Shown: positions 1 to 64,000 of the stretch, one piece after another | How positions within the stretch are numbered: position 1 is the first letter of the stretch | Layout of the letters: every line of letters begins with the position of its first letter | Virus record (IMG/VR): IMGVR_UViG_3300028886_000034 | Coordinates: 54,081-118,080 of that record | Reading direction: 5' to 3' (one strand) | Length of the DNA stretch: 64,000 bases | DNA from: a virus | Taxonomy: Duplodnaviria > Heunggongvirae > Uroviricota > Caudoviricetes | Notes under the pieces: model-generated | Databases searched by the model: none | What the model saw: only the letters and a program-made list of their open reading frames with translations | What the model was told of the DNA's origin: nothing | Position numbers and translations under genes: made by a program

Positions 1-93
1 TATTAGAATGTGACTGGTGGGAGAAGTATAATATTTAAAAATGTAATCTCCTAAAATGGGGAGGTCTTGGTTACATTCTACTCCCCCTAATAT

Positions 94-180
94 AGAGGGT
101 TATCCAAATTGGTTAAGGAACCTGTCTTGAAAACAGGCATACCTGAAAAGGTATTGGGAGTTCGAGTCTCCTGCCCTCTG
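94..180 (+). tRNA. tRNA-Ser (anticodon UGA), class II with long variable arm
   Basis: Hand-folded cloverleaf. The 7-bp acceptor is AGAGGGT/GCCCTCT (one G-U). The D-stem is 3 bp with a GG-containing D-loop. The anticodon stem CCTGT/ACAGG closes loop CTTGAAA. The variable arm is a 5-bp hairpin ATACC/GGTAT. The T-arm is GGGAG-TTCGAGT-CTCCT and the discriminator is G. Confidence 0.65.
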
Positions 181-251
181 TCCTAAACTTACTAAAGTAG
201 TATTAGTAAGAGTTTATAGACTTAGTATTTATTATGAGGAGGAATTTAAAC

Positions 252-389
252 ATGTTGAATTATGCGTTTACTTGGCTTACCGCTGCTAAGAATACTGTAG
301 CTGCTAATCCTATTACTTCCAGTGCAGTTCTTGTAGCTTTGCTTGTTATTATTGCTGGTGTTGTAGTTTATTTTAAGAGAGTTAAGTAA
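252..389 (+). CDS. small hydrophobic protein, 45 aa (single predicted transmembrane helix)
   Basis: ATG at 252 is preceded by GAGGAGG 9 nt upstream. The ORF is below the track cut-off. The product is MLNYAFTWLTAAKNTVAANPITSSAVLVALLVIIAGVVVYFKRVK, with a hydrophobic core and a basic C-terminus. Confidence 0.45.
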   Translation: MLNYAFTWLTAAKNTVAANPITSSAVLVALLVIIAGVVVYFKRVK

Positions 390-414
390 AAACTATTATT
401 TGGAGGTTGAAGCA

Positions 415-1068
415 ATGACTACTGAGAAGATGACTATTCATAAGGCGCTTTGTGAGGTCAAACTTGCAGATAAGAAAATTATGCAGTACACTAGTTTTAG
501 CAATAGGTATGTGGCTGTAAATAATAATCCTACTAATGATAATTTTAGAATTGATGGAATGTCAATTCAGGATTTTAGTTCTAAGGTAAGCAGTAATTAT
601 CAGGCAGTTACTGATCTGATTAGAAGAGTTGATGCTATTAAAGCTGCTATCAGTAAGTCTAATGCTGAAACCATCATTAATGTTGGTGGTAAGGAAATGA
701 CTGTTGCTGAAGCAATTTATCAGATGAAGTATGGGCTTAAGACTAAGAAAATGCTTCTTAATACTCTTCAGACTCAGCTTCAGTTTGCACAGAGTCAGCT
801 TGAAGAGGATACTAAAAAAGCTGAACAGAGACTTGAAAAAACCATTGAGACCCTGTATGGTAATAAGGATAAAACCAATATCAATACAGATGCTATCATG
901 GCCTTTAAGAAAAAGTACAATATGGAGAATCAGCCAGTTCTTATTGATCCTATTGATATTAATAAGAAGATTAACGCTCTTAGTATTGAGATTGATCAGT
1001 TTGAACTCAATGTTGATTCAGCACTTCAGGTTTCTAACGCAACTACCACTATTGAAATTGAGTACTAA
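415..1068 (+). CDS. hypothetical protein (217 aa)
   Basis: The long ORF in the track starts at TTG 400. An in-frame ATG at 415 sits 8 nt after GGAGG (402-406). No recognisable motif. Confidence 0.6.
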   Translation: MTTEKMTIHKALCEVKLADKKIMQYTSFSNRYVAVNNNPTNDNFRIDGMSIQDFSSKVSSNYQAVTDLIRRVDAIKAAISKSNAETIINVGGKEMTVAEAIYQMKYGLKTKKMLLNTLQTQLQFAQSQLEEDTKKAEQRLEKTIETLYGNKDKTNINTDAIMAFKKKYNMENQPVLIDPIDINKKINALSIEIDQFELNVDSALQVSNATTTIEIEY

Positions 1069-1664
1069 GTTTTAGTACTTAAAGATTTGATACTTGGTGA
1101 AAGTTCTAAATACTCTGTTTCATGATTTTCTGAGTATCTTATTCATGTAAAAATAAGAAAGATACTCTCCTAATATTTAGATGACCGCAAAGTTATCTAA
1201 TTATATTTTCACACCTGAAATGTGACGATATAATAACAATGCTTTTCTCTCAATTTTCCTGAGACTAGAAAGCCTTACATCTAATTTCAAATAATAGTCT
1301 TTGATTGATGACTATTTTATCTTGGATTGAGTAAGACTTTACTGAGTAGGGAGTAGTTAGTATTGTTGATTTAGTAGTTAGACCCTATGAAGAGGCTTGG
1401 TCGAACCTCACTTAAGATTTACTTAGTGAAATCACATTAGCTTTAATATAACGTAAACTCGTTCGCTAATAGTAAGTAGCTGGTAATTATTATGTAAATC
1501 TGTGAATAAAGGTCTGTACTATTTAAACAGAGTCTGAGTCTGAACATACCTCACAGCTATCAAGTATCTATATATTTTTCCGCTCATGATCGTTCTCCTT
1601 TGAAGTGGGGAGGAGTACCTCATTACTTCTCTCCACACCTAAAATTTTTTGAACAAATATTGAT

Positions 1665-1736
1665 GGGTCCATAGTTTATGTAGTAAAACAGGAGTCTCCA
1701 AAACTTCAGAACTATCTGCAAGCGGTAGTGGACCTG
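1665..1736 (+). tRNA. tRNA-like, possible tRNA-Trp (anticodon CCA), non-canonical D- and T-loops
   Basis: The 7-bp acceptor is GGGTCCA/TGGACCT, followed by G and an encoded CCA. The anticodon stem GGAGT/ACTTC closes loop CTCCAAA. The T-stem CTATC/GGTAG has an atypical TGCAAGC loop, and the D-loop lacks GG. The fold works but the conserved loop bases are missing. Confidence 0.3.
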
Positions 1737-1760
1737 CCATAAAATTTTTAAAATCACCTC

Positions 1761-1789
1761 TTGACAAATTCTTGTCAGTATGCTTTAAT
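1761..1789 (+). promoter_or_regulatory. sigma70-type promoter TTGACA-N17-TTTAAT
   Basis: The -35 TTGACA is at 1761-1766 and the -10 TTTAAT at 1784-1789, with exact 17-nt spacing. It lies upstream of the tRNA pair at 1934-2107. The same architecture recurs seven more times in the window. Confidence 0.45.
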
Positions 1790-1933
1790 ATCTTTGTTGG
1801 ACATGGTTCATAGTTTAAATAGCAAAATCTCACTGAGTAGTGTTTTCTATGTATGCTTCTAGAGCATAATTAGGAAAATGTGAAAGCTGAAGATCTTAAG
1901 TGCGAGTCTTAAGTGAACCCTTGATAATTTAAC

Positions 1934-2025
1934 TCTGGAGTAGTTTAATTGGAAAAACAGCTGACTTTGGATCAGTAAGTAAAGGGACCTCCTTTCTCAT
2001 CCTCGTTCGAATCGGGGCTCCAGAG
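1934..2025 (+). tRNA. tRNA-like with anticodon UUG (Gln) and an unusually long (24-nt) variable region; CCA encoded
   Basis: The acceptor TCTGGAG/CTCCAGA is 7 perfect bp, followed by G and CCA (2026-2028). The D-arm is GTTT/AAAC with AATTGG in its loop. The anticodon stem GCTGA/TCAGT closes loop CTTTGGA. A 24-nt insert with internal hairpin AAAGG/CCTTT precedes a canonical T-arm CCTCG-TTCGAAT-CGGGG. Confidence 0.35.
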
Positions 2026-2036
2026 CCAGTTCTAAT

Positions 2037-2107
2037 TCCTCCTTAACTCAATAGTAGAGTGGCGGTCTGTTAAACCGTATACGGTGGAGCGTAACCACCA
2101 GGAGGAG
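2037..2107 (+). tRNA. tRNA-Asn (anticodon GUU), atypical T-loop; CCA encoded
   Basis: The acceptor TCCTCCT/AGGAGGA is 7 bp, followed by G and CCA (2108-2110). The D-stem is ACTC/GAGT. The anticodon stem GCGGT/ACCGT closes loop CTGTTAA. The T-stem is GGTGG/CCACC with loop AGCGTAA. Confidence 0.4.
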
Positions 2108-2120
2108 CCATTAAAAATTA

Positions 2121-2147
2121 AATTGTAACCTAAAATGAGTTACAATT
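2121..2147 (+). terminator. perfect 9-bp hairpin (AATTGTAAC...GTTACAATT) immediately after the tRNA pair
   Basis: The inverted repeat is seen directly in the sequence and is followed by an A/T-rich tract. It could be a terminator or an RNA-processing hairpin. Confidence 0.35.
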
Positions 2148-2579
2148 AAAATCCTTTCACCCAAATCAGTGCTTGGGAAATAACAGTAAATAAAGGCTGA
2201 TCTACTTAGAAGATTGTAATGTCTTCATTTGGCATAAGTAGGATAGAAGTCTATTAGGGAATGTAACCCTCAATAAAAATTACCTTGGCTAAGGGATAGA
2301 CTTTATAAAAACTGTTAGAACCTACTACACTTGAGGTAGTAGTTATCCTATGAAACTTAATGTTGAGCCACCTTTAGTAGAAGCTAGAGCAGTGTTGAGT
2401 GGAGGATTCCGGAGAGTTGTCAGGTTACTGCAAGTGGTAAGAAACTGTCATCCTTTGATTGAAAGGGGAAAAGGATTGTAGTACATATATTACGCCCATT
2501 AAAGTCATCGAAAGTACTACACAAATGACCTATTCTTAGGGTCATGTAGATCATATAAATAAGTGAGTCAGTTTTGTAC

Positions 2580-2608
2580 TTGACAAATAACTATACTGCT
2601 GATATAAT
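2580..2608 (+). promoter_or_regulatory. sigma70-type promoter TTGACA-N17-TATAAT
   Basis: The -35 TTGACA is at 2580-2585 and a consensus -10 TATAAT at 2603-2608. It lies about 170 nt upstream of the Thr-Leu-Ile tRNA cluster. Confidence 0.5.
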
Positions 2609-2777
2609 TTTCCTGGATAAAGGTCTTCAGTAAGTAGTTATTGAAAGATCTACACCTTTTAACCATCTATCTATACTATAGCTAAGGATGGAGCACTCTC
2701 TGTTAATCAGAAGTAAAATATAGTATAGAACTTTCCTAAATCTTTTGAGTGATGTAGACTACAAATAAGATTTATTT

Positions 2778-2851
2778 GCCCCTATAGTATAACGGCTATT
2801 ATACTTCTCTTGTAAAGAAGTGATGGAAGTTCAACTCTTTTCCTAGGGGCT
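2778..2851 (+). tRNA. tRNA-Thr (anticodon UGU); CCA encoded
   Basis: The acceptor GCCCCTA/TAGGGGC is 7 bp, followed by T and CCA (2852-2854). The anticodon stem CTTCT/AGAAG closes loop CTTGTAA. The T-stem GGAAG/TTTCC has an enlarged 9-nt loop, TTCAACTCT. Confidence 0.5.
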
Positions 2852-2876
2852 CCATAAAATATAAAAATAGTTAAAT

Positions 2877-2960
2877 GCCCAGGTGGTGGAATAGGTAGAC
2901 ACAAGGGACTTAAAATCCCTTGCCATCTCTGGCGTGGGGGTTCGAGTCCCCCCCTGGGCA
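2877..2960 (+). tRNA. tRNA-Leu (anticodon UAA), class II
   Basis: The acceptor is GCCCAGG/CCTGGGC with discriminator A. The D-stem is 3 bp with a GG-containing loop. The anticodon stem AGGGA/TCCCT closes loop CTTAAAA. The variable arm is a 15-nt hairpin. The T-arm is GGGGG-TTCGAGT-CCCCC. Confidence 0.7.
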
Positions 2961-2972
2961 CCATTATTACAT

Positions 2973-3045
2973 GGACTTGTAGCTCAATTGGTAGAGTAGG
3001 CGACTTATAATCGCCAGGTTCTGGGATCATACCCCAGCGAGTCCA
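2973..3045 (+). tRNA. tRNA-Ile (anticodon UAU); CCA encoded at 3046-3048
   Basis: The acceptor is GGACTTG/CGAGTCC. The D-arm is GCTC-AATTGGTA-GAGT. The anticodon stem GGCGA/TCGCC closes loop CTTATAA. The T-stem is CTGGG/CCCAG with loop ATCATAC. The discriminator A is followed by CCA. Confidence 0.55.
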
Positions 3046-3117
3046 CCATACCTTTGACTTTTAAACTAGTTTACCTAGTTCTTACAAATATAAAACTTAT
3101 AAAAGGAGTGTTTATCA

Positions 3118-3954
3118 ATGTTTACAAAACCTCTTTTGTTGAATGGGGGGAAAGATGAGTATAAGATATACAGAATGACCTTTGCGGAAGCACAAACTTA
3201 TGATTCGACTATTAGTGTTGGGTTTGTTATTAAAAATAAATCTGAAAAATTTAAAATTGTTTTAGTTATAAATGATCGTTTAATTGGTAAACCAGCTGCG
3301 TCAGCTTACGGTACATATGGCAATGGAGACGATCCTTATTATAATACTCCTCCCGATATGGGATGGTTTGAACTAAGAGCATATTGCTCTGATCCTGACA
3401 TAGCCCATTTAGGCTCTTTTTCTATTTATTTTCCATATATCGATCAAACATTTAATTATGACGGAGAAACTTTAACCTATTATGATTATGGTGAAGATTC
3501 ATTTTATAGTATTTATTTATCAAGTAGACCGGCAGATAGCTGTTATAATCGTATAATAGATTTGTTTAACACCTATGTTAGAGAAGACAACAATGATAAC
3601 GTAAGGACCGTTGATATTTCGTATAGAGAAGGTGAAGGCAGATACAAGGGTATGGTGTTAAGGGTTAATAATATATCGGTTGGTGAAAGTGCATATGTTG
3701 AATGGGATTTTGTTCCGTATACAGTTCAACAAACTAGATATCAACTTAATTCTATAACTTTATACTATGATGAAAATCGGGTATATTCTCAGACTTATAA
3801 TAGTTTAACTGCTTCTGGAAGTTGGACAGCTCCAGACCCTGCCTCTGTAAGTGATGTTGGTGAACATACAGTCCGTATAGACTTTCGAGTAGGAATGGAT
3901 GCGTGGTGGCAGAACGAACAATACGATATTTCAAAAACATTTACAGTAACATAA
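3118..3954 (+). CDS. hypothetical protein (278 aa), Tyr/Asp-rich
   Basis: The ORF has an AAAAGGAG Shine-Dalgarno 7-8 nt upstream. No diagnostic motif. Confidence 0.7.
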   Translation: MFTKPLLLNGGKDEYKIYRMTFAEAQTYDSTISVGFVIKNKSEKFKIVLVINDRLIGKPAASAYGTYGNGDDPYYNTPPDMGWFELRAYCSDPDIAHLGSFSIYFPYIDQTFNYDGETLTYYDYGEDSFYSIYLSSRPADSCYNRIIDLFNTYVREDNNDNVRTVDISYREGEGRYKGMVLRVNNISVGESAYVEWDFVPYTVQQTRYQLNSITLYYDENRVYSQTYNSLTASGSWTAPDPASVSDVGEHTVRIDFRVGMDAWWQNEQYDISKTFTVT

Positions 3955-3978
3955 AAGAAAAGAAAGGGTGTAGTTAAT

Positions 3979-4149
3979 ATGTCTGCTAAATACTATCTTA
4001 AAACTGATGAAGGGCATAGAGTTGAGGTTTCTGAGAGCTATTTTGATTCAGTTCAGCAACTTTATGATGAATCAAGTATTTCAGCAACTGGTGATAGCTA
4101 TGGTAATGAGGAAATTGTTCTTTATGTAGACGAAGTTGATATGCCTTAA
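3979..4149 (+). CDS. small acidic protein (56 aa)
   Basis: The ATG at 3979 is preceded by a purine-rich tract, and the ORF is below the track threshold. It is co-directional and tightly spaced with its neighbours. Confidence 0.4.
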   Translation: MSAKYYLKTDEGHRVEVSESYFDSVQQLYDESSISATGDSYGNEEIVLYVDEVDMP

Positions 4150-4159
4150 GAAAGGATTG

Positions 4160-4336
4160 ATGTATAACATGACTGAATGGTATTTTACAGAAGACAGTAC
4201 AGGTACTAGAACAATGGTGAAGAAGAAGGAGTATAAAGATCTTCAGTATCAGAGATTTAAGAATAATGAAGATCCTTATCCACAGAAAGTAGATACTACT
4301 AAACATAACTTGGTAGTGCATACATTGTATGTTTGA
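4160..4336 (+). CDS. small hypothetical protein (58 aa); start uncertain (4160 or 4169)
   Basis: This is the track ORF 4136-4336. AAGGA at 4152-4156 sits 12 nt before the ATG at 4169. Confidence 0.3.
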   Translation: MYNMTEWYFTEDSTGTRTMVKKKEYKDLQYQRFKNNEDPYPQKVDTTKHNLVVHTLYV

Positions 4337-4474
4337 TGTATTCTTTTCCTGGTTATCAGGAGTATTTGATAGTTCAATAAAGTTATTGCCATATATACAA
4401 TACGTAGTTATAATTTTTATAATTGTAATGTTGATAAAAGCTTTTATTTTTGATAAAAATAAATAAGAAAGGAT

Positions 4475-5083
4475 ATGATATTTATGTTGGGTAGTTATGA
4501 GATTCATGTTGTTCCCGGTAAGCTTCCTCAGAAGGTTGCTTCCGCATTTACAGAGATTTTTGGTAATATGGTTGGTGCTGAGTATAATGTGATTGCATAC
4601 CTTGGTAGTAAGGTTGTTTCTGGAGTTAATCATGCTATTCTTGCTACACAGACCATGATTACTGGAAATGATGTTCATAATGTGGTTCTTATTGTTCTTA
4701 ATGAGAAGGATGATAAGTTCAGTATTGTGGAGATTACCAATGTCCTGTCTGACTCTGGTAAGATGGGTGGGGTTCAGATTAATCCTACTACTGATATTCC
4801 TGAAGAGGCCATGAAGGTTCTTGAGGATAATCTTGCTGGATTTGTTGGTAGTAATGTTTCAGTTTTTGCACTTATTGGTACACAGGTTGTCAATGGTGTG
4901 AAGTACGTCTTTGCTGGTGAAACAGAGATGGTGCTTTCTCCTGAGGCTATGACTAAGGGTAATCCTAACAGGGTTGTTCTTATCAGTGTGTATTCCAATT
5001 ACGATAAGATTGAATTCAAGGAGATTCTTGAAGGGGTTCCTCAGCAGGGTCTTCTTGGACAGCCTCTTGGTGAGTGGCCCTAA
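4475..5083 (+). CDS. hypothetical protein with an internal tandem duplication (202 aa)
   Basis: AAGGA lies upstream. Two halves resemble each other: GSKVVSGVNHAILATQTMITGNDVHNVVLIV and GTQVVNGVKYVFAGETEMV...NRVVLISV. Confidence 0.6.
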   Translation: MIFMLGSYEIHVVPGKLPQKVASAFTEIFGNMVGAEYNVIAYLGSKVVSGVNHAILATQTMITGNDVHNVVLIVLNEKDDKFSIVEITNVLSDSGKMGGVQINPTTDIPEEAMKVLEDNLAGFVGSNVSVFALIGTQVVNGVKYVFAGETEMVLSPEAMTKGNPNRVVLISVYSNYDKIEFKEILEGVPQQGLLGQPLGEWP

Positions 5084-5384
5084 TAATAGATAAGCATTGA
5101 CTATAGGTCTATCAGATAGACTACTTAAACTGATCATTTGAGTACTGATATTCCTATAGCCTTTTAAAGAATTAACCATAGGTCTTCGCATCTTCCAGAT
5201 AGCTTAGATACTGATCAACTAAGCAACAGACTTATAAAGCTGCGTATATTCCTATGGCTTTTTAGTTTAAAATTTAATACCTCTCAGAGGGGTGAAATTC
5301 CCCTCAAACCTTTTCTTTTTGACCTGTTTTTTCTTGATTAAAAAAGCAGAGACAATCACCCTTATATAAAGGAGACTACCCATA

Positions 5385-5921
5385 ATGAGTATGGAGAAAA
5401 CAATTAAGTTATTTGATTCAGAGTTTAAAAAAGATAGTGTCAAGATTACTCCATTTGAAGCTAGAAAGCTTTTAGAAATGGAACTAGTTTATTGGGATAG
5501 AGATCAAACCTCTCCCTATAAAGCTAGAGTTTTGGTCTTTAAGTATCCCAATCATTATTACCAATATAAAGAAAGTGGGATAACAAATATGAATATGACT
5601 ATAAATAAATGTGAAAATGTGACTAATAATGCCGAACGTTATTATCAGCCAGAAAATGTTAAGGCTATCAGGGAAACTATTGAAGCTGTAATGAAAAACG
5701 CCGGTAAAACAGATCTTAAAGATATTGACTTGGATATGCTTAGTAGTTGTATTAATGCAACTTTCAATAGAAAGAAACTGTTTTATAAATGGTTTGATGA
5801 GTATATTAATGGTAGTGATTGTTCTGAAGAAGAAAGATCTACTGCTTGTGAGTTTTTAGATTGGGTATTTCTGCATAAGATTGATGGAGATAAAACTGGG
5901 GATTTGTATTTTAAAGAGTAA
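5385..5921 (+). CDS. hypothetical protein (178 aa)
   Basis: The ORF has an AAAGGAG Shine-Dalgarno. Confidence 0.65.
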   Translation: MSMEKTIKLFDSEFKKDSVKITPFEARKLLEMELVYWDRDQTSPYKARVLVFKYPNHYYQYKESGITNMNMTINKCENVTNNAERYYQPENVKAIRETIEAVMKNAGKTDLKDIDLDMLSSCINATFNRKKLFYKWFDEYINGSDCSEEERSTACEFLDWVFLHKIDGDKTGDLYFKE

Positions 5922-5926
5922 CTAAA

Positions 5927-6001
5927 CGGGTATTAGCGCAGTCTGGTTAGCGTATCTGCTTTGGGAGCAGAGGGTCGGAGGTTCAAATCCTCCATACCCG
6001 A
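5927..6001 (+). tRNA. tRNA-Pro (anticodon UGG); CCA encoded at 6002-6004
   Basis: The acceptor CGGGTAT/ATACCCG is 7 Watson-Crick bp. The D-arm is GCGC-AGTCTGGTTA-GCGT. The anticodon stem TCTGC/GCAGA closes loop TTTGGGA. The T-arm is GGAGG-TTCAAAT-CCTCC. The discriminator A is followed by CCA. Confidence 0.75.
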
Positions 6002-6118
6002 CCATTAGAATTTAAAGTAAATATTTTAGTATAAACAGAGAGTCTAAGGAGTGGAGCAAAATCCCTCTTGACTCTCTTATTTTTTTATGGTAATATTTGT
6101 ATGGGTGGTGATTGGTAT

Positions 6119-6406
6119 ATGAAAAGGTATTATAATGTGGTATTAACTGTATATGAAGATGATAATAATATAAGTTATTATAACAGTGAGTTCTTTTTTA
6201 AAAGGACTAGAGGTTCTTCATTAGGCGATATAACTCATCCATATTTGACTATTTATAGCTGTTATCCATCATCTTATCAAAATCATGGTACTATGTATGA
6301 TAGTTATTGTATGATTATTAATAATGCTATTCCAAAATTAGAGCTGATTTTATATTCTGCAAAAATAGATTTATCAGGGTCTAAATTTTATATTAAGGTG
6401 ATTTGA
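6119..6406 (+). CDS. small protein, paralog A of a tandem pair (95 aa)
   Basis: The start is chosen at the MKRYY motif, which has the same GGTGAT-N5-ATG context as the next gene. The C-terminus ends ...YIKVI. Confidence 0.5.
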   Translation: MKRYYNVVLTVYEDDNNISYYNSEFFFKRTRGSSLGDITHPYLTIYSCYPSSYQNHGTMYDSYCMIINNAIPKLELILYSAKIDLSGSKFYIKVI

Positions 6407-6407
6407 T

Positions 6408-6692
6408 ATGAAAAGGTATTATTTGATTTCTACATGTTTATATTATGAAAAAATTAGTCCGTATTATAATAATGCTTTATTTTTTAAAAGAACTAAGAAT
6501 TCTTCAGTAGAAACTATAACATATCCATATATGATGATATATAAGAATTTTCCATTAGCTTACCAGACTCGTGGAAAGAGTTATATTGAACTTAGCAAGG
6601 TGGTTAGTAATACAAGTCCTAAATGGCAGTTAAAAGTATATGCTGAAAAAATTGATTTTAAAGAGTCTAAGGATTATATCAAGGTGATTTGA
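6408..6692 (+). CDS. small protein, paralog B (94 aa)
   Basis: It shares MKRYY...FFKRT...YIKVI with the upstream gene. The start lies 1 nt after the upstream stop. Confidence 0.55.
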   Translation: MKRYYLISTCLYYEKISPYYNNALFFKRTKNSSVETITYPYMMIYKNFPLAYQTRGKSYIELSKVVSNTSPKWQLKVYAEKIDFKESKDYIKVI

Positions 6693-6693
6693 T

Positions 6694-6879
6694 ATGCTTA
6701 TTAATGAATGGCAGGTTAAATACAATGAAACTGTGATATATAAGTCATATACCTGGATTCCAGATGATAGAGTTGAGAGTAAGCATTATTGGATTAGCCT
6801 TAATAATAAAATAATGCTAGGACTGTGGGAGTATATGATTGTAGGAGATGTTCCAAATATAATGATAGAGGTTATATAG
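6694..6879 (+). CDS. small hypothetical protein (61 aa)
   Basis: The start is coupled to the stop of the upstream gene. The upstream C-terminal codons AAGGTGAT act as its Shine-Dalgarno. Confidence 0.45.
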   Translation: MLINEWQVKYNETVIYKSYTWIPDDRVESKHYWISLNNKIMLGLWEYMIVGDVPNIMIEVI

Positions 6880-6881
6880 TA

Positions 6882-7187
6882 ATGTATTCTATTAACATAA
6901 CAATATCTGAGTTTAGTAATAGAAATGCTATTTATAAGACTAGATATATTAGGACTAAATTGAAAAATCTAAAATCTATTTGTAATGCAGTAGATAATGG
7001 GATGTTTAAGAATGATATGTTTTATAATACAGTAATTTCAGATGTATTTAAACAGCTTCTATATGAGGACTCTATTAATAAGTCATTTAGTATTACATTG
7101 ATGTATAGCACAATGAAAACAACATCTATGATTTTATTTATTACAGCTGTAAAACAAACTAATGATGAAATTATAGCTGTTATATGA
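6882..7187 (+). CDS. small hypothetical protein (101 aa)
   Basis: The ATG at 6882 follows GAGG by 9 nt. The track ORF 6825-7187 is trimmed to this start. Confidence 0.45.
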   Translation: MYSINITISEFSNRNAIYKTRYIRTKLKNLKSICNAVDNGMFKNDMFYNTVISDVFKQLLYEDSINKSFSITLMYSTMKTTSMILFITAVKQTNDEIIAVI

Positions 7188-7209
7188 TAAGAAGGGTTGA
7201 TGAATTAAT

Positions 7210-7554
7210 ATGATTGATAATTACACTGTTATTAAAGTTAGTTTATATGATGTTACTGAAGAACCTGGTAGTATTCATTGGCATAATAGGTATGATACAA
7301 GTATTATATTTCTTGGCATTAAGAACTTTATAAGTAATTTTGATTCAGTTTATGAATTATATAACGATTATAATTTGAAGATAACTGATTGGAGAAACTT
7401 GTATCATAGAGAAGGTCTCATTACTAAAGACATAGGTATTATGATTAGAGGATTTAAATGCTATAAGTATTTTAAAAAAAGAAAATGCTGGACTATTGAA
7501 AGAGATTATGTCATTAAGAAAGATGTAAGAAAAGACTTTATAAAGGTGGTATAA
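7210..7554 (+). CDS. small hypothetical protein (114 aa)
   Basis: The ORF ends ...DFIKVV. Its final codons AAAGGTGGT form the Shine-Dalgarno for the next gene. Confidence 0.5.
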   Translation: MIDNYTVIKVSLYDVTEEPGSIHWHNRYDTSIIFLGIKNFISNFDSVYELYNDYNLKITDWRNLYHREGLITKDIGIMIRGFKCYKYFKKRKCWTIERDYVIKKDVRKDFIKVV

Positions 7555-7556
7555 AC

Positions 7557-7802
7557 ATGTGGGATACCTTTACAAGATATGACTCGGGTTTAGAAGTATA
7601 TGATTCCGGAAAAAGCACCTATCCTTTAAAATTAAAAAAACTGTATAAAAAAGTATCGAATGAGTTTGGTTATGAATCTATAGGTTTTAGTAAAGGCTAT
7701 ACTACCGAAGAGATTTTAAATCAGCATATAAAAAACGGTATGATTAATGTTTTTGAATTGCCTACTGATTTAGTTAGTAGATTAGAGATTAATTTTGTTT
7801 AA
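7557..7802 (+). CDS. small hypothetical protein (81 aa)
   Basis: The ORF is coupled to the upstream gene. Confidence 0.5.
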   Translation: MWDTFTRYDSGLEVYDSGKSTYPLKLKKLYKKVSNEFGYESIGFSKGYTTEEILNQHIKNGMINVFELPTDLVSRLEINFV

Positions 7803-7818
7803 AAGGAGTCAAATTTTC

Positions 7819-8031
7819 GTGAATTTGGTTATATGCAGCTTATTCGAGTCATATCAATTAGCAACTATGCATTTAGCTCAAAACAATTTTGAATATAAAT
7901 TTTATGAATCAATTATATTACGGAAGATATCTAAAATTTATCCTTCACCGTGGCCAGATTATGTCTATAGGTATGATAATTATCAATTGACATTAAATTT
8001 TTTAACATCTATAAAGATCGATATAATTTAA
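7819..8031 (+). CDS. small hypothetical protein, probable GTG start (70 aa)
   Basis: AAGGAG (7803-7808) lies 10 nt before an in-frame GTG. The track ORF began at TTG 7795. Confidence 0.4.
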   Translation: MNLVICSLFESYQLATMHLAQNNFEYKFYESIILRKISKIYPSPWPDYVYRYDNYQLTLNFLTSIKIDII

Positions 8032-8050
8032 ATATTTGGAGGGATATATT

Positions 8051-8521
8051 ATGAAGGATGTATATACTTTAGTTAATGATTGTTTTAATAATGTTATAAA
8101 TGCAGTTAATAAGTTTGGGTATAATGTATCTTATATGAAACCTGTAGTAGATTCTAATGCACATTATACTAATGGAAAACCAGTTCAGAAAAAGGACCAG
8201 ATATGGGCATCTTCTTGGGGGGAAAATGGTATAATATATATTAATCCTAATTATACTGAAGTACTTAATTACTTTGGTTTAGATATGCCTCCAGAGAAAT
8301 GGTTTACCTTTATTATTGGATATCAGGTAGCCAAAGAATTGTATAAGAATCATTGGAAAGAGAAAGACAAGGCAAATATCTATAATAAGGCTAATAATGA
8401 TAAATCTTTTCATAGTCTTTATTTAGATAGTCTTAATGGAAGTGCAGGTAGTGTTATTAATGAGGAAACTTGTTGTGAGTATTTTGCTAATATGATTTGT
8501 AGGAGCTTAGGATTGAAATGA
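8051..8521 (+). CDS. hypothetical protein (156 aa)
   Basis: GGAGGG (8038-8043) lies 7 nt before the ATG at 8051. Confidence 0.55.
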   Translation: MKDVYTLVNDCFNNVINAVNKFGYNVSYMKPVVDSNAHYTNGKPVQKKDQIWASSWGENGIIYINPNYTEVLNYFGLDMPPEKWFTFIIGYQVAKELYKNHWKEKDKANIYNKANNDKSFHSLYLDSLNGSAGSVINEETCCEYFANMICRSLGLK

Positions 8522-8748
8522 TTACAATTAAAGGTGTAGTAAATTCAGATAAGTATTATGCGCAAGGTGATAGTCTGAAGGTTCTTTATGAGGCTATTGA
8601 ATACGTTAACTCCTTTGAGGAATATCCTAGTTGCGTTTTAACTATTGAGGATGATTCTATGAAAGGATGTATTTTAGAGTTGACTCGTGATGGATATAGT
8701 TGGAGCGTTGATGTAATACATTTTCTAAATAAAAGGAGTATAAAATGA
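8518..8748 (+). CDS. small hypothetical protein (76 aa)
   Basis: An ATGA start/stop overlap couples it to the upstream gene. Confidence 0.5.
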   Translation: MITIKGVVNSDKYYAQGDSLKVLYEAIEYVNSFEEYPSCVLTIEDDSMKGCILELTRDGYSWSVDVIHFLNKRSIK

Positions 8749-8996
8749 ATATAATTAAGTTTACTGCATCAGGCAAAGACAAATTGTATTTTGAATCGGT
8801 ATGTCCAGTATTTTATCAAACATTTCATGAAGCATATGATGTATATATTAAAGATTTAAGAAGATTGAGAGCTATGCATAATAGCCTGGGGTATAGAGAT
8901 GTTGAAATTGGCTATGGGGTAACATACATTGAAGGAACAGATATTATGTATTTTATATTTAGTGGTACAACCACAGATATTATAAAGATTATATAA
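8745..8996 (+). CDS. small hypothetical protein (83 aa)
   Basis: The start overlaps the upstream stop. The ORF ends ...DIIKII. Confidence 0.5.
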   Translation: MNIIKFTASGKDKLYFESVCPVFYQTFHEAYDVYIKDLRRLRAMHNSLGYRDVEIGYGVTYIEGTDIMYFIFSGTTTDIIKII

Positions 8997-9014
8997 AGAT
9001 CTGCATAAACAGTA

Positions 9015-9043
9015 TTGACAAGAACTTACAGATGTGCTAGAAT
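9015..9043 (+). promoter_or_regulatory. sigma70-type promoter TTGACA-N17-TAGAAT
   Basis: The -35 is at 9015-9020 and the -10 at 9038-9043. It lies upstream of the 9078 gene. Confidence 0.5.
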
Positions 9044-9077
9044 CCTCCTATAGATTAAATATCTAAGGAGGATTTTT

Positions 9078-9650
9078 ATGTCTAGTATTGAACAATATAA
9101 TTATAAAGAAGTTTATGATGATAGCTTAGTTACAGCTACTGTAACTAATGGGTTTATTGTTGATAATAATCATCCCCCAGTTACAAAGGTTCATTTGGAT
9201 ATTAAAGCAAACCCAGATTCGACTTCGACTGGCCCTATTGAGCTTAAAAGACTTGATGATAAAATTAAGGATAAGAAATCATGGATTTGGGATGAAGTGG
9301 AGGGTAAGAATTTTAGGAAAAAGAATGATGATGCTGAAGATACTGCTATGAATCATTTGGGTGAAAAAATTCCTATTACAGTTACTACTCCTGAAGAAGA
9401 AAAAGAACTTCGTTGGATGGCAGAAACTATTAGAAAGGTTATGAATGATGGTAAGGATAAAGATATCGAGCCACCAGTTGAGATTAAGAGAAAAACTGAT
9501 CATCTGGAAGATACCATTGCAAAGCTTCATCATCAGATTAGACATTTGGAAGATAGTCTTACTTTGTGGAAAATTGGTACATTAGTAATGAGTTGTGTAA
9601 TTCTTGGCTATATATCTATTGGTATTTATATTAATTACTTTATGAAATAA
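9078..9650 (+). CDS. hypothetical protein with C-terminal transmembrane helix (190 aa)
   Basis: An AAGGAGG Shine-Dalgarno precedes it. The C-terminus VMSCVILGYISIGIYINYF is hydrophobic. Confidence 0.65.
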   Translation: MSSIEQYNYKEVYDDSLVTATVTNGFIVDNNHPPVTKVHLDIKANPDSTSTGPIELKRLDDKIKDKKSWIWDEVEGKNFRKKNDDAEDTAMNHLGEKIPITVTTPEEEKELRWMAETIRKVMNDGKDKDIEPPVEIKRKTDHLEDTIAKLHHQIRHLEDSLTLWKIGTLVMSCVILGYISIGIYINYFMK

Positions 9651-9671
9651 TTTGGAAGGGTTTGATAATTA

Positions 9672-11207
9672 ATGACAAAATGGTCTGAATGGGAAGTAGA
9701 AGTAATTTCTGTATTAGCATCTTTTAATGATCTGGTATCAAAAGAGGATGCACTAACCCCTAAGTATATTAGTTCTATTTGGTCAATTAGTTATCCAAAT
9801 TTTCCAAGTAGAAGCCCTGATTCTATCAGGCATAAAATGAATTCAGTAACACATACAGATATTGACAGTAGATTTATGGAATATCTTAAGAGTACTCCAA
9901 GGTCTGTTGTTAGTATCAATGATATAGCTATTTTATTTAATGTTCCAGTAGATATTGCTGAAAAAATTGTTAAAGCCATTGAATTTAAACATCATATCTC
10001 TTTCTATGATCAAAAGACTTCTTGTTTTTCAGTAAGAGCTGTTTTAGATTTGGTTGAAGGTAATACTGAATCTACACCAGTAAAGGTTATTCATGCTAAA
10101 GAATTTTTTGAAGAGCAAATGAATATCCTTGATAAGACTACAACTGAGCCTAAGATTATTGAAGTTATTGACCCTGTTCCTAAGACTAAAAAAGAGAAGA
10201 AAGAAAAAGCTGAATCTGAGGATATTCTATTTAATAGGTTGAATGAACTTAGATATGAATTGAATAATCCGGAGACCAGTAAAAATAGAAAGAAATCTAT
10301 TAAGAAGTCTATTAAAAGGATTAAGAAAAAATTAGGAGTATCTGATGAGTACATCTCTTTATATGATAAGGAGCATGACGAGAATGAACAAGATAATACT
10401 CCTACTACAGAAAATATACCTGATCAATCTAAGCTTAAAGATTGGATTGAAGAGGCAGTCCCCGAAACTACTCTTGATAAAGAACCTGTAAGTAATTCTA
10501 CTACAGAAATTGTTCATTTTAAGTTAGGTATTATTTCGGATACACATATTGGTAGTAAATGGTTTGATGCTGATGCTTTAAAAGGATTTTATAAGAAGTG
10601 TAGGGATGAAGGTGTTACCAGAATAATTCATGCTGGAGATCTTTTTGATGGAAGTACTACATATTCATATCAAGAAAAAGATCAGAATCTAGTTGGATAT
10701 AGGGAGCAGTTCAATTGGATTGTAAAGAATTACCCTAAATATGAAGGTATCTCTACTTATATAGTAGCTGGTAATCATGATGTTAATATTATGAAAAAAC
10801 ATAATATTCATCCTATCATTGAATTGGCTAAAGTTAGGTTTGATATTAAGTATAGTGGAGATTACTATACAGATTTTAATAAGCACGGTGTTATTATTAG
10901 AGTAGTTCACTGTGATGGTTCTAATTATTCTGGAGAACCTATGACTAAACTTAAAGGTTTAATTGATACTACTTATAATAAGTGTCATATCTTTATTATG
11001 GGTCATCTTCATCAGGCAATGGAACTTCATGATTATGGTGATGTTCAATATGCTGTAGCTCCAGGTTGTTTTGTTAAACCAAATGAATACACTATTAGAA
11101 GAGCGTATGTACCTGCAGTAGGTGGATTTATCTTAGATGTAACTTATGATCCTTCTACTGATAAAGTTAAAGTAGATTCGAGATGGTTATCTAATGATCA
11201 ATTATAA
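9672..11207 (+). CDS. calcineurin-like metallophosphoesterase domain protein (511 aa) with long N-terminal extension
   Basis: The C-terminal half carries the ordered phosphoesterase motifs GIISDTHIG (DxH), HAGDLFDG (GDxxD), VAGNHD (GNHD) and IMGHLHQ (GHxH). The N-terminal ~300 aa is unassigned and includes a Lys-rich tract. Confidence 0.65.
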   Translation: MTKWSEWEVEVISVLASFNDLVSKEDALTPKYISSIWSISYPNFPSRSPDSIRHKMNSVTHTDIDSRFMEYLKSTPRSVVSINDIAILFNVPVDIAEKIVKAIEFKHHISFYDQKTSCFSVRAVLDLVEGNTESTPVKVIHAKEFFEEQMNILDKTTTEPKIIEVIDPVPKTKKEKKEKAESEDILFNRLNELRYELNNPETSKNRKKSIKKSIKRIKKKLGVSDEYISLYDKEHDENEQDNTPTTENIPDQSKLKDWIEEAVPETTLDKEPVSNSTTEIVHFKLGIISDTHIGSKWFDADALKGFYKKCRDEGVTRIIHAGDLFDGSTTYSYQEKDQNLVGYREQFNWIVKNYPKYEGISTYIVAGNHDVNIMKKHNIHPIIELAKVRFDIKYSGDYYTDFNKHGVIIRVVHCDGSNYSGEPMTKLKGLIDTTYNKCHIFIMGHLHQAMELHDYGDVQYAVAPGCFVKPNEYTIRRAYVPAVGGFILDVTYDPSTDKVKVDSRWLSNDQL

Positions 11208-11640
11208 GTCTTCTGGATTAATCTATAGCTCTTTTAATAGTGTAGTTAAAGTCGCTAAAAAAGAGTATGGTTGGGATTTAAGTTATATCAAAGTATTTAT
11301 TAAGCCAATGAAGAATACCCAAATTAAACTTGTTGGAAATACTTTAAATGTCAATCCGTACTTTACTAGATATCTTAAAGAAAACAATCTTGAGTTTAAT
11401 AATCTGAAAAAGTTCTTTGTATTATTAATTGCTAAAGAACTTGGGAAAGAACTTTATGAAAGATTTTGGGATAATGATTTAAAAATTAGATGGAATAACA
11501 CTATTAATAACTTTGATAGTAGTTATGATTATGAAAGCGAAGAAGATAAATTATCTACTTTTTCGGCATTATTGATTTACCAAAATCTTTTGGAGGAGTT
11601 GAATGCGTATGGAAAAGAATCAGAACCAGCTGTGGACTGA
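11194..11640 (+). CDS. hypothetical protein (148 aa)
   Basis: The ORF overlaps the stop of the upstream gene. Confidence 0.5.
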   Translation: MINYKSSGLIYSSFNSVVKVAKKEYGWDLSYIKVFIKPMKNTQIKLVGNTLNVNPYFTRYLKENNLEFNNLKKFFVLLIAKELGKELYERFWDNDLKIRWNNTINNFDSSYDYESEEDKLSTFSALLIYQNLLEELNAYGKESEPAVD

Positions 11641-12130
11641 AGAAGAAGTAACTCTACTTAAGTTCTATTATATTATTAAAGATGAGAAATCTTGGAAAGA
11701 GATTTCTAATGAAATGAAAGATTATACTGGTGTAGAAAGATCTACTACAGCACTTATGAGTAAAATTGCTAAGATTAAAGATACTTTTACTAAAGAAGAT
11801 ATGGAGCATCTTTATAAAGATCTTGTAATTGGTGTAAAGAACACTATCTATAGTAAAAAGTTTAGGCAGTTTATTATGAAGAAATTGTCTAAGTATTATG
11901 GTGATCCTAATGATATTCAGGAGGATTATGCAGAATCCAGATTAAGAGATCAAAGATATGATTATGTTAAGACTGTTATTTTGGATAATGCTGAAGCCTT
12001 TGATAGTAGCTCAGAAGATGAATACGGTGATTTTAAACTGAGTGATTATATCTATAGTATTACTATGTGGACTATTGGGATTATTCTTGTATGTATCCTG
12101 ATTTATCTTGGTTTTAGCTATTATGGATGA
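11603..12130 (+). CDS. hypothetical protein with C-terminal transmembrane helix (175 aa)
   Basis: The ORF has a hydrophobic C-terminal segment, ITMWTIGIILVCILIYLGF. Confidence 0.5.
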   Translation: MRMEKNQNQLWTEEEVTLLKFYYIIKDEKSWKEISNEMKDYTGVERSTTALMSKIAKIKDTFTKEDMEHLYKDLVIGVKNTIYSKKFRQFIMKKLSKYYGDPNDIQEDYAESRLRDQRYDYVKTVILDNAEAFDSSSEDEYGDFKLSDYIYSITMWTIGIILVCILIYLGFSYYG

Positions 12131-12416
12131 TACTACTCAAGAAGTACAAGAATTAGACTTAACTGAATTAGTAAATTATGTAAATGAATTAGGTCAAAGA
12201 GTAGAAGAGTTATCTTTAAGTAAAAATAAAGTATATGATGCCTTTGGTACTGAATATTTGGAAGATAGTGCAACTGCTTTAAAGGGAATAAAGTTTTTTA
12301 GAACCCCAACATTCTATGGGTTTGAGACTAGGTTGTCTAAGGATACCTATGAGTTCTATTTAAAGAAGTATGGAACAGTCCCAGAGATTCAAAAAGACGA
12401 TTATTATATTCTATGA
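12108..12416 (+). CDS. hypothetical protein (102 aa)
   Basis: ORF only. Confidence 0.5.
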   Translation: MVLAIMDDTTQEVQELDLTELVNYVNELGQRVEELSLSKNKVYDAFGTEYLEDSATALKGIKFFRTPTFYGFETRLSKDTYEFYLKKYGTVPEIQKDDYYIL

Positions 12417-12423
12417 GAATATA

Positions 12424-12452
12424 TTGACAAATTCTTTTTAGTCTGCTATACT
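12424..12452 (+). promoter_or_regulatory. sigma70-type promoter TTGACA-N17-TATACT
   Basis: The -35 is at 12424-12429 and the -10 at 12447-12452. It lies upstream of the helicase gene. Confidence 0.55.
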
Positions 12453-12485
12453 CTTTATATCAGATCTGATAGGAGGGGCAGTGGT

Positions 12486-13868
12486 ATGGCATTTATTAAA
12501 GGTCGTATGTATGTAGAAGACTTGACTGAGTTTGATAAAAATACACTCACTATAGCTACTGATGAAGGAGACATCAAGTGTTTTGATGAGATTGAAGTAT
12601 CCGGTAAAAAATATTATCGGATTCCACGTTACTTCAAGCAAGTCAAAGATGTTGAAGACCTCAGTACTGATGGTGAGGATATTGAAATTAATCTTAAGCC
12701 TGAGTTTAAACCTTTGAATGAGCAACAAGAGAATGCGATTAATGCTATAGTAGAAAATGTTCATGGATTAGTTTCTGCCAGAGTCGGATTTGGAAAAACT
12801 TATGTGGCTGTGAATAGTATTACTAAGATTAAGAAGCGTACTCTTATTGTAGTTCATGTATCTACAGAAGACGGCCTCATGGATCAGTGGAAAAACTCCA
12901 TATTGAGATACACTGATCTTAAAGAAGAAGATATCGGGTATCTCAATTCTAAGACAAAAGTAATTGATAAACCTATTTATCTTACTACAGTTCAAACATT
13001 ATTGTCTAGAGTTAAAAGAGATGACCAAGACTTCTTCAACATGATGTATGACGGAAACTTTGGAGTCACCTTTTATGATGAATGTCATATCACTGCATCC
13101 TCTGCTGAATTTAGTGAATCTACTAAAACAGTATTCAGTAAAAGAATGTATGGTCTGAGTGCAACACTAATTAGAAGGGATAGCTTAGCGCCAATCCTTA
13201 TTTGGAATATGGGCAAAACTATTTATGATGATGGGCAATGGTTTGTACTTCCAATTTATGCAGGTCTTTTAGATATCCCAATTAAGATGGGTGGATATGG
13301 TAGATATTTAGAGTATGGTAGTGCTTCCGCTTGGAGTGCTAAATATGCTAAGTTTCTATCTAAAAAAGAAGAGTACTTGCGGTCTATTGCGGTTATAGTA
13401 GATAAATGCTTAGAGCAGGGAAGAGAACCATTAGTTCTTTCAAGCCAAATCAATATATTGTATAGCATTGCACAATTCTCCAAATATCCTGAAGAGATTA
13501 GCATAGTCCATGGTACAGTTAAAAATAAAGATTATGATAAAAGATGTATCCTAGCTACTTTAGGAATGTTCAAAGTAGGTATGGATGTTCCAAGACTTAA
13601 TACTTTAATTTTTGCTACTCCATTGACTGCTAAGAATGGTCTTATTCAGGCTATTGGCAGAGTTGCAAGAGTTTACAATAAAGAACCTAATAAGAAAGTT
13701 ATGCTTATCGATATTGTGAATTCTTCTTATCAAAAAACAGTTGATATGAGAAAGATACGACAAAAGTATTATGGTGAAATTAATGACCATAGTATTGATG
13801 GGTGTATGCAAGTTCAATTGAACTGTATTGATGATGTAGATAAATTGATTAAGTTTTGTAATAAATAA
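12486..13868 (+). CDS. superfamily-2 (DEAD/DEAH-like) DNA helicase (460 aa)
   Basis: A GGAGGGG Shine-Dalgarno precedes it. It carries Walker A GFGKTYVA, the DECH box FYDECHIT and motif VI QAIGRVAR. Confidence 0.75.
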   Translation: MAFIKGRMYVEDLTEFDKNTLTIATDEGDIKCFDEIEVSGKKYYRIPRYFKQVKDVEDLSTDGEDIEINLKPEFKPLNEQQENAINAIVENVHGLVSARVGFGKTYVAVNSITKIKKRTLIVVHVSTEDGLMDQWKNSILRYTDLKEEDIGYLNSKTKVIDKPIYLTTVQTLLSRVKRDDQDFFNMMYDGNFGVTFYDECHITASSAEFSESTKTVFSKRMYGLSATLIRRDSLAPILIWNMGKTIYDDGQWFVLPIYAGLLDIPIKMGGYGRYLEYGSASAWSAKYAKFLSKKEEYLRSIAVIVDKCLEQGREPLVLSSQINILYSIAQFSKYPEEISIVHGTVKNKDYDKRCILATLGMFKVGMDVPRLNTLIFATPLTAKNGLIQAIGRVARVYNKEPNKKVMLIDIVNSSYQKTVDMRKIRQKYYGEINDHSIDGCMQVQLNCIDDVDKLIKFCNK

Positions 13869-13888
13869 TCCAAGGGAGGAAATCTAAG

Positions 13889-16468
13889 ATGGCTTCACCA
13901 CTAACTACATATATAAGATGGTTAGCTACTGAAGGAAATGTGCCATTTCCAGAGGAATGTAAGTCTCTTAAGATTTCCTCTATTTTAAGTTTAGCTGAAG
14001 AAGATTTTGAAACATCTATTGTATTGAATCAGCTTTTCAATAATCCTTATGCGTATAAGTATTCTATTGAAGATATTGCTAAAGTACATAAGAAGTATAA
14101 CACTATTTATAAGTTTAATTATATTCCTGTTAAACCCGTGTTTCCCAAAATTGAAGAAAAACCTAAAAAGAAAGAAACTGATGTAGTTATTAATAAAAAG
14201 AGTAAATATAAATTGTATAGCTCTAAAGAGAAAGAAGATTCTAAGCCAACTGATGGGTATTCTAAGCCTATGCTGTTTAACTTCTATTCAGACTATGTGA
14301 ATAAGGAATTTGCATATGTTATTAGAGTTGGTGATAAAAGATATATTACTCAGACTGATGATATGGTTATGATGTATACCGGTAAAGATGATTATTTAGA
14401 TGTTCATGATATTGCAGGATTAAAAGGTGAACTGGTACATTATGGTAAAAGAAAATACATTATTGAACAAATTCAGTCAGAATCTTCTTATAAAGCTATT
14501 TATAATGTAGATTTTAATTTGGCTATTCATAAGAATTATCTTTGGAAAAAAGAAAACAAAGATAATCTTGGTCATTATAAACTTAGAGTAAATTATGTTG
14601 ATATTGAGTTGTATCAAGAAGGATATGGTATTATTGACTTTGCTGATATTAAGAAGTCAGCTAGAGTTATTCCCGTTAACTTGATTACTTTGTATGATAA
14701 TTATACTGACAAATATTATACTTTGGTCTATAATTTAAACAAAGCTAAAATTAATACTGAACAAATTAAGGAATATCTTGATTACAAAGATGAGTGTATT
14801 TTCAATGTAGAAATCTTTGATAAAGAAAGTGATATGTTCCTTAAGTTCTTCAGTTTATTGAAAGAATTTGATCCAGATCTAGTATCTGGGTGGAATAGTG
14901 ATGAATTTGATTTACCTTATATTAAGTATAGAGCAGAATTTTTAGGAATTGAACATCCTAAACTGGCTCATAATAAAACTTTTGAAATTGAATATAAAAC
15001 AGTTATGAATAAACATGAAGAGGAAGTTACTTATTGTATTCCTCATATTGGTTATTCTGTAGCACTTGATTATCAAAGATGCTATAAGGAAAGAACTCTT
15101 GGTAAAAAAGAGAATTATAAGCTTGGAACTATTTCTAAAATTGAGTTGGGTATTACTAAACTTGATACTGAAGATGGCATGGATAAAATCTTTAGGGAAG
15201 AACCTGAAAGGTTTATTGCATACAATATTAACGACGTTCATCTTGTAAGAAAATTGGATGAAAAGTTGAAGTATATTGACCTTAATTTTAGTATAGTCCA
15301 GTTGGCTAATATCTCATGGGATAGTATTTATACTACTCTACATATTTGTGATGGGATTCTTTATGAGTATCTTATGGATAGAGATAAAGTAGCCAAAATT
15401 GTTAAAGCTGGAATTGAGAAGAAAAAGTTTGCGGGTGCTTATGTTAGAGAACCAATTAGCGGTGTACATGATTGGTTGGGTGATTTGGATCTTACTTCTC
15501 TTTATCCATACATTATGGCAAGATATAACATTAGTGCAGATACCTATGTAGGAAAAGTTGATACAGATACTGCTAGACAATATATCTTTAATAAAGAAGA
15601 ATTTGTTAATTCCAATACAGATGTAAGTTTGTATTTGAAAGTTCAAGGTATTGAGAGATTGTATAAATTGTCTGCTAAAAGTTTTCATGAAAGAATGCTT
15701 AAGAATGGGTATATTATTACCCAGATTGGCACTATCTTTAAGAAGCATGAAGATAAGCAGTCAGTTCTTTATGATATTGTAGATATGCTCATTAAAAAGA
15801 GAAAAGAGTATAAAGATCTTATGAAGGATAATATTGGTAAAGACCAAATGCTAGTTGACAGATATGATACTATGCAGAAAACAGTTAAGATCATTACTAA
15901 TTCTCTTTATGGTGGTCAGTCCAATATTAGATTCAGATTGTATGATTATGAGGTTGCCAGAAGTATTACTTCTACTGGTAGAGAAATTGCTAAAATCGCC
16001 GCAGTAGTTGCTAATAATTGCATTAATCAAATGATTCAAAATAAATCTAATAAATTTGACCATGTAGATATTCCTTTTGATTGGGATTACCAATCAGAAC
16101 AAGCTCTACCAAATGTAATTTATGGAGATTCAGTTACTGGAGATTCTTTAATCAGAACTGGTAAAGGTAATATAACTATTAAAGAACTTTGGGATATGTG
16201 TGCTTCGGATAATAAAGTGTGGCATTATCTCGGAAAAAATTATATTCAGAATCCTAATAAATGCGTACTTGGATATGATGACAGACTTTATTTCCCAAGG
16301 TATCTGATGAAGCATAAAACTAATAAGAAACTGTATAAGATTACTACTGAATCTGGAAAAACAGTCACTGTAACTGAAGATCATAGTTTGGTAGTAATGA
16401 GAAATAATGTTAAAACTATAATTAAACCAACAGAATTAGTTGTAACAGACCAACTAATCACCTTATAA
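13889..16468 (+). CDS. family-B DNA polymerase, N-terminal gene (palm motifs A, B and first half of C) fused to an N-terminal split-intein fragment (about 112 aa)
   Basis: Pol B motif A is DLDLTSLYPYIM and motif B is KIITNSLYGG. The motif C tripeptide YGD sits at 16121-16129. It is followed directly by an intein block A (SVTGDSLIRTG...IKEL) and block B (VTVTEDHSLVV), then a stop. Confidence 0.9.
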   Translation: MASPLTTYIRWLATEGNVPFPEECKSLKISSILSLAEEDFETSIVLNQLFNNPYAYKYSIEDIAKVHKKYNTIYKFNYIPVKPVFPKIEEKPKKKETDVVINKKSKYKLYSSKEKEDSKPTDGYSKPMLFNFYSDYVNKEFAYVIRVGDKRYITQTDDMVMMYTGKDDYLDVHDIAGLKGELVHYGKRKYIIEQIQSESSYKAIYNVDFNLAIHKNYLWKKENKDNLGHYKLRVNYVDIELYQEGYGIIDFADIKKSARVIPVNLITLYDNYTDKYYTLVYNLNKAKINTEQIKEYLDYKDECIFNVEIFDKESDMFLKFFSLLKEFDPDLVSGWNSDEFDLPYIKYRAEFLGIEHPKLAHNKTFEIEYKTVMNKHEEEVTYCIPHIGYSVALDYQRCYKERTLGKKENYKLGTISKIELGITKLDTEDGMDKIFREEPERFIAYNINDVHLVRKLDEKLKYIDLNFSIVQLANISWDSIYTTLHICDGILYEYLMDRDKVAKIVKAGIEKKKFAGAYVREPISGVHDWLGDLDLTSLYPYIMARYNISADTYVGKVDTDTARQYIFNKEEFVNSNTDVSLYLKVQGIERLYKLSAKSFHERMLKNGYIITQIGTIFKKHEDKQSVLYDIVDMLIKKRKEYKDLMKDNIGKDQMLVDRYDTMQKTVKIITNSLYGGQSNIRFRLYDYEVARSITSTGREIAKIAAVVANNCINQMIQNKSNKFDHVDIPFDWDYQSEQALPNVIYGDSVTGDSLIRTGKGNITIKELWDMCASDNKVWHYLGKNYIQNPNKCVLGYDDRLYFPRYLMKHKTNKKLYKITTESGKTVTVTEDHSLVVMRNNVKTIIKPTELVVTDQLITL

Positions 16469-16487
16469 GGAAAGGAGAATGATTATT

Positions 16488-17018
16488 ATGAGTGATAATT
16501 TAGTAACTTTTGAAAACCTACAGAGATACCATAATCAATTGGAGACAAAGATTACTCAGGAACTTAATGAGAAAGTGTCTGCTAGTCAGTTTAGAAATCA
16601 TACACATGAATTGGCTAATTTAACTGTTAGTAATGATGCCAGACCTACTACCTTAGCAGATATTAATAGACTTGCTGGCTTTAGAATGTGTTCTATAGAT
16701 GAGAACGCTATGGGTTCTATCCAGTTGAATACTAACAATTATGATATGTTTTATTTAGTATTAGCTGGTTCGGTTACAATATCTATTTTGGATGTGCCTA
16801 CAGATGCATCAATTACTAATAACAGAAGTACTTTAGCAAGGCATATCAAAGTGATTATTAAGAATCCTTCTAAAGGGATTACTTGGCCTGATTCAGTTGT
16901 TTGGATGAATGGTATTGAGCCAGGTACTTCTGGTAATAATAGTGTTGATATCGTGGACATGTTTACTCCAAATGGTGAAGTTTGGTTTGCCAATACTTTA
17001 AAGAGTTGGACTTTATAA
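16488..17018 (+). CDS. hypothetical protein (176 aa)
   Basis: AAAGGAG lies 10 nt before the ATG at 16488. It is the first gene of the cargo between the two polymerase halves. Confidence 0.55.
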   Translation: MSDNLVTFENLQRYHNQLETKITQELNEKVSASQFRNHTHELANLTVSNDARPTTLADINRLAGFRMCSIDENAMGSIQLNTNNYDMFYLVLAGSVTISILDVPTDASITNNRSTLARHIKVIIKNPSKGITWPDSVVWMNGIEPGTSGNNSVDIVDMFTPNGEVWFANTLKSWTL

Positions 17019-17048
17019 AAATAAACTATAATAGAAAGGAAGATCTAA

Positions 17049-17384
17049 TTGGCTAATTTGAAAAAATATACCAGAGCTGAAGCTTTGGAAATTTGCAGAA
17101 GAATGGGTTTGGCTGAAGCTCCGCTTAGTAATGATAGTGTTTTGATTGGAACTAATGATAAAGGACATATTTACAAGTTTCCAATTAAAACAAAAGAGGA
17201 TTTTGAAGCAGAGGCTGCTAGTAAGCAGACTAAGACTGAAGAGGTCAAAGAACAACCTGCTGAAAAGCCTGTTGAAAAACCTGTTGAAAAACCTGTTGTT
17301 GAAGAAGTTAAGGAAGAGGTTACTCCTCCTGCTCCAGTTAAGAGAAAAAGAGGTAGACCTCCTAAGAAAAAGAAAGCTGAGTGA
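17049..17384 (+). CDS. small DNA-binding-like protein with PVEK repeats and C-terminal AT-hook (111 aa)
   Basis: It carries the tandem repeat KPVEKPVEKPV and the motif KRKRGRPPKKKK, whose GRP core is typical of an AT-hook. Confidence 0.55.
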   Translation: MANLKKYTRAEALEICRRMGLAEAPLSNDSVLIGTNDKGHIYKFPIKTKEDFEAEAASKQTKTEEVKEQPAEKPVEKPVEKPVVEEVKEEVTPPAPVKRKRGRPPKKKKAE

Positions 17385-17389
17385 TTTTG

Positions 17390-18007
17390 ATGAACTCAGT
17401 GTCAAAAAATATAATGGAGCTTATGAAAGTAATAGCTACTAATCAGATGAAATTGGCTAAAAAAGTTGATCTGATGAATAAAAGGTTTAAACAGTTTTTA
17501 GCTGAAGCTACTACTACATCTCCATTAGATTTTAATACACTTAGTGTTAAGGATGAACCAGTAGAAGATTTCTCATCATTTAGTATTGAGGAGGAGTCAC
17601 CTAAGCCAGTAGAAAAACTTACTTCTGGTGTCAGAGCTATTACTTCTAAGAATAGTAATCCTTTCGATCCTACCTGGACATCTCAAAAAGATGCTATTAA
17701 AAAAGAAGAAGAAAAACTTCCAAAGGGAATCTCTAGAACTAAATCTAGTGAAGAAATGTTTCCTGAGGTAGTAGGTATTGACGAACAAGTTAAACAATTG
17801 GAAGCTGAAATGGCTGCCTTAGATAGACAAGCTCCTAAGAAGCCTAAGATGCCTAAAAAGCCATTACCTACTATGGAAGAATTAGCAATGAAAATGAAAT
17901 CAGCACCAGAACCATTAGCAGCTCCTGTAACAAAGGCTAAAAGAAAAAAAGCAACCACTAAAAAAGAAGATGCTAATGAAAATAAACAAATCTCTGAGGT
18001 CTCTTGA
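17390..18007 (+). CDS. Lys/Glu-rich hypothetical protein (206 aa)
   Basis: The ATG at 17390 is in frame with the track ORF that starts at GTG 17381. Confidence 0.55.
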   Translation: MNSVSKNIMELMKVIATNQMKLAKKVDLMNKRFKQFLAEATTTSPLDFNTLSVKDEPVEDFSSFSIEEESPKPVEKLTSGVRAITSKNSNPFDPTWTSQKDAIKKEEEKLPKGISRTKSSEEMFPEVVGIDEQVKQLEAEMAALDRQAPKKPKMPKKPLPTMEELAMKMKSAPEPLAAPVTKAKRKKATTKKEDANENKQISEVS

Positions 18008-18022
18008 TCTCAGAGATTTTTT
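17988..18022 (+). terminator. rho-independent terminator
   Basis: An 11-bp stem AAATCTCTGAG/CTCAGAGATTT is followed by a T6 run. It overlaps the stop codon at 18005-18007. Confidence 0.7.
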
Positions 18023-18025
18023 ATA

Positions 18026-18054
18026 TTGACATGGCTTTGATTTTCTGATATACT
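18026..18054 (+). promoter_or_regulatory. sigma70-type promoter TTGACA-N17-TATACT
   Basis: The -35 is at 18026-18031 and the -10 at 18049-18054. It directly follows the terminator and precedes the 18087 gene. Confidence 0.55.
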
Positions 18055-18086
18055 CCTTATATAAAATTGAAAGGAGCAATGATTAA

Positions 18087-18467
18087 ATGTCTGAAACAAA
18101 AGTAGTTACTGGTGCAGGTCATTTTGATGTTATGTATTTTGGAATGGACAGCAGAATTGCTGAGGATATCTATAAACCATATTCTGAATTTGGAGTAAAA
18201 GCACATTATGAAGCTTTGAAAGAAGCTATTCAGAAACTTCCTAGCGATAAAATTCCATCATATATTATTGTAGTTGATAGAGCTACTCTTAAGCCTAAGG
18301 TATTTGTTAATCAAAAAGAAGTTAGACTTAGACCTGGTGAACTTGAACAGAAAATGGAAAAATATAAGAAATACTTTAAAGATAAAACTTATGATGATGC
18401 AGTTAGAGTTATTAAATCAGAAAATACTTCTAACTTTTATACAGAACGACCCCTTACAGAACGATGA
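18087..18467 (+). CDS. hypothetical protein (126 aa)
   Basis: A GAAAGGAG Shine-Dalgarno precedes it. Confidence 0.6.
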   Translation: MSETKVVTGAGHFDVMYFGMDSRIAEDIYKPYSEFGVKAHYEALKEAIQKLPSDKIPSYIIVVDRATLKPKVFVNQKEVRLRPGELEQKMEKYKKYFKDKTYDDAVRVIKSENTSNFYTERPLTER

Positions 18468-18630
18468 CACAATTACTATTTGATTTTATGCCATGTAAGA
18501 CTGAGAAAGAGCTGTTGATTATCCAATCTATTTGGAATAAGCTGTGTGAATATGATAAGGTTCATTTAGATGATGATACTTGGTTTAGAAAGAATTGGGT
18601 AAATGAGGATATTAGAAGGAGATACTTATA

Positions 18631-18966
18631 TTGATAACCAGAGATGACGTTATTGATGAATGGGTATATTGTAATTATGATTCAGATAATGAATCTTCTA
18701 TAACTACTAGAGATCATCTCCCAAAAGAATTGATACAAGATATTGTGGATTATGCTAATAGATTTCTTGAGAATCCTAAAAATCTTGATCAAACTGAACT
18801 GGATAATTTTTTTAAATTATCTGATCAACGTAAAAAAGAAGTTAGTATCTATAAAGCTTTTGAAGAATGTATAGCTGCATATATACATGATTTGGGATTA
18901 ATTCTGGATTCTGCTTATGACAATATGTCTATCATTTTAAAAGGCAGGGAATGTGAATGCAAGTAA
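18631..18966 (+). CDS. hypothetical protein (111 aa), probable TTG start
   Basis: This is a track ORF. AGGAG lies 13 nt upstream and there is no in-frame ATG near the 5' end. A 48-aa ORF (18488-18634) could also be coding. Confidence 0.4.
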   Translation: MITRDDVIDEWVYCNYDSDNESSITTRDHLPKELIQDIVDYANRFLENPKNLDQTELDNFFKLSDQRKKEVSIYKAFEECIAAYIHDLGLILDSAYDNMSIILKGRECECK

Positions 18967-19637
18967 CACAAGGTAATGTATTGTCACACTATAGAAAATT
19001 TAATCAGATTGCCCAGGTAACCTCTACTAAACTCCAAGGACCAGTTATTAGAGCTATGACTGCTAAAGGAAATGAATATCTTCAGAATCCAGAAACACTT
19101 CCAAATATGCCTGAAGATAAAAAGTACTTACCTAAGCAAATTAAAGAGATTTGTATTCTTAGAGCTATTCAGGAAAATGTTCCTAAAGATCCTACTCTTA
19201 GAAAAAGACTTGAAGCTAGAATTCAGTATATTCTAGAGAATCATACTGAAGAGCAGATTATTGAGCAGAAAAAGAAAGATGGTACTTTTAATAAACCTAT
19301 AGAACCTATTGTAGAAGGCCCTATTGATAAAGAATTTTTTATTAAAGTTTATAAAAGCCTTATTGATCCAGTTACTAAAATTAAATCTAAAAAGTTTAAT
19401 GAGAATACACTGATTAAATTTGTTAGTAGATCAAATAAATATTTCCACGAAATAACTTCTCATCAATATGATGATGAAATAATTCAAAAAGCTTGTGCAG
19501 TATTAACTGAAGTTAGTAGAGATATTAAAGATCAAAAAGCTGTTGATAGAGCTATTGACCTTTTGGAAGGTCATTATGATGATGGGATGGCTGATGTTTT
19601 TTCACAAATGAGCAGAGGTGATAATGATGATTTCTAA
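18957..19637 (+). CDS. hypothetical protein (226 aa)
   Basis: ORF only. Confidence 0.55.
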   Translation: MQVTQGNVLSHYRKFNQIAQVTSTKLQGPVIRAMTAKGNEYLQNPETLPNMPEDKKYLPKQIKEICILRAIQENVPKDPTLRKRLEARIQYILENHTEEQIIEQKKKDGTFNKPIEPIVEGPIDKEFFIKVYKSLIDPVTKIKSKKFNENTLIKFVSRSNKYFHEITSHQYDDEIIQKACAVLTEVSRDIKDQKAVDRAIDLLEGHYDDGMADVFSQMSRGDNDDF

Positions 19638-20049
19638 AAAAGATGTTCTTAATGAATATGCTAAGTTTGATGATAATGCACTTCAAAAACATACAGATCT
19701 TAATAAGAAAACTGTAGAAAGTATTGCTGAACTGGCTACTAAATTATATGAATCTGATATTGGAAAAGATTTTGAAGAAGATGTTTGTATTGATTGTATG
19801 AATGATTCACAAAGAAAACAATATTATATCCTAGAATCAATTGTAAGACATTTTAATGATGATGACCCATATTTGTGCTCTTTTATTGAAGATAAACAAG
19901 AACGCATTAAAGATGAAGTTTATTTTAGATCAGATAAGTTTTTGCTAGAAACTGATGAATTTGATGATAGTTATGGTGATTACCTAGGTAATGACTTTAA
20001 ATATGATATCAGAAGGGATGATGACGATTATGAATGTAACTTTGATTAG
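19618..20049 (+). CDS. acidic hypothetical protein (143 aa)
   Basis: An AGAGGTG Shine-Dalgarno precedes it. Confidence 0.5.
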   Translation: MIMMISKKDVLNEYAKFDDNALQKHTDLNKKTVESIAELATKLYESDIGKDFEEDVCIDCMNDSQRKQYYILESIVRHFNDDDPYLCSFIEDKQERIKDEVYFRSDKFLLETDEFDDSYGDYLGNDFKYDIRRDDDDYECNFD

Positions 20050-20701
20050 TAATACTGAGGATCCTGAATTTGTAATTACTTTAGCTGCTGCCACATGTTA
20101 TTCAGATTTGACTCTTGACAAATTGAAAGAGAAGTGTTTAAATAAAGAGTATCAAGACAAGATGGTAAAAATGCTTCTGGAAAATGGTCATGAATCTCCA
20201 CTTGAACATGCTAATTTTACCTTTTTTATTGAAGGTATTAGTAGAAGTGTTAGCCATCAGCTTGTTCGTCATAGGATTGCTTCTTATTCTCAGAGAAGTC
20301 AAAGATATACTACGATGCGACCTGAAGAGTTTACTATCCCAGAATCAATTAAAAATAATCCTCATGCACAGGCTTTGTTTGAACAGCATCTTAAGGATAC
20401 ATTTGATTTGTATAATGCATATATTGAAGATGGAATTCCTAAAGAAGATGCTAGAGAGATTCTTCCTAATGCTACTCAGACTTCTTTGGTTATGACTATG
20501 AATCTAAGAGAGCTTAGGCACTTTATGGAATTGCGAATGTGTATGAGAGCTCAAAGTGGTATTAGAGAATTGGCTGATAGGATCTATATTATCTTCCAGA
20601 ATCAGTTTCCTTTGTTGATTATTGGTTGTGGTCCTAAGTGCTGGTTTGGAAAATGCACTGAAAAGCATAGGACTAAGGATTGCCCTAAGGAGAAAATTTA
20701 A
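20030..20701 (+). CDS. thyX: flavin-dependent thymidylate synthase ThyX
   Basis: It carries the ThyX signature RHRIASYSQRSQRY (RHR-X7-S) with the upstream context ESPLEHANFTFFIEG. The start is trimmed to the ATG at 20030. Confidence 0.8.
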   Translation: MNVTLISNTEDPEFVITLAAATCYSDLTLDKLKEKCLNKEYQDKMVKMLLENGHESPLEHANFTFFIEGISRSVSHQLVRHRIASYSQRSQRYTTMRPEEFTIPESIKNNPHAQALFEQHLKDTFDLYNAYIEDGIPKEDAREILPNATQTSLVMTMNLRELRHFMELRMCMRAQSGIRELADRIYIIFQNQFPLLIIGCGPKCWFGKCTEKHRTKDCPKEKI

Positions 20702-20753
20702 TAATTAGATATATTATAAACTAGAGTTTATAAATGAAAAGAGGGTATATGCT

Positions 20754-21863
20754 GTGGCTCAGTTAGAATATTGTTTGATAGACGGTAGCATTAAGAATAT
20801 TTCTGAAGTAGTGTCTGGGTTGCATAATTATATCTGCCCTATATGCGGGGAGCCTTTAGTAGCTAAAAAAGGTAATATTGTTGGTCATCATTTTTCACAT
20901 TTACCGAATAGTAAATGTCCAGCTTCAGTTTATGTTCATGGAGAGACTAATTTACATTTAGGCATGAAAAAGATTATTATGGAAACAGGCCTATGTAGGA
21001 TGCCTGAATTAGATATTGATTGGAATGGTAATATTATAAATCCTAATACGCTTAGTATGGGCACATCATATATTAGGATTAAAGAATCAAATTTTTATAA
21101 ATTTAATAAGGGTTATCTTGAAAAAAATTTAAATTGTGCTAATGGGAAATATATTAGACCCGATTTGACATGCTATGATGTTAGTTATGAGGAAATGTTT
21201 GGATTTAATAGCTCTCCATGTAGCGTGTATCTTGAAGTAACAGTAACCCATGGAGTAGATGATGTAAAACTAGATTTAATTAAATCTATAGATACTAATA
21301 ATTTTTATGTTGTAGAGTATGACTTATCTAAAGTAAATAGAGAATCTACATATGACGAATTAAAACAGGCATACTTAAGCGGCAGTATTCCATGCAATTG
21401 GATTCATAGAAGTGGTGAGAGCGACCTAGTTTGTGATAGATCTTATGAATACGCTTTTCGAGTTACAAACGGAGTTAAATGGTATGTAGATAGGTTTTAT
21501 GACAATCTAACTGATGAGGGATTAGATGCTTTAAAAGAGACTGACATTATAGAATATATGGAACAAAAGAAGTTTAAGAATATATTAGAAAATAAAAATT
21601 TTAATGGATTAGATCTAACAAGACAGTGGACATTTTTTAGAAACGAATTTCCAAGGTCGATTGTTACATCAAACGTTAATTTTTGCCCACAATTTCAGGA
21701 CTACCATATAAGGAAAAAGGCACCAGTGATGATTCAGTGCTTATCGTGTAAGCACTGTAAGAGAGCAACTTATTTTAATAGTAATAGCTATCCTAAATTT
21801 ATTATCTTATGTGAAGATAAGACAGCTCGTAATGGATATAAGGTTTTTAATAAAGCCTCTTGA
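20754..21863 (+). CDS. CoiA-like zinc-finger/nuclease family protein (369 aa), GTG start
   Basis: The N-terminal signature YICPICGEPLVAKKGNIVGHHFSHLPNSKC matches the competence CoiA family pattern CPxCx...KxG...HFxH...C. AGAGGG lies 9 nt before the GTG at 20754. Confidence 0.5.
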   Translation: MAQLEYCLIDGSIKNISEVVSGLHNYICPICGEPLVAKKGNIVGHHFSHLPNSKCPASVYVHGETNLHLGMKKIIMETGLCRMPELDIDWNGNIINPNTLSMGTSYIRIKESNFYKFNKGYLEKNLNCANGKYIRPDLTCYDVSYEEMFGFNSSPCSVYLEVTVTHGVDDVKLDLIKSIDTNNFYVVEYDLSKVNRESTYDELKQAYLSGSIPCNWIHRSGESDLVCDRSYEYAFRVTNGVKWYVDRFYDNLTDEGLDALKETDIIEYMEQKKFKNILENKNFNGLDLTRQWTFFRNEFPRSIVTSNVNFCPQFQDYHIRKKAPVMIQCLSCKHCKRATYFNSNSYPKFIILCEDKTARNGYKVFNKAS

Positions 21864-21925
21864 TAAATGTTTTATATAGTATAGTTATGTTATAACAAAA
21901 GACAATTGAGGGGGAAACCAAGGCA

Positions 21926-23410
21926 ATGCAACTTACTGCTAGTTTTAACTTTTATAGAAGACCTGGAAATGAAGAAGTATATGATTGGCTTGTAGAAGCA
22001 TGTACTGTTGCTAAGAATTTGTATAATCAGACACTGTACTATGCTTATGAGTTTAAAGAAGCTTATGACCCGGTTAGAGAACAATATAAAAAAGAAACTG
22101 GTAAGTCTTTTCCTTGGTTTCCAGACGAATACGTTGGTTTTGAAAAACCTGTCGATGATTTTTTTAAAGTAATGAGTTTGAGGAGATATGCCAGTGAACA
22201 AGATGAGAACGGTGAGTATTATACTAAAAATCTTGAGGGTAAAAGTAATTGGGAACTACTTAAAAATCTTGTAGGTAGAGATGCAACTACAGAGGTAATT
22301 AGAACATTACTATCTAAAAATTTAAAATCATATGGAAGATCCCTTGGGGATTGGAGTAGGCACCCGGAAAAATATAAAGGAATGCCAAGAAAGCCCGGTT
22401 TTTATAAAAAAGGAGATCTGTGCCCATTATACTTTTCTGGTACTTCTATTAAAATTAACTCAAAAACTAGAAGTCTTGTGTTTCCTAAGCCGAGGGGAAC
22501 GGATGGATATAATAAAAGCATTTATATCCCACTTCAAAAATTGCCACATAATTCGGAGTATGTAAAAGGAAAAAGAATTGACCAAGTTAGGATAATTCCT
22601 AAAAAAGGATATTTTAAGATTGAAATAATTTATACGTATAATGAATCGGTTCCTAAACTTGATAATAAACGATATCTTAGTATTGATTTGGGTATTAGAA
22701 ATTTTTGTACTATAATTACTAGTGATGATAAACTTAATCCAGTTATCCTTGATGGTAATGCTTTGAAATCTAAAATTAGATTTTATCATTTAATGGTAGA
22801 TAAACTTAAACATAAGATTGAAGTTATTACTGATGAAAATGGGAAGAAAAGACCTAAGCAGTATACTACTAAGAGAATTGAAGCAATGACAAAGAATCAT
22901 ATTAATCGTATAAATTATATCGTTGATGCATATACTAAGTATATTGTTAGATATTGCCTCCATTATAATATTTGTAGAGTTATTTGCGGTTGGAATAAAG
23001 ATATGAAGCAGAAGATCAATACTGGGCATAAAAATAATCAAATTATTGTTAACTTTCCTTTTAAAAAACTACTTGACAAACTCGAATATAAGTGTAAAAT
23101 GAGGGGCATAAGCTTCGAGATTGTTGAAGAGTCTTATACTAGTAAAACAGATCATCTTAGAAATGCTCCCTTGGCTACTAAAGAAGACCCTGAAACTAGA
23201 GATGAGGCTAACTTTGGTAAAAGAATTCACAGAGGATTGTTTTCTTCTGGGGTTGGAAAGTTGGTGAATGCTGATGTAAATGGCGCTATGGGTATTATGA
23301 GAAAAGCAATTCCAGATTTTAGTTGGGTTGGATACCATCCATTTCATCCAGTTAGGATGAGAGTTAAAGACGTAATTGAAGGTCTAAAGTATTCTAAATT
23401 CCCTAAATAA
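21926..23410 (+). CDS. TnpB/Cas12-like RuvC-fold protein (494 aa), candidate compact type V CRISPR effector
   Basis: The RuvC-I motif is LSIDLGIRNF (D254). A TnpB-like helix NHINRINYIVDAYTKYIV follows. The YTSK motif is EIVEESYTSKTDH and RuvC-III is NADVNGAMGI (D450). The gene lies directly upstream of a CRISPR array. No CxxC zinc finger is present, and the usual IxxEDLN position reads VICGWNKDM. Confidence 0.7.
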   Translation: MQLTASFNFYRRPGNEEVYDWLVEACTVAKNLYNQTLYYAYEFKEAYDPVREQYKKETGKSFPWFPDEYVGFEKPVDDFFKVMSLRRYASEQDENGEYYTKNLEGKSNWELLKNLVGRDATTEVIRTLLSKNLKSYGRSLGDWSRHPEKYKGMPRKPGFYKKGDLCPLYFSGTSIKINSKTRSLVFPKPRGTDGYNKSIYIPLQKLPHNSEYVKGKRIDQVRIIPKKGYFKIEIIYTYNESVPKLDNKRYLSIDLGIRNFCTIITSDDKLNPVILDGNALKSKIRFYHLMVDKLKHKIEVITDENGKKRPKQYTTKRIEAMTKNHINRINYIVDAYTKYIVRYCLHYNICRVICGWNKDMKQKINTGHKNNQIIVNFPFKKLLDKLEYKCKMRGISFEIVEESYTSKTDHLRNAPLATKEDPETRDEANFGKRIHRGLFSSGVGKLVNADVNGAMGIMRKAIPDFSWVGYHPFHPVRMRVKDVIEGLKYSKFPK

Positions 23411-23520
23411 ACAGGGGATGTATTTGGGTAAGTTTGGCAAACCCATTTAAATAAGATCATCAGAATCAGCGATGTGAATTTAAATAAAGTTAATGAAAAT
23501 TAACTGCCTCCGGATTTATT

Positions 23521-23542
23521 CGGATACGATACTTTTTATTTG
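23521..23542 (+). ncRNA. candidate tracrRNA anti-repeat
   Basis: The segment CGGATACGATACTTTTTATTTG can pair with the repeat 3' half CAAATAAGGGTATCGTAT. ATACGATA pairs with TATCGTAT (8 bp) and ATTTG pairs with CAAAT (5 bp), linked by A-U and G-U pairs. It lies between the effector gene and the array on the same strand. Confidence 0.4.
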
Positions 23543-23621
23543 TTTTTACGTATGGAAAATGCTGTTTTTTACAACTGAATATTGAATAAACTCAGTATTT
23601 GTAAGAGTTTGCGTATAGGAT

Positions 23622-24247
23622 ACTATACGGTACTTACAAATAAGGGTATCGTATAACAAAAGAAGATACAACAGACGATAAAAAAGAACTATACGGTACT
23701 TACAAATAAGGGTATCGTATAACATGATATTAAAGAGTATGCTGATTTGGGTGACTATACGGTACTTACAAATAAGGGTATCGTATAACTCTAACTATTA
23801 CTGCTATTACCTCATCATCACTATACGGTACTTACAAATAAGGGTATCGTATAACGCTATCTTCTTCCTGCATGGTCCATCACATACTATACGGTACTTA
23901 CAAATAAGGGTATCGTATAACAGTGATGTAAAAATGAAATTTAATGATGTTACTATACGGTACTTACAAATAAGGGTATCGTATAACAGACATTTTAAAC
24001 ATGAGTATTTTAGCACTATACGACACTTACAAATAAAGAGTATCGTATAACTTGACGTGCTCTTTCAGTTCTGGTATACTCACTATACGTTACTTATAAA
24101 TAAGGGTATCGTATAACTATGAGCTTTTGGAGTAGTGGAATTGTTTTACCATGTGGACTTACAAATAAGAATATCGTATAATTGATACCTGATTAGTATT
24201 GTATTGCCCATACTATACAGGACCTACAAATAAGAATATTGTGTAAT
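23622..24247 (+). CRISPR. CRISPR array with 10 repeats (35-36 nt; consensus A-CTATACGGTACTTACAAATAAGGGTATCGTATAAC) and 9 unique spacers of about 28-31 nt
   Basis: Repeats begin at 23623, 23689, 23755, 23821, 23887, 23953, 24016, 24083, about 24149 and 24213. The first six are identical and the last four are progressively degenerate. The AT-rich leader is therefore at the 5' side (23410-23620). Confidence 0.85.
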
Positions 24248-24249
24248 TA

Positions 24250-24278
24250 TTGACAAAGTATGCCGAGTCTGATAGAAT
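24250..24278 (+). promoter_or_regulatory. sigma70-type promoter TTGACA-N17-TAGAAT
   Basis: The -35 is at 24250-24255 and the -10 at 24273-24278. It abuts the last degenerate repeat and precedes the intein-C/polymerase gene. Confidence 0.5.
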
Positions 24279-24301
24279 CATTATATGGGTGGTGAAGGAA
24301 A

Positions 24302-25297
24302 ATGAAGATAGAGAGTGTTAAATCAATAGAAGTGATTACTCCAGAAGAACCTATTGATGTATATGATATTGAAATGCCAGATGATGATCATTGTTTTTTT
24401 GCAAATGACATATTAGTTCATAATACAGATTCAATTTTTACTAAATATGGCGATGCATTGAAAGCAATTTATGGAAAAGATTATGATGAAATTTCTGACA
24501 AGGAAAAGATAGATAAAGTTATTGAATTGAATGAATCTGTAGCACAGTATATTAATAATGTAATGATTCATGAACTTCTTAATATGCATAATACATCTCC
24601 TACAGAATCTTCGGCTAAAAAGTTTAACTTTAATTTTAAACAGGAACTTGTTATTAGAAGAGCTTTGTTTCTGGAAATCAAAAAGAAGTATGCTATTTGG
24701 TTAGTTTCCAAAGAAGGAAAGCCTTTGGATAAAATCAGTATTAGTGGTATAGAAGTTGTAAGATCTGATTATCCTCAATTTAGCAGAGATATGTTAAATG
24801 ATTTTATTGAGCATATCCTTAAGAAAGGAATCAGTAAAGAAGAGCTTACCACTAAGATTGATGATTATAGAGGTAGATATGTTGAGCAGTTAAAAACAGG
24901 TACAGTTTATTGTGCTATTCCAAGTTCTTGGAATAAAGAAAACTATGCCCAAGATAGACTGCCAAGATCAGTTAAATCTATGTTGGTATATAATGCAATT
25001 TATGGAAGTACCTTTAGAGTAATGGATAGAGGCTATAGATTTGACTTGGAAGAAATTGATATAGGTCAATTTGATTCAGATACACAAAGACGCTTGACAG
25101 ATTTAGTTCGATCTGGTACAATGGGTAAAGAAGGTAAGTTAGATTGTATTACTATTCCTACTAATGGTACATTAGATTTAACTAAGTTTAGAATTAATTA
25201 TAATAAAATGCAAGAATTTGCAGTTGATGATCGTATTTCTAATTTTTGTGATATCTTTGGGATTAAAGTTGATGATCCTAATGATATAGGTTGGTAG
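24302..25297 (+). CDS. C-terminal split-intein fragment (about 41 aa) fused to the C-terminal part of family-B DNA polymerase (rest of motif C plus thumb)
   Basis: The intein blocks F/G end in VYDIEMPDDDHCFFANDILVHN. The C-extein follows immediately and starts TDSIFTKYGD, which completes YGD|TDS. The KKRY-type motif EIKKKYAIW lies downstream. An AAGGA Shine-Dalgarno precedes the gene. Confidence 0.85.
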   Translation: MKIESVKSIEVITPEEPIDVYDIEMPDDDHCFFANDILVHNTDSIFTKYGDALKAIYGKDYDEISDKEKIDKVIELNESVAQYINNVMIHELLNMHNTSPTESSAKKFNFNFKQELVIRRALFLEIKKKYAIWLVSKEGKPLDKISISGIEVVRSDYPQFSRDMLNDFIEHILKKGISKEELTTKIDDYRGRYVEQLKTGTVYCAIPSSWNKENYAQDRLPRSVKSMLVYNAIYGSTFRVMDRGYRFDLEEIDIGQFDSDTQRRLTDLVRSGTMGKEGKLDCITIPTNGTLDLTKFRINYNKMQEFAVDDRISNFCDIFGIKVDDPNDIGW

Positions 25298-25487
25298 TAA
25301 ATAATCTTATAAAAAGGAGCGAAGTAGATTCAATTAGGTATGGGAAAAGAACTTAAGAAGTTTAAGCTGGATGAGGATTCTTGGGATTACACCAAAAAGA
25401 AAAAGGATAAGGGTTATCACAAGAATACGTCAAAACGAGCAGACCCTAATAAGGGCAAAAATAACAGACAAAGAAGGAGCAGAAACT

Positions 25488-26054
25488 ATGATTGAGTATC
25501 GTATTAATAAGGACAAAGGTGTAGTGTGTGCATTTATGACAAATTGCAATCGTGATTTTGTTAATTTTGTTTATAATTGCACAGCAGTTCATAGGAATGG
25601 TGATTGTAATTTTGTTGCTGACCTTATCGATAAGAAACTCCTTGAAGAGTTTCCAGATAAGTTTTTTGCAGTAGCAAAGTGTAATCCAGAAACTAATGAT
25701 ACTTGGAATGAAGAGTTTGGTAAAGAAGTAGCTAAAGCAAAACTTCTTGCTAAGTATTATAGAGTTAGGGCTAGATTTATTGGAGAAATCTTCTCAGACA
25801 TTAGTATGATGATGAATGATTTTAGAACTGGAATTCTTAGCAGACTTAATGAAGGTTTCTCAGTAGCTACAGAGAAGATGACTATCAATAATGAAATTGT
25901 TTATGCGGTGAATATGGGTTATGATCCAACTGACCCCGACAGTGATATTTCTCAGTATCTTGATGCTCAGGATTGGAATGATCTTGAAGCTGCTGATATT
26001 GAAATTGATGAAGACAATGGAACTGAAGAAGCTCCTTCTGAAGACAATAATTAA
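25488..26054 (+). CDS. hypothetical protein with acidic C-terminus (188 aa)
   Basis: AAGGAG lies 8 nt before the ATG at 25488. The track ORF is trimmed to this start. Confidence 0.5.
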   Translation: MIEYRINKDKGVVCAFMTNCNRDFVNFVYNCTAVHRNGDCNFVADLIDKKLLEEFPDKFFAVAKCNPETNDTWNEEFGKEVAKAKLLAKYYRVRARFIGEIFSDISMMMNDFRTGILSRLNEGFSVATEKMTINNEIVYAVNMGYDPTDPDSDISQYLDAQDWNDLEAADIEIDEDNGTEEAPSEDNN

Positions 26055-26077
26055 TAATTGAAAGGAATTGATGTATA

Positions 26078-26515
26078 ATGGCAGCTCAGTTTAATCAGGT
26101 TATTCTTTGTGGAAATCTTGGTGCAGATCCTTTTTATAAGGTTTATGAATCAGGTCGTTATTTCACCTCTTTTAGGCTCTTTGTGAATAGAAGCTATTAC
26201 ACTAAGGGTGAAAGTGGAGAGCTTGAACGTAAGGAAGCTACTGATGCACCTCTTGTTCAGTGCTGGGGCAAGAATGCTGAAAGAATGGCTAAATACCTTA
26301 AAAAGGGTAGAAATGTTATGATTATTGGCCATATTGAAACTCGAATGTGGGAAGATGAAAATAACCCTGAAAAGAAGAACACTATTACAGTGGTTATGGC
26401 AGATGATTTCAAATTCCTGGATTCCCCTAAGCGTGATAATCCTAGCACATCATATACTTCTGAGGATAAGCTGGAAGCACCTGTTGGTGATGTGATTAAG
26501 GATGTTGACCTTTAA
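26078..26515 (+). CDS. ssb: single-stranded DNA-binding protein
   Basis: The N-terminal OB-fold signature is MAAQFNQVILCGNLGADPFYK, followed by an acidic/aromatic C-terminal tail. Confidence 0.75.
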   Translation: MAAQFNQVILCGNLGADPFYKVYESGRYFTSFRLFVNRSYYTKGESGELERKEATDAPLVQCWGKNAERMAKYLKKGRNVMIIGHIETRMWEDENNPEKKNTITVVMADDFKFLDSPKRDNPSTSYTSEDKLEAPVGDVIKDVDL

Positions 26516-26518
26516 GGC

Positions 26519-26547
26519 TTGACATAAAACATTCGAAGTGGTATACT
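26519..26547 (+). promoter_or_regulatory. promoter-like TTGACA-N17-TATACT overlapping the ssb terminator
   Basis: The -35 is at 26519-26524 and the -10 at 26542-26547. The -10 lies inside the 5' arm of the terminator hairpin. It may fire into the helicase gene. Confidence 0.35.
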
Positions 26548-26579
26548 TCTCATATAGAGAGGTGTACCACTTCTTTTTT
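26535..26579 (+). terminator. rho-independent terminator
   Basis: A 12-bp stem GAAGTGGTATAC/GTGTACCACTTC with one mismatch is followed by a T6 run. Confidence 0.7.
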
Positions 26580-26600
26580 ATATAAGGAGGGTTAGTTTAA

Positions 26601-28292
26601 ATGGATAGTATGTTAGTACAACTTAGGGAGATTTTGGATAAAGATAAGGAATTTATGGGTGAAGAGTTTCTTTCGGTATATTCCAGATTAGTTTTTGGTA
26701 AAAAGAATGATCCTCTAGTAATTAAATCTGCATCATATCTGTGTAAAGAATTTAAGACCTTTATTGATAAGGTAAAAAATAAGCAATCTCAGCAATATGT
26801 TGAATTTATTTCTTTGGATAAACTTCAACAGAAGATGCTTACCTACATCTCTAAATCATTTACACTAAATAATAAAGTAATTGATGGAGATATTGCTTTA
26901 GAGAAGTATAAGGCTTTTATTGATAATGATGTTGAACTATCTATTGAAGATAAAAATAAAGCGTTATCTATTGCTAAACAAGAAGAACTTATTCTTGATG
27001 TAGTTAATGAAATTCAAACAAGTTTTTCTAATAAGAAATGTATGTTCAATGCTTTGGGGCAAATTGAGCTATTGAAGAAATTTATTAATAATGGATATCT
27101 TGAATGTAATTCTTGGAATGAACTTGTTACTAAACTCCATACTATTTTAGGAAATGCTTTACTTGATGTTCAGTCTTACACTTATGATGCCGCTAATTCA
27201 TTAGATTTGTCTACAGTAACTATTACAGACCTTATTACTAATAACAATGAAGTAACTAAGATTAGTACTGGTTATAAGATGTTTGATAAGATCCTTCAGG
27301 GTGGATTCCAGAATCAAAGAATTTATATGTTTGGTGGAATTTCAGGTGGAGGAAAATCTCTAGTACTAGTTAATTTTGCTTATAGAGCTAAGTTGTTTCT
27401 TGATGAAAAATATAAAGAGGATTCTAATAAGCATACAGTACTTTATGTATCTCTTGAAAATAGTACTAAAGAGACTGGTGATAGATTTGTATGTTGTGCT
27501 TTAGGTCAATCTATTGTTGAAATTGAGAACAACTTTAATAATAAAGTTCTTACTAAAGAAGAGTATGATTATCAGATTAAAGAAGTCTTTAATCCAGATA
27601 ATACTAGAATTAATATTACTTATAGACCTGCTAAAAGTATTGATATCTATGATATCCAAACCATTATTACCGATATTGAAAGAAGTACTGGTACTAAAGT
27701 AGATATTCTGTTTGTAGATTATGCAGATAAAATGTCTGCTGTAAATGCTTCTAAATCAGATCAAGAATGGAGGGATTTAGGCTATATTGTAGATGAACTT
27801 AAATCCCTATCTATTAGCCTTAATATTCCTATTGTAACGGTTACTCAGCTTAACAGAGATACTTATAAGAATAAGGGTAAAGGTAATAGTTCTGAATTTA
27901 ATATGAATGGTGGAAATATTGCTGGGTCAATTAGAAAAAGAGAAAATGTTGACTTTTTCGCTATCTTTAACTTTAAGTCTAAAGAAGAAACTGATCTGAG
28001 TGTTCAAGAAGAATTCTCTGAAGAAAAAATTGATAAAGACTTCTATGATGAACATGATCAGTTTAAGAACACTTTAGATACTATTGAACCTGTCTATTGT
28101 ATTATTGATAAAAACAGAATGGGCCAGGATAATGTTAAATTCCCAGTATATATTGACTATCCTACTTACAGAATGCTGAACTATCCTAACGAAGTAGTTA
28201 ACCCTAAAGTTATTAATAATGTAGATATCTCTGTGGATAAGTATGAAAATGTTAGTAAGTTTGAAGAAAGACTTGAAGATACTGATATTTAA
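26601..28292 (+). CDS. DnaB/RepA-like replicative helicase (RecA-fold ATPase, 563 aa)
   Basis: It carries Walker A MFGGISGGGKSLVL, Walker B ILFVDYADKM, and a long N-terminal domain. A TAAGGAGGG Shine-Dalgarno precedes it. Confidence 0.6.
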   Translation: MDSMLVQLREILDKDKEFMGEEFLSVYSRLVFGKKNDPLVIKSASYLCKEFKTFIDKVKNKQSQQYVEFISLDKLQQKMLTYISKSFTLNNKVIDGDIALEKYKAFIDNDVELSIEDKNKALSIAKQEELILDVVNEIQTSFSNKKCMFNALGQIELLKKFINNGYLECNSWNELVTKLHTILGNALLDVQSYTYDAANSLDLSTVTITDLITNNNEVTKISTGYKMFDKILQGGFQNQRIYMFGGISGGGKSLVLVNFAYRAKLFLDEKYKEDSNKHTVLYVSLENSTKETGDRFVCCALGQSIVEIENNFNNKVLTKEEYDYQIKEVFNPDNTRINITYRPAKSIDIYDIQTIITDIERSTGTKVDILFVDYADKMSAVNASKSDQEWRDLGYIVDELKSLSISLNIPIVTVTQLNRDTYKNKGKGNSSEFNMNGGNIAGSIRKRENVDFFAIFNFKSKEETDLSVQEEFSEEKIDKDFYDEHDQFKNTLDTIEPVYCIIDKNRMGQDNVKFPVYIDYPTYRMLNYPNEVVNPKVINNVDISVDKYENVSKFEERLEDTDI

Positions 28293-28311
28293 ACAATAGG
28301 AGGAGTAGATT

Positions 28312-28755
28312 ATGAAAATTACTGCAACAGTTACTAGGTATTGTGGGTATAAAAGTATTGAAATTAGCCGCTGGAAAAGTGATGAATATGTTGTTGAATC
28401 AAATAATTTATATGATGTGGTTCCGTGGATTGCAGAAAAAATCTGTACTGAGTTTAGTATCGATTTAAATACTATGTATTGCAGACTTATGATAAATGTG
28501 CTGGACGATACTCATTTAAACGTTTATTCTGAAGAAAGCCACATCAATGTTTATGAAGATATTAAAAGTCAAATTGCAAATCTTATTAAAGCTCAATTGA
28601 ATAATCGGGATAATTTACCTTGTACATTTATCCAAGATAAGTCTGTATTTATATTGAATATGTATGCAAAACTAAATAATGGTGGAAATGTTTTGATTAC
28701 TGATGAATGGAGTAATGAGTATTTGCCATCAATACAGATTACTGTTCAAAACTAA
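28312..28755 (+). CDS. hypothetical protein (147 aa)
   Basis: An AGGAGG Shine-Dalgarno precedes it. Confidence 0.55.
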   Translation: MKITATVTRYCGYKSIEISRWKSDEYVVESNNLYDVVPWIAEKICTEFSIDLNTMYCRLMINVLDDTHLNVYSEESHINVYEDIKSQIANLIKAQLNNRDNLPCTFIQDKSVFILNMYAKLNNGGNVLITDEWSNEYLPSIQITVQN

Positions 28756-28817
28756 TTCAAGAGTAAGCAAAAAGAAACCCCTTCCAGTCAGGGTCTCTTT
28801 TCGCCTCTACGGAGACG

Positions 28818-29039
28818 CTACCAGCGCTCCCATCTGTGGCTCTTGGGATTGAACCACAGAAGGACGCGACCGGTTTCGTCCTCGATCCATCGGCCCTGCA
28901 ATTTTCTGCTGGGCTTCTGAGCGAGAACGACGCGCACCTCCAGCTCCGCTTCGGCGGGGTTGGATGTGCGAACGTCCCAGTAGAAGCTTTCGTCTTCACG
29001 GTCGATGACCGCGATGACGATAAACTTCACTTCGTTCAT
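28818..29039 (-). CDS. small hypothetical protein (73 aa) inside GC-rich island 1
   Basis: A strong AAGGAGGTGAAAGA-ATG context is seen on the minus strand. The codon usage is GC-rich and unlike the rest of the phage. Confidence 0.4.
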   Translation of the reverse strand: MNEVKFIVIAVIDREDESFYWDVRTSNPAEAELEVRVVLAQKPSRKLQGRWIEDETGRVLLWFNPKSHRWERW

Positions 29040-29325
29040 TCTTTCACCTCCTTGGTGAATAATCCAGACTACACCCTTTCCTCCTTTCAGTCTGGACCCC
29101 TAAGATTAAATAGTTTGGAAAGTCGCCCTTAGGGTGCTGTGAATATCTTTCCAACGCTGCTTTGCCCATGCTGGTAGGCACACTTGCAGCTAGTGCTTTC
29201 GGTCCCTGAGTTACGTGTTACGTTGGACCTAGACTCTCTGCTTTAGGTAAGAGAGACTTTCACCTTACTCAACTTTACGGCTTGAGTTTACCGTAATACG
29301 CTGCCCCTAAAACTGAAACAGCGCT

Positions 29326-29354
29326 AATATAATATACATATAAAAATATGTTAA
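29326..29354 (-). promoter_or_regulatory. minus-strand promoter TTAACA-N17-TATATT at the edge of GC island 1
   Basis: On the minus strand the -35 TTAACA is at 29354-29349 and the -10 TATATT at 29331-29326. The predicted start site coincides with the first GC-rich base. Confidence 0.4.
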
Positions 29355-29356
29355 TA

Positions 29357-29393
29357 AAACTAGGGGACTATCAATAGTCCCCTAGTTTTATTT
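29357..29393. terminator. bidirectional hairpin terminator
   Basis: A 16-bp stem AAAACTAGGGGACTAT/ATAGTCCCCTAGTTTT has a CAAT loop. It overlaps the stop of the minus-strand gene 29388-29741. Confidence 0.6.
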
Positions 29394-29741
29394 AGGATAG
29401 CAGCAAAGGCCGTTACATCCAATGTGCTTCCCAGCGCTATCTCTGATTGCTTCTCCAGTAATGAATACATCTTTTCTTCTTTCTGGAAGAAGCTCCCATA
29501 TTGCAGTTCCTGCGATTGCTGATACAACAAACACTTTGCCTTCTTCTGAAGAAGGAAGATTCTTTACTTCCCCAAAGTATTTGGCACTAACAGTAATTTC
29601 TCCTTCAGATGTTTCGATAGTTTTTCTTGTTTCAGTTTTTTCCACCAATCTTACAGGAGGCAGATTAGATGGTGGAATACTAATCATGCCGTTACTAGTT
29701 TTGATGTTGATTTCGTGAGGGGTGAGATTAACAATTGTCAT
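29388..29741 (-). CDS. hypothetical protein (117 aa)
   Basis: The ORF is on the minus strand. Confidence 0.5.
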   Translation of the reverse strand: MTIVNLTPHEINIKTSNGMISIPPSNLPPVRLVEKTETRKTIETSEGEITVSAKYFGEVKNLPSSEEGKVFVVSAIAGTAIWELLPERRKDVFITGEAIRDSAGKHIGCNGLCCYPK

Positions 29742-29819
29742 AATAACACGCTCCTTTAAGATTTATAATAAGAATGACACAGTAATAAAATATATATGCA
29801 AAGTTCATCACATTTCTAC

Positions 29820-29848
29820 TTGACAACTATTTTACTTTCTGGTAATAT
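29820..29848 (+). promoter_or_regulatory. sigma70-type promoter TTGACA-N17-TAATAT
   Basis: The -35 is at 29820-29825 and the -10 at 29843-29848. It lies upstream of the methyltransferase gene. Confidence 0.5.
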
Positions 29849-29879
29849 CTTCTTATAAAGATTAGGGAGGTATTCATTA

Positions 29880-30416
29880 ATGAATACAGATGTTATGTTT
29901 AGCAGTAAAACAGATGAATGGGCAACTCCACAGGATTTGTTTGATTATTTTAACAGTATTTATCATTTTACTTTGGATGTATGTGCCGATGAAACTAATC
30001 ATAAATGTGAAAAGTATTTTACAAAAGAAATGGATGGACTTAAACAAGATTGGGATGGGGTTTTTTGGATGAACCCTCCTTATGGAAGGGATATTGGTAA
30101 ATGGGTAGAAAAAGCTTATAATGAAGCATATAAGCATGATGATAATGTAGGAGTACTTCTTCTCCCAGCTAGAACTGACACTAAATGGTTTCATAAGTAC
30201 TGTGTAAAGGGAGATATCATTTTTATTAAGGGTAGGCTTAAGTTTGGTAATAGCAAAAACTCAGCCCCATTTCCTTCGATGATAGTTATTTTTAGTGGGA
30301 CAGCCCCAAATACATTTATCCAAATATTCAAAAAGGGAAGCAGCTTTCCAGAAGTGTTGCCAACATATAAAACAGTTTATACTGGATGCACAATTAGTGT
30401 AATTGATAAGCAATGA
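29880..30416 (+). CDS. phage-type DNA N6-adenine methyltransferase (Dam-like)
   Basis: It carries the N-terminal EWATPQDLFDYFN...FTLDVCA motif and the catalytic NPPYGR. A GGGAGG Shine-Dalgarno precedes it. Confidence 0.75.
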   Translation: MNTDVMFSSKTDEWATPQDLFDYFNSIYHFTLDVCADETNHKCEKYFTKEMDGLKQDWDGVFWMNPPYGRDIGKWVEKAYNEAYKHDDNVGVLLLPARTDTKWFHKYCVKGDIIFIKGRLKFGNSKNSAPFPSMIVIFSGTAPNTFIQIFKKGSSFPEVLPTYKTVYTGCTISVIDKQ

Positions 30417-30578
30417 TTGATATTATTTATTATTTGGTTTTCTTTATAGTTATCACTGGGTTATATTGGATATTACAGTATATAGTGTTTAGTATTATAG
30501 CAGATATAGTTAGTTTTGGTTCGATCACGAAGCAAAAACTTGAATCGAATAAGAAACAGAAAGTAGGGTTTAATTAAG

Positions 30579-31130
30579 ATGGAATTCTTTATTGCAGACC
30601 TTCATTTTGATGATGAGAATATAATTAAGTATTACCATAGGCCTTTTAAAGATGTAGATGAAATGAATCAGAAACTTATAGATAATATTGTTGAAAAATT
30701 TAAAACATGTAAAACTGATTATTATCCTACACAAGCTAATCCTATTAAATTTTTTATATTGGGTGATTTTGGTAATGAAGAGTATTTATATAAGATACTC
30801 GATAGATTAATTGATGAAGAGTTATGGATAGAGATGATTGTGGTTAAGGGGAATCATGATAGGAATTATCTATTAGGTAATGGCAGGTATGTTGGTGTAG
30901 AGTTTTCAAGATATCCAATTATGTATAATGGATTGTGGCTAAGTCATGAACCAATTACCTATATGCCTTCAGAATGTCCTTATCTTAATATACACGGTCA
31001 TACACATAATCTAAGATATGGTAATGGTGGAAGTTGGGCGGATGGTAATAGGTATTATAATGTAAGCGTTGAGAATACACATTATTATCCTATTAGTTTA
31101 GATCGAATTAAGAAGGAGATGTTTATTTAA
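30579..31130 (+). CDS. calcineurin-like metallophosphoesterase (183 aa)
   Basis: The ordered motifs are IADLHFD, ILGDFGN, VKGNHD and IHGHTHN. Confidence 0.65.
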   Translation: MEFFIADLHFDDENIIKYYHRPFKDVDEMNQKLIDNIVEKFKTCKTDYYPTQANPIKFFILGDFGNEEYLYKILDRLIDEELWIEMIVVKGNHDRNYLLGNGRYVGVEFSRYPIMYNGLWLSHEPITYMPSECPYLNIHGHTHNLRYGNGGSWADGNRYYNVSVENTHYYPISLDRIKKEMFI

Positions 31131-31268
31131 AATGTTTGATGCTCAGACTATGGATATTTTAAGAGAACTAACTGCTATTAGACGGCTTTTGGAAGAGCTT
31201 GTTGATAAATTGCAGAAGAATACTGACAAGCCTAGATGGTATGAAGATTGATGGAGGTGAGTTAAGTA

Positions 31269-31586
31269 ATGGATGACGGAATTATTAAAGATTTAGGTAA
31301 TGGAGTATTTATTCATGATGGGGTTTTTAGAACTCCGATTCCTGAACGAAAAATTTGTAATTATGACAATTTTAACTTATCAGAAATGTTAAATCATTTG
31401 TGTGAAGTTCTTGATAGGATTGATTCTAGATTACAATTTATAGAAAACACAGTTAAGAACTCTGGGAATAAGTCTAATTATCCTCAGTTTCCAGAAGGAC
31501 CAGATAAGCCTGGTTTCCCTGTAAGATATTCTTATCCATTCTCAGAAGGTCCTAATGATTATCCGCCTGGACCATCTATTACATAA
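31269..31586 (+). CDS. hypothetical protein with Pro-rich C-terminus (105 aa)
   Basis: The C-terminus reads PQFPEGPDKPGFP...PPGPSIT. Confidence 0.5.
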   Translation: MDDGIIKDLGNGVFIHDGVFRTPIPERKICNYDNFNLSEMLNHLCEVLDRIDSRLQFIENTVKNSGNKSNYPQFPEGPDKPGFPVRYSYPFSEGPNDYPPGPSIT

Positions 31587-31627
31587 AACGATGTTTAGTT
31601 TAAATACTATATAGGAGGAGAGTTACA

Positions 31628-32401
31628 ATGTTTAAAAATAATTTTGTACTTAAATCTTCATTTGCTATTGGTGGTTTGGTTGGGCTGTTTATTCTGTTTC
31701 TTGTAATGGGTGGATTTACTATTATTGATAGCGGAGAAATGGGAATGATCTTCAGATTTGGCAGGTATCAGTATAGTATTACCGAAGGACTGAACTTTAA
31801 AGTCCCATTTATTGATTCAGTGACTAAAGTAAGTATTAGAGATAGGAACTTTAATTCTAAGATTGAGATTAGCTCTAAGGATATGCAGACTATTGTAATT
31901 GAATCTACACTAGTATTTGCATTTGATCCGGATAAACTTGGAGATATCTATAAGTCATATAAGAATAAAGTTGAAGAGATTGTTATCAGACCAACAGTGT
32001 ATGAGATTATTAATAGTGTTTGTGCATCTTATCCTATTGAAAAATTTGTTGAGTCTAGAGAAGAGATTTCACATAAGATTTTGACTGCTATTATTGAAAA
32101 GACTTCTGGAACAGGTATTGTGGTTAAGAAGTTCTATATTACTAATCATGATTTTAGTGATGAGTACAACAAAGCTATTGAAAATAAGAAGGTAGCTGAA
32201 CAAGAAGCTCTTACTGCGCAGTATATTAAGCAGAAGAATATTCTTGAAAGTGAAGCTCAGGCTATTAAGACTAAAACACTTAGCCCACTTGTTCTTATGG
32301 AAAAAGCAGTTGATAAGTGGGATGGTCATATGCCAAAGATTCTTAATGTTAATGGTAGTATTCCTATTGTAGGTAATATTCCAGTAGACGAGGTTAAGTA
32401 A
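31628..32401 (+). CDS. SPFH/band-7 (prohibitin/HflC-like) domain membrane protein
   Basis: An N-terminal transmembrane helix is followed by the SPFH core GEMGMIFRFGRYQ...GLNFKVPFIDSV. An AGGAGGAG Shine-Dalgarno precedes it. Confidence 0.6.
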   Translation: MFKNNFVLKSSFAIGGLVGLFILFLVMGGFTIIDSGEMGMIFRFGRYQYSITEGLNFKVPFIDSVTKVSIRDRNFNSKIEISSKDMQTIVIESTLVFAFDPDKLGDIYKSYKNKVEEIVIRPTVYEIINSVCASYPIEKFVESREEISHKILTAIIEKTSGTGIVVKKFYITNHDFSDEYNKAIENKKVAEQEALTAQYIKQKNILESEAQAIKTKTLSPLVLMEKAVDKWDGHMPKILNVNGSIPIVGNIPVDEVK

Positions 32402-32402
32402 T

Positions 32403-32810
32403 TTGGATACTGACCACGAGTGGAAAAAACTAACAGATTTTGATGCTGATGAATGGAGAGCATATCGAGATACTCCAGAATATAGAAAATGGCTTAAAGA
32501 ATTTGATGAAAAGGCTTATAAGAAACTTAGAAGAACGTATTTAGATTATCCCTATATAGAGAAGTATATATTTTCCTGGCATAAGAATAATAAAAATAGA
32601 GAAGAAGTTCCTGTTAATCATTTAAGTAGATTTAGAACCATTACAATCACTTATGAGCTAAAAGATAAAACAACTCCGGATCTATTACTCCAAGCTTTTG
32701 GCTCTAATGTAAATCTATTTCCAGATATAAAAGTACTTACAGTACATTCTGAATACACTAAAGACCCTTTGGGCAAAGTTATTGAGGAGGAAAATAAGAA
32801 TGAAGATTGA
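32403..32810 (+). CDS. hypothetical protein (135 aa), probable TTG start
   Basis: There is no in-frame ATG near the 5' end. The TTG at 32403 follows GAGG. Confidence 0.45.
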   Translation: MDTDHEWKKLTDFDADEWRAYRDTPEYRKWLKEFDEKAYKKLRRTYLDYPYIEKYIFSWHKNNKNREEVPVNHLSRFRTITITYELKDKTTPDLLLQAFGSNVNLFPDIKVLTVHSEYTKDPLGKVIEEENKNED

Positions 32811-33309
32811 TATTTTTTCTGTAAAGATTGGCATTACTGGTAGAAATAATGAAAATCCTGATGAGATGACAGACATTATGTCCGTTTCTATTATTCCGGA
32901 TGAAGAAACTTTTAAGGATAAAGAAAAAGTACCAGTAGTTAATATTAATTTTATGGTTACTTCATATAAAGAAGAAGATATTGATTATATTTGTAGTAAG
33001 AAATGGGTAAATTCATTTTTGATTACTTCAGGTATTTTCCAGCTGTTTAGGCGAGTTAATTTTGCTTGTAATATTAGTGTTGATAATGAGGACAATTATA
33101 GTAAAGCAGTTAAAGACAAGCTTTCAAATATGCTGAATGAGTTTGTTAAGATGCTTGAAGATATTATTAATGATAAGTATGTTATGGCTTGGACTGAAAA
33201 ACCTGTGTTTACAGTTACTACTGATGAAGAGGCTACCAAAGAGAATGTAGAAGATACTGAGGAGGTAAAGGAAGATGAAACCATTGACAGTGGGGAGACA
33301 AACATTTGA
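32800..33309 (+). CDS. hypothetical protein with acidic C-terminus (169 aa)
   Basis: AGGAGG lies 9 nt before the ATG at 32800. Confidence 0.5.
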   Translation: MKIDIFSVKIGITGRNNENPDEMTDIMSVSIIPDEETFKDKEKVPVVNINFMVTSYKEEDIDYICSKKWVNSFLITSGIFQLFRRVNFACNISVDNEDNYSKAVKDKLSNMLNEFVKMLEDIINDKYVMAWTEKPVFTVTTDEEATKENVEDTEEVKEDETIDSGETNI

Positions 33310-33419
33310 TATCATGACTCCTTATGGAGATGTTGATTATATCTTTATAATATTTTATATTCTGCTCGTAGCGACTTTGTATTGTCTAATCAAGTTTTTT
33401 TGGAAGGAGTAATAATACT

Positions 33420-33641
33420 ATGATCTATACTAAGGATTCTTCTGGATTTGAACTTACTATTGGTGATAAGGTTATGGCTATTCAAAAAGTTTATGATGAA
33501 AGGCTTGGGGTATATAGGCCTACTTTAGTTAAGGCAGTAGTTTATAGTATTGGGCCTAAGATGATTACAGTAAGAGATGAAACTTTCTACTGTTGGAGAA
33601 TTTATCCAAATCAGTGTGTTAAGAGGTTTGGAAATGAATAA
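33420..33641 (+). CDS. small hypothetical protein (73 aa)
   Basis: An AAGGAG Shine-Dalgarno precedes it. Confidence 0.45.
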   Translation: MIYTKDSSGFELTIGDKVMAIQKVYDERLGVYRPTLVKAVVYSIGPKMITVRDETFYCWRIYPNQCVKRFGNE

Positions 33642-34068
33642 AGATGATCTAATTAGATTCTTAAAAGAAATTGGTAAAACTACTTTAGAGTTTAATCCTA
33701 ATATTTATAAAAGCTTAAATGCTAATGAGTATCATTGGGATAAGTATTTAAGTGGCGATATTTATGATCTTTATGAAACGGATGATGCTCCATTTTATAG
33801 ATATAGTGATTTAACTAAACTTGATACCAATAGTAATACTACGGAAAAGTATTTAGATAATATGATTGCGGCCTGTGATGTTGATAATTTACTTATCATA
33901 TTTTTAGGATATCATAATGAAGATTCTTCATTAGATTTATATGCAACAGAGCATTTGATCGATTATCCCGCATATAGGCTTTTAGCTATTTTTAAGTTAG
34001 ATGAATTGAGTAAGTATGGGTTTATTATTAAGATTAATTTCAGGGAGGAAGCACGAGATGCCAGTTAA
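33634..34068 (+). CDS. hypothetical protein (144 aa)
   Basis: The ATG at 33634 overlaps the upstream stop. Confidence 0.5.
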   Translation: MNKDDLIRFLKEIGKTTLEFNPNIYKSLNANEYHWDKYLSGDIYDLYETDDAPFYRYSDLTKLDTNSNTTEKYLDNMIAACDVDNLLIIFLGYHNEDSSLDLYATEHLIDYPAYRLLAIFKLDELSKYGFIIKINFREEARDAS

Positions 34069-34795
34069 AGAATTGAATCTTGAGGAGTTAAAAAAAGAAG
34101 AGCCCATTAATGTAATTAAAACAGTATTAGGATGGGGTTTATCTTTAATTAATGAGAATAAGATGCTTAGAGAAGAATTGGACAGACTTAAAGATAATAA
34201 GTTTAACTGGTATGAGAAAGAGAATCTTATACCTACTCCAGAAGATACTCCTGAAGAAAAGAAGATTAAGATTTTAACTTGGAGACTCTGGCAAGCTAAA
34301 AAATCACATAAAGAGTATAAACAAAAAATTGAAGCTGAACTCGAAAGTTTAAATAAAGATCTCAAGAAAGTTGATGAAAGATATAGAAAAGCTGCTAGAT
34401 TTGAATATGATGATAAAAGCTTTGAAGGATTACTAGATTTTAGTCATAATATTAGACAATATCTTATTAGTGGTCTTAAACATATGAAATCCTGTTCAGC
34501 TTGTTTAGATAAAACTTGTCCGTATGATATTAGTCGTAAGAAAGATGAGAATGGAGAGTTTATTAAAAAAATTGAAAGTCTTGGAAGTGAATCATATATC
34601 TGGACTGGATATGAGGAAAAACCTAAAGAAGAATCTAGAAGAGAATGGGGAACTATTCTGGGTAAGATGATCAAAGCATTAGAACTTAAAGAAAAGTATT
34701 TTTGTGATGAATATAATATGCCAAACCAAGATAAAAAGATTATTAAAGAAGGAATGGAACTGTTAATTAAATATCAAGATGAGTTTATTTATTAG
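34058..34795 (+). CDS. coiled-coil/Lys-Glu-rich hypothetical protein (245 aa)
   Basis: A GGGAGGAAG Shine-Dalgarno precedes it. Confidence 0.55.
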   Translation: MPVKELNLEELKKEEPINVIKTVLGWGLSLINENKMLREELDRLKDNKFNWYEKENLIPTPEDTPEEKKIKILTWRLWQAKKSHKEYKQKIEAELESLNKDLKKVDERYRKAARFEYDDKSFEGLLDFSHNIRQYLISGLKHMKSCSACLDKTCPYDISRKKDENGEFIKKIESLGSESYIWTGYEEKPKEESRREWGTILGKMIKALELKEKYFCDEYNMPNQDKKIIKEGMELLIKYQDEFIY

Positions 34796-34805
34796 GTGAT
34801 ATACT

Positions 34806-35003
34806 GTGGATTATGAATTTGTAAACGGTAATGAAGGGCTAAACACTTGCCCTTTTTGTAAAAGTTGTGCTGAAGGAGTAGCTAAAGAAAAAGGTAAATA
34901 TTTTGTAGTTTGTGATAATCCTTATTGTTTAGCTACCGGACCTAGATGTGATACCATTGAAGAAGCAATTAAATTTTGGAATCAAGCAACTAAGGGGGAT
35001 TAA
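34806..35003 (+). CDS. small Zn-ribbon protein (CPFC...C...C), Lar-like restriction-alleviation family candidate
   Basis: It has a GTG start with an AGGTGAT Shine-Dalgarno. The cysteine pattern is LNTCPFCKSC...VVCDNPYC...PRC. Confidence 0.4.
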   Translation: MDYEFVNGNEGLNTCPFCKSCAEGVAKEKGKYFVVCDNPYCLATGPRCDTIEEAIKFWNQATKGD

Positions 35004-35008
35004 TTTAT

Positions 35009-35461
35009 ATGAATAAGTTTGCATGCATTAAGCTTCTTGCAGTTGTTACTCAGCCTACTCATGGTGTAATTGTATTTAAACAGCATTTCAAAGATGAGTC
35101 TGCTTGGTCAGAGGCTTTTATGGATAATATTAGCACTAAGGTATTTGATTATAATGAGCATCTTAAACTTCACCCAGAAGATGTTTATACTATTGAAGAT
35201 TATGAAGTAAAGGAATCTTGTAAAGATAATCCATTGATTCATTGTAAGCATTTTACAGTGGTTAATAAAGGGGATAAACTTCATAGAGAAGACAAATTTG
35301 TTGGCAAAGTTGGTGTTAAATACGATGAAGATTATAATCTAATTCATGTATGGTTTAGCACTAATGATAATGATGATCATTATATGTACTTAGGCTGTGT
35401 TAACAAATTTGATCTTGAGAAGTACCATGGTGTTAGTGTGATGTTTGCTTATAAGGACTAA
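35009..35461 (+). CDS. hypothetical protein (150 aa)
   Basis: An AAGGGGGA Shine-Dalgarno precedes it. Confidence 0.55.
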   Translation: MNKFACIKLLAVVTQPTHGVIVFKQHFKDESAWSEAFMDNISTKVFDYNEHLKLHPEDVYTIEDYEVKESCKDNPLIHCKHFTVVNKGDKLHREDKFVGKVGVKYDEDYNLIHVWFSTNDNDDHYMYLGCVNKFDLEKYHGVSVMFAYKD

Positions 35462-35466
35462 ATAAA

Positions 35467-36210
35467 ATGGATAAAGAACAAGTTTACTATGTATTAACTA
35501 ATTGTGGTATTTCAGATAGAACAATTAAGTTTCATATTGAGAATACATATAATCCGCCACGAATATGCTATGATAAAGTTACTTCAGATGTGTATCATAT
35601 TCAGGATAAGTTATTTGATGCAAAGACTGGTGAAGAAGATACTGATGATGAGTATATGAAGGATCTTAGATTTGAATATGACCTTAAAGATGAAGTAGTA
35701 TATATCTATTGTAAAACTAATCTAGACCCCGAAGAAAAACTTCTATATGCTTTGACTAAAAGATTTATTGAGAACCACTTTGAACCTAGTCAAAGCCATC
35801 TTAAGATAGATGTGGACTTAACTCTTCCTGGTCAACAAAAATGCCCTCCTGATGCAACTGATACAGAAAGATTTAAGATCTATATTAAAAATACGAGTTT
35901 AACTATGATTGAGCTTAATGATAAGTATAATTGTGGCTATAGGTTTTATGGTGGTCATGATTATTGTAATGATGTTCACCTTAGAGAATGGAGTATGCAA
36001 GCAAACCTTAGATTAGAAACTATGTGCTATGATGCGTCTAAAGACTTTGCTAGTATGGTTTCTTTTACGTATTTTAAGGATACTAATATTGCATACTTTA
36101 AGTTCTGGGATCAAACAGGTGATGGAACAACAGCAACCTTGAAATATGAAATGGCCCTTACTAAAAATCAATTAGAAAGGCTTGGTGTTAGAATTGTCTC
36201 AAATATTTAG
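35467..36210 (+). CDS. hypothetical protein (247 aa)
   Basis: ORF only. Confidence 0.55.
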   Translation: MDKEQVYYVLTNCGISDRTIKFHIENTYNPPRICYDKVTSDVYHIQDKLFDAKTGEEDTDDEYMKDLRFEYDLKDEVVYIYCKTNLDPEEKLLYALTKRFIENHFEPSQSHLKIDVDLTLPGQQKCPPDATDTERFKIYIKNTSLTMIELNDKYNCGYRFYGGHDYCNDVHLREWSMQANLRLETMCYDASKDFASMVSFTYFKDTNIAYFKFWDQTGDGTTATLKYEMALTKNQLERLGVRIVSNI

Positions 36211-36601
36211 AGAGAAGAAGTTTTATTTTGATCTTCTTAAGAACTTAGGGATCACATCTATTAATTGTAATGTAGAAGAGAATGTTCAATATGATGCTTT
36301 ATATGATTATTGTGTAGATAGGGATTTATATCACAGAGGAATTGTAGATGAAACTTCAGATGAATTGGTTTTAATCCCAGTTTATTGGGAAGAAAAACCC
36401 ATATCTAAACTATGGGATGCTGAATATTATGTCGCTGATATATTTGCCGAGTATGTTCCTGAATCAGTGCTTATTAAGTGTACATTGATTAATAAACTTC
36501 GAGATATTGAGGAGTACATTATGTGTGCTTTTTCAAAAGAAGAGTTTGAGAAGAATGGATTTAAAGTAAATATTAACGTATATTATCCTGAGGAGGATTA
36601 A
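36185..36601 (+). CDS. hypothetical protein (about 138 aa); non-ATG start, overlaps upstream gene in +1 frame
   Basis: There is no in-frame ATG for about 100 codons. The only candidates are GTG 36185 or TTG 36182 just after GAAAGG. Confidence 0.35.
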   Translation: MLELSQIFREKKFYFDLLKNLGITSINCNVEENVQYDALYDYCVDRDLYHRGIVDETSDELVLIPVYWEEKPISKLWDAEYYVADIFAEYVPESVLIKCTLINKLRDIEEYIMCAFSKEEFEKNGFKVNINVYYPEED

Positions 36602-36605
36602 TATT

Positions 36606-37532
36606 ATGAATACTTTAGACAAAGAAAAAATTGATGAGTTTGAGCTGAATTGGCATACTATTGTAGCTAGTAAGTACTATAAGTATCTTGATAAGTATGG
36701 TGGCTTTGAAATAGATGTTCCAAAAGAAGAAATAGAAACTGAAGACTTTAAGAAATTTGAATCAGCTTTACTTGAACTTTCGGTTATGTTGGATTTGTCG
36801 GATATACCGGATACTAATGAAGTTACAGTACATAATTGTAAATTGGATCTATCTGTCTCAGATGTATTCTCAAAGTTTTTAGATAGTTTTTATTATTTAA
36901 GAAATAATTTCTATTGGAGTCCAGGTAATTATGATGATTATGTGGATGCGGATAGATTAACTACAGATATTTATAGAGAAGTACTTCCACTTATCTTTAA
37001 AGTAAAAGATGAAGAGCTTACTATTGATGATAGATGTACTTTTGAATGGTTGAAAAACTATATTAATAAGAAATTTGATATTAAAAATTATGTTAAGGAA
37101 GATAAGAAAGAGATTATAAAACAAGTTCTTAAAACTTTTGAAATTCCCTTTGATGAGAATATTGGTACTGATGAATTGATTGCATTTAATGAGATATTTA
37201 GGAAATATAATTGTTTTAATGCAGTTAAAAATGATTATGAGCGAGTTGTGTATAAGAATGATCTGCTTGAAACTGAACTTAAAACTCTTAAAGAAGTTAA
37301 GGCATATGAAAAAGAAAAATCAAATACTAAGTATCTTACAGTTCAGAATGAGCTTTGCAATTATAAGATTACTTATGATGAACTTAGAACAGCGTATGAA
37401 TGCAGAAAAGAAGAACTTAAAACTTGTGAAAATAAGCTTAAACAGTTTAAATCTTGGATGAGTTTCTTCATTGGAACAACTATTGGTGCAATTGGTTATA
37501 TCATTTATCTAGTATTCTTTTCAGTAAAATGA
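36606..37532 (+). CDS. hypothetical protein with C-terminal transmembrane helix (308 aa)
   Basis: The C-terminus FFIGTTIGAIGYIIYLVFF is hydrophobic. Confidence 0.55.
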   Translation: MNTLDKEKIDEFELNWHTIVASKYYKYLDKYGGFEIDVPKEEIETEDFKKFESALLELSVMLDLSDIPDTNEVTVHNCKLDLSVSDVFSKFLDSFYYLRNNFYWSPGNYDDYVDADRLTTDIYREVLPLIFKVKDEELTIDDRCTFEWLKNYINKKFDIKNYVKEDKKEIIKQVLKTFEIPFDENIGTDELIAFNEIFRKYNCFNAVKNDYERVVYKNDLLETELKTLKEVKAYEKEKSNTKYLTVQNELCNYKITYDELRTAYECRKEELKTCENKLKQFKSWMSFFIGTTIGAIGYIIYLVFFSVK

Positions 37533-37649
37533 TTAAATTTATTGCTGGTGCAGTTTTTGGATTCCTATTGTGTTCAATTATTGTATCTAGTAAAGAATAG
37601 TAATTTTTCTTGAACAAATATAGAGGGTCATTCACACTAAAATTACAGG

Positions 37650-38894
37650 GTGACTGGCTCTCTATATTTTTATATATTTAACGGAGGTGACAATACCATA
37701 TCATCATTACACCAGACTATTATTAGACGAAGAGATTATGTTGAAGAATATAAAAAGTTAACTTATGAACAGTATGCTAAAGAGCATGTTGTTATAGATT
37801 GTACGTATTACCATTTAGATAAAGATGAATCAGTGTATGATCAAAATTATATGTCAACATATAGACCTGATGGTAAGTTAACAGGTTTAAAGTATTCTAA
37901 GATACATAATCTAGCAGTATTGTTCTCCCAAAATGCTACACCACATGCTTTAAATAGTTCTGAAAAAGGATTAAACTATATGGACCAACAAACCAGTATT
38001 GTTATTGATACTGTTTGTGGATTACATCCACATCCTGGAGATAGAGTTATCTTTAAAATATCTAATGACTATTCTACTTGGGTGGTTACTAATATAACTA
38101 AATCAGGTACTTTTGATATAACATATTATCAGTGTCAGTTAAAACAAGAAATGTTTAATTATAATTTTGAAAAAGAAAATGTTCTTACTCAAGAATACCA
38201 ATACGATGAATTCACTAAAAGAATCTATAGTACTTTTAATGCTGAAAACTATAATAGAAATATAACCAGGCTTAATAAGGTTATTGATTATCTTAATAAT
38301 GATGATAATTATCATGATAATATCGGGTATCACTTCTATAATAATATAGCTTTTCCACAGTTAGAAACTATAATTGCAACTCATGATAAGATCTCACCAC
38401 CAATAAAGATATTATTAAATGAAGGTTTTGATGTTAAAATACCATTAAACAGTATTTTTATATTGTGGGCTATGATAACTCAGTTTGATAATACTCATAA
38501 GTTTTTAAATAGAGTAAGTACTACTTCCAAAGATTCTGTTTTAAATCCTAAGGTAAATTTATGGAATGGTTATTCTGAAGCTTTAGTTGGTAGTTCAGGT
38601 ACATTGTTAGGGTCAATGTTTTATGGTAAAAAAACTGCTGAATTTAATGCAGCTACTAACTTTTTATTAGATTGTCAAAAGAATAATACTTATAATGTAA
38701 GTTTAATAAATAAATACCCGAATAGTCCTATTTGTAATTTAGCTGATGAAATTGCGGAATATACTTATAGTAGTAACCCAATGGTATATCCAGATAGTAT
38801 GTTTGCTACTAATCTATTTGAAGCTATGGTAGAGTATTGTCAAATCAATAAAGAATTATTAGATATTGAGAATCATAAGGTGGTATTAGAATGA
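37650..38894 (+). CDS. hypothetical protein (about 400 aa); start codon unresolved
   Basis: The long ORF has no in-frame ATG or GTG downstream of the GGAGGTG site at 37685. The 5' end overlaps an imperfect terminator-like hairpin. Confidence 0.45.
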   Translation: MTGSLYFYIFNGGDNTISSLHQTIIRRRDYVEEYKKLTYEQYAKEHVVIDCTYYHLDKDESVYDQNYMSTYRPDGKLTGLKYSKIHNLAVLFSQNATPHALNSSEKGLNYMDQQTSIVIDTVCGLHPHPGDRVIFKISNDYSTWVVTNITKSGTFDITYYQCQLKQEMFNYNFEKENVLTQEYQYDEFTKRIYSTFNAENYNRNITRLNKVIDYLNNDDNYHDNIGYHFYNNIAFPQLETIIATHDKISPPIKILLNEGFDVKIPLNSIFILWAMITQFDNTHKFLNRVSTTSKDSVLNPKVNLWNGYSEALVGSSGTLLGSMFYGKKTAEFNAATNFLLDCQKNNTYNVSLINKYPNSPICNLADEIAEYTYSSNPMVYPDSMFATNLFEAMVEYCQINKELLDIENHKVVLE

Positions 38895-39646
38895 GTGTCA
38901 ATATCAGAGAAAATATTTGTGAAGAAACATTACATAATGTTGAAAAGAAGCTTTTAAGCAGAAGAGTTCCTATAAAACTATTTAAAGAACTAATAACTGC
39001 GTCTAAAGATTTAGATTTTACTAAAGTTAATGATCCAGTTATTAAATCTAGATATCTCGAATCTAGAAATAAAATAGAACCGTATTTTAGATCAGTTATA
39101 TATCAGTCAGTATATACTTCAGATGATGAAGATAATACTAGATATGAAGAACTTATAAATGTATTAATAGATTTATTTTCGATATTTGATACAATTATAG
39201 AAGGTAGACTTTATATAACTGATATTGCACAACAAGAAACTTCAGTTATTAATGATTTCTTAGATTCATATGGTTTCTTAATTCATAGAATATTTGAAAC
39301 ACCAATTAAGATAGAATTAGCACAACATATCTATAGAAATATTAGATTAAAAGGTACTACAGAACTTCTTACTATTCTATTATCACACATAGGCTTTAAT
39401 TCATATCAGATAGATGAATATGAGTTAAACTCTTTGGATGGAGAATTTGTATTAGCTCCACATACAACATATAGAAGTCATGGAATATCTGGTCAAACTG
39501 TAGATGTATACCCAATCAAAGTAGAAGATTTAGATGATATTCTGTGGACAGTTACTGATGAAGAATTGAGAAGGATATTTAATAGGTCATTATTAACTTT
39601 AGTTCAAGAAGAAGATACTACACCTGAGGAGGATGAGAATCCTTGA
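38891..39646 (+). CDS. hypothetical protein (251 aa)
   Basis: An ATGA start/stop overlap couples it to the upstream gene. Confidence 0.55.
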   Translation: MSVNIRENICEETLHNVEKKLLSRRVPIKLFKELITASKDLDFTKVNDPVIKSRYLESRNKIEPYFRSVIYQSVYTSDDEDNTRYEELINVLIDLFSIFDTIIEGRLYITDIAQQETSVINDFLDSYGFLIHRIFETPIKIELAQHIYRNIRLKGTTELLTILLSHIGFNSYQIDEYELNSLDGEFVLAPHTTYRSHGISGQTVDVYPIKVEDLDDILWTVTDEELRRIFNRSLLTLVQEEDTTPEEDENP

Positions 39647-39879
39647 GAACCTATAAACTTATACCTAAGAATAAAAAGTATTCTGAAACCTCTGCATACA
39701 TAACTCCACAGGCATCTAGTATCCAAAAAAATAAAAGACTTGATGAAGCAATATTTGATGCTGATCCAGAAGAATTTACTGGGCCAAAAGATGCTATTAA
39801 ATGGTGTAATGAGAAGTTTAAAGAGTTAGGAGATAAGAAGTTTAAACAGATCTCACAGTATTTACACATTTATTTATAG
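39643..39879 (+). CDS. small hypothetical protein (78 aa)
   Basis: The ORF is coupled to the upstream gene. Confidence 0.4.
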   Translation: MRTYKLIPKNKKYSETSAYITPQASSIQKNKRLDEAIFDADPEEFTGPKDAIKWCNEKFKELGDKKFKQISQYLHIYL

Positions 39880-39982
39880 AATAATATAGACTTTTGAAAG
39901 GGGGAGGTGACAGAATATATTTAATTCACTTCCAGTACAGACATCTTATTTTACAATAAGTTCTTTATCTGATAAGCATACT

Positions 39983-41764
39983 ATGAACAAAATAGCTATA
40001 GCTATGGACATAGTAAGACAATATTCTGAAAGGCTTAATGCTTTTGGTGAAGAAACGAAGTTATACACAATTGATGGATATGGTGAGAGAGTTAGTTTCA
40101 GAGATTTGGTACTAGGGTATCTTTATGCATTTTGTAATATCTATGGAGAGGCTGGTTCATGGTATGGATATCCTAAATATCTTAATTACACTTTGAACAT
40201 CTTATATGGCGATGGTATTATTGGATGGAATAGAGTTGTCACCAATCCTGTCATAGATATTCCTAAAGCATTAAAAATATATGATCATTTAAGTGCTACA
40301 GCAGCTTCTTATAAAGATAAGTATGCTAGATTTGAAGTATTTAAGAAAATGTTCTATAGAAATGGTACAAAATATCATAACTATTTCTTAGATGGTACGG
40401 ATGCTCTTAATTCATTTGGCCAATACTTATCATCAGGTATACTTTTATATAATGAAAACCAAGATTTTTATAATTATTGTAAAAGTAAAATAGATAACTT
40501 TGCTAAATTAGCTGCTAATGAAGCTAAGAATGTTTCTGTTCCAACTAAGTTAAAGTATTTGTTTGATTCTAAACCAGTTGCTACTATGTATGATGCTGAA
40601 CCTGCGGATGAATCATATAAAGATGGATTATTAAATATAAATTCAGTTATAATACAGGCAAATCAATTTTATTTAACTTTCTTAACATCATTTGAACAAA
40701 TTTTATATCAGTATACCAGGCAAACCTTTCCATTAAAGTTATTAGGTACTTTAACTAATTTATACAGTAGTTATACTAAGTTAATAGTAAACTATCTTAA
40801 ACCATATCATGCTAGAATGATTGATTTGGCACCAATTATTAGATTTGGTTCTGATATATCTGATACAATGTCTGTAGGAGATCAGTTAACCTATAATTTA
40901 ACTCAACAAATCTATACAGATGTATATGAATGGAATTTTGATAATCCCTATGATTATAGACCTAATAACTATGACCAAATGAAAAAGATTACTGAAGATT
41001 TTTATTTTGGTGGTAGTCCAGATGATGAAGACAATCCTGGAATTACATATCAGTTAATTGATGAGTGGAGATATAATCATAGAATTGATGAAAAACTTTG
41101 GTATACTGATAAGTTTGATAAAGATATCTTTGAAGATTTTAATGTAATAGTTGATAGTCAAGAACAAGAAGTTGGTATTAATACGGATGATATTCCTGTA
41201 GAAATTTATCCATCTATATTATATACTACTTTAAGCAAGTATGATTCTTTAGCATATGACTTTGTAACTGGTACTATAGAAAATCTATTAGATAGAGATT
41301 TAGTTTTAATTACTAAACAATATAATTCTAAAGATCAGTATAGACTAACTAATATTAAAACTGTTAAACAGGATATTGATGAAAATATCAGTAGAACTAA
41401 GATGTTAGTTTTATTAGATGATATATACCATGGATTTACTTCAGAATTTACCTATACTGTTATTGGAGAAAGATTTGAAGGTGAGTATGTTATTAATCCA
41501 GAAGAAGTATCTGTAATTAAATATACTAGAATGAAGATACCTAAGGTTAATGATATATTTAGAGGGAATAAACCTCCAGTTAATGATATGTCACAGAATC
41601 CAATTTGGAAGAAGTTAAATTCTAATCAGGACCTTACGAGAGAAGAAATACCTTTAATAGATGGATACCATAATTTTATTAGAGTATTAATATACTTACC
41701 TGCACATTGTAAAGCAGTTTTGCCAAAATTTACATATGAGTGCAGGATAAAACATTATACATAA
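39983..41764 (+). CDS. hypothetical large protein (593 aa), probable virion component
   Basis: It sits in a long co-directional block of large genes preceding the tail genes. Confidence 0.55.
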   Translation: MNKIAIAMDIVRQYSERLNAFGEETKLYTIDGYGERVSFRDLVLGYLYAFCNIYGEAGSWYGYPKYLNYTLNILYGDGIIGWNRVVTNPVIDIPKALKIYDHLSATAASYKDKYARFEVFKKMFYRNGTKYHNYFLDGTDALNSFGQYLSSGILLYNENQDFYNYCKSKIDNFAKLAANEAKNVSVPTKLKYLFDSKPVATMYDAEPADESYKDGLLNINSVIIQANQFYLTFLTSFEQILYQYTRQTFPLKLLGTLTNLYSSYTKLIVNYLKPYHARMIDLAPIIRFGSDISDTMSVGDQLTYNLTQQIYTDVYEWNFDNPYDYRPNNYDQMKKITEDFYFGGSPDDEDNPGITYQLIDEWRYNHRIDEKLWYTDKFDKDIFEDFNVIVDSQEQEVGINTDDIPVEIYPSILYTTLSKYDSLAYDFVTGTIENLLDRDLVLITKQYNSKDQYRLTNIKTVKQDIDENISRTKMLVLLDDIYHGFTSEFTYTVIGERFEGEYVINPEEVSVIKYTRMKIPKVNDIFRGNKPPVNDMSQNPIWKKLNSNQDLTREEIPLIDGYHNFIRVLIYLPAHCKAVLPKFTYECRIKHYT

Positions 41765-41793
41765 TATAATAGAAAGAGGAGGGAAAGCTTCCT

Positions 41794-42384
41794 TTGAATT
41801 TTAATAAAAAGAAACTATTATCTTTTACAGATAATGTTAAAGTAAATGATTCTTTTGGTATAAAAGGACATTTTACTATGAAAGAAGTAGATACCGGAAA
41901 AGTTATAGTTGATAAAGATAATCATATAGTTATTAATGGAAGATCTTGGTTAATGCAGAAGATGTTTGGAATGCCTTTAACTCAAGATATTAATTCTTAT
42001 ACTTGGACCCCAGGATGGTTTAGTATGGGTAGTGGGGGATGTGCTGTTGATGCACCATTTATTCCTATATGGCCTACTGATACTGATGATAACTTATTTA
42101 ATCCAGAAGTATTTGGTAATACTGGCGGACAGTATTGCTCAGTAGATAATAGATTTAAGTTAATTGATTCAGTATCATTTCCTTCTAATCTTACAGCTAA
42201 ATTAACTATGACTTTAGACTATAAAGATTTAACTGATAAATATGTTAATGAAGCAGGTATGTTTATTGGAGAAACTACATCATATGATAATACTAATTTC
42301 GTAATGTTCTCACATGTAACATTTCCTACTTATTATAAGAGCATCTATCAGAAAGTCTCTATAGAATGGTTCTTTAAGTTTTAA
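41794..42384 (+). CDS. hypothetical protein (196 aa)
   Basis: An AGGAGGG Shine-Dalgarno precedes it. Confidence 0.55.
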   Translation: MNFNKKKLLSFTDNVKVNDSFGIKGHFTMKEVDTGKVIVDKDNHIVINGRSWLMQKMFGMPLTQDINSYTWTPGWFSMGSGGCAVDAPFIPIWPTDTDDNLFNPEVFGNTGGQYCSVDNRFKLIDSVSFPSNLTAKLTMTLDYKDLTDKYVNEAGMFIGETTSYDNTNFVMFSHVTFPTYYKSIYQKVSIEWFFKF

Positions 42385-42398
42385 AAAGAGGTGAGATA

Positions 42399-43784
42399 AT
42401 GGCAGTAATTACTACTGATTGGGATGCAATCCAGGAACGTAATATAGATCCGCATTCTCCAGTTACATCTGATAACCATAATAAATTACTTAAAACTTTT
42501 GGTAATTTTAAGATGTATGTTAATGGGTTTGATATTAGTATTAAACCTGATGCATCTTTACATAAAATCTTAGCTACAGTATCTATTGGTACAGCATACG
42601 TTCAATACATGGTTATTGAAATGACTGCTGATTCAGTATTAGAACTTTGTGAAACTCCTACTAATGCTGCTGAATATTATATCGTATTAGAGTATACTTA
42701 TAGAAATATCCAGCCTGTTCCAATTGCTTATATTAAAGTAATCAGAGCTGAAAACTGGACTCCTAGTAATCAGTTAAGACTTTATAAATTTAATACTGAC
42801 AATTGGACCGGAACTCCAGCTCAAAGTGTATTAGATGATTGGTGGGAAGATGGTAATTTAGAAGATCTTAGAAGAGATGTTGAAAATACACCTACTTGGG
42901 CTAATACTACTTATTTAAGATTAGATGGTAAAAATGTTGCCAGTTCTAATATTAAAATTGATGCATATCCAGTAGATGATAATGATATTACTAATAAAGG
43001 TTATGTGGATGATCTTGTTTATAATAAACATCATGATGCACATAATGATTACTTTGTCAGAAAGAATGCTAATAACGATTCTTCTTTATTTGGAACTGTT
43101 ATTGAGAACATTGATATTGCAAAAGGAGATCCATATCTTAAATTAACTGATTGTACTGTTGATGATGATGGTTCAGTTGAGAATAAGGGTGGATTAACTA
43201 TGGCTGCTACTAGTAATTATGCATATATCGATGTTAGTAAAGATGTATTTAGAATTTCTATTGGCGGCCAGGATCCTTCTAAATCCTATAATAGTGAAGC
43301 TCAATCTGGTACTAAAGTAGAAATTAATAGCAGAGGTATTACTGGAGCTCTCTGGTGTGCTGATGTTGCTGAATACTTCACAGCTGATAGTTCTATTGAA
43401 GAAATGCCTGAAGAAGGTACGTGTATCTGTATTCATAATGGTAATGCAGTGTTTTCTTCAGATGAAGGAGACCCCTCAGTCATAGGATGTGTATCTTATC
43501 ATCCTGCTCATATATTAGGCGGTAGTACTGATTTTGAAAAAGAGTTTAAAGAAAAGCATAAGATTCCTGTTGCAGTTATAGGCCAGATTAAAAATGTTCC
43601 TTATTACTCTAGTTATAATTTGGAGCATGGTGGGTTATTAATTGCTGGTAAAGATGGTATGTTTAAAGTAATATCTCAGTTTGATCCTATGAATGTTAAT
43701 GGTTCTGTTATAGGAAAAACTATGAACAGTATTTATCCTACTTATGGTGATAAACCTAATAGAGTGGATGTGATTATAAAGTGA
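42399..43784 (+). CDS. hypothetical protein (461 aa), possible fibre/structural
   Basis: An AGAGGTGAG Shine-Dalgarno precedes it. The assignment rests on size and context only. Confidence 0.55.
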   Translation: MAVITTDWDAIQERNIDPHSPVTSDNHNKLLKTFGNFKMYVNGFDISIKPDASLHKILATVSIGTAYVQYMVIEMTADSVLELCETPTNAAEYYIVLEYTYRNIQPVPIAYIKVIRAENWTPSNQLRLYKFNTDNWTGTPAQSVLDDWWEDGNLEDLRRDVENTPTWANTTYLRLDGKNVASSNIKIDAYPVDDNDITNKGYVDDLVYNKHHDAHNDYFVRKNANNDSSLFGTVIENIDIAKGDPYLKLTDCTVDDDGSVENKGGLTMAATSNYAYIDVSKDVFRISIGGQDPSKSYNSEAQSGTKVEINSRGITGALWCADVAEYFTADSSIEEMPEEGTCICIHNGNAVFSSDEGDPSVIGCVSYHPAHILGGSTDFEKEFKEKHKIPVAVIGQIKNVPYYSSYNLEHGGLLIAGKDGMFKVISQFDPMNVNGSVIGKTMNSIYPTYGDKPNRVDVIIK

Positions 43785-44809
43785 GAAATTTAAAGGAAGA
43801 AGGAGTAGGATTATTTCGAGCACTTAGTAGTGCAGCGTCTAATTCTGGCGCTGCATCTCCAGAAGGATTTCATTTAACTAAGAATATTATAGATCCTATA
43901 TACAGATTTATAATGGGAACTTTTACTGGAAAAACGGGTCAAACAGATCCAAAATTTGCAACAGAAGCTGTTAAAGAAGGAATATTTGGAAATATAGAAT
44001 TAACTTTTGATAACTTCTGTAAATGGATTAAAAGTCTATTTAAAGAGGGAGGTATATTTAATAAAATAGGAAAAGGAATTGGTGGAATTATTGCATCTGT
44101 ATATAAGTGGTTAAGTACTATGCTTGGAAAAATTCCTGGACTTGAGAGTGGTATACCAGGATTTACTGGAATAACCTATGGAAATGCTATTGCTTGCGGA
44201 TTGCTTTCTGCATTAGTTCTTATAGCATTTTATAAAGTTTTTAAAGGTCTTTTAGGCGGGGATAATGAAGAAGATAAATTTGATAGTTATGATAGGTATA
44301 GTGAAGATATAAATAGAGGGAATAAATTAGTTGTTGATTTTTATAATTTTACAGAGCATTTAATATATAATCAGAAATTAGGGCTACTTTCAGAAGGTAT
44401 ATTTGGTGGTATTTTTGAATTTGTTGGAAGAACTATAAGGAAAGGATTTAAGTTTGTAGGTGATATAATTAAGGATGTTTATAAAGGTATAAAAAAGCAT
44501 CCAATATTCTCATTTTTTGTACTAATACTATGCTTTTTTGTTTGTTTTTGCATGAGAAATCCAACAAGTATTGCTGTTACACAGGTAGCCTACGGAAAAA
44601 CTATAGAACTTCAAAAACCTGGCATTTTAGACTCATTGTTAGCTAATACTAAAAATGCAGTATCTAGAGTATGGAACTATAGACCTACCCCTAGAGATAT
44701 TGATAGAGCTAAAACTTCTCTTGGATCTTTGTTTAATACTAGCTTTTTAGGTTTTTCAGAAGATGTTGATTTGGATGTTTATGTAAACACTGTATTTGAT
44801 AAAATATAA
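43781..44809 (+). CDS. multi-pass membrane protein (342 aa)
   Basis: Several hydrophobic segments are present, for example GIIASVYKWLSTMLG, ACGLLSALVLIAFYKVF and PIFSFFVLILCFFVCFCM. Confidence 0.55.
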   Translation: MRNLKEEGVGLFRALSSAASNSGAASPEGFHLTKNIIDPIYRFIMGTFTGKTGQTDPKFATEAVKEGIFGNIELTFDNFCKWIKSLFKEGGIFNKIGKGIGGIIASVYKWLSTMLGKIPGLESGIPGFTGITYGNAIACGLLSALVLIAFYKVFKGLLGGDNEEDKFDSYDRYSEDINRGNKLVVDFYNFTEHLIYNQKLGLLSEGIFGGIFEFVGRTIRKGFKFVGDIIKDVYKGIKKHPIFSFFVLILCFFVCFCMRNPTSIAVTQVAYGKTIELQKPGILDSLLANTKNAVSRVWNYRPTPRDIDRAKTSLGSLFNTSFLGFSEDVDLDVYVNTVFDKI

Positions 44810-44812
44810 AAT

Positions 44813-44861
44813 AAAACTACCCTAACCTAGAATAAAATCTAGGAAAGGGTAGTTTTATTTT
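44813..44861. terminator. bidirectional terminator at the strand switch
   Basis: The stem AAAACTACCCT/AGGGTAGTTTT is flanked by an A-run and a T-run. It sits between convergent gene blocks. Confidence 0.65.
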
Positions 44862-44870
44862 TAATGTGTG

Positions 44871-45416
44871 TTATTTAAAGGTCTTTTCAAAATCGCTAAG
44901 TTCGTGGCTTTTCTGAGCATAAGTATTAAGTTTATCAGTAAGCTTAATCCGATCCTCTGTGTTAAGATTTTCCCAGACCTTAGCCTTAAGTTTAGGAGAA
45001 TACGTATTCCAGTTTTCAGAATGATATTTTACACCAAGGAAGTTTACTGTAAATGACTCAGACAGATAAGTATATGCTTTTGAAATATCATCTTTGTATG
45101 GAATAAGAATTGCATTATTAACAGCTGTAAACAGACCAAAGATAGCAAAACCATATACCAACACAGGTTTAATCTTTTTCATCATATGAATTTCTCCTTT
45201 ATTATGATCTTTAGAACTAGAAAACCGAAGGTTATTGATAGCCTCTTTTAGATTACTTAATCTAGTATCAACATACTCTTTATACGCTTTGAATTCTTCA
45301 TTACAGGTAAAATCTTTTTTTAACGCTGATTTATATTCATCATTAATTTGTATTGCATAAGTACAGTCTCCTACAGCAGGAGGTACCCAGTATGCAGTTG
45401 ATTCAGTGTCATTCAT
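44871..45416 (-). CDS. hypothetical protein with one transmembrane helix (181 aa)
   Basis: ORF only. Confidence 0.5.
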   Translation of the reverse strand: MNDTESTAYWVPPAVGDCTYAIQINDEYKSALKKDFTCNEEFKAYKEYVDTRLSNLKEAINNLRFSSSKDHNKGEIHMMKKIKPVLVYGFAIFGLFTAVNNAILIPYKDDISKAYTYLSESFTVNFLGVKYHSENWNTYSPKLKAKVWENLNTEDRIKLTDKLNTYAQKSHELSDFEKTFK

Positions 45417-45419
45417 ATT

Positions 45420-45767
45420 TTAATTAAACTCCTCAATTTCACTCATCAGTAGTTCAGTCTTAGGATCACACTTAATGATTCTACCAGTACCTTCACAATC
45501 AATACAAGGGATTTTATTACCAGTATTATCAAACATAAATCCAAGTCCCTTACAACTCTTACACAGTTTAACTTTCATAATATCTTTATCAAAATCAACA
45601 ACATTATTTACAATATCACTAATCTGATATTCAGAAGCATTAGTTCTAACTACAATTCTACCAGTACCTTTGCAGTTAGCACAAACTTCTCCACCTTCAC
45701 TCTTACCAGTACCCTTACACTCCTTGCAAATCTTAATCTTCATCGACTCAGGATCATAGTTAAACAT
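45420..45767 (-). CDS. DnaJ-type cysteine-rich zinc-finger protein (four CxxCxGxG repeats, 115 aa)
   Basis: The four repeats are CKECKGTG, CANCKGTG, CKSCKGLG and CIDCEGTG. A GGAGG Shine-Dalgarno precedes the ATG at 45767 on the minus strand. Confidence 0.5.
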   Translation of the reverse strand: MFNYDPESMKIKICKECKGTGKSEGGEVCANCKGTGRIVVRTNASEYQISDIVNNVVDFDKDIMKVKLCKSCKGLGFMFDNTGNKIPCIDCEGTGRIIKCDPKTELLMSEIEEFN

Positions 45768-45768
45768 A

Positions 45769-46059
45769 TTACTTTTCCTCCTCAATATTAATAGGTTTAT
45801 TGTTAATACTAATATTACCATTTGAATCAACTACAATAGAGTTATTTTTAACTTTAATAAATGTACAACCTTTTAAATTCTTTACACAAACATCTTGATT
45901 AATGTAAATACTATGGTCATCACTATACACTTTAGTTCCTAACTTTTTTAATTCTCGTTCTTCTCCAAATTGAACAATAACTGCCATTAAAAATAATATT
46001 ATAAATATGCCAAAACCAATCCCAAGCACTAACTCAAGGCCATTAACAAACCAGGTCAT
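45769..46059 (-). CDS. small membrane protein, paralog 1 (96 aa)
   Basis: An N-terminal transmembrane segment begins MTWFVNGLELVLGIGFGIFIILFL. The C-terminus reads ...ISINNKPINIEEEK. Confidence 0.5.
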   Translation of the reverse strand: MTWFVNGLELVLGIGFGIFIILFLMAVIVQFGEERELKKLGTKVYSDDHSIYINQDVCVKNLKGCTFIKVKNNSIVVDSNGNISINNKPINIEEEK

Positions 46060-46333
46060 GTTTTTCTTCCTCAGGCTTAAACGGTTTGTTATTAATAGTT
46101 ATACCGCCAGTGCGATCTATTACAATAGTATTCTTCCCAACGTTAATGATACTGCAATCATTAACTTTTGTAACAAACACATCATCACTAATAATCACAT
46201 TAGAATCTTTATTTTCCTTTTCAGCTTTCTTTTCACTAAAATACTTGATAAAACACATCAACCATAAAAACACAAATACTGCAAGGCATATACCAAACAC
46301 TAGTCCAAATCCATTAATAAACCATGACATCAT
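46043..46333 (-). CDS. small membrane protein, paralog 2 (96 aa)
   Basis: The N-terminus MSWFINGFGLVFGICLAVFVFLWL and the C-terminus ...ITINNKPFKPEEEK are homologous to the neighbouring gene. An AAGGAGG Shine-Dalgarno precedes the start. Confidence 0.5.
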   Translation of the reverse strand: MMSWFINGFGLVFGICLAVFVFLWLMCFIKYFSEKKAEKENKDSNVIISDDVFVTKVNDCSIINVGKNTIVIDRTGGITINNKPFKPEEEKHDLVC

Positions 46334-46343
46334 TTTTTCCTCC

Positions 46344-46649
46344 TTAAGCATATTGTTCTGATTCTTCTTCATGAAGAATATAACTAAAAGTTACGTGTTC
46401 CAAAACATCATATGTAGATACTCTTACAGTATAAAGTTTTACTTGTAAAGTCATTTTACTAAAATCAAAATTATGAAAATCATGCAGAGGAGCAGTACTT
46501 ATAAATAGATATACCTTTTCCAGTTCTTCTTGAGTTAAAAGCTGTTTGAACTCATTCCACATATTTTTATAATATTCTGGCATAGGATTGATACCGTCAA
46601 TATCTTCCAATAGAGTGAATAAAAAGAAATTCATCTGATTAGATTTCAT
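46344..46649 (-). CDS. hypothetical protein (101 aa)
   Basis: ORF only. Confidence 0.45.
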   Translation of the reverse strand: MKSNQMNFFLFTLLEDIDGINPMPEYYKNMWNEFKQLLTQEELEKVYLFISTAPLHDFHNFDFSKMTLQVKLYTVRVSTYDVLEHVTFSYILHEEESEQYA

Positions 46650-46793
46650 TGTAGCTTACCTCTTATCCCGATAGTTTAAATATAGACAAAACCAATCTAC
46701 GCATTTTAAAACTAGGATAGTTGCGCATAAACCACCTAATACTATCCCAAAAGAGCTAATAAAAAACTTTAAAAACATACTTAAATAGTCCAT

Positions 46794-47156
46794 CTATTTT
46801 TCCTCAGTAGTATATGTTTTTATAGTTATGTGAATAACAGGCATAGATACCATATCTGGAGAAATACACACAATCTTGATTGCTTGGCCTACTATATAAT
46901 CTGTTTGAGCAGTATAATTGTCAATATCTACCTTATGGTAGAAGTTATCAAAAATTGTACAAATTGTAGATATTAGAACATCTTTATTAGTCTCATTAAG
47001 TTGCTCATACATTGAATTAAAATATTCTTTGTCTGCAATATAACCGGTGGTATCAATAAAAAACAATTGCTTAAATCCAACGGCTAAATTACAAAGAGAA
47101 AATTTGTATTCATCTTCAATAGTAGTAACTACAGATACTGTTTTAGTAGTTTTCAT
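46794..47156 (-). CDS. hypothetical protein (120 aa)
   Basis: A GGAGG Shine-Dalgarno precedes the ATG at 47156 on the minus strand. Confidence 0.45.
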   Translation of the reverse strand: MKTTKTVSVVTTIEDEYKFSLCNLAVGFKQLFFIDTTGYIADKEYFNSMYEQLNETNKDVLISTICTIFDNFYHKVDIDNYTAQTDYIVGQAIKIVCISPDMVSMPVIHITIKTYTTEEK

Positions 47157-47213
47157 ACGAAGTCTACCTCCTTCCATCATTAGCTAATATTTTACCACGT
47201 CATTTTCAGTTGG

Positions 47214-47411
47214 TCAAGAGGTTTCTATTTCTTTCCAAGAAATAACTTCATTTTCGGTAAGCCATCCGAATGCCATGGTATGGTATACATTACAATTTAG
47301 ATCCTTGCTGAAATGCATCCATGCAAGATCTTTCATTGGTATATATTTAGTACCATCGTACCATAAAAATTTAACCTGAACTCCTTTTTCTATGTAGTCA
47401 TCTTCTCGCAT
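47214..47411 (-). CDS. small hypothetical protein (65 aa)
   Basis: GAGGAA precedes the ATG at 47411. The start overlaps the upstream stop. Confidence 0.35.
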   Translation of the reverse strand: MREDDYIEKGVQVKFLWYDGTKYIPMKDLAWMHFSKDLNCNVYHTMAFGWLTENEVISWKEIETS

Positions 47412-47604
47412 TTTTATATTCCTCAATATAGAAATCGATAATGTTTGGAATGTGATCGAAAAGTTTAACTGGAGATACATCAATACCGATATTTTTATAT
47501 GCAACATTATTTTCTTTTAAATACTGATCAAGCTCACGTTTAGCCTTTTCAGTAAGATGATAATAATCACCATCATTACACCAAAGTTCATAAAACATTT
47601 GCAT
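47398..47604 (-). CDS. small hypothetical protein (68 aa)
   Basis: GGGAGGTG precedes the ATG at 47604. Confidence 0.4.
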   Translation of the reverse strand: MQMFYELWCNDGDYYHLTEKAKRELDQYLKENNVAYKNIGIDVSPVKLFDHIPNIIDFYIEEYKNARR

Positions 47605-47659
47605 CACCTCCCTAAGGTATGAAATGATTATAGCATAGGGATTTATGCTGTCAAGAACC

Positions 47660-47702
47660 AAAAAGAAAAAGAGCAACCATAATGGAGGGTTACTCTTTTT
47701 TC
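47660..47702. terminator. bidirectional hairpin terminator at the edge of GC island 2
   Basis: The stem AAGAGCAACC/GGGTTACTCTT has one mismatch and is flanked by an A-run and a T-run. Confidence 0.55.
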
Positions 47703-47711
47703 TTTGCTGTA

Positions 47712-48290
47712 CTAGGAGCGGGAGATAATCTCCTGTACAGCTTTGAGGACTCGCGCCAGCTTGCCCTCAAACCCGGTGGAATTATCCACCACGATGACAC
47801 CGGGCACATCGTGGTAAGCCATTCGAGTCTTGTGTTCCAGTCGAATGGCATTTTCCGCATTACCCTTCCTAGCAGGGTTGTTAGCGGTAGTGTAACAGTT
47901 AGTGCCAACCGCTGCGGATACTAGATGGATGAAACCGTTATAACGACGAACAACCTCATCCATCGAAAGGTTGCTCATCGTAAGGAGTTCCCGGAACTCA
48001 TCTGACGTAACATACGCCATCTGGTCCAGGAGGGAGCGGTCGCACAGCACAACCGAACGGTCATACTGTGCGGCCTCCTCTATTGCACGGTGCTCAAGCA
48101 GAAGCTGGCGCTGGAACACCTTCTTCTGGAATGAGAACGTTCCAGGAGAGTTCCCTTCCAGGATAACCTCCGTGGCTGCCTCTGGTGCGACAACTACGGT
48201 CCAGCCATGGAGTCTATCCCGAAGGTACTCCATGGCACTGCTCTTTCCCCCACAAGGACCACCTGTGAGGGCGATTTTGACCATCTTCAT
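47712..48290 (-). CDS. P-loop NTPase/kinase of the AAA_28 (NadR-like nucleoside kinase) type (192 aa), GC-rich
   Basis: AAGGAGG precedes the ATG at 48290. It carries Walker A IALTGGPCGGKSS, followed by the VVAPEAATEV-type segment typical of small P-loop kinases. Confidence 0.6.
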   Translation of the reverse strand: MKMVKIALTGGPCGGKSSAMEYLRDRLHGWTVVVAPEAATEVILEGNSPGTFSFQKKVFQRQLLLEHRAIEEAAQYDRSVVLCDRSLLDQMAYVTSDEFRELLTMSNLSMDEVVRRYNGFIHLVSAAVGTNCYTTANNPARKGNAENAIRLEHKTRMAYHDVPGVIVVDNSTGFEGKLARVLKAVQEIISRS

Positions 48291-48372
48291 GATGGCCTCC
48301 TTTCTCCCCCTAAGTGGGGGTAAAAACAATCCCCCTCCCCGAGCATAGGAAGGGGAATTAAACTAGACTGAG

Positions 48373-48834
48373 TTAGCCCTGGATTGCCAGGGCTCGGTTT
48401 TTATACCGCTTGTCCTCAGTCACCTCGGCCCCGAACCAGGCCGGAGGCACGAACTTCTGTGCCTCGGCCTCAGAGCCGAATTCTACCTCGACCACTTTGA
48501 GGTGGTTGAGGCGACCATGGTACAGGTCTACCTCATACCCTTCGGCAGTCAGGTAGCGAGTTTTGCTGATGGTGCGGTCGCCAGCCACACTAATTAGCTC
48601 CTTAAATTGCGCGGAGGTGATTGGCACCTCGACTTCCGCTCGACACAGGCCGGTGCCAGCCTTGATGGTAAGGAAGAATTCCTCACCATCATTCGAAGTG
48701 CGGCGGCGAACCCGCGCTTCGTTTTTGCCCTCTAGGAGCACGTAACCCTGTAGGATTTCGTACTCCTTAATCACATTGAGGGAGAAGGGCACTGCTCCCT
48801 CAATGAGGAACTTGCGTTCCACTTCCATGGTCAT
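48373..48834 (-). CDS. CYTH-domain protein (triphosphate tunnel metalloenzyme / CyaB-like, 153 aa), GC-rich
   Basis: GGAGGTG precedes the ATG at 48834. The N-terminal signature MEVERKFLI is the ExExK motif of CYTH. A later segment reads ARVRRR...EFFLTIK. Confidence 0.6.
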   Translation of the reverse strand: MTMEVERKFLIEGAVPFSLNVIKEYEILQGYVLLEGKNEARVRRRTSNDGEEFFLTIKAGTGLCRAEVEVPITSAQFKELISVAGDRTISKTRYLTAEGYEVDLYHGRLNHLKVVEVEFGSEAEAQKFVPPAWFGAEVTEDKRYKNRALAIQG

Positions 48835-49111
48835 CACCTCCAGTGATATGTTTCTGGCCCCATGGACTTGGCCTGGGAATTCCTGTGGGAGATTCACTTT
48901 ATAGTGAATTGAGACCCATCTGTTCCCGAATAGTATTATATACATACAAATTTTAACCTATTAGATAAATACAGTTAATTCTAGTGACTGGATTATTTTT
49001 AGTATTTGGTACAAAACTAATTCTTAAAAAATTTTGAACAAATCTTAGGGTATACTAACACAGAAAGTAGTCTCCCTATATTATACATTATAGAGAGGAG
49101 ATTATATACTA

Positions 49112-50140
49112 ATGATCAAGTTTTTATTTGATGCGTATAAGCATATAGAAGATATAGTTACTAAGTTTGGAGAATTTGATTTTTTAGTACCAGTATTGTG
49201 TGAGTCTATAAATGCTCAATTAGATAAAGGTATTCAAGTTAAGCATTTTAACTTTATGAAAAGAAACTTACCGGTAGTTTATGATAAAGAGAATAATAAA
49301 ATATATATTAATTATAGTTTTATAGACATAACTACTCCTATAGTTAAAAAGATGAATATCTTTAATACTGAAAAAGATAACTTTAAATCTATATTTAAGA
49401 AAGAATATGCAGATATATTATCTGGCTTATTATATTATGCTATTCATTCTTATAATATTCATAATAGAGGTATCTTAGCTAAAAATCCAATTACTTTAAA
49501 TTGGTATAAACAATTCTTTTATATGTTATTTTATACTTTTAAAGATCCAAAAGATAAAAATATTTTTTCTAATAGAGTTAATACCGTTACAGCTAAACAA
49601 TTTGCAGAACTTTTTTATAGGCCATATCTTCAAATCATACTTCAATACTATGAAGCAGTAGCTAATAAAGGTTTACATTTTAGTGAAGATCAAGAAAAGA
49701 AATTAGACTTTATGTTTAATCAATTGAAAGATCAAATTAAAATGAAACTATCAGAATCAGGATTATCCCAATTTGAGCTAGAATATTATGATAAATTCTA
49801 TATCAAATTCTTACAAGATTTTAACAGATGCTTTAGAAATAATACTACTTTAGTATTGAGACATGATTCTCATTTTATGGATATTCAAGATTTTAATTGT
49901 TTAAATTTAAGAAGTTTAACTAGTGCATATTATCATACTGCGCCTTATATGGGTATAATGGTTGATGATAGTGATGAAGGAGTTAAACATAAATACCCAT
50001 GTCCTCCTTTTTCAGAATTATATAATACCTCTGAAGTATTAGCAGTAACTCTTGGATGTGGTGTTTATGAATATAAAAAGTTGAAATCTGTAGAAGATTT
50101 ACAAATGTTAGCTGCAAGGGGTATTGCTTTATTAACTTAA
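49112..50140 (+). CDS. hypothetical protein (342 aa)
   Basis: An AGAGGAG Shine-Dalgarno precedes it. Confidence 0.6.
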   Translation: MIKFLFDAYKHIEDIVTKFGEFDFLVPVLCESINAQLDKGIQVKHFNFMKRNLPVVYDKENNKIYINYSFIDITTPIVKKMNIFNTEKDNFKSIFKKEYADILSGLLYYAIHSYNIHNRGILAKNPITLNWYKQFFYMLFYTFKDPKDKNIFSNRVNTVTAKQFAELFYRPYLQIILQYYEAVANKGLHFSEDQEKKLDFMFNQLKDQIKMKLSESGLSQFELEYYDKFYIKFLQDFNRCFRNNTTLVLRHDSHFMDIQDFNCLNLRSLTSAYYHTAPYMGIMVDDSDEGVKHKYPCPPFSELYNTSEVLAVTLGCGVYEYKKLKSVEDLQMLAARGIALLT

Positions 50141-50145
50141 GTTTA

Positions 50146-50195
50146 AAAAGTCTCTTCCATTAATATTTTACATGTTGTGGAAGAGACTTTTTTAT
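50146..50195 (+). terminator. rho-independent terminator
   Basis: A 12-bp stem AAGTCTCTTCCA/TGGAAGAGACTT is followed by a T6 run. Confidence 0.7.
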
Positions 50196-50237
50196 ATTTA
50201 GCAGCAAACATTTATTTACAAGGAGATGGTATAGACC

Positions 50238-52472
50238 ATGGCTTCTAGTATAAGTAGTGGCTGGCCTGGTGTTAGAGTTAAGATAGTTGATAATTCTCAG
50301 TATGTAGAGGCATTATCAAGTAATCTTATTGGTTTTATTTGCATTAATAGTGAAAAGGGTCCTGATAACACCCCCAGATTAACAACTTCAGCATCTGATT
50401 TTATCAGAACTTATGGTAGCCCTGATAGCTCCAGATTTGGCCAAGGCGGATATGTTGCCCTTCAGTATTTAAAGACTCTTAGTAATCTTTATGTTATGAG
50501 AGTTCTTCCTGATGATGCAACTTATGCATTTAAGGCTTTAAAGCTTTCAGCTAATCCTACTACAGTTGTTACCAGATATGAAGTTGATGAAGCTGGTAAT
50601 AAAACTGAAATTAAGGAAGTTGATACTACTAAGGGTGTGTTAGTTTCTCAGGAAGATTTAGCTTCAAAGAGTTTAGATGAAATTATTTCTGAAAATGAAG
50701 GTAGCTCATTAATTATTCCTGAAGCTGTTAGTATCAATTATACTATTGATCCTACAGTTAAGTTATATGGAGCTAGATCTGAATCTGAAAAATCAACTGG
50801 TTCTGATAGAGCTGGCGGAGAAACTGTTGTAACTTCAATGAATCCTTCTTCATCCAGTGTTGAAATGGTTGGATTTAAATTTACTGGTAAATCCTTTGCT
50901 GGTAATTTTGTTAATACTGAGGTTATTCAGGTTAGTAATTCAGTTTTTGAAGATCTTTCTCAGGCATATTCATCTACAGCTAATTTTGATGTAATTGAAT
51001 ATGATTCAACTGATCCTGAAACTTCTATTGATGATTCTGAAGCTAAAGCTATAACTATTGTTGAAACTACAGAAACTACTAATAATTATAGCTTTGTTGA
51101 TTCAGAGTTAAGTGAGTTCCATTCAGTTGCCGAAATGGACTATCCACTTAGTAATGGGACTGTTGATATGGTTCTTTATCCTTATGGTAGAGGAGAATAC
51201 TATAATAATATTGGTTATAAGATTACTAAGGCTAGAAAGTCTTATGATGGCGCTTTTGTTCTTGATATCTATACTAAGAGTAAAGATTCAGCTTATCCTT
51301 CATTAGTTGAATCATTTATTGTTTCTTTTGATAGAAATGCCACAGATTCTTCTGGTGCTTCTTTATTTATTGAAGATGTTCTTGATAGATATTCTGAGTA
51401 TCTTAGATGCAAAGTTAATGATAATATAATGATTAGTGAAGATACAGAAGAAGAGGATGCTGATGGTAATATTACAGTAGTTTCTAATAGCTATGATGAA
51501 TTAGCTATGGCTGATATTGAATATTTATCTGGTGGTTCTGATGGTGCTATCTATACTAAATCAGGTGCTTTAGACTGGAATAAAATGACGGGTCCTATGA
51601 TTAAGGCTTACACAGGTGTGCTTACTAATCCTGAAGTAGATGTAAGTTCTGAGGAAGCTTTATCAAATGGATTCATTACTGATACTGAGGACTTTGATAT
51701 CAGCGTAGTGTTTGATGCAGGTTATCCAACTGCAGTTAAAGATGCTATTATAGAATTGTGCAATAAGAGAGATACCTGCTTTGGTATTCTTGATAATGGT
51801 ATCTATACTGAAAGTGGTAATAAAAATGCTAAGGACGCTATTACTAAGAGATTAACTGATCATAACTGGAGTAATTATAGAGCTGCATTATATGAGCCTT
51901 ATACTAAGATCTACGATGCCTATACTGGTAAGAATATTTGGATGACTCCTATATATCATGTTACTGATTTAATGGTCAGAACAGCCAGAGATTATGATAT
52001 ATTCTGGGCATTTGCTGGTTTACGTAGAGGCGCAGTGTCTACAAGTATTCAGCAGTATAGATATCTCTTACAGGGTGGTTATAGAGACCAATTTAAAGAT
52101 GATGAGCTGAATCCTATTGTTAGATTTACCAATGGCGGAGATGTTCTTTGGGGTAATTGGACTACCCAGCAGACTCCATCAGCTCTTAAAAATGTTCATG
52201 TCGTTCTTTGCTTACAGTATATCCAGAGAACTCTTGAAAGAAATCTTAAGCAGTATGTTTATGAGTTTAATGATGAGTATACGTATGCTCTTATTAAGAA
52301 CTCTGTTAATAATTTCTTATCAGAGCTCCAGTCTCAGAGAGCTTTAGAAAGCTTCTCAGTCAGTGTTACTGCTACAGAATATCAGAAGAGAAATAATCAG
52401 TGCCAGGTTGATATTAACCTTAAGGTTACTGGTGTTATTGAAATTATTAATGTTTCTCTTAATGTTCAGTAA
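50238..52472 (+). CDS. contractile tail sheath protein (744 aa)
   Basis: The N-terminus SGWPGVRVKIVDNS...IGFICINSEKGPDNTPRLTTSASDFIRTYGSP follows the pattern conserved in the sheath N-terminus. The size fits and a small gene follows. Confidence 0.55.
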   Translation: MASSISSGWPGVRVKIVDNSQYVEALSSNLIGFICINSEKGPDNTPRLTTSASDFIRTYGSPDSSRFGQGGYVALQYLKTLSNLYVMRVLPDDATYAFKALKLSANPTTVVTRYEVDEAGNKTEIKEVDTTKGVLVSQEDLASKSLDEIISENEGSSLIIPEAVSINYTIDPTVKLYGARSESEKSTGSDRAGGETVVTSMNPSSSSVEMVGFKFTGKSFAGNFVNTEVIQVSNSVFEDLSQAYSSTANFDVIEYDSTDPETSIDDSEAKAITIVETTETTNNYSFVDSELSEFHSVAEMDYPLSNGTVDMVLYPYGRGEYYNNIGYKITKARKSYDGAFVLDIYTKSKDSAYPSLVESFIVSFDRNATDSSGASLFIEDVLDRYSEYLRCKVNDNIMISEDTEEEDADGNITVVSNSYDELAMADIEYLSGGSDGAIYTKSGALDWNKMTGPMIKAYTGVLTNPEVDVSSEEALSNGFITDTEDFDISVVFDAGYPTAVKDAIIELCNKRDTCFGILDNGIYTESGNKNAKDAITKRLTDHNWSNYRAALYEPYTKIYDAYTGKNIWMTPIYHVTDLMVRTARDYDIFWAFAGLRRGAVSTSIQQYRYLLQGGYRDQFKDDELNPIVRFTNGGDVLWGNWTTQQTPSALKNVHVVLCLQYIQRTLERNLKQYVYEFNDEYTYALIKNSVNNFLSELQSQRALESFSVSVTATEYQKRNNQCQVDINLKVTGVIEIINVSLNVQ

Positions 52473-52500
52473 TATATAAGGGAAGGTGAAAATATAAAAT

Positions 52501-53205
52501 ATGCCTATTAATCCTTTTATAAATAATTTAGGTTTCAACAAATATAATTACTCAGATAGAATGAGGAGAATGTTCGGTGGAGAAAAGACATTTATTGATC
52601 CATATACTACAGGATATCATTTTGTCTACTTCTTCCCACCGGATACAATTGGACAGGAAGTTGGCCAGTTCTTAACGACTGTTTGTCAGTCAGTTACCAT
52701 TCCAAATTATACTGTTCAGGCTATTGAGTATACTGGTTTAAATGGTATGAAATGGGAAGTTCCTGGATTAGTTACATTGAATCAGCAGACGTTTGATTGC
52801 ACCTTTACTGAAATGGCCGGATTACCTATTACTCAGATTATGGGTAGATGGGTTACCATCTTCAGGAATGTTCTTTATGGTATCTCTGACCCCTCAGCTC
52901 AGAATACATATTCTCAGGGCGCTTATAAGGGTAAAGCAGTTTATGCGACTACTCTTCCTGATGGATTAACAGTTCAGTTTGCAGCTGTATTTACTGGTGT
53001 TTTCCCACTTAGTATTCCTACTGATAAATTTGGATCGGATGTTACAAATCATGATAAGGTTGAGCATTCAATTTCGTTCAGCTTTGATCAGATGCTTACA
53101 GGAACTGCTGCTGAATCTTATGCTAGAACTCTTGTTCAGAGCACTAGAAGTGCTGGTATTACCCTTTCTGACAATATCTATGCTCAGGAGACTTCTAGTA
53201 ACTAA
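52501..53205 (+). CDS. putative tail tube protein (234 aa)
   Basis: The call rests on position immediately downstream of the sheath gene and on size, with no further support. Confidence 0.35.
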   Translation: MPINPFINNLGFNKYNYSDRMRRMFGGEKTFIDPYTTGYHFVYFFPPDTIGQEVGQFLTTVCQSVTIPNYTVQAIEYTGLNGMKWEVPGLVTLNQQTFDCTFTEMAGLPITQIMGRWVTIFRNVLYGISDPSAQNTYSQGAYKGKAVYATTLPDGLTVQFAAVFTGVFPLSIPTDKFGSDVTNHDKVEHSISFSFDQMLTGTAAESYARTLVQSTRSAGITLSDNIYAQETSSN

Positions 53206-53223
53206 GTTTATTGATAATAATAT

Positions 53224-53260
53224 AAAAAATACAGCCCCTTTCGGGGTTGTATTTTTTTTT
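53224..53260. terminator. bidirectional terminator between convergent genes
   Basis: The stem TACAGCCCC/GGGGTTGTA is flanked by an A6 run and a T10 run. Confidence 0.7.
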
Positions 53261-54123
53261 TACTTTAGTAAATCGCCGCCAACATCTACTATATCTTCAG
53301 CTTTATTACTTCTAGTTGTATTGAGCATAAATAAGATACTTAATAACCATCCCTTTATAATAGATATAAAGCCTAAAAATATACCTGAAACCATAGCCCC
53401 TATTGCTAATGGAGTATATGATTTATCAGCAAGATATTGTAGTGCAGCATCGCTGTTAGGTATTCCTAATGCACCAAATAATCCACTAAATCTAGCCTTT
53501 GCAAATTCTGAAGCACTAAATCCACCGGCTTTTAATGAAGCGTATCCTAATAAAAAAGGTATTAATGTTATGACGACAAATATTAGCATTGAGCTTAAAG
53601 TAAATAATATAGGGTGCTTAACGGTTTTTCGAATATAGGAGTTTAATTTAGATACTTTGTTTTGCCCGATTATCTTCCAATATAAAAATCTTGTCATAAC
53701 TCCCCAAGCCAAAATCCAGCTAACAATTTTACCTCTTCCTGCCTCTCTATTCATAGAGTAGGTTATCCAAGATGCTTCAATACATCCAACTCTAAACTCT
53801 TCTGGTAAATTTTTAGAAGAAAATTTTTTACGAAGATTTTTATCTATAAGCTTTTTAATTTCTTCATCATTATCAGTATTTCGAATCTTATTAACATCCT
53901 GCATCCATTCGCTATCGTTAATTCCAGGAGTTTGTTTTGATGCTTTAGAAAGCTTTTTTAGTCCATCTGTACAGAGTTTTTTAATTGAATCCATTGTTGT
54001 GCCTTCTGAAAAATTCTGACTATAAAACTTTATAGCTCTGTTTAGATTTTCAGCATTATCTATATATGGAAATTTATTAGTATAATTATCATATACTTCT
54101 TTTAATATAAGTTTTTTATTCAT
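53260..54123 (-). CDS. membrane-anchored protein, paralog family member 1 (287 aa)
   Basis: It shares an N-terminal region with 55775 and 57052: KFPYID..., KKLCTDGLKKLSK, NLPEEF.VGCIE..WITY..NREAGRGK.VS.ILAW.V..RF.Y.K, then hydrophobic helices. Confidence 0.6.
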   Translation of the reverse strand: MNKKLILKEVYDNYTNKFPYIDNAENLNRAIKFYSQNFSEGTTMDSIKKLCTDGLKKLSKASKQTPGINDSEWMQDVNKIRNTDNDEEIKKLIDKNLRKKFSSKNLPEEFRVGCIEASWITYSMNREAGRGKIVSWILAWGVMTRFLYWKIIGQNKVSKLNSYIRKTVKHPILFTLSSMLIFVVITLIPFLLGYASLKAGGFSASEFAKARFSGLFGALGIPNSDAALQYLADKSYTPLAIGAMVSGIFLGFISIIKGWLLSILFMLNTTRSNKAEDIVDVGGDLLK

Positions 54124-55469
54124 GGAAATATCACACTCCTTTTATTTAAATTTAGAAAGTTATAATAATAGCTTTCAGACACTGCGGCTGGTTGAGCTTG
54201 TGTAGGAATCCAACCGGAAATTTTTTCCTTAACAGCATTTCCAAATTTACCTAAAGCTCTTTTTAATCTACCCACTGTTACTTTATATTGCCTTTTACCC
54301 ACAGTTTTAGCTCTTTTTAAAGTTCTAACAATCTGACCCTTTAAAGTAAAGTCTACGTATTCCCCAGTTTTAATATTTCTACCAGTTTCATCAAACAAAT
54401 CTGGCCGAAGATTGTGAAGAATGTAGTTAGCTCTAACTAAATTGTGTGGATGTAAAACGCCGATACCTGAAGCATATAGACCATAAATTAACCTAGTTAT
54501 CCTACCTGGATAAACAGGGACTCCTTTTACATACCTAACTGGTTTAGTTTTTAAAAAGGTTTCTTTATCTTTTTTAAATTTGGAAAGCATTTTTTGATAA
54601 TATCGTCTTTCCTTATTATTCTTAGCTGATTTTAACATTTCTTCAAATTGAGGAATCGTATCGTCAATTACCTTCAATGTTCGTTCAACTATACTTTTTT
54701 CATATTTATCGTAATTGCGCTTATTAGAAAAACTCATATCTTTGTTAAAATGATTATATACCCCTTGTGCAATTTTAATAGCTCTAGAATCAGATACATG
54801 GTCCTTCATTCCAGCTGAGATCCACGCACCAATATGATCTGCTTGTAACTCTTGTGATAATTCAGCAGGTTTAAGGTCCTTTGTAATTGGATCTGGTTCC
54901 ACCCAATTTGATTTACCATAATCACCTAATGCAGCATGGCCTAATTCGTGCCCCACAGTAAATTTATCAGGAGAATTTATCATTACAAAATCTATCATAT
55001 CAGACTTATCATGATTTACTCTAGCATAATTCCCATTTTTATCCTTAAAACTTTGGTGAATTAAATTATATGCTCTATCATACGGACTAGATTTTATATA
55101 AGTATTATTAAATATATTATATATTTGGCCTTCTTCATTTTTATCAAAAAATTTATGTAGTATACTTCCTGGTCCACCTTTCTTATCTTTAAAAAATTTA
55201 GCCCTATCAAGAAAATTTAATGTAGATAATATTTGTAAAACATTTTTCTTATCTTTATTACTGAATACCGCTAGGCCACCGTCAGAACCAGATCTAGTTA
55301 TCATAGCTTGTTTTCCTAATCTCATACCTTTCTTCTGAGCATATTGTCTAAGTTTTCCTAAAGTATTCATAGAAATATGCCTTGGAGATCCTACTACTCT
55401 ACTATAGGCAACTAATGGATCTGCTCCGTTATTAATTTCTTTAGCAAACTTAAGTGCTACCCTCATCAT
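54120..55469 (-). CDS. putative zinc metallopeptidase (HExxH, 449 aa)
   Basis: It carries the motif FTVGHELGHAALGDYG. Confidence 0.5.
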   Translation of the reverse strand: MMRVALKFAKEINNGADPLVAYSRVVGSPRHISMNTLGKLRQYAQKKGMRLGKQAMITRSGSDGGLAVFSNKDKKNVLQILSTLNFLDRAKFFKDKKGGPGSILHKFFDKNEEGQIYNIFNNTYIKSSPYDRAYNLIHQSFKDKNGNYARVNHDKSDMIDFVMINSPDKFTVGHELGHAALGDYGKSNWVEPDPITKDLKPAELSQELQADHIGAWISAGMKDHVSDSRAIKIAQGVYNHFNKDMSFSNKRNYDKYEKSIVERTLKVIDDTIPQFEEMLKSAKNNKERRYYQKMLSKFKKDKETFLKTKPVRYVKGVPVYPGRITRLIYGLYASGIGVLHPHNLVRANYILHNLRPDLFDETGRNIKTGEYVDFTLKGQIVRTLKRAKTVGKRQYKVTVGRLKRALGKFGNAVKEKISGWIPTQAQPAAVSESYYYNFLNLNKRSVIFP

Positions 55470-55774
55470 TTGCTTTGATGGTTTTCTAAATACTCCAACT
55501 TCACTAAGTAACTTATCCCTAGATATTTCTTTTTTTAAAATTTCTCGATTTAAATATTGATTTATTGCTGTAATTTCAGAAAGAAGTTTAGTTCTTTTGA
55601 TGGTATAATTTCGTATTGTTTTTTTATAAATTTCTAATCACCACCTTGTTGTATAGTTATGCACGAGATACCGTTGATCTATGTCTTGGTAACAACGCAG
55701 CTCTAAGTTTTCTAGAAGCTAGTTTTTGAGCTCTAGGACCTTTTTTCCATTAGCTTCGTTGTATAAATAAAATT

Positions 55775-56959
55775 TTATATTGCAGGTGCTAATCCATTAG
55801 AATTAGTTGTAGGAGGCATTAAATTAGAAAGTTTTGTTTTATATTGCTGTTTTAATTGACCTAACTTATTACGAGCAGCTGTAGCGGTATGTACTGTGCG
55901 ATTAATTAAATTATATGTTCTTGGATTTGTCCTTTTTAAATTTTCTGGTTGGCGTATATAGGCAGATACTAAATCTGATCCATACAATCTAATTAAAGGC
56001 CAAAATACAGCATAATTTGCTGCATATAAACTTTGTGGTAATGCTGACGGCATTAATGGACCTGAAGCATCTCCAGAAAGACCAGGGGTTAAATCATAAA
56101 AATTTTTTTCTGCATTATGGTATTGAAAATTAAAAGGGTTATAGTATCCTCCCATAGAGCCAAGTTTTTGTCTTATATTATAATAACGATCTGATAATCC
56201 TTCAGAAAGATCGACATCTACAACCCCTGTACTAGCAGTACTTCTAGTTTTATTTAATTCAAATAAAGTTTGCATCATAAATTTATACATTGCTTGAAGT
56301 ATAGATACAGCACCTATTGAAGTTAAAGTTAAACCTGCTAAAGTTCCAGTGACTGGTAACGAATACGGTGTAGTTGTAATTGTTGCATATCCTAATAAAA
56401 AAGGTATTAAATTTACTACTAAATTTATTAAAGAAGAACCTAATGTAAATAGTATAGGTTGTTTTATAGTTTTTTCTATGTAAGAAGTTAACTTAGATAA
56501 TTTATTTTGTTTAAATATTTTCCAATATAAGAATCTTACTATAACTGCCCATGCTAAAATATAACTAACAACTTTACCTCTACCTGCTTGTCTATTTAAA
56601 GCATAAGTAATCCATCCAGATTCGTAGCATCCTATAACGAAATCTTCTGGTAAATTTTTAGCTGAAAACTTTTTTCTAATTTCTCTATCAATAATCTTTT
56701 TTACTTCTTTATCAGAAGTACTATTTTTTATTTTTTCGATATCATCTCTCCAAGAACTATCAGTAACAATTTTATTTTTAGTTATTTTACTTAAGCCATC
56801 TTTACATAATTTTTCAAGTGATTCCTTAGAAGGAATGACATTTTCTGAGAAGTATCTATTATAATATTTATTGGATATTTCATAAATTTCCTGTGATTCA
56901 ATATATGGAAATTTATCTTTAACACTAGAGTGTATTTCTTTAAAAATATAATTGTTCAT
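55775..56959 (-). CDS. membrane-anchored protein, paralog family member 2 (394 aa)
   Basis: It shares the same conserved N-terminal region as 53260 and 57052. Confidence 0.6.
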   Translation of the reverse strand: MNNYIFKEIHSSVKDKFPYIESQEIYEISNKYYNRYFSENVIPSKESLEKLCKDGLSKITKNKIVTDSSWRDDIEKIKNSTSDKEVKKIIDREIRKKFSAKNLPEDFVIGCYESGWITYALNRQAGRGKVVSYILAWAVIVRFLYWKIFKQNKLSKLTSYIEKTIKQPILFTLGSSLINLVVNLIPFLLGYATITTTPYSLPVTGTLAGLTLTSIGAVSILQAMYKFMMQTLFELNKTRSTASTGVVDVDLSEGLSDRYYNIRQKLGSMGGYYNPFNFQYHNAEKNFYDLTPGLSGDASGPLMPSALPQSLYAANYAVFWPLIRLYGSDLVSAYIRQPENLKRTNPRTYNLINRTVHTATAARNKLGQLKQQYKTKLSNLMPPTTNSNGLAPAI

Positions 56960-57051
56960 TAATACACCTCTTTTTTAGAAGAAAATCGACTCTGAGGAGA
57001 GTATGCATAGCTCTCTCTCCATCAGAGTCGATATCATGGGTTTTTTAATAT

Positions 57052-58038
57052 TTAAGATAAATGTAATACCTTGACTAGATAATCGGTAATACCGGCTAAT
57101 AAAGATTTTCTAGTTTCCGGAGGTAATACAGCATTTCCTACATTCGATAAGTAATTAAGCCCAGCTTTTTGAGTTTCAGGAGGCACTAATGTGTTAAATT
57201 TATCATATAAAACGTTAGAATATCTTGATAACTCCTTCATAGCGGCTTTTTGAGTTTCAGGAGGTACTAATGTATTAAACCCATCGTTTATTTTGGATAA
57301 AATCTTCCGTTGTTCCTCTGGAGAAATTGCACTATTGAGTTTATCTATTAATTTTTTCTGAGTATCGTTAAAAACATCTTTACCATATACTTTTAACTTT
57401 TTAATGTTATCTGCAGTTTGAAGATCTCTAGCTGACATAGAATATCTATTAAATAAACTTTTACCAACAAGAATAGGTATCATAACTAATACAATTGTTG
57501 TAAGTATAGTTACAATAGAGACTAACACAGGTTTTTTAACTGTACCATTTATATACTTATTTAACTTATCAAGTTTATTCTTTTTAAACAATTTAAGATA
57601 GAAGAATCTGAGCATAACAGACCAAGCTAAAATATAACTTACTAATCTATTTCTACCTACTTCTCTATTTAAATTATATGTTATTTTACCAGCGTTTATA
57701 CAGCCAATAAGAGTTTCTTCAGGTATGGCGGATTTACCAAAGATGTTTTGGAACTCTTTGTCCAGTATTTTAGTAACATCTATATCTGATTCACAATTTT
57801 GAATTAAATCAATATTTTTTTGAGCTCTACTAGAATTCATATCACTATTTGTTGAACTAGATATCTTCTTTAATCCATCAGTACACAGTTTTTTTACAGA
57901 AGACTGTGTAACCCCTTCTGAAAAATATCTACTGTAATATTTTCTAGAAATGTTATAGATGTCAGTTTCGTCAATATATGGGTACTTATCAGAAATATTG
58001 TTAGCAATTTCTGATAATATTTCATATTTTTTTGTCAT
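57052..58038 (-). CDS. membrane-anchored protein, paralog family member 3 with C-terminal LVPPETQKA repeats (328 aa)
   Basis: It has the same N-terminal architecture as the other two. The C-terminus carries three FNTLVPPETQKA-like repeats. Confidence 0.6.
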   Translation of the reverse strand: MTKKYEILSEIANNISDKYPYIDETDIYNISRKYYSRYFSEGVTQSSVKKLCTDGLKKISSSTNSDMNSSRAQKNIDLIQNCESDIDVTKILDKEFQNIFGKSAIPEETLIGCINAGKITYNLNREVGRNRLVSYILAWSVMLRFFYLKLFKKNKLDKLNKYINGTVKKPVLVSIVTILTTIVLVMIPILVGKSLFNRYSMSARDLQTADNIKKLKVYGKDVFNDTQKKLIDKLNSAISPEEQRKILSKINDGFNTLVPPETQKAAMKELSRYSNVLYDKFNTLVPPETQKAGLNYLSNVGNAVLPPETRKSLLAGITDYLVKVLHLS

Positions 58039-58161
58039 GTGCTTAATTTAACACCTACTTATATCTTTTTGTAAGAAACACTTATTTTAGACTGAGTTAA
58101 AGTAGTCTAAAATAAGTGTTTCTTATGATTCTTCTTTTTAGTATATTATAGAGTTATTATT

Positions 58162-60042
58162 TTAGTACTTTTCTAAAGACTTTTTAATTTCATCTCTACT
58201 TCTGGTTGGTATTCCAGCAGCTTTTGAAAACTTGGAACTACCAGAATGAATAGTATCTATTATTTTTTCCTTATTAGCTTTTGAAGAAGCTTCTAAGTCT
58301 GCATCTGCTTTTGCTTGCATATCTTTGATTCGTTCGGCAATATTAGATTTATCTTTAGTTATACGAGCTAACAATTCTGGAGATAAACTTTCTTTTATTA
58401 AATATAACTGGTACATATTTCTTGGTGAAATTGTTGAAAGAGATTCTTTACAAAGATTTGAGTTTTCGTTAATCCAGAAAGAACGGAGTAATGCGCTTTC
58501 GGAGAACATAGCTGAATAATCTATATTAGCATATTTCCCACGTTTTTGTGTAGCGGGTATTGATACTTGGCTTTGTGGGGCTGCTGCTACTGGAGAAGCT
58601 TCCTGACCTGTTAAAACTCGTCTTGGATTTCTAAAGCGGTCCCATCTAGGTCTTCTTCTAATTTGGGTTGTTGGTGTTCCTTGCGTTTGAGCCGATCTTC
58701 CGCCACGAGTACCTCTGTTTCCTCTACCACCACGAGTACCTCTACCGCTTTGACCGGACGCTTGAAGTCTGGCTACTACTTCATCAGGGCTTATTCCCAT
58801 ATGTTGTGAAAGTGCTGTTATATAAGAATCTATATTATTTCCATTTGCTAATTGAGCATATTGATTAACTAATTCTGGATATTTTTGGGATAACCTGTCA
58901 AACGCAGGATTAACTATTCGACGAACCACTGGAGATATACCAGGATCAAAACTATTTTGAAGTTGCCTATAAAATTCTGGGTTCATATTTCTAAGGGTAT
59001 TTCTAGCTTGAAAATCGTCCCATTTGTTTTGTATCCAATCCCAAAAACCTTCAGAATATAAATGCTTAACTAATTCTAATTCTTCGGCTTCCGATAAAAT
59101 TGGCTTCTGTTTTATAGGCCTACCATTTCTTATAATTGTATTTTCAAGGATGTTGTTAAGTGTACCTTCACTAAGTCCACCTAAGCCATAAATATTATTT
59201 CTAGCGTCCATACCAAAAGGAGAATTTGAATTTGAGTCAAAATCAATCTGGCGAACTGAATTTGGAACACCCATTCCAGCAGATTGAGATATTCCTCTTC
59301 CTGTAGCTAAGTCTCCGGTTCCGGTTGCAACAGTGTTTACAGCTCTACCTGTAGCGTCTTTTGCAGTTCGATAAACTTCTCCGGGATTATTAAGAGCATA
59401 ATATACCCCTTGACCTACTTTTTGTAATGCAGGACTAACCTTGTTTTGAAAAAATTCATTTGCCCATTCACCACCCCGTTTAGCAAGTTGACCCGCTTTT
59501 TCTCTAGCCCAGTTTCCAGCGTCAGACGCTGTTCGTTTAGCCCATTCTTTACCTTGTTGGGCAAGTTGACTTGCTTTTCCTTTACCGGCATCAAGTGCTA
59601 ATCGACCGGAAATAGCTGCTTGTCTACGGATTTCATCATCCATATCAACAACATCTCCAGCAAAATTAGACAGGCCTTTTTTACTACGTGCTACTAGTGG
59701 GTCTATATATTTTGATGCAAATGAATCGAATCCAGATCCAGCTCTTCTTAACGCTCCAGTAACTCTAGGACCTAACGCATCTCCAATTGCATCCTTAGCT
59801 ACCCCTAGCAGAACATTAGGGTCTTGTTTTGTTGGGTCCCTTAGTGTTGGTGCATATGCTGGTATCATTCCCGGTTGAGAATAGCCTAACGCTGCTCTAA
59901 GTCTACCCCTTAGACCGCTAGGAATAAACCCAGCTTCTGTATATCTAATTAAATGCATTAATTCTTTCTCATTAAGAATTCTATGTTTAGACTCTTTAAT
60001 AAGATTTTCAATATATTTTTCATACTTTTGTTTCTTATTCAA
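58162..60042 (-). CDS. large hypothetical protein with RGG/RGT repeat tract (626 aa)
   Basis: It carries the tract SGRGTRGGRGNRGTRGGRS. Confidence 0.55.
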   Translation of the reverse strand: MNKKQKYEKYIENLIKESKHRILNEKELMHLIRYTEAGFIPSGLRGRLRAALGYSQPGMIPAYAPTLRDPTKQDPNVLLGVAKDAIGDALGPRVTGALRRAGSGFDSFASKYIDPLVARSKKGLSNFAGDVVDMDDEIRRQAAISGRLALDAGKGKASQLAQQGKEWAKRTASDAGNWAREKAGQLAKRGGEWANEFFQNKVSPALQKVGQGVYYALNNPGEVYRTAKDATGRAVNTVATGTGDLATGRGISQSAGMGVPNSVRQIDFDSNSNSPFGMDARNNIYGLGGLSEGTLNNILENTIIRNGRPIKQKPILSEAEELELVKHLYSEGFWDWIQNKWDDFQARNTLRNMNPEFYRQLQNSFDPGISPVVRRIVNPAFDRLSQKYPELVNQYAQLANGNNIDSYITALSQHMGISPDEVVARLQASGQSGRGTRGGRGNRGTRGGRSAQTQGTPTTQIRRRPRWDRFRNPRRVLTGQEASPVAAAPQSQVSIPATQKRGKYANIDYSAMFSESALLRSFWINENSNLCKESLSTISPRNMYQLYLIKESLSPELLARITKDKSNIAERIKDMQAKADADLEASSKANKEKIIDTIHSGSSKFSKAAGIPTRSRDEIKKSLEKY

Positions 60043-60045
60043 AAT

Positions 60046-61233
60046 TTATTCACCACCTAAATCGTCTATTGGCGTTGTTTCATTTTTAAAGTCATTTAAA
60101 CTATTGAATACATCAGTTGGCCCATTTATATCTGATTTCATTCTTATAAGAAGATTATCTGATATCATAGCTTTACCTTTGCATAATCCTTTAAATTTCT
60201 TACCAATTATTTCTCTCCAAAGAATAACTACTGAAGCGCTTATTTCAGTTAAAATTAAAATATTTGAAGGTAAAGTTTGTGAAATTTCATCCCCATTGTA
60301 CCCAATAGTATAAAGTAATCCCATAGCTAATGGATAAGCATTATTGATTAAAGAATTTAATGTAATAACATTAGAAGGAACCTCTTTATTAATGTATTCT
60401 TGAAGTTTATCTTCAATACCTTCTTTAAAATTTATCGAATGTCTATTATAGAGTTTTATAAACAAATTTTTGCATTCACTCAATGTACTTTCTTTATTAA
60501 AACCAGATTTAAAAAGTTTAGTCATAATATAAACTATAGATGCACATAATGCAGAAATTGATAAAAATTTACCTATAGTTAAAGATCCAAATTTGTTTTG
60601 GCTAAATAAACTATTCCATTCATTTAAATTCTTAGATAATATTATACTAATCCAATCAGAAGATTGAGTAATTAACTTCATAGTTTGATCTAAACTAGAT
60701 TTAACAGTAGAGTTTAAATTACTTATTATCGGATTATCAGTTGAGTCTGATAAAGTATACTTTAACATTGTATTATATGTCGAGTTTAAATCATCATTAA
60801 TAAATTCTGGATAAAAACTATCAATTTCAAAAGGTATTTTCTGCCATCTCTTTAATATATCTGTAGCAAATTTTTTAACATTTTCAATATCTGTACTTTC
60901 AAAAGCTTCTTTAAGACAATGTGATATTAAAAACTTTTTTAATGTTTTTAATTCTTCTCTTGTCATCTTATTAATTTGAGAAACTGATGGAATAGCTTTA
61001 TAAAGGGTTATATTCTCAGATTTTATTGATGGGAGTTGATTTAAATTCGGTACATTCGGTACATTTGGTGTATTTGTAGTTGCTTGGGGAGTTGTTTGGG
61101 GGGTACTACTATTAAGGTTTGTATTTCTTGTCATCGAAGGAGTTGAATTATTATCAGGTAATCCAGATGCCATATTTGCACCTTTTTGAAAATCTTGTGT
61201 AGCTAATGATTTATCTATGTTAATCACCACCAT
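60046..61233 (-). CDS. hypothetical protein (395 aa)
   Basis: ORF only. Confidence 0.55.
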   Translation of the reverse strand: MVVINIDKSLATQDFQKGANMASGLPDNNSTPSMTRNTNLNSSTPQTTPQATTNTPNVPNVPNLNQLPSIKSENITLYKAIPSVSQINKMTREELKTLKKFLISHCLKEAFESTDIENVKKFATDILKRWQKIPFEIDSFYPEFINDDLNSTYNTMLKYTLSDSTDNPIISNLNSTVKSSLDQTMKLITQSSDWISIILSKNLNEWNSLFSQNKFGSLTIGKFLSISALCASIVYIMTKLFKSGFNKESTLSECKNLFIKLYNRHSINFKEGIEDKLQEYINKEVPSNVITLNSLINNAYPLAMGLLYTIGYNGDEISQTLPSNILILTEISASVVILWREIIGKKFKGLCKGKAMISDNLLIRMKSDINGPTDVFNSLNDFKNETTPIDDLGGE

Positions 61234-61298
61234 TTATAAAAATAAGGAAGGATATATAATATATCCTTCCTTATAAATTAGTATTTACTAATGTTGAT

Positions 61299-62615
61299 TT
61301 ATCCAAGAAAGTAACTAAGTTTATTAGCTAAGGATTCCTGATAATACGCTTCAGCTAAAGCATTTCTATCAGCCACAGAATAACTGGTGGTCTTACGAAG
61401 CTTTTTGCTAAACATTTTAGCCTCCTGAAGGGCAGCAGAGGAAAGAATATCCATAAGCATTGAGTTTTCTTCTGATAATCTCATAGGTCTACTACGACGA
61501 GATGACTTACGAACATCTCTAAATTTACTTCCTGCAGGAACTTTAGACCCCTTATGCATTCTAGAAGGTCTGTCGAAAGTTGTGGGCCAACCGGGCATAT
61601 TATCTCCGCCAGACATATCGAAATCGTTGAACCCTGAATTAAAATCGGCCATTAAGTCGCCAAATTTCGAAGTTTGACCATATTTACGCTTTGAACTTGA
61701 ATTTCCAAGTTTAAATTCAGAACTACCAGGTGAACGTAACCCTGAGATATAATCTTTAGTCTTTTTGATCCCGGTGCTTAATCTGTTAGCTCTAGCCTCT
61801 GCTGAATCAGCTCTTCTTTCAGCTCTTAAGGCTCTGCCAAGGTTCTTTGCATTTTGCTTAGAAGCTCTGTCTAATTGAGCACGAACTCCCTGATAACGTT
61901 TCTCTAAATCTCTTAAACTTGCGCCATTTGATCTAAAGTTAATTAAATCTTTCGCGACAGAAGAAATAGGCTCAAAGAATTTACTAATTCTAGAAAAAAC
62001 TTTAAGTTTTGGAGAAGCGGCAGATACTGCTGGCGATGAAACCATTTTTTCAACTTTAGGAGCAGCCTTCTCTCCTAATCCAATCATTTTTTTAAGAAAG
62101 CCAAATGATAATTTCCCACCAAACATGGCTTCGGATAACATTTCATTCATAGTTGGAACATAGACTGAGTAACCTTCACTCTTTTTAAACTTTTTATACA
62201 GCCATGAGCAAAGTTTATAAACACCCCAAATAAAGACTCCAAGGATTGCTGCTCCAGCAATTAAATGAAGCGGAGTAACTGCATAACTCCCAATGTTACC
62301 AATTTCCTTCAGGAAAAACCCAGGTGTAGATGTGGTAACTGTGGCTGATATCTCATTACCCTTACTTCTAAATATATTGGTAAATCCTGTAACCATACCA
62401 TATTCAGGATTAGCGACAGTAGTAGTTTCACCTGTAAATAAGAATTTGATTGCCTTTAATATAAAATTCTTTATAGTTTCCCAAAGCCCCGACATCCCCT
62501 CGAACACTGAATCTCCGAACCCTTTAATAGCAGTTAAAAATCCTTCGAAACCAGAAGCTGCGGCAGCAGCATCTCCTTCAAGAAAATAATTCTTTTTTCT
62601 CATAAAAAACAACAC
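61299..62615 (-). CDS. hypothetical membrane protein (438 aa)
   Basis: It has a transmembrane segment, HLIAGAAILGVFIWGVYKLCSWLY. Confidence 0.55.
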   Translation of the reverse strand: MLFFMRKKNYFLEGDAAAAASGFEGFLTAIKGFGDSVFEGMSGLWETIKNFILKAIKFLFTGETTTVANPEYGMVTGFTNIFRSKGNEISATVTTSTPGFFLKEIGNIGSYAVTPLHLIAGAAILGVFIWGVYKLCSWLYKKFKKSEGYSVYVPTMNEMLSEAMFGGKLSFGFLKKMIGLGEKAAPKVEKMVSSPAVSAASPKLKVFSRISKFFEPISSVAKDLINFRSNGASLRDLEKRYQGVRAQLDRASKQNAKNLGRALRAERRADSAEARANRLSTGIKKTKDYISGLRSPGSSEFKLGNSSSKRKYGQTSKFGDLMADFNSGFNDFDMSGGDNMPGWPTTFDRPSRMHKGSKVPAGSKFRDVRKSSRRSRPMRLSEENSMLMDILSSAALQEAKMFSKKLRKTTSYSVADRNALAEAYYQESLANKLSYFLG

Positions 62616-62625
62616 CTCGTATTTA

Positions 62626-63291
62626 TTAATGTAATATTATTAGTGATAAAAATAAAACTAAACTAAATAAAAGAGCCCATCTTCTTCTAACTTTGACCGT
62701 TCTTTTTTCATCATCATCTAATTTAAATGTAAACCAGTCTATTAAAGAATTAAGGGTCTTTTTAGTATAAGTAAATAAATTTTTTATATACTCCACAAAC
62801 GATGATTTTGATAAATGCTTTTTTAATATGTTATATGGAATATACCATTTTGATGAAAAATCTAAATCAGCGCTATAATCTAAAATTACATAACAAATTA
62901 AAAAATATATACTACTAGCTACTAAAGATAAGAATATAGATTGTGATGTGTATAAATTAAATATAAATAATGTTACTTGAAATCCAATTGATAGCATTAT
63001 TGATAAACATCTGTTCCATACCCTAATTAATATTCCAAATAGTTTACGAACTAATCCATTAATACCTTTTTGTGCATATTTGTCTTCATCAGTTTTTAAT
63101 AGTTTTTTGCAAAGGTCTTCCATAATATCTAATGCATCATTACATGATAAATTAGTTAAATCGTAATTAGTATAAAGATAAGATAAGTATTTGTTAGTAA
63201 TAGCTTTTTCTTTAACATTTGAAATTAGTACATCTTTTGATAAAGATATGCAAGGTTCGGATAAAAATTTAGTTATTCTATTCTGAATCAT
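62626..63291 (-). CDS. hypothetical membrane protein (221 aa)
   Basis: ORF only. Confidence 0.5.
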   Translation of the reverse strand: MIQNRITKFLSEPCISLSKDVLISNVKEKAITNKYLSYLYTNYDLTNLSCNDALDIMEDLCKKLLKTDEDKYAQKGINGLVRKLFGILIRVWNRCLSIMLSIGFQVTLFIFNLYTSQSIFLSLVASSIYFLICYVILDYSADLDFSSKWYIPYNILKKHLSKSSFVEYIKNLFTYTKKTLNSLIDWFTFKLDDDEKRTVKVRRRWALLFSLVLFLSLIILH

Positions 63292-64000
63292 TTACATATC
63301 TCACATCTGGTTTTTTAAAAAATTTTATAATTGCTGTAACACCTATCATAAGCCAAACTAACAAATATGATATGAAATCCATTCCGGGAGTAAATACTGA
63401 GACTCCTAAAGTAATAGCGGTACTAAAATATGGATTCATATATAACGATAAAACTGCTTTTAAACAAAGTAAGAATAATACTTTCATACATACTTGTGCG
63501 GTTTTAACTTTTGCAGAATCTACCATAAATGAAGATATTGATTCACTAACATTAATGGATAAATTAACATTAGGAATATCTAAATCAGGTGGTTCTAATT
63601 CATCTGGAAGATCATCAGAAGTTTCACCAAAAAACTTTTTAAGTTTTTCTTTTATTTTAGTTAATAATGATGGGGAAGATTTTAATTTAACAACAATATC
63701 CCCAGTAGCTCTCATCCAAAGCCCAACAGCAATTATAACAATTGCTGAAACTATACCTAAACATAACCCCATTACCCACATAAGTGGAGTGAATATAGAT
63801 TTACGTGCAATATGAAAAGCATCCTTTATAACCGACTTAAAGAACCCTTCAGATAAATTAGTACTCATAGTTTTGTTCATAAAATTTTTAGCAACTGCCA
63901 TTCCTTTTGTAGAACATTTAGTAATATATTGCAAAAATTTATTAAACCAAATGGCTGAAACCTTATCTTTTACTGAGTCAGAATCCTGAGAAACTCTCAT
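63278..64000 (-). CDS. hypothetical membrane protein, 5' part beyond window (partial)
   Basis: The ORF runs off the window edge. Confidence 0.45.
   Translation of the reverse strand: MRVSQDSDSVKDKVSAIWFNKFLQYITKCSTKGMAVAKNFMNKTMSTNLSEGFFKSVIKDAFHIARKSIFTPLMWVMGLCLGIVSAIVIIAVGLWMRATGDIVVKLKSSPSLLTKIKEKLKKFFGETSDDLPDELEPPDLDIPNVNLSINVSESISSFMVDSAKVKTAQVCMKVLFLLCLKAVLSLYMNPYFSTAITLGVSVFTPGMDFISYLLVWLMIGVTAIIKFFKKPDVRYVNDSE

What the first reader, a model, noticed from the sequence alone, without database searches (positions are those of the whole stretch)
13889..25297. Family-B DNA polymerase divided into two genes by a naturally split intein in motif C, with halves 7.8 kb apart
Gene 13889-16468 encodes Pol B motifs A (DLDLTSLYP) and B (KIITNSLYGG) and ends motif C at YGD (16121-16129). 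It continues without a break into intein blocks A (SVTGDSLIRTG..IKEL) and B (TVTEDHSLVV), then stops. Gene 24302-25297 opens with intein blocks F/G (VYDIEMPDDDHCFFANDILVHN). It then continues as TDSIFTKYGD, restoring YGDTDS, and carries the KKRY-like EIKKKYAIW thumb motif. The intein's first residue is Ser, its last is Asn, and the +1 extein residue is Thr, all compatible with splicing. The two halves are separate genes with their own Shine-Dalgarno sites. Active polymerase would therefore need protein trans-splicing or non-covalent assembly.
Basis: partly seen in the sequence, partly recalled or inferred. Interest (0 to 1): 0.85.

Follow-up and report, generated by a model that had tools for sequence, protein, structure and literature searches.

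The report
Phage DNA polymerase split by intein
A large phage encodes its replicative DNA polymerase as two separate genes 7.8 kb apart, each ending or starting with half of a self-splicing protein element (a split intein) that should stitch the two halves together. The sequence evidence is solid, but the same arrangement is already known from an archaeon and from several phages.

Summary
ORF 13889-16468 encodes the exonuclease, motif A, motif B and the YGD of motif C of a T4-type family-B polymerase, followed by a 112-aa N-intein and a TAA stop. ORF 24302-25297 starts with a 41-aa C-intein ending in HN, then continues as TDS and the thumb domain.

All class-1 splicing residues are present: Ser1, the NX Lys-His, block B TxxH, the penultimate His, the terminal Asn and Thr+1. 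They are conserved in 21 N-halves and 26 C-halves that reach down to 38% identity. The fused halves model as a HINT fold. The best match is the crystal structure of the trans-splicing Aes123 PolB1 split intein.

The split is not an assembly artefact. Sixteen independent contigs carry the identical N-half. Eight loci keep both halves 4.0-7.8 kb apart, always with thyX between them.

The kind is already known. Nanoarchaeum equitans PolB is split at the same YGD|TDS site. Aeromonas, Campylobacter, Pseudomonas and Tenacibaculum phages have split PolB inteins two residues downstream. Klebsiella phage KP13-7 uses the identical site.

What is new is modest: a conserved multi-gene gap in a phage. In this window the gap has also captured a TnpB-derived Cas12-like gene with a CRISPR array.

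The parts
12424..12452 (+). Promoter-like site (TTGACA-17-TATACT with TG) ahead of the helicase / PolB N-half operon
   Evidence: The same kind of site lies 55-63 nt upstream of the helicase gene in 5 of 5 loci. Its function is inferred.
12486..13868 (+). ResIII/DEAD-box helicase gene directly upstream of the N-half, probably co-transcribed with it
   Evidence: Pfam ResIII 2.5e-17. The same neighbour is present in all related loci.
13889..16129 (+). PolB N-extein, 747 aa: N-terminal domain, 3'-5' exonuclease motifs (DIE 14597-14614, NSDEFDLPY 14894-14920, YNINDV 15221-15247), motif A 15482-15508, motif B 15887-15916, and the YGD of motif C at 16121-16129
16130..16468 (+). N-intein, 112 aa plus the TAA stop: Ser1 (16130), block A SVTGDSLIRTG, NX motif K-H (within 16304-16321), block B TVTEDHSLVV (16367-16396)
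16479..20701 (+). Conserved gap cargo: eight small genes of unknown function followed by thyX (19991-20701). A terminator-like hairpin lies at 17988-18019 and a promoter-like site at 18026-18054.
   Evidence: thyX lies between the halves in all 8 loci that hold both halves.
20754..24250 (+). Variable part of the gap, specific to this window and a few relatives: CoiA_N-like gene 20754-21863, TnpB-derived Cas12-like gene 21926-23410, tracr-like anti-repeat 23523-23556, and a CRISPR array 23622-24247
   Evidence: This block is absent from L001, L002, L006, L008, L009, L023 and L024.
24250..24278 (+). Promoter-like site (TTGACA-17-TAGAAT with TG) 24 nt upstream of the C-half ATG
   Evidence: An equivalent site lies 50-65 nt upstream of the C-half in 5 of 7 loci. 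Its function is inferred.
24302..24424 (+). C-intein, 41 aa: block F VYDIEMPDDDHCFFA (24359-24403) and block G NDILVHN (24404-24424), ending in His-Asn
24425..25297 (+). PolB C-extein, 290 aa plus the TAG stop: Thr+1, the TDS of motif C, and the thumb domain with KKKY (24674-24700)

Best explanation
The replicative family-B DNA polymerase of this roughly 288-kb myophage is made as two precursor proteins of 100.7 kDa and 38.4 kDa. The first carries the N-extein plus a 112-aa N-intein. The second carries a 41-aa C-intein plus the C-extein. After translation the two intein fragments associate and fold into one HINT domain, which then runs the class-1 oxyester splicing pathway. Ser1 performs an N-O acyl shift, assisted by the NX Lys-His and the block B Thr/His. 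Thr+1 then attacks in a transesterification step. The terminal Asn cyclises, assisted by the penultimate His, and an O-N shift follows. The result is a peptide bond between Asp747 and Thr+1, which restores YGDTDS in the catalytic palm and gives a 1037-aa, 121-kDa polymerase plus the excised intein. The anatomy, the residues, the fold, the conservation and the separate expression signals are shown here. The association and the chemistry are inferred by homology to the Aes123 PolB1 and N. equitans Pol split inteins. The arrangement is old in this phage clade. It corresponds to the late 'genomic uncoupling' stage of the Dassa-Pietrokovski gene-breaking model. The gap has filled with cargo (thyX and small genes) and continues to capture mobile elements next to the C-half.
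For: The Pfam domains are complementary across the two ORFs. The fused intein matches PDB 9HTH (Aes123 PolB1 split intein) at E 1.4e-15 and the gp41-1 split intein at 5e-6. [quoted passage not shown] AF2 with a 33-row alignment gives pLDDT 78 and pTM 0.75. The 49 Foldseek PDB hits at E <= 0.001 are all inteins or related HINT (intein-like) domains, with 9HTH first. YGD|S and the NX K/R-H are kept in 21 of 21 N-halves, block B TxxH in 19 of 21, and HN|TDS in 26 of 26 C-halves, while the intein as a whole diverges to 24-30% minimum pairwise identity. IntN has pI 9.4 and net charge +6; IntC has pI 4.05 and net charge -9. The spliced sequence is colinear with RB69 gp43. The identical N-half occurs on 16 contigs from several samples. 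Both halves are present 4.0-7.8 kb apart in 8 loci. Promoter-like sites are conserved upstream of both transcription units. The site definition YGD|TDS = pol-c and the N. equitans split at that position come from PMC549080.
Against: No experiment was run, so splicing is inferred. Charge complementarity between IntN and IntC holds only in the closest relatives; more distant N-inteins are net negative. Two distant relatives, P0019 and P0020, have Glu in place of the block B His, so not every member need splice by the canonical route. PMC10189870 does show that this His can be dispensable in a Ser1 intein with an NX His. The model has low confidence at residues 96-117, next to the split point. 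The promoter scan as a whole is not enriched over shuffled sequence.
Confidence: 0.85

Rival explanations
1. The intein halves no longer splice and serve only as a high-affinity dimerisation module, so the polymerase works as a non-covalent heterodimer. Precedents are the intein-less split gp43A/gp43B of some T4-like phages, the split PolB of Methanothermobacter, and the Aeh1 NrdA fragments.
For: Non-covalent split polymerases and a split RNR exist (PMC2677866, PMC3045599). Two distant relatives have lost the block B His. Nothing here shows the chemistry directly.
Against: Every residue needed only for chemistry, and not for binding, is invariant across the 26 C-halves or 21 N-halves: Ser1, the terminal Asn, Thr+1 and the penultimate His. 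An unspliced complex would leave about 150 residues of intein inside the YGDTDS catalytic loop of the palm. The closest solved relative does splice (PMC11923092).
Confidence: 0.1
2. The split is an assembly or gene-calling artefact, or one half is a decaying pseudogene, and the real genome has a contiguous polymerase gene.
For: The window is metagenome-like sequence, and a repeat array lies just upstream of the C-half.
Against: The identical N-half, with the same downstream genes, occurs on 16 contigs from JGI and Logan samples. Eight loci from different assemblies, at 41-81% identity, show the same split, each with a stop after the N-intein and a start before the C-intein. All 26 C-half clusters are 308-347 aa. 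About 100 of the best 150 representative matches to the N-intein end at the protein's C-terminus. The N-half stop is TAA, so the possible amber suppressor tRNA in the window is irrelevant.
Confidence: 0.01
3. The 7.8-kb gap is an excisable element that is removed at the DNA level during infection, as with the skin or other intervening elements. Excision would recreate a contiguous gene that contains a cis-splicing intein.
For: The gap contains a TnpB-family gene, and mobile-element genes occur at this position in relatives.
Against: No direct repeat of 9 nt or more flanks the gap. No integrase or recombinase is present. Most relatives have the gap without any TnpB. The N-half has its own stop codon, and the C-half has its own start codon and a conserved promoter-like site. 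The gap contains conserved housekeeping cargo (thyX).
Confidence: 0.02

Closest known systems
Nanoarchaeum equitans Pol split intein (NEQ068/NEQ528; Choi et al. 2006, as cited in PMC2677866 and PMC549080)
   Same: A family-B polymerase broken at the same position (pol-c, YGD|TDS) by a naturally split, cysteine-independent intein. The halves sit at separate genomic places with no homing endonuclease between them. Trans-splicing was shown experimentally.
   Different: It is an archaeal hyperthermophile, not a phage, and needs 50-70 C (PMC10189870). By my own recollection the halves lie much further apart (tens of kb).
[quoted passage not shown]
   Same: A phage gp43-type PolB with a naturally split Ser1 intein that carries the NX His, with an IntN of about 115-120 aa and an IntC of about 39-46 aa. 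Aes123 PolB1 is the closest solved structure to the window's intein (9HTH, E 1.4e-15). Trans-splicing was demonstrated in vitro.
   Different: In the genomes read here (Aes508 and CP21) the insertion point is two residues downstream (Y-x-D-T-D|S, Ser+1), whereas the window has Y-G-D|T-D-S with Thr+1. The paper reports Ser at +1 for the three new inteins. In Aes508 and CP21 the halves are about 1 kb apart with one endonuclease-like ORF between them, against 4-8 kb of multi-gene cargo here.
Pseudomonas jumbo phages PA5oct / MIJ3 and Tenacibaculum phage PTm1 split PolB (PMC6892783)
   Same: Jumbo phages whose PolB is split by a split intein. The N-intein is 35-37% identical to the window's.
   Different: The site is DTD|S with Ser+1. 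A single Hef-like, HNH or VSR endonuclease gene lies between the halves, which is the 'fractured gene' layout.
Klebsiella jumbo phage KP13-7 (OP617745, Alcyoneusvirus), unannotated
   Same: The junctions are identical: VIYGD|SVTGDS... and ...ILVHN|TDSVY, so the site and the Ser1/Thr+1 pair match. It is split into separate ORFs.
   Different: The halves are about 1 kb apart with one ORF between them. All three ORFs are annotated 'hypothetical protein'. N-intein identity is 37% over 94 aa.
Contiguous pol-c inteins of Thermococcales PolB and Mimivirus PolB (PMC549080)
   Same: The same insertion site YGD|TDS, with Ser1, a terminal Asn and Thr+1.
   Different: They are cis-splicing and carry a LAGLIDADG endonuclease domain. 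Sequence similarity is only weak (PI-PkoII 2cw7, E 0.028).
Cyanobacterial DnaE split intein and the 'fractured genes' model (PMC2677866)
   Same: A replicative polymerase split by an intein. The model predicts endonuclease invasion, then loss of the endonuclease, then genomic uncoupling. The window fits the last stage.
   Different: The polymerase family differs (PolIII alpha), the intein uses Cys1, and the host is cellular.

Membership tests
Class-1 intein (HINT domain), naturally split | A nucleophile (Ser or Cys) as the first intein residue, directly after the N-extein | tested here: met
   Ser748 of the N-half, codon at 16130. YGD|S is present in 21 of 21 homologues.
Class-1 intein (HINT domain), naturally split | Block B (N3) TxxH motif | tested here: met
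   T829-E-D-H832 within TVTEDHSLVV. Conserved in 19 of 21 homologues; two have E in place of H.
Class-1 intein (HINT domain), naturally split | Block G: penultimate His, terminal Asn, and a +1 Ser/Thr/Cys on the C-extein | tested here: met
   ...ILVH40-N41|T42DS. Invariant in 26 of 26 C-halves.
Class-1 intein (HINT domain), naturally split | NX motif (Lys/Arg-His), specific to Ser1 oxyester inteins (PMC10189870) | tested here: met
   LMK-H-KT at 16304-16321. K/R-H is present in 21 of 21 homologues.
Class-1 intein (HINT domain), naturally split | The two fragments together form one complete HINT fold | tested here: met
   The AF2 model of the fused fragments has pLDDT 78 and pTM 0.75. The 49 Foldseek PDB hits at E <= 0.001 are all inteins or related HINT domains, with 9HTH best. 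This is an in-silico result only.
Class-1 intein (HINT domain), naturally split | The fragments are encoded by separate genes, with the break at the canonical endonuclease-insertion position (IntN about 100-120 aa, IntC about 35-45 aa) | tested here: met
   The fragments are 112 aa and 41 aa. The first gene has a TAA stop and the second its own ATG. The genes are 7,833 nt apart.
Class-1 intein (HINT domain), naturally split | Protein trans-splicing activity | not testable with these tools
   This needs co-expression or in-vitro mixing of the precursors.
pol-c intein allele of family-B polymerases | Insertion exactly between D and T of YGDTDS (PMC549080) | tested here: met
   ...VIYGD|S... and ...HN|TDSIF.
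pol-c intein allele of family-B polymerases | The intein sequence is closer to other pol-c alleles than to inteins at other sites | tested here: inconclusive
   The best solved relative, 9HTH at 1.4e-15, sits at the DTD|S site. The archaeal pol-c intein PI-PkoII scores only E 0.028. KP13-7, at the same site, is no closer than PA5oct at the other site; both are about 37% identical. No intein tree was built.
'Fractured gene' arrangement (Dassa et al. 2009, PMC2677866) | Split-intein halves adjacent to each other, separated only by one free-standing homing-endonuclease gene | tested here: not met
   The gap holds 12 ORFs plus a CRISPR array, and no recognisable homing endonuclease. The CoiA-like ORF shows no similarity to the Aes508 or PA5oct intervening ORFs. 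The relative L009 does have an HNH_3/NUMOD4 gene directly before the C-half.
T4/RB69 gp43-type family-B DNA polymerase | Exo I-III, motifs A, B and C, and the KKRY thumb motif, in colinear order | tested here: met
   Pfam DNA_pol_B_exo1 at 4.7e-16 and DNA_pol_B at 2.1e-26. The spliced sequence aligns to RB69 gp43 residues 131-609 and 704-812.

The most novel reading that the evidence does not exclude
This phage clade may have kept its polymerase in two uncoupled pieces for a long time because the arrangement is useful, not merely tolerated. Under this reading the polymerase becomes active only when both separately transcribed precursors meet and splice, which would make splicing a post-translational gate on replication. 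The gap between the halves, flanked by two indispensable gene halves, would serve as a protected landing pad that accumulates cargo and mobile elements. That cargo would include thyX, HNH endonuclease genes, and here a TnpB-derived tracrRNA-dependent CRISPR module. A second element of novelty is that this would be a mesophilic, naturally split Ser1/Thr+1 intein. I found no characterised example of that among the papers read.
Probability: 0.12. Interest if true: 0.55.

Novelty: new member of a known kind. Interest (0 to 1): 0.3.

Why it matters
For annotation, the two ORFs should be named as N- and C-terminal precursors of one polymerase. Several public records, such as Klebsiella phage KP13-7, still call their equivalents hypothetical.

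For evolution, the clade gives a viral example of the last stage of the gene-breaking model. The endonuclease has been lost, the halves are uncoupled, and a conserved thyX-containing cargo block lies between them. The boundary next to the C-half still attracts mobile elements.

For biotechnology, naturally split inteins that do not depend on cysteine nucleophiles are rare and sought after (PMC12707363). This family offers dozens of natural mesophilic Ser1/Thr+1 variants at a different junction (D|T) from the characterised phage inteins. Note that the window's own intein has three non-catalytic cysteines.

None of this changes what is understood about inteins.

Tried and rejected
1. A megablast of the whole region against INPHARED phages found no match. 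The phage has no close sequenced isolate.

2. I tested whether the CoiA_N-like ORF in the gap is a relic of the endonuclease that broke the gene. BLASTP against the Aes508 VSR-like ORF and the PA5oct Hef-like ORF gave nothing. PHROGs and NCBIfam also gave nothing.

3. A single-sequence AF2 model of the fused intein was unusable, with pLDDT 45. A rebuilt alignment with separate N and C rows worked.

4. For the excisable-element idea, I looked for direct repeats at the gap borders and found none of 9 nt or more.

5. For stop-codon read-through through the possible tRNA(CUA), the N-half stop is TAA, so the idea does not apply.

6. I made exact-match scans for the CRISPR repeat in viral, genome and metagenome collections. 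I also scanned for spacers w2, w3, w4 and w7 and for one L017 spacer. All scans gave zero hits. BLAST of all spacers against the held loci and the window gave only chance-level matches.

7. The Rfam gathering-threshold scan of the window found only tRNAs.

8. Charge complementarity as a general property of the clade was rejected. It holds only for the closest relatives.

Full report

- ORF 13889-16468 (859 aa) contains the 3'-5' exonuclease motifs, motif A (DLDLTSLYP, 15482-15508) and motif B (KIITNSLYGG, 15887-15916). It reaches YGD at 16121-16129.
- From 16130 it continues for 112 residues with SVTGDSLIRTG (block A), an LMKHKT segment and TVTEDHSLVV (block B). It ends with a TAA stop.
- ORF 24302-25297 (331 aa) opens with 41 residues ending in VYDIEMPDDDHCFFANDILVHN. 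It continues with TDSIF and further on with EIKKKYAIW.
- Pfam sees the two products as complementary. DNA_pol_B model positions 39-232 and Intein_splicing 8-93 fall in the first product. Intein_splicing 121-155 and DNA_pol_B 231-354 fall in the second.
- Joined at the predicted junction, the exteins give a 1037-aa, 121.4-kDa protein. It is colinear with RB69 gp43, including the KKRY thumb motif.
- The N-half has a strong ribosome-binding site (AAGGGAGG, 9 nt upstream). The site for the C-half is weaker or oddly spaced.

**Not an artefact.**

- The identical 859-aa N-half occurs on 16 contigs from several JGI and Logan samples, with the same neighbouring genes.
- Homologues of the N-half down to 38% identity all stop shortly after the N-intein. 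These are P0002-P0021, including a sub-clade with a fused UDG domain.
- All 26 C-half clusters are 308-347 aa and begin with a C-intein.
- In eight loci that hold both halves (the window, L001, L002, L006/L007, L008, L009, L023 and L024), the halves lie on the same strand, 4.0-7.8 kb apart. thyX always lies between them.
- The nearest contiguous, intein-free relative, P0022, is only 31% identical.
- No direct repeats flank the gap.

**Is it an intein that can splice?**

- Every residue of the class-1 pathway is present: Ser1, the block B Thr and His, the penultimate His, the terminal Asn and Thr+1. The Lys-His 'NX' motif, described as a signature of Ser1 oxyester inteins, is also present (PMC10189870).
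- Across the clade, YGD|S and K/R-H are kept in 21 of 21 N-halves, TxxH in 19 of 21, and HN|TDS in 26 of 26 C-halves. The rest of the intein drifts to 24-30% minimum pairwise identity.
- The fused fragments match PDB 9HTH at E 1.4e-15. 9HTH is the crystal structure of the naturally split, trans-splicing Aes123 PolB1 intein of Aeromonas T4-like phages (PMC11923092).
- An AlphaFold2 model built with a 33-row alignment has pLDDT 78 and pTM 0.75. It is weak only around the split point.
- All 49 Foldseek PDB hits at E <= 0.001 are inteins or related HINT (intein-like) domains, led by 9HTH.
- In the window, the N-intein is basic (pI 9.4, net +6) and the C-intein acidic (pI 4.05, net -9). This fits electrostatic capture, but it does not hold in distant relatives.
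- Splicing itself is inferred, not shown.

**Expression.**

- Near-consensus TTGACA-N17-TAnAnT sites with an extended -10 lie upstream of the helicase/N-half operon (12424-12452) and 24 nt upstream of the C-half ATG (24250-24278).
- Equivalent sites occur at the same relative position in 5 of 5 relatives for the helicase/N-half operon and in 5 of 7 for the C-half, even though the intergenic sequence has diverged.
- A strong hairpin terminator at 17988-18019 separates the transcription units.
- Both halves therefore appear to be served by the same promoter class. This argues for simultaneous rather than staggered synthesis. It is an inference.

**Comparison with what is known.**

- The site YGD|TDS is the classical pol-c allele. 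Thermococcales and Mimivirus PolB inteins share it, and it is the point where the N. equitans PolB is broken into two genes by a split intein (PMC549080).
- Trans-splicing of the N. equitans protein was shown by Choi et al. 2006 (cited in PMC2677866). It is described as the first naturally split cysteine-less intein (PMC10189870).
- In phages, split-intein PolB genes are annotated in Aeromonas phages Aes508 and AS-gz, Tenacibaculum phage PTm1 and Campylobacter phage CP21. They are also described for Pseudomonas jumbo phages MIJ3 and PA5oct (PMC6892783).
- The Aes123, CP21, LCGC14 and GOM-OPS-1 inteins have been studied biochemically (PMC11923092, PMC12707363).
- In the genomes read here (Aes508, PA5oct, PTm1 and CP21), these inteins sit two residues downstream (DTD|S, Ser+1). 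A single endonuclease-type ORF of about 1 kb lies between the halves.
- Klebsiella jumbo phage KP13-7 has exactly the window's junctions (VIYGD|SVTGDS......VHN|TDSVY). There the ORFs are all annotated as hypothetical.
- A full HMMER scan of 1.84 billion representative proteins with the N-intein found 891 clusters at E <= 1e-3 and 102 at E <= 1e-10. In about 100 of the best 150, by my count from the table, the match ends at the protein's C-terminus, which is the split form.
- The kind is therefore common as well as known.

**What is particular here.**

- The halves are separated by a conserved block of eight small genes plus thyX, not by a homing endonuclease.
- The stretch between thyX and the C-half is variable. 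It holds unknown genes in L006 and L008, minus-strand genes in L001, and an HNH_3/NUMOD4 endonuclease gene in L009.
- In the window this stretch holds about 3.5 kb: a CoiA_N-like gene, a TnpB-derived gene and a CRISPR array. That accounts for the larger gap (7.8 kb against 4.0-6.4 kb elsewhere).
- This matches the final 'genomic uncoupling' step of the gene-breaking model of Dassa et al. (PMC2677866), here in a virus.

**Side observation: the CRISPR module.**

- The 494-aa product of 21926-23410 passes the NCBIfam guided_TnpB cut-off (112.9 bits against a cut-off of 100). It hits PADLOC Cas12u3 and Cas12f models only weakly.
- It keeps the RuvC D254/E402/D450 triad.
- It has only five close clusters (52-99% identity). 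Identity then drops to ordinary 404-430-aa TnpBs at 33-37%.
- It is followed by a ten-repeat array with a 36-nt repeat and spacers mostly 30 nt long. The last repeats are degenerate.
- Relatives sit at the same place in related phages, with their own, different repeats (L016 and L017).
- In all three loci a same-strand anti-repeat upstream of the array pairs with the local repeat. The duplex energy is -28 to -29.5 kcal/mol, against -16 to -17.5 +/- 2.7 for shuffled sequence. This co-variation points to a tracrRNA.
- No cas1 or cas2 gene is adjacent. No protospacer was found.
- Phage-borne miniature TnpB-like Cas12 systems are already described (for example bioRxiv 10.1101/2025.01.20.633832 and PMC12141684). 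Whether this one belongs to a named subtype was not resolved.

**Verdict.** It is a new member of a known kind. Interest is moderate to low, at 0.3.

Noticed in passing
window 21926-24250: A 494-aa TnpB-derived Cas12-like gene (21926-23410) with an intact RuvC D254/E402/D450 triad and no Zn-finger cysteines. It is followed by a tracr-like anti-repeat (23523-23556) and a 10-repeat CRISPR array (23622-24247; 36-nt repeat, spacers mostly 30 nt). Relatives at 52-85% identity sit at the same position in related phage contigs (L015-L017). L016 and L017 have different repeats and matching anti-repeats. No cas1 or cas2 is adjacent, and no spacer target was found.
   Followed up: partly
window 20754-21863: A 369-aa ORF with a CoiA_N-like zinc-ribbon N-terminus (Pfam 9.6e-11) and no other recognisable domain. 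It is present only in this window's version of the gap. It is not similar to the endonuclease ORFs of other split PolB loci.
   Followed up: partly
window 93-6004: A tRNA cluster. ARAGORN tRNAs, including one with a CUA (amber-reading) anticodon at 1827-1920. Rfam did not report that one at gathering threshold but found another tRNA at 2037-2107. TAG is used as a stop in 6 of 58 long ORFs, including the PolB C-half, and ORFs are intact under code 11.
   Followed up: partly
L015 2726-4501; L015 4504-5094; L009 15934-16593: In a related phage contig, thyX itself carries a contiguous LAGLIDADG intein (591 aa; Thy1 3e-58, LAGLIDADG_3 1.6e-12). HNH_3/NUMOD4 free-standing endonuclease genes follow thyX in L015 and L009. 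In L009 the endonuclease gene lies directly upstream of the PolB C-half. The thyX-to-C-half stretch looks like a hotspot for mobile elements.
   Followed up: partly
proteins P0014-P0021 (e.g. L002 10001-13267): More distant relatives (38-41% identity) have a UDG (uracil-DNA glycosylase) domain inserted in the N-terminal part of the PolB N-half. They are still split by the same intein. P0022 is a contiguous, intein-free UDG-PolB fusion.
   Followed up: no
proteins P0019, P0020: Two N-halves have Glu in place of the block B histidine (VTEDES) while keeping Ser1 and the NX Lys-His. They may be non-canonical or weakened splicers.
   Followed up: no
L019 (Klebsiella phage KP13-7, OP617745, 350363-355126): An isolated jumbo phage has a PolB split at exactly the same YGD|TDS site by a related split intein, with one ORF of about 1 kb between the halves. 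All three ORFs are annotated 'hypothetical protein'.
   Followed up: partly
window 12424-12452, 18026-18054, 24250-24278, 25094-25122; hairpin 17988-18019: Four near-consensus TTGACA-17-TAnAnT sites with an extended -10 TG, three of them just upstream of gene starts, and one strong terminator-like hairpin (14-bp stem plus a T-run). The sites before the helicase and before the PolB C-half are positionally conserved in relatives.
   Followed up: partly
window 50238-52472; 9672-11207; 26078-28292: A tail-sheath gene (Phage_sheath_1C 1e-10), a Metallophos (SbcD/Mre11-like) gene, an SSB-like gene whose equivalent in related loci carries Pfam SSB, and a DnaB-like helicase mark this as a contractile-tailed phage. 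The longest contig carrying the identical N-half is 288 kb, and a relative contig is 275 kb, so it is probably a jumbo phage. G+C is about 30%.
   Followed up: no

Follow-up and report, generated by a model that had tools for sequence, protein, structure and literature searches.

A fractured family-B DNA polymerase gene in a tailed phage, with a multi-gene gap that has a conserved core and a variable TnpB-CRISPR end

When a block of genes lies between the two parts of a split intein, in the middle of a replicative polymerase gene, is it a mobile island or a settled part of the locus? This question is raised by a 64,000-nucleotide stretch of the genome of a giant phage of the Caudoviricetes (IMG/VR record IMGVR_UViG_3300028886_000034), here called the window. 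In it, a Ser1/Thr+1 split intein divides a family-B DNA polymerase gene at motif C (YGD↓TDS; arrows mark splice junctions), and 7.8 kb separate the halves. We find that the locus is a larger, new version of the known fractured-gene layout and not a mobile island, and that accessory behaviour is limited to positions 20706-24266 within the gap. It is probably best read as an old, vertically inherited fractured polB whose halves are trans-spliced and whose gap combines a stable core with a hypervariable 3' end.

The split polymerase gene and its intein

All features described below lie on the plus strand. The N-half ORF (13889-16468; 859 aa) matches DNA_pol_B_exo1 and DNA_pol_B and has an intein N-terminal region at its end. 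Its N-extein (13889-16129; 747 aa; Pfam) holds the exonuclease domain and polymerase motifs A and B, with ..VIYGD as the last residues, and is followed by the N-intein and stop codon (16130-16468). The C-half ORF (24302-25297; 331 aa) begins with the C-intein (24302-24424), after which the C-extein (24425-25297; 290 aa; Pfam DNA_pol_B) starts with TDSIF.. and supplies the second half of motif C and the thumb. Of the Pfam DNA_pol_B profile, the N-half matches positions 39-232 and the C-half positions 231-354, and the exteins once joined would make a continuous PolB. Both parts lie in one locus, in the same orientation and in their original order, as fractured genes do. More than 15 independent contigs, drawn from different samples, show this layout, which is therefore not an assembly artefact.

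The intein is split at its canonical split point, into an N-part of 112 aa and a C-part of 41 aa. In profile searches the N-terminal region scored 39.5 against TIGR01445 (cutoff 24.5) and the C-terminal region 22.4 against TIGR01443 (cutoff 15.6). Alignment located block B (TEDH, within VTEDH) and the Ser1-type NX motif MKH in the N-intein, the NX motif of Ser1 inteins being defined as K/R-H (PMC10189870), and blocks F and G, the terminal HN and Thr+1 at the end of the C-intein (..VYDIEMPDDDHCFFANDILVHN↓T). Ser1/block A, TxxH, the K/R-H NX motif, HN, a +1 residue and joinable exteins, the sequence features of a class 1 HINT split intein, are all present. Ser1, the K/R-H motif, TxxH, HN and Thr+1 are kept over PolB identities of 38-100%, and 21 homolog clusters share the YGD↓S junction. 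The block B histidine is gone in two distant relatives. Relatives of the N-intein in the PDB are 9hth and the gp41-1 and PolB16 inteins, and both PolB16 and gp41-1 splice in vitro (PMC10189870). The junctions read ..VIYGD↓SVTGDSLI.. and ..DILVHN↓TDSIF.., and splicing would therefore restore motif C, YGDTDS. The two halves would be made separately, the C-half from its own conserved promoter, and would most likely be joined by protein trans-splicing through this cysteine-less intein into a 1037-aa PolB with YGDTDS intact.

Contents and inheritance of the gap

Eleven ORFs, all on the plus strand, and a CRISPR array of 10 repeats occupy the gap. A first-pass annotation had counted twelve genes, a figure to be corrected to 11 ORFs with the array in addition; the AT-hook protein, thyX, CoiA-like protein, TnpB/Cas12-like gene and array that it named were all found. 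The first gene, c01 (16479-17018; 176-179 aa, likely start 16488), is conserved, with homologs at the same position down to L014 and weak matches to tail-fibre-like PHROG families. It is followed by c02 (17049-17384), an AT-hook protein (KRKRGRPPKKKK; motif RGRPPKKKK), and by c03 (17381-18007; 208 aa), rich in Lys, Glu and Pro. At 17988-18054 a terminator hairpin (17988-18019; 14-bp stem) with a T-run is followed by a promoter, TTGACA-17-TATACT, at 18026-18054; this architecture is kept, with different stem sequences, in L001, L011, L017 and L018. Genes c04 to c08 (18087-20049; 126, 56, 111, 226 and 143 aa) have no known function; c04 persists in relatives down to 49% PolB identity, and c07 and c08 are present in some relatives and absent from others. 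The flavin-dependent thymidylate synthase gene thyX (19991-20701; Pfam Thy1, 3e-67) is the sole gene common to every gap examined. The promoter of the polymerase C-half (24250-24278; TTGACA-17-TAGAAT) closes the gap, and a TTGACA...TAtAAT box stands at the same distance from the C-half ATG in seven of eight relatives examined, the exception being L014. The terminator at 17988 and promoters at 18026 and 24250 that had been proposed earlier are thus present, with positions conserved in relatives despite sequence drift. GC content is uniform through the gap and equals that of the flanks.

All 21 PolB homolog clusters between 100% and 38% identity are split at the same site, ending in YGD plus the N-intein; unsplit relatives occur only at 31% identity or below. 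Gaps among relatives range from 3.7 to 7.8 kb, with 8-13 genes. Genes c01, c02, c04 and thyX are syntenic in L001, L002, L008, L011, L012, L014, L017 and L018, and thyX is also present in the gap of L013; the three c genes are common to relatives' gaps down to 49% PolB identity, and thyX down to 41%. Identities of thyX (88, 66, 55 and 44%) parallel those of PolB (about 80, 68, 49 and 41%). The thyX gene of L012 is itself interrupted by an intein. The stable core would accordingly be made up, in our reading, of c01-c04, sometimes c05-c08 and always thyX, with its own terminator and promoter, co-diverging with the polymerase.

The variable 3' end

Alignment with all relatives runs up to the thyX stop (20701-20705) and resumes at 21909 in relatives that carry TnpB and at 24267-24320 in those that lack it. 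This 3' end appears to comprise two modules exchanged independently of each other, the first being a slot directly past thyX (20706-21908) for predicted free-standing nuclease genes. Slot contents are unlike between phages with flanks about 95-96% identical. In the window the slot holds a CoiA-like protein (20754-21863) with a CoiA_N zinc ribbon and a restriction-endonuclease-like fold with conserved acidic and lysine residues, whose gene was found in this slot only. The protein is a candidate free-standing site-specific nuclease of PD-(D/E)xK type and, as a practical lead, might represent a novel type of free-standing homing endonuclease. In relatives, an HNH gene (HNH_3/NUMOD4) or unrelated small genes follow thyX. 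A predicted nuclease gene lies directly upstream of the C-half in L019, and upstream of the TnpB module in the window.

The second module spans 2.4 kb (21909-24266) and consists of a gene for a TnpB-family nuclease, an anti-repeat of tracr-like type and a CRISPR array whose spacers have changed recently. The predicted RNA-guided nuclease (21926-23410; 494 aa) was assigned to the TnpB family by NCBIfam guided_TnpB (112.9, cutoff 100), homolog census and alignment. It keeps RuvC-I D254 and RuvC-III D450, has Gly in place of the canonical RuvC-II Glu, and retains a conserved EESYTS. No named Cas12 subtype was reached (for Cas12f2, 37 bits where 450 are required), and PADLOC returned weak Cas12u3/Cas12f matches (E about 1e-12 to 1e-9). 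Its homologs form a small phage-only clade at 52-99% identity, separated by a gap from TnpBs at ~36%. In all five contig sets examined, which are those of the close homologs P0001, P0002 and P0004, the gene occupies the same syntenic site. TnpA, element ends and several insertion sites, the marks of an IS200/IS605 transposon, were not found.

Directly downstream lies a tracr/omega-like scaffold region (23411-23560) with an inverted degenerate repeat copy, the anti-repeat being at about 23522-23556. The region has conserved hairpins, and the anti-repeat:repeat pairing shows compensatory change; it is identical in the L008-L010 contigs and about 76-80% identical to L011/L012 over an alignment block that takes in the TnpB gene. 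The CRISPR array (23622-24247) consists of ten 36-nt hairpin repeats and nine spacers of 27-30 nt, with perfect repeats near the leader and degenerate ones, the last four, at the trailer end. Spacers 1-5 are missing from L024, whose PolN is identical to that of the window, and L008, with a TnpB 99% identical and an identical leader, has a wholly different spacer set. The GC content of several spacers is 43-50%, compared with about 30% for these phages, and spacers of two lineages are directed against one conserved motif. No spacer target was identified, and none of 15 spacers matched empty-site junctions or other parts of relatives' loci, with or without the module, in a search that took in 20-kb stretches for the longer relative contigs. 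No cas1 or cas2 adaptation genes were found in the gap or among the 20 other large ORFs of the window (genome ~288 kb). A RuvC-type TnpB/Cas12 effector with an array of varying spacers directly downstream is the arrangement of type V systems, and the module is most likely a miniature type V-like CRISPR system against other genetic elements.

Origin of the locus and comparison with known systems

The cargo had been placed where a homing endonuclease would sit, and this is borne out, because the homologous gaps of the cultured jumbo phages PA5oct/MIJ3 and PTm1 carry one free-standing homing-endonuclease gene there, in a fractured-gene arrangement. A search for endonuclease remnants had been proposed at 16470-16490 and 24280-24302, intervals that leave no room for them: the former is a 10-nt intergenic gap, and the latter lies just past the promoter of polC and contains the ribosome-binding site of that gene. 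The first-pass annotation suggested that the entire 7.8-kb block might be a mobile or accessory island put into the endonuclease locus. The position, the mobile-type genes (nuclease, TnpB-family) at the block's end and the range of gap lengths fit this proposal, which we nevertheless regard as very improbable: the core genes keep their order and diverge in step with PolB down to 49% (thyX to 41%), composition does not deviate from the flanks, and the internal regulatory signals are conserved. Repeat and domain searches found no flanking direct or inverted repeats, integrase, transposase or TnpA for the block, nor is it patchy as a whole unit in the manner of a genomic island or integrative element. 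Polymorphism is confined to 20706-24266; that part has the character of accessory DNA, and the remaining core (c01 to thyX) is stably inherited. A local rearrangement that swapped the polB 3' kilobase with a downstream thyX-containing block, with no growth at the endonuclease site, is a more serious contender, if still a doubtful one. In the unsplit outgroup L016 (31% identity), thyX follows pol at a distance of 1.4 kb, and the order with respect to dnaB is unchanged (pol, three genes, thyX, two genes, a 466-aa gene, a 41-aa ORF, dnaB), and the homolog of the 466-aa gene stands one small ORF past polC in the split L013 and two genes past polC in PA5oct; the thyX block is therefore after pol in one and inside pol in the other. 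The thyX of L016 (32-35% identity) is also as distant as its PolB (27-31%), which fits common descent. As an outcome that would speak against its island proposal, the first-pass annotation had named unsplit relatives with the same genes elsewhere and in unchanged order; this is partly borne out by thyX downstream of pol in L016, but thyX is the sole gene shared with this single outgroup contig. Moreover, thyX is often targeted by mobile elements (as by the intein in L012) and may have arrived independently. Stepwise growth is as good a fit to those homologous inteins that have one endonuclease gene in their gap.

Two further readings concern function. The intein halves might be relics, the polymerase fragments working as a non-covalent complex without splicing, like the intein-less split gp43 of Aeromonas phage 44RR; T4-like phages with a split PolB and no splicing are mentioned in a passage of PMC2677866 that cites earlier work, and two distant relatives lack the block B histidine. 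We think this most unlikely, given that Ser1, TxxH, the terminal HN and Thr+1 are retained in nearly all of 21 lineages across deep divergence, that the exteins give exact YGDTDS, and that the related PolB16 and gp41-1 inteins splice in vitro. The TnpB-CRISPR module might also replace the homing endonuclease, its guides cutting module-less co-infecting relatives and repair then copying the locus (RNA-guided homing or exclusion). A passage of PMC10705468 gives RNA-guided cleavage aiding element retention as the native role of TnpB; the module is carried by some close relatives and missing from others, with sharply defined edges, lies directly upstream of the C-half, where fractured genes carry the endonuclease, and has spacers against the same motif in two lineages. 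The failure of all 15 spacers to match empty-site junctions or the relatives' fetched loci, the raised GC of several spacers and the completely different spacer sets of near-identical phages, typical of defence or competition arrays, make this reading a long shot. It is similarly a slim prospect that a TnpB-derived CRISPR system took the place of the selfish element in a fractured essential gene as an RNA-guided successor to intein homing. If it did, reprogrammable guides would cut competing or module-less relatives, favouring the split polymerase locus and its cargo in mixed infections, and the system would have been caught soon after the change from TnpB to CRISPR effector, with spacers acquired without cas1/cas2 of its own.

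Under the preferred reading of an old, vertically inherited fractured polB, the gap at the endonuclease position would have turned into a permanent two-part gene locus. It illustrates the long-term fate of a fractured gene whose halves have neither drifted apart nor re-fused, with a gap that is sheltered within an essential gene, fixes ordinary genes (thyX among them) and sees selfish or defence modules turn over. Two further practical leads are a family of split inteins that naturally lack cysteine and have many diverged members, and a small, phage-only TnpB/Cas12-like effector with an apparent tracr-like RNA, near the TnpB-to-CRISPR transition.

TnpB-derived type V effectors (Cas12f and V-U groups; Altae-Tran et al. 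2023, PMC10691335) likewise have a RuvC protein directly upstream of the array, insertions relative to ~410-aa TnpBs and no adaptation genes, and the RIIr groups of that study share the Gly at the RuvC-II Glu position, whereas the protein described here falls below every named Cas12 model. A literature search on TnpB-CRISPR systems inside fractured essential genes found no precedent. The cyanobacterial split dnaE and the split polB of Nanoarchaeum equitans are also ancient, lineage-fixed replicative polymerases with natural split inteins, but their halves lie far apart in the genome and share no cargo locus. Closer are the fractured genes of Dassa et al. (2009; PMC2677866), in which the two parts share a locus and an orientation, are separated at the canonical endonuclease position and include a C-half with expression signals of its own. 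Those gaps contain one gene, in contrast to the 8-13 genes (3.7-7.8 kb) here, most of them non-endonuclease and stably inherited. In the model of those authors endonuclease loss lets the halves drift apart, and a gap filled by housekeeping and defence genes is not described. Closest are PA5oct/MIJ3 (Pseudomonas; PMC6892783) and PTm1 (Tenacibaculum), which have a homologous PolB motif C intein (35-37% identity in the N-part) with the typical split into a long N-part and a short C-part. Their splice junction is YGDTD↓S or YADTD↓S, which lies two residues past the YGD↓TDS site found here, and their gaps hold a Hef-like/HNH gene alone (PA5oct/MIJ3) or a Vsr-like endonuclease gene alone (PTm1). With the contiguous mini-intein in PolB motif C of Salicola SCTP-2, these phages form a series that runs from an unsplit intein through a split intein with one endonuclease gene to the split intein with multi-gene cargo of the present clade.

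The split polymerase gene and its intein

A family-B DNA polymerase (PolB) gene is split into two ORFs carrying intein halves with other genes between them, confirming the first-pass annotation. The plus-strand N-half (13889-16468, 859 aa) contains the exonuclease and polymerase domains and reads ..NVIYGD followed by SVTGDSLIRT.., its C-terminal 112 aa being the intein N-part. The C-half (24302-25297, plus strand, 331 aa) has a 41-aa intein C-part ending in ..DILVHN, followed by TDSIFTKYGD. Both parts exceeded the cutoffs of curated NCBIfam models (TIGR01445, 39.5 vs. 24.5, for the N-part; TIGR01443, 22.4 vs. 15.6, for the C-part), and joining the exteins yields YGDTDS, polymerase motif C, in a 1037-aa protein. 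Solved inteins matching the fused sequence are DNA-polymerase intein 9hth (E 1.5e-15), gp41-1, PolB16 and NrdJ-1. The junctions are cysteine-independent (Ser1 and Thr+1), and the K-H "NX" motif, reported for inteins with such junctions (PMC10189870), is present. In the homologous N-halves P0139 and P0140 (38% identity), intein block B reads TEDES instead of TEDHS; the conserved histidine is gone and the gene is still split.

Cultured phages gave no match to 12400-26600 in a near-identity DNA search, and their closest PolBs are 25-30% identical; relatives are plentiful in metagenomes. All 21 PolB clusters from 100% to 38% identity carry the same N-intein directly after YG(D), with unsplit, intein-less relatives appearing only at ≤31% identity. 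Wherever a relative's contig covers the whole region, the C-half is found 3.7-7.8 kb further downstream in the same orientation, with the SSB and DnaB genes after it. Because so many independent contigs share this layout, an assembly artefact was ruled out. Several more distant relatives, in split and unsplit forms, have a uracil-DNA-glycosylase domain fused N-terminally to PolB (P0134, P0138, P0141 and the unsplit outgroups P0142 and P0143; loci L013 10001-13267 and L016 10001-13276). Past the DnaB-region genes of the window, about 28757-29400 is GC-richer with overlapping Arg/Pro-rich ORFs on both strands; it had no convincing Rfam match (CsrB, 19 bits vs. a cutoff of 71) and may represent a structured RNA or a degraded gene.

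Contents and age of the intervening genes

The gap holds 11 plus-strand ORFs and one CRISPR array, so that an earlier count of twelve genes holds if the array is included but not for ORFs. In order, these are c01 (16479/16488-17018), the AT-hook protein gene c02 (17049-17384), c03 (17381-18007), c04 to c08 (18087-20049), thyX (19991-20701), genes for a CoiA_N protein (20754-21863) and a TnpB-family protein (21926-23410), and the array of ten 36-nt repeats (23622-24247). The terminator at 17988 and the promoters at 18026 and 24250, all previously annotated, were recovered. Taken as a class, promoter-like matches show no enrichment here; we take these three signals to be real because their positions are kept in relatives while the surrounding sequence drifts, the terminator stem retaining its form with a different sequence.

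Searches with tblastn located c01-c04 and thyX in the gaps of seven relatives (L001, L002, L008, L011, L012, L017 and L018; PolB identity about 68-99% where measured). The L014 gap (49% PolB identity) contains c01, c02, c04 and thyX, and in L013 (41%), with 13 genes spread over both strands of its gap, thyX is the only member of the window's gap set. Identity of thyX declines through 88, 66, 55 and 44% in parallel with that of PolB. The GC content of the gap equals that of its flanks, no repeats, integrase or transposase were found bounding the block, and no flanking repeats were found around the cargo or the TnpB module. Given this synteny, parallel divergence, matching GC content and lack of bounding elements, the core of the cargo is old and vertically inherited. 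The block as a whole is not the mobile or accessory island proposed; its last 3.6 kb, which are polymorphic between relatives, are accessory.

Two other regions of the window were noted. The minus-strand segment 47712-48945, with genes for an AAA_28 and a CYTH-domain protein, stands out at 52% GC against ~30% for the genome and looks like recently acquired foreign DNA. A tRNA cluster (93-6004) contains six ARAGORN-predicted genes (Ser, Gln, Thr, Leu, Ile and Pro) and a further tRNA with a CUA anticodon (1827-1920; an amber suppressor, labeled Pyl by ARAGORN), making TAG read-through or recoding possible in part of this jumbo phage.

The nuclease slot and TnpB/CRISPR module

DNA alignment of the relatives revealed sharp module borders. 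In all of them the alignment extends as far as the stop codon of thyX (20701-20705); it resumes at 21909, the ribosome-binding site of the TnpB gene, in TnpB-carrying relatives, and at 24267-24320, within the promoter region of polC (the C-half gene), in the TnpB-less L001, L017 and L018. The stretch 20706-21908 is a slot of exchangeable content. It holds the CoiA-like gene in the window, L024-L026, L021 and L019 (in L019 immediately upstream of polC, with no TnpB), an HNH_3/NUMOD4 gene plus two small genes in L008-L010 and L012, other unrelated ORFs in L001, L011, L017 and L018, and five minus-strand ORFs in L002; in L014 it is empty. Identity between L008 and the window is 95-96% on either side of the swapped slot. 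In L012, thyX too is host to a full intein, one with a LAGLIDADG endonuclease (L012 2870-4645; window equivalent 20541/20546), and thus a second intein resides inside the gap of the first. Together, the slot swaps and the thyX intein bear the mark of site-specific nuclease genes having repeatedly invaded next to thyX and polC.

The CoiA-like gene has a TTGAYA -35 box overlapping its stop codon (window 21855-21925; L019 6895-6950). Carried on the cassette, this promoter lies ahead of polC in L019 and ahead of the TnpB gene in the window, so the modules seem to bring read-out promoters of their own.

Among 5.8 billion proteins, the CoiA-like protein has only two homolog clusters, both in this slot, and a profile search retrieved ~1900 remote relatives that have the first ~220 residues in common. 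Remote homologs were needed for a confident fold: a model from 3 sequences reached a pLDDT of 35, and an AlphaFold model that included them was confident at 86.7. PDB searches with the sequence and with its profile returned nothing useful. D137, E161 and K172 do not vary across the family alignment, and we infer a putative zinc ribbon joined to a PD-(D/E)xK nuclease.

The 494-aa TnpB-family protein scored above the guided_TnpB cutoff and matched none of the named Cas12 models. It belongs to a small clade with its close homologs (99, 85, 80, 77 and 52% identity), beyond which identity drops to ~36% with TnpBs of ~410 aa; relative to these it has extra insertions, chiefly N-terminal. RuvC-I D254 and RuvC-III D450 are kept, and a glycine occupies the canonical RuvC-II glutamate position, followed by an invariant EESYTS, in agreement with the rearranged-site groups of Altae-Tran et al. 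(PMC10691335). The protein is presumed active, because the whole parent TnpB family shares these RuvC features. No cas1 or cas2 was seen in the ORFs searched of the gap and window.

An inverted, degenerate copy of the repeat (anti-repeat) lies at about 23522-23556, between the TnpB gene and the array. This intervening region is identical in L008-L010, and the alignment block that includes the TnpB gene is about 76-80% identical in L011 and L012, where repeat and anti-repeat have both changed with pairing kept through compensatory change. Such covariation, from just three distinct sequences, is suggestive of a repeat:anti-repeat duplex. No Rfam family was found for the tracr/array region, and neither a repeat scan of the JGI metagenome collection nor TnpB-based locus searches of viral and metagenome collections yielded further arrays. 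Spacer content turns over fast: the L025 array has the window's spacers, L024 lacks spacers 1-5 with an identical PolB N-half, and L008-L010 have a wholly different spacer set with a 99% identical TnpB and an identical leader.

None of the spacers yielded a target. When 15 spacers were compared by local BLAST with the window and every fetched locus, only chance-level matches of 12-16 nt came back; a 14-nt match of L008 spacer 1 to c01 was dismissed, as it diverges immediately beyond. Exact 22-mer scans found nothing for spacers 2, 3, 4 and 7 in viral contigs or for spacers 4 and 7 in bacterial and archaeal genomes, and when all spacers were run by BLAST against cultured phages, the A-rich spacer 1 alone had matches, none of them significant. 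Window spacer 7 (24052-24081) and the first L011 spacer (5895-5924) have 14/15 nt in common at an offset of 8 nt, and the reverse strand of both reads ..PELKE.., which suggests a common conserved target gene.

Origin of the gap and comparison with known systems

The cargo does sit where a homing endonuclease would normally be found, as first proposed, and the gaps of Pseudomonas phage PA5oct and Tenacibaculum phage PTm1 hold an endonuclease gene. Stepwise growth at the intein endonuclease site may have produced the present layout and is in keeping with both precedents. A check for endonuclease remnants had been proposed at 16470-16490 and 24280-24302; this idea was dropped because the edge intervals consist of 10 nt and a promoter/ribosome-binding region. 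Alternatively, the 3' kilobase of the polymerase gene may have been exchanged with a neighboring thyX block, a local swap that would give the present gene order without foreign DNA. In L016 (31% identity), the sole unsplit outgroup with context, thyX lies 1.4 kb downstream of the polymerase gene, ahead of a 466-aa gene and dnaB; a homolog of that 466-aa gene follows polC after one small ORF in L013 and lies two genes past polC in PA5oct. The first-pass annotation had held that an unsplit relative with the same genes elsewhere in the same order would imply rearrangement rather than insertion, and L016 bears this out in part, for thyX. We consider the swap less likely than not.

The literature and databases searched gave no precedent for three features of this locus: a gap used over the long term by many genes, with thyX fixed among them; a CoiA-type nuclease in the endonuclease slot; and a TnpB/CRISPR module confined to phages and sitting within a fractured essential gene. 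The kinds of system involved are already known, namely phage PolB split inteins, fractured genes, CRISPR effectors derived from TnpB, and arrays carried by phages. The split PolB inteins of PA5oct, MIJ3 (also a Pseudomonas phage) and PTm1 share 35-37% identity with the intein N-part, which more distantly resembles inteins of Salicola SCTP-2, Campylobacter CP21, Aeromonas Aes508 and Lak phages. MIJ3 is arranged as PA5oct, and SCTP-2 has a contiguous mini-intein (PMC6892783). With a slash marking the splice site, the window's clade has YGD/TDS (16127-16132 and 24422-24430), two residues upstream of the site in PA5oct (YGDTD/S) and PTm1 (YADTD/S; comparison loci L022 and L023 for this set), motif C being restored in both cases. 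The PA5oct and PTm1 gaps each contain one gene, for a "Hef-like homing endonuclease" and a "VSR endonuclease", respectively, versus 11 ORFs and an array in the window. In the terms of Dassa et al. 2009 (PMC2677866), the PA5oct, PTm1 and MIJ3 arrangements are fractured genes, and the window's clade has a larger version.

Follow-up and report, generated by a model that had tools for sequence, protein, structure and literature searches.

Transposon-CRISPR intermediates, known as TranC, have been described (PMC13565253; bioRxiv 10.64898/2026.03.27.714800), and their clades include one from Caudoviricetes (10.64898/2026.03.27.714800). Forty provisional branches of CRISPR-associated TnpB, V-U* (V-U6 to V-U45), were mined from JGI, NCBI, and NCBI WGS (PMC10691335), and phage-borne, miniature, TnpB-derived type V systems have already been published as the “hacker” Cas12p (bioRxiv 10.1101/2025.01.20.633832) and as Cas12r (10.64898/2026.04.20.719267). 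We analyzed a 64,000-nucleotide stretch of phage DNA (the window) for which a sequence-only reading had proposed an undescribed phage-borne effector lineage. That proposal held insofar as no named Cas12 subtype model claimed the protein (NCBIfam, PADLOC, and PDB profile searches), but its kind was already in the literature as Cas12p, Cas12r, TranC, and V-U*. The locus seems to add a new lineage to an established kind instead of founding one; it matches none of the named subtypes compared and is set apart from Cas12r by the description of the latter.

The locus resembles TranC in its TnpB-sized effector, far more like the TnpBs of transposons than like classical Cas12 (the nearest readable members being of the IS607 type), in its short downstream array, 36-nt repeats, and lack of adaptation genes, and in carrying, between gene and array, a tracrRNA-like scaffold that includes an anti-repeat. 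LaTranC (9jfq) is nevertheless unlike the effector, giving no family-profile sequence match at E ≤ 1 and a structural match at rank 35. Cas12r, from Thermus Lalka phages (10.64898/2026.04.20.719267), is likewise a phage TnpB-derived nuclease encoded among replication genes, with a short array, degenerate distal repeats, gene-proximal spacer addition, no adaptation genes, and targets in integrative mobile elements of bacterial genomes. It differs in its length (564 aa), its thermophile-specific TnpB branch, its 29-bp repeats, and its independence of a tracrRNA, whereas the window, apparently from a rumen metagenome, encodes 494 aa with 36-nt repeats and an anti-repeat that co-varies with them. 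Cas12p (10.1101/2025.01.20.633832; PDB 9jfs) is also a rare phage-borne miniature Cas12 near TnpB that uses a tracrRNA and a crRNA, but its length is 500 to 700 aa, its PAM is GTN, and it requires host thioredoxin; it gave no sequence-level match to the effector and ranked 24th in Foldseek (TM about 0.38). The family profile matched none of the PDB sequences of Cas12p, Cas-lambda, Cas12m, or Cas12o at E ≤ 1, and their Foldseek ranks fell below those of Cas12f and TnpB; Cas12j, Cas12n, and Cas12r were absent from the Foldseek structure matches.

When an AF2 model of the effector (pLDDT 84.5) was searched with Foldseek, the nearest structures were AsCas12f (8dzj/8j3r, TM 0.57 to 0.67) and TnpB (ISDra2/ISFba1; 8h1j, TM 0.63 on the target), with which it shares the WED-REC-RuvC-TNB plan. 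The gene-tracr-array order is also that of Cas12f, yet Cas12f carries a C4 zinc finger in its TNB domain and acts as an asymmetric homodimer on one guide, while the effector lacks the zinc finger. Closest in sequence were the IS607 TnpB/omegaRNA (OMEGA) systems, whose TNB is also cysteine-less (36% identity over the full length to the IS607-type TnpB P0121). They differ from the window, which has no serine recombinase, a single-copy fixed phage locus, a CRISPR array with a tracr in place of a single-guide omega-RNA, and an effector longer by about 67 residues, found in the N-terminal two thirds (aa ~45 to 100, ~186 to 200, and ~300 to 310) and in the TNB region. The type I-F CRISPR-Cas of ICP1, directed against PLE, follows a similar biological logic, in that a phage turns CRISPR on an element lodged in its host's chromosome, but it is class 1, has its own adaptation genes, and uses an entirely different type of effector.

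The phage setting proposed earlier was borne out by matches to tail sheath, tail fibre, family B DNA polymerase, DnaB-like helicase, SSB, and ThyX genes. The phage clade is AT-rich, and INPHARED held no near-identical phage DNA. As had also been claimed for the full 64 kb, no match to Cas1, Cas2, or Cas4 was found among the 73 ORFs of at least 90 aa in the window (PADLOC, E ≤ 1e-3). The features of the locus are collected in Table 1; its array abuts the DNA polymerase B fragment in every relative that is complete at that point.

Table 1. Features of the effector locus, in positions of the window
Feature	Positions	Strand	Basis or remark
Effector gene, 494-aa TnpB-derived RuvC nuclease (Cas12/TranC-like)	21926..23410	+	ATG start, TAA stop
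Promoter-like site inside the ORF	23073..23100	+	TTGACA-16-TAAAAT, 11/12
tracrRNA-like conserved structured non-coding region, stop codon to anti-repeat end	23405..23560	+	RNAalifold, covariance model
Anti-repeat, degenerate nearly full-length inverted copy of the repeat	23524..23556	+	ATACGATAC-TTTTT-ATTTGT-TTTTA-CGTATGG
AT-rich leader	23557..23621	+	Same leader in L004 and L051
Second, shorter anti-repeat-like segment, in the leader	23590-23608		Complementary to repeat loop and 5' half
CRISPR array, 10 repeats of 36 nt and 9 spacers	23622..24247	+	Repeat search, relatives' arrays
Repeats 1 to 6	23622-23657, 23688-23723, 23754-23789, 23820-23855, 23886-23921, 23952-23987		Identical copies
Repeats 7 to 10	24015-24051, 24082-24117, 24147-24182, 24212-24247		Degenerate
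Promoter-like site 3' of the array	24250-24278	+	
Split-intein DNA polymerase B C-terminal fragment	24302-25297	+	ORF/profile matches

The array had been read as ten repeats of 35 to 36 nt from 23623; ten 36-nt repeats (ACTATACGGTACTTACAAATAAGGGTATCGTATAAC) were recovered, and their coordinates move the start to 23622. The division into six identical and four decaying copies was reproduced, as was the uniqueness of the spacers (nine, 27 to 30 nt). Self-complementary repeat ends allow a 10-bp stem. The sequence-only reading had also raised the alternative of a common dispersed repeat, yet the repeat was seen solely in loci of the effector family, whose spacers differ between lineages. Its placement of the leader on the 5', gene-proximal side agrees with a pair of relatives, L004 and L051, in which the second array exceeds the first by a single repeat-spacer unit next to the leader, the leaders themselves being identical, pointing to the gene-proximal side as the leader end. 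Between the window and L001, the proteins are 99% identical and zero spacers are held in common.

The anti-repeat claimed earlier was located between gene and array. Its duplex with the cognate repeat was predicted by RNAduplex at -28.2 kcal/mol, versus -14.5 +/- 2.8 for shuffled repeats, and its best partner was the cognate repeat in all four lineages tested, including L007 with its different repeat, so that the two co-vary. For the tracrRNA-like region as a whole, compensatory changes affected 13 of the 27 pairs given by RNAalifold; 82.7% of cells were paired, against 29 to 47% with partners slid, and none of 500 shuffles reached as high. Folded together with repeat 1, the region had a z-score of -4.8. 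A covariance model of it (R1) matched the loci of the family exclusively (72 to 157 bits); neither the omega-RNAs of the IS607 outgroups nor the loci of 39 phage TnpBs gave a significant match, and no Rfam family was found within 21000-25000. Duplex energies and G-U pairs between repeat and anti-repeat gave a strand preference that was inconsistent between lineages. As for transcription, both hexamers of the promoter-like site inside the ORF are the same in six lineages, including L007, while neighbouring synonymous sites vary; this hexamer conservation spans only 4 synonymous sites, making the site a possible, if weak, candidate for the start of a transcript carrying tracrRNA and pre-crRNA.

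From these features we infer that a tracrRNA is expressed and required. A version in which crRNA alone suffices would take the 10-bp hairpin of the repeat as the handle, as in Cas12a, Cas12j, and Cas12r, and the upstream region as a leader or regulatory element. It would account for the compensatory changes between lineages in the self-complementary repeat ends and for the failure to find a canonical promoter or terminator bounding a separate tracrRNA, and it has a precedent in Cas12r, a phage TnpB-derived effector that works without one (10.64898/2026.04.20.719267). We nonetheless consider it unlikely: the nearly full-length anti-repeat co-varies in four lineages, among them L007, whose repeat has no hairpin, and about 120 nt of compensatory stems lie 5' of the anti-repeat, at the position of the tracrRNA in Cas12f and TranC.

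The 494-aa ORF with its TnpB/Cas12 motifs is present as first described, with LSIDLGI at aa 251 to 257, YTSK at 404 to 407, and NADVNGAMGI at 448 to 457. The profile check suggested with that description placed the protein above the curated cut-offs of NCBIfam NF040570, “RNA-guided endonuclease TnpB family” (112.9 bits; cut-off 100), and Pfam Cas12f1-like_TNB (38.5 bits; cut-off 26.3), and under that of Pfam OrfB_IS605 (27.1 bits; cut-off 30.5). Cas12f profiles were not passed (NCBIfam Cas12f2, 37.4 bits versus a cut-off of 450), and the Cas12f models of PADLOC gave partial matches only (E 1e-9 to 1e-11). The catalytic residues D254, E402, and D450 are unchanged throughout a 64-sequence alignment. 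Sequence and predicted structure together indicate a bona fide TnpB/Cas12 fold with its RuvC D/E/D triad intact, and the protein would presumably act as a nuclease.

That it should instead be an RNA-guided DNA binder or repressor, silencing a rival element independently of nuclease activity in the style of Cas12m, Cas12c, or TldR, seems to us very improbable. Small TnpB derivatives have repeatedly turned into binders (PMC11013384, PMC10705468), and the TNB zinc finger of the effector is degenerate: the YTSK region is part of a TNB domain without zinc-finger cysteines, and there are zero cysteines from RuvC-II to RuvC-III. The same loss, however, is seen in the closest ordinary TnpB relatives (alignment consensus), and the RuvC motifs surrounding the triad are as invariant as the triad itself. 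The half of the protein comprising RuvC-II, TNB, and RuvC-III is its best-conserved part, at 82 to 93% identity even where overall identity is 52%. Since synonymous-site conservation in this C-terminal half of the gene is only mildly elevated, the conservation appears to lie mainly at the protein level rather than to come clearly from an overlapping RNA.

The effector family is tiny, with an array downstream of the gene in each of six diverged relatives. Relatives were found only in ENA or Logan assemblies and in one GenBank rumen MAG contig; IMG/VR yielded none, just TnpBs of at most 37% identity with no array beside the gene. The V-U* survey (PMC10691335) could have reached the MAG contig. 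Relatives at 99, 85, 80, and 52% identity all have a downstream array, and in the 77% relative, L006, one repeat is visible before the contig ends; no relative with enough downstream sequence lacks an array, and the spacers are lineage-specific. An array of its own at the same position in every diverged homologue found argues that the pairing with the gene is not chance. Repeat and spacer lengths are 36/30 nt in most lineages and 28/33 nt in L007, and the anti-repeat follows the repeat through this switch; gene, tracr-like region, and array are inherited together.

Protospacers were found for spacers of the sister systems. In five metagenome contigs, a RecE-like exonuclease gene contains a match to spacer D1 of L004/L051, at 1 to 5 mismatches. 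Two spacers of L007, G1 (1 mismatch in 33) and G9 (4 in 34), match sites next to each other in the gene neighbouring the D1 target, on the same element and the opposite strand; both strands of this foreign DNA are thus matched. The matches begin exactly at the inferred repeat-spacer junction. The targeted genes match the phage exonuclease VIII and RecT families and are located next to chromosomal metabolic genes, and the recombination module is carried on 50%-GC bacterial contigs, versus 32% GC in the related phages. Target contigs of 66 to 230 kb include Ga0256405_10000142, Ga0256405_10000804, and Ga0129307_1000420. At these three protospacers of two diverged sister systems, the 5' flanks all end in AA and the 3' flanks have no common feature, which fits the type V orientation and suggests a short 5' PAM, candidate NAA, from three sites matched by spacers of sister systems. 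The targets hence appear to be phage-like elements integrated in bacterial chromosomes. This element was missing from IMG/VR and from plasmids and had only marginal similarity to known phages.

None of the nine spacers of the window had a protospacer of its own; the sole sign was spacer 7 (24052-24081), which overlaps the D1 target site at the level of the encoded peptide, with wobble-only divergence. The window spacers had no match elsewhere in the window at up to 7 mismatches. Nothing significant was obtained with 20 concatenated spacers against cultured phages, with exact 22-mers of W4, W7, F1, and A1 against IMG/VR, or with a wobble-degenerate W7 pattern against IMG/VR and JGI metagenomes, and a peptide-level comparison of the remaining spacers with the target loci gave noise only.

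Two further readings, either a mini-array serving host Cas effectors beside an unrelated TnpB-like gene or an RNA-guided homing device that spreads an endonuclease-rich island between related phages, have together very little to recommend them. The 36/30 and 28/33 geometries do resemble different host CRISPR types, and the slot of the locus collects homing endonuclease genes (HNH, LAGLIDADG, and CoiA-like). Against them stand the joint inheritance of gene, tracr-like region, and array, with an anti-repeat tracking its repeat across the change of geometry, the location of the protospacers in the foreign 50%-GC element, and the lack of any spacer match to the available related phage DNA (window and sister contigs, self and cross).

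The ancestry of the effector points to transposons. Ordinary TnpBs matched at 1e-56 to 1e-79, and a cliff in bit score separates the family members (817 and above) from TnpBs (284 and below). Arrays next to the gene were absent from the next-best 39 TnpBs of the alignment (IMG/VR) and from the four nearest outgroup TnpB loci. Two outgroups, P0121 and P0006, lie directly behind a serine recombinase (Resolvase), the IS607 arrangement; the IS607 call rests on these two loci, the upstream DNA of P0122 and P0123 ending at contig ends. The effector appears to sit within the TnpB lineage, not in a classical Cas12 clade, and was recently derived from it, probably from the IS607 type. Although a generic TnpB profile was the top match and the closest relatives are transposon TnpBs, we give almost no credence to an ordinary IS607/IS605 TnpB-omegaRNA transposon copy beside unrelated or dispersed repeats, as no TnpA (serine or Y1) was found in the window or at the relatives' loci, the gene is single-copy at one syntenic phage site, and an array confined to the family's loci has been kept, with lineage-specific spacers of which some match foreign DNA.

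We therefore regard it as likely that the phage encodes here a minimal but functional type V CRISPR system of recent TnpB, probably IS607, origin, dependent on a tracrRNA, cutting DNA, and serving in conflict between mobile elements. Under this explanation, the 494-aa RuvC nuclease would be loaded with 5'-repeat-spacer-3' crRNAs from the + strand of the array, most likely through a tracrRNA of about 150 nt encoded between gene and array, whose 3' anti-repeat would pair with the repeat to form, in effect, a split omega-RNA. The complex would then cut double-stranded DNA complementary to the spacer beside a short 5' PAM (candidate NAA), its targets being rival mobile elements, the phage-like elements of bacterial chromosomes. 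New spacers would be inserted at the gene-proximal leader, presumably by the adaptation machinery of the host, as cas1 and cas2 are missing from the phage.

Being compact and apparently active, and having a definable scaffold and a candidate short PAM, this RNA-guided nuclease is a candidate miniature editor. The family also offers a natural series from TnpB to CRISPR effector, comprising a transposon outgroup at 36% identity, five or six descendants, co-evolving repeat and anti-repeat, and two geometries, and it indicates that such systems hide in assemblies outside IMG/VR and JGI. It is quite possible, though we propose it tentatively, that this is an independently evolved type V lineage as yet without a name, probably descended from an IS607 TnpB and confined to one AT-rich, apparently rumen, phage clade. 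Its nuclease half would be nearly frozen, while the half that recognizes RNA would be exchanged along with the tracrRNA anti-repeat and the repeat, including the switch from 36/30 to 28/33 nt, letting the phage draw on the adaptation systems of different hosts against the same family of resident elements. The same inter-element conflict was proposed for one thermophilic phage group in the Cas12r work (10.64898/2026.04.20.719267); the present family adds an in silico case of phage CRISPR aimed at chromosomally integrated elements, in which two diverged phage lineages would hit one recombination module.

The effector locus is most simply explained as a type V system of the "TranC" kind that evolved recently. 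The sequence-only reading had described a 494-aa TnpB/Cas12 ORF followed by ten repeats with unique spacers; this anatomy was confirmed, with repeats 1 to 6 identical and repeats 7 to 10 degenerate as it had said, save that the array starts at 23622 rather than 23623, and its interpretation as a minimal phage type V-like CRISPR system was supported. The nine spacers (27 to 30 nt) are each unique, and none had a second copy in the window at ≤7 mismatches. A repeat block devoid of unique spacers, the case named there as contrary, was not what we found: the window and family contig L001, whose effector proteins are 99% identical, had no spacer in common.

Coordinates of the effector locus, its surroundings, and related loci (window positions unless a contig is named)
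Feature	Position	Strand	Detail
Effector ORF	21926-23410	+	494 aa
Promoter-like hexamers	23073-23100		TTGACA-16-TAAAAT
Noncoding stretch	between effector ORF and array	+	211 nt
Anti-repeat	23524-23556		scaffold 3' end
Leader segment	23590-23608		complementary to repeat loop; shorter than anti-repeat
CRISPR array	23622-24247	+	ten copies of ACTATACGGTACTTACAAATAAGGGTATCGTATAAC; period ~66 nt
Spacer 7	24052-24081		
Polymerase N-fragment	13889-16468		intein splicing domain, aa 760-857
Polymerase C-fragment	24302-25297		
Nuclease slot	20754-21863		L001, 6306-6896; L006, 2870-5238
tRNA cluster	93-6004		seven genes
CTA-anticodon tRNA	1827-1920		ARAGORN label "Pyl"
L001-L003 repeat			identical to window repeat
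L004 and L051 repeat			CCTATACGATACCCTAAAATACAGGTATCGTAGGAC
Spacer D1	L051, 2290-2319		
L005 repeat			CCTATACGATACCTTTAAATAAGAGGTACGTATAGC
L006 repeat			one repeat, then contig end
L007 array	L007, 3047-3624		CATTCTTCCGTATACGTAGGGATGATCC, 28 nt, unrelated to window repeat; spacers 33 nt

Searched against TnpB and Cas12 profiles, as had been proposed, the effector exceeded the curated thresholds of the NCBIfam "RNA-guided endonuclease TnpB family" (112.9 bits versus 100) and of Pfam Cas12f1-like_TNB and fell under that of Pfam OrfB_IS605 (27.1 versus 30.5 bits). Subtype assignment by the Cas12f2 model failed (37 bits versus a cutoff of 450), and the PADLOC Cas12u3 and Cas12f models matched with partial coverage (E of ~1e-11 to 1e-12). 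In a 64-sequence alignment, D254 (SIDLG), E402 (EESYTSK), and D450 (NADVNGA), which by established TnpB/Cas12 motifs we take to be the RuvC-I, -II, and -III catalytic residues, were invariant; the effector's TNB segment between RuvC-II and RuvC-III contained no cysteines, as was also the case for the closest ordinary TnpBs. The AlphaFold2 model (pLDDT 84.5, pTM 0.78) was closest in fold to AsCas12f (TM 0.57-0.67) and the ISDra2 and ISFba1 TnpBs, with Cas12p, Cas12m, Cas12o, LaTranC, and Cas-lambda ranked below; PDB sequence relatives of the family profile were all remote (E of 4e-17 to 1e-8) and all TnpB or Cas12f.

Among 5.8 billion protein clusters, the effector had relatives at 99, 85, 80, 77, and 52% identity, after which came ordinary TnpBs of ~410 aa at ~36%; when HMMER was run exhaustively over 1.84 billion representatives, scores fell from 817 bits for the family cluster to 284 for the protein ranked next. 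An array lay downstream of the effector on every family contig, and none adjoined TnpB at 39 IMG/VR TnpB loci of 28-37% identity or in the four nearest outgroups. At one IMG/VR phage locus, L037, a 3-copy regularly spaced repeat (~7846) lies ~1.1 kb downstream of TnpB. Both outgroups with readable upstream DNA, P0121 and P0006, have a serine recombinase directly before TnpB, as IS607 elements do. P0121 aligned at full length (36% identity), the effector having ~67 extra residues, inserted partly within its first two thirds (aa ~45-100, ~186-200, and ~300-310) and partly in the TNB region. L007, carrying the 52% relative, has 28-nt repeats and 33-nt spacers versus 36 and 30 in the window; its protein is 82-93% identical to the window's in the RuvC-II/TNB/RuvC-III half versus 28-47% in the N-terminal half, a pattern suggesting that the RNA-recognition half was exchanged as a module with repeat and anti-repeat.

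From the effector stop codon to ~23560, a region with several predicted stems was conserved in all lineages. Compensatory changes were found in 13 of its 27 predicted pairs, 82.7% of cells were paired versus 29-47% with partners slid by 1-3 columns, and none of 500 shuffles reached the observed covariation, for five sequences from which the structure itself was derived. A covariance model of the region matched the family's loci only. The claimed anti-repeat was also real: the scaffold ends in a degenerate copy of nearly the whole repeat, inverted rather than direct because the loop segment reads ATTTGT versus ACAAAT. By RNAduplex, cognate repeat/anti-repeat pairing was best in all four lineages (-28.2, -27.8, -32.2, and -29.1 kcal/mol, versus -12 to -27 for noncognate pairs and ~-14 for shuffled repeats), and therefore the anti-repeat has tracked the repeat, including its replacement in L007. 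A crRNA-only mechanism may operate, given that the repeat is self-complementary and can form a 10-bp stem. As to a joint transcript of scaffold and array, the promoter-like hexamers within the effector ORF, near the sigma-70 consensus, could be its start; their nucleotides are identical in all six lineages, in a stretch with few synonymous sites.

The leaders of L004 and L051 are alike except for one T in a T-run, and L051 has one extra repeat-spacer unit between leader and L004's first unit. An extra leader-adjacent unit is what acquisition at the leader end classically leaves behind, and we would attribute the difference to it; the alternative is loss of one unit. This leader-proximal unit and the distal repeat decay place the leader on the gene side, as the sequence-only reading had it, and support transcription of the array from the + strand.

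Searches of the window with all nine spacers, of cultured phages and the target contigs, and of IMG/VR and JGI metagenomes with a subset of the spacers, found no protospacers for the window's own spacers. Spacer 7 shares an 11-mer with D1, a spacer of L004 and L051, and the complementary strands of both encode PELKE, their differences being confined to third codon positions. When D1 was made degenerate at wobble positions and used as a search pattern, it picked out five JGI metagenome contigs (L052-L056; ≤230 kb, ~50% GC), all with the D1 target gene at 1-5 mismatches to D1. Independently of that retrieval, two L007 spacers matched the neighboring gene on these contigs, G1 with 1 mismatch in 33 and G9 with 4 in 34, at adjacent sites on the strand opposite to D1's. 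Matches start exactly at the inferred repeat-spacer junctions. The overlap on the PELKE codons and the targeting of the next gene by L007 therefore indicate that several lineages converge on one recombination module, and the presence of protospacers on both strands points to DNA as the target. The targeted genes encode a RecE-like DUF3799/PD-(D/E)XK protein matching phage "exonuclease VIII" (E of 6e-80) and a phrog_2554 protein, and adjoin genes for a RecT-like annealing protein and an LPD28 protein. Because the surrounding genes are chromosomal and metabolic (asparaginase, DctM transporter, argininosuccinate lyase, HMGL-like enzyme), the target is a phage-like element integrated into a bacterial chromosome, one not found in IMG/VR, PLSDB, or cultured phages. 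The 5' flanks (TGAA; GGAA or GCAA; CCAA) suggest a candidate 5'-NAA PAM, three sites sharing any one dinucleotide by chance at ~0.004 with two diverged effectors pooled; the three protospacers had no common 3' flank.

The window is phage DNA, encoding tail fibre, tail sheath, family B DNA polymerase, helicases, SSB, ThyX, and seven tRNAs. PADLOC models detected no Cas1, Cas2, or Cas4 among its 73 ORFs of ≥90 aa, in agreement with the claimed absence of their genes, and the effector was the only Cas12-type match. Other PADLOC matches were to an orphan DNA methyltransferase (E of 2e-54), PbeA-like models (~1e-11), and a homing endonuclease model (2e-8). Family loci run from ThyX through variable small nuclease genes, effector, and array to the polymerase C-fragment. 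A split intein divides the polymerase between two genes: the N-fragment ends in the splicing domain, and the N-terminus of the C-fragment runs through HCFFANDILVHN into TDS. The ~7.8 kb between them holds the CRISPR module along with other genes, among them ThyX and a CoiA_N-like nuclease. Nuclease genes vary in the slot upstream of the effector (HNH_3 in L001-L003 and L006, the CoiA_N-like protein in the window), which resembles a homing-endonuclease island; in L006, ThyX itself carries a LAGLIDADG insertion and reaches 591 aa. The CTA-anticodon tRNA is an amber suppressor, and TAG may be recoded in part of the phage; the effector ORF, whose stop codon is TAA, is uninterrupted under the standard code. 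L051 (CACXFL010000100.1, 3,020 bp) was binned in the MAG "uncultured bacterium RUG11211" and is phage module throughout (effector, complete 7-repeat array, polymerase C-fragment); mis-binning of a phage fragment is probable, and the bin could hint at the phage host.

Capture of TnpB by CRISPR arrays is a recurrent event: V-U* comprises 40 provisional branches (PMC10691335), TranC clades have arisen from both IS605 and IS607 (PMC13565253; 10.64898/2026.03.27.714800), and published phage-borne miniature versions include the Cas12p "hacker" (10.1101/2025.01.20.633832) and TranC9 of Caudoviricetes phages (10.64898/2026.03.27.714800). The nearest biological parallel is Cas12r of Thermus phages (10.64898/2026.04.20.719267): its array is short and gains spacers next to the gene, adaptation genes are lacking, and the spacers are directed at integrative elements. 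Because TnpB-derived and phage-borne miniature systems are already published, the family appears to be a new lineage within a kind already described, and it may coincide with an unnamed V-U* branch or a numbered TranC clade; the suggestion of an undescribed phage-borne effector lineage would hold for the lineage and not for the kind. The finding is interesting, yet unsurprising for a specialist.

In the TranC-type account, an ancestral TnpB, probably of the IS607 type, would have shed its recombinase and taken up a fixed position in the phage genome, where a tracrRNA-like scaffold and a CRISPR array would have taken over the function of the omega-RNA. Because the phage has no adaptation genes, spacers would presumably be taken up through host Cas1-Cas2; the switch in repeat and spacer geometry between lineages fits such host-dependent uptake and is not proof of it. 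The phage would turn the system on resident or competing mobile elements.
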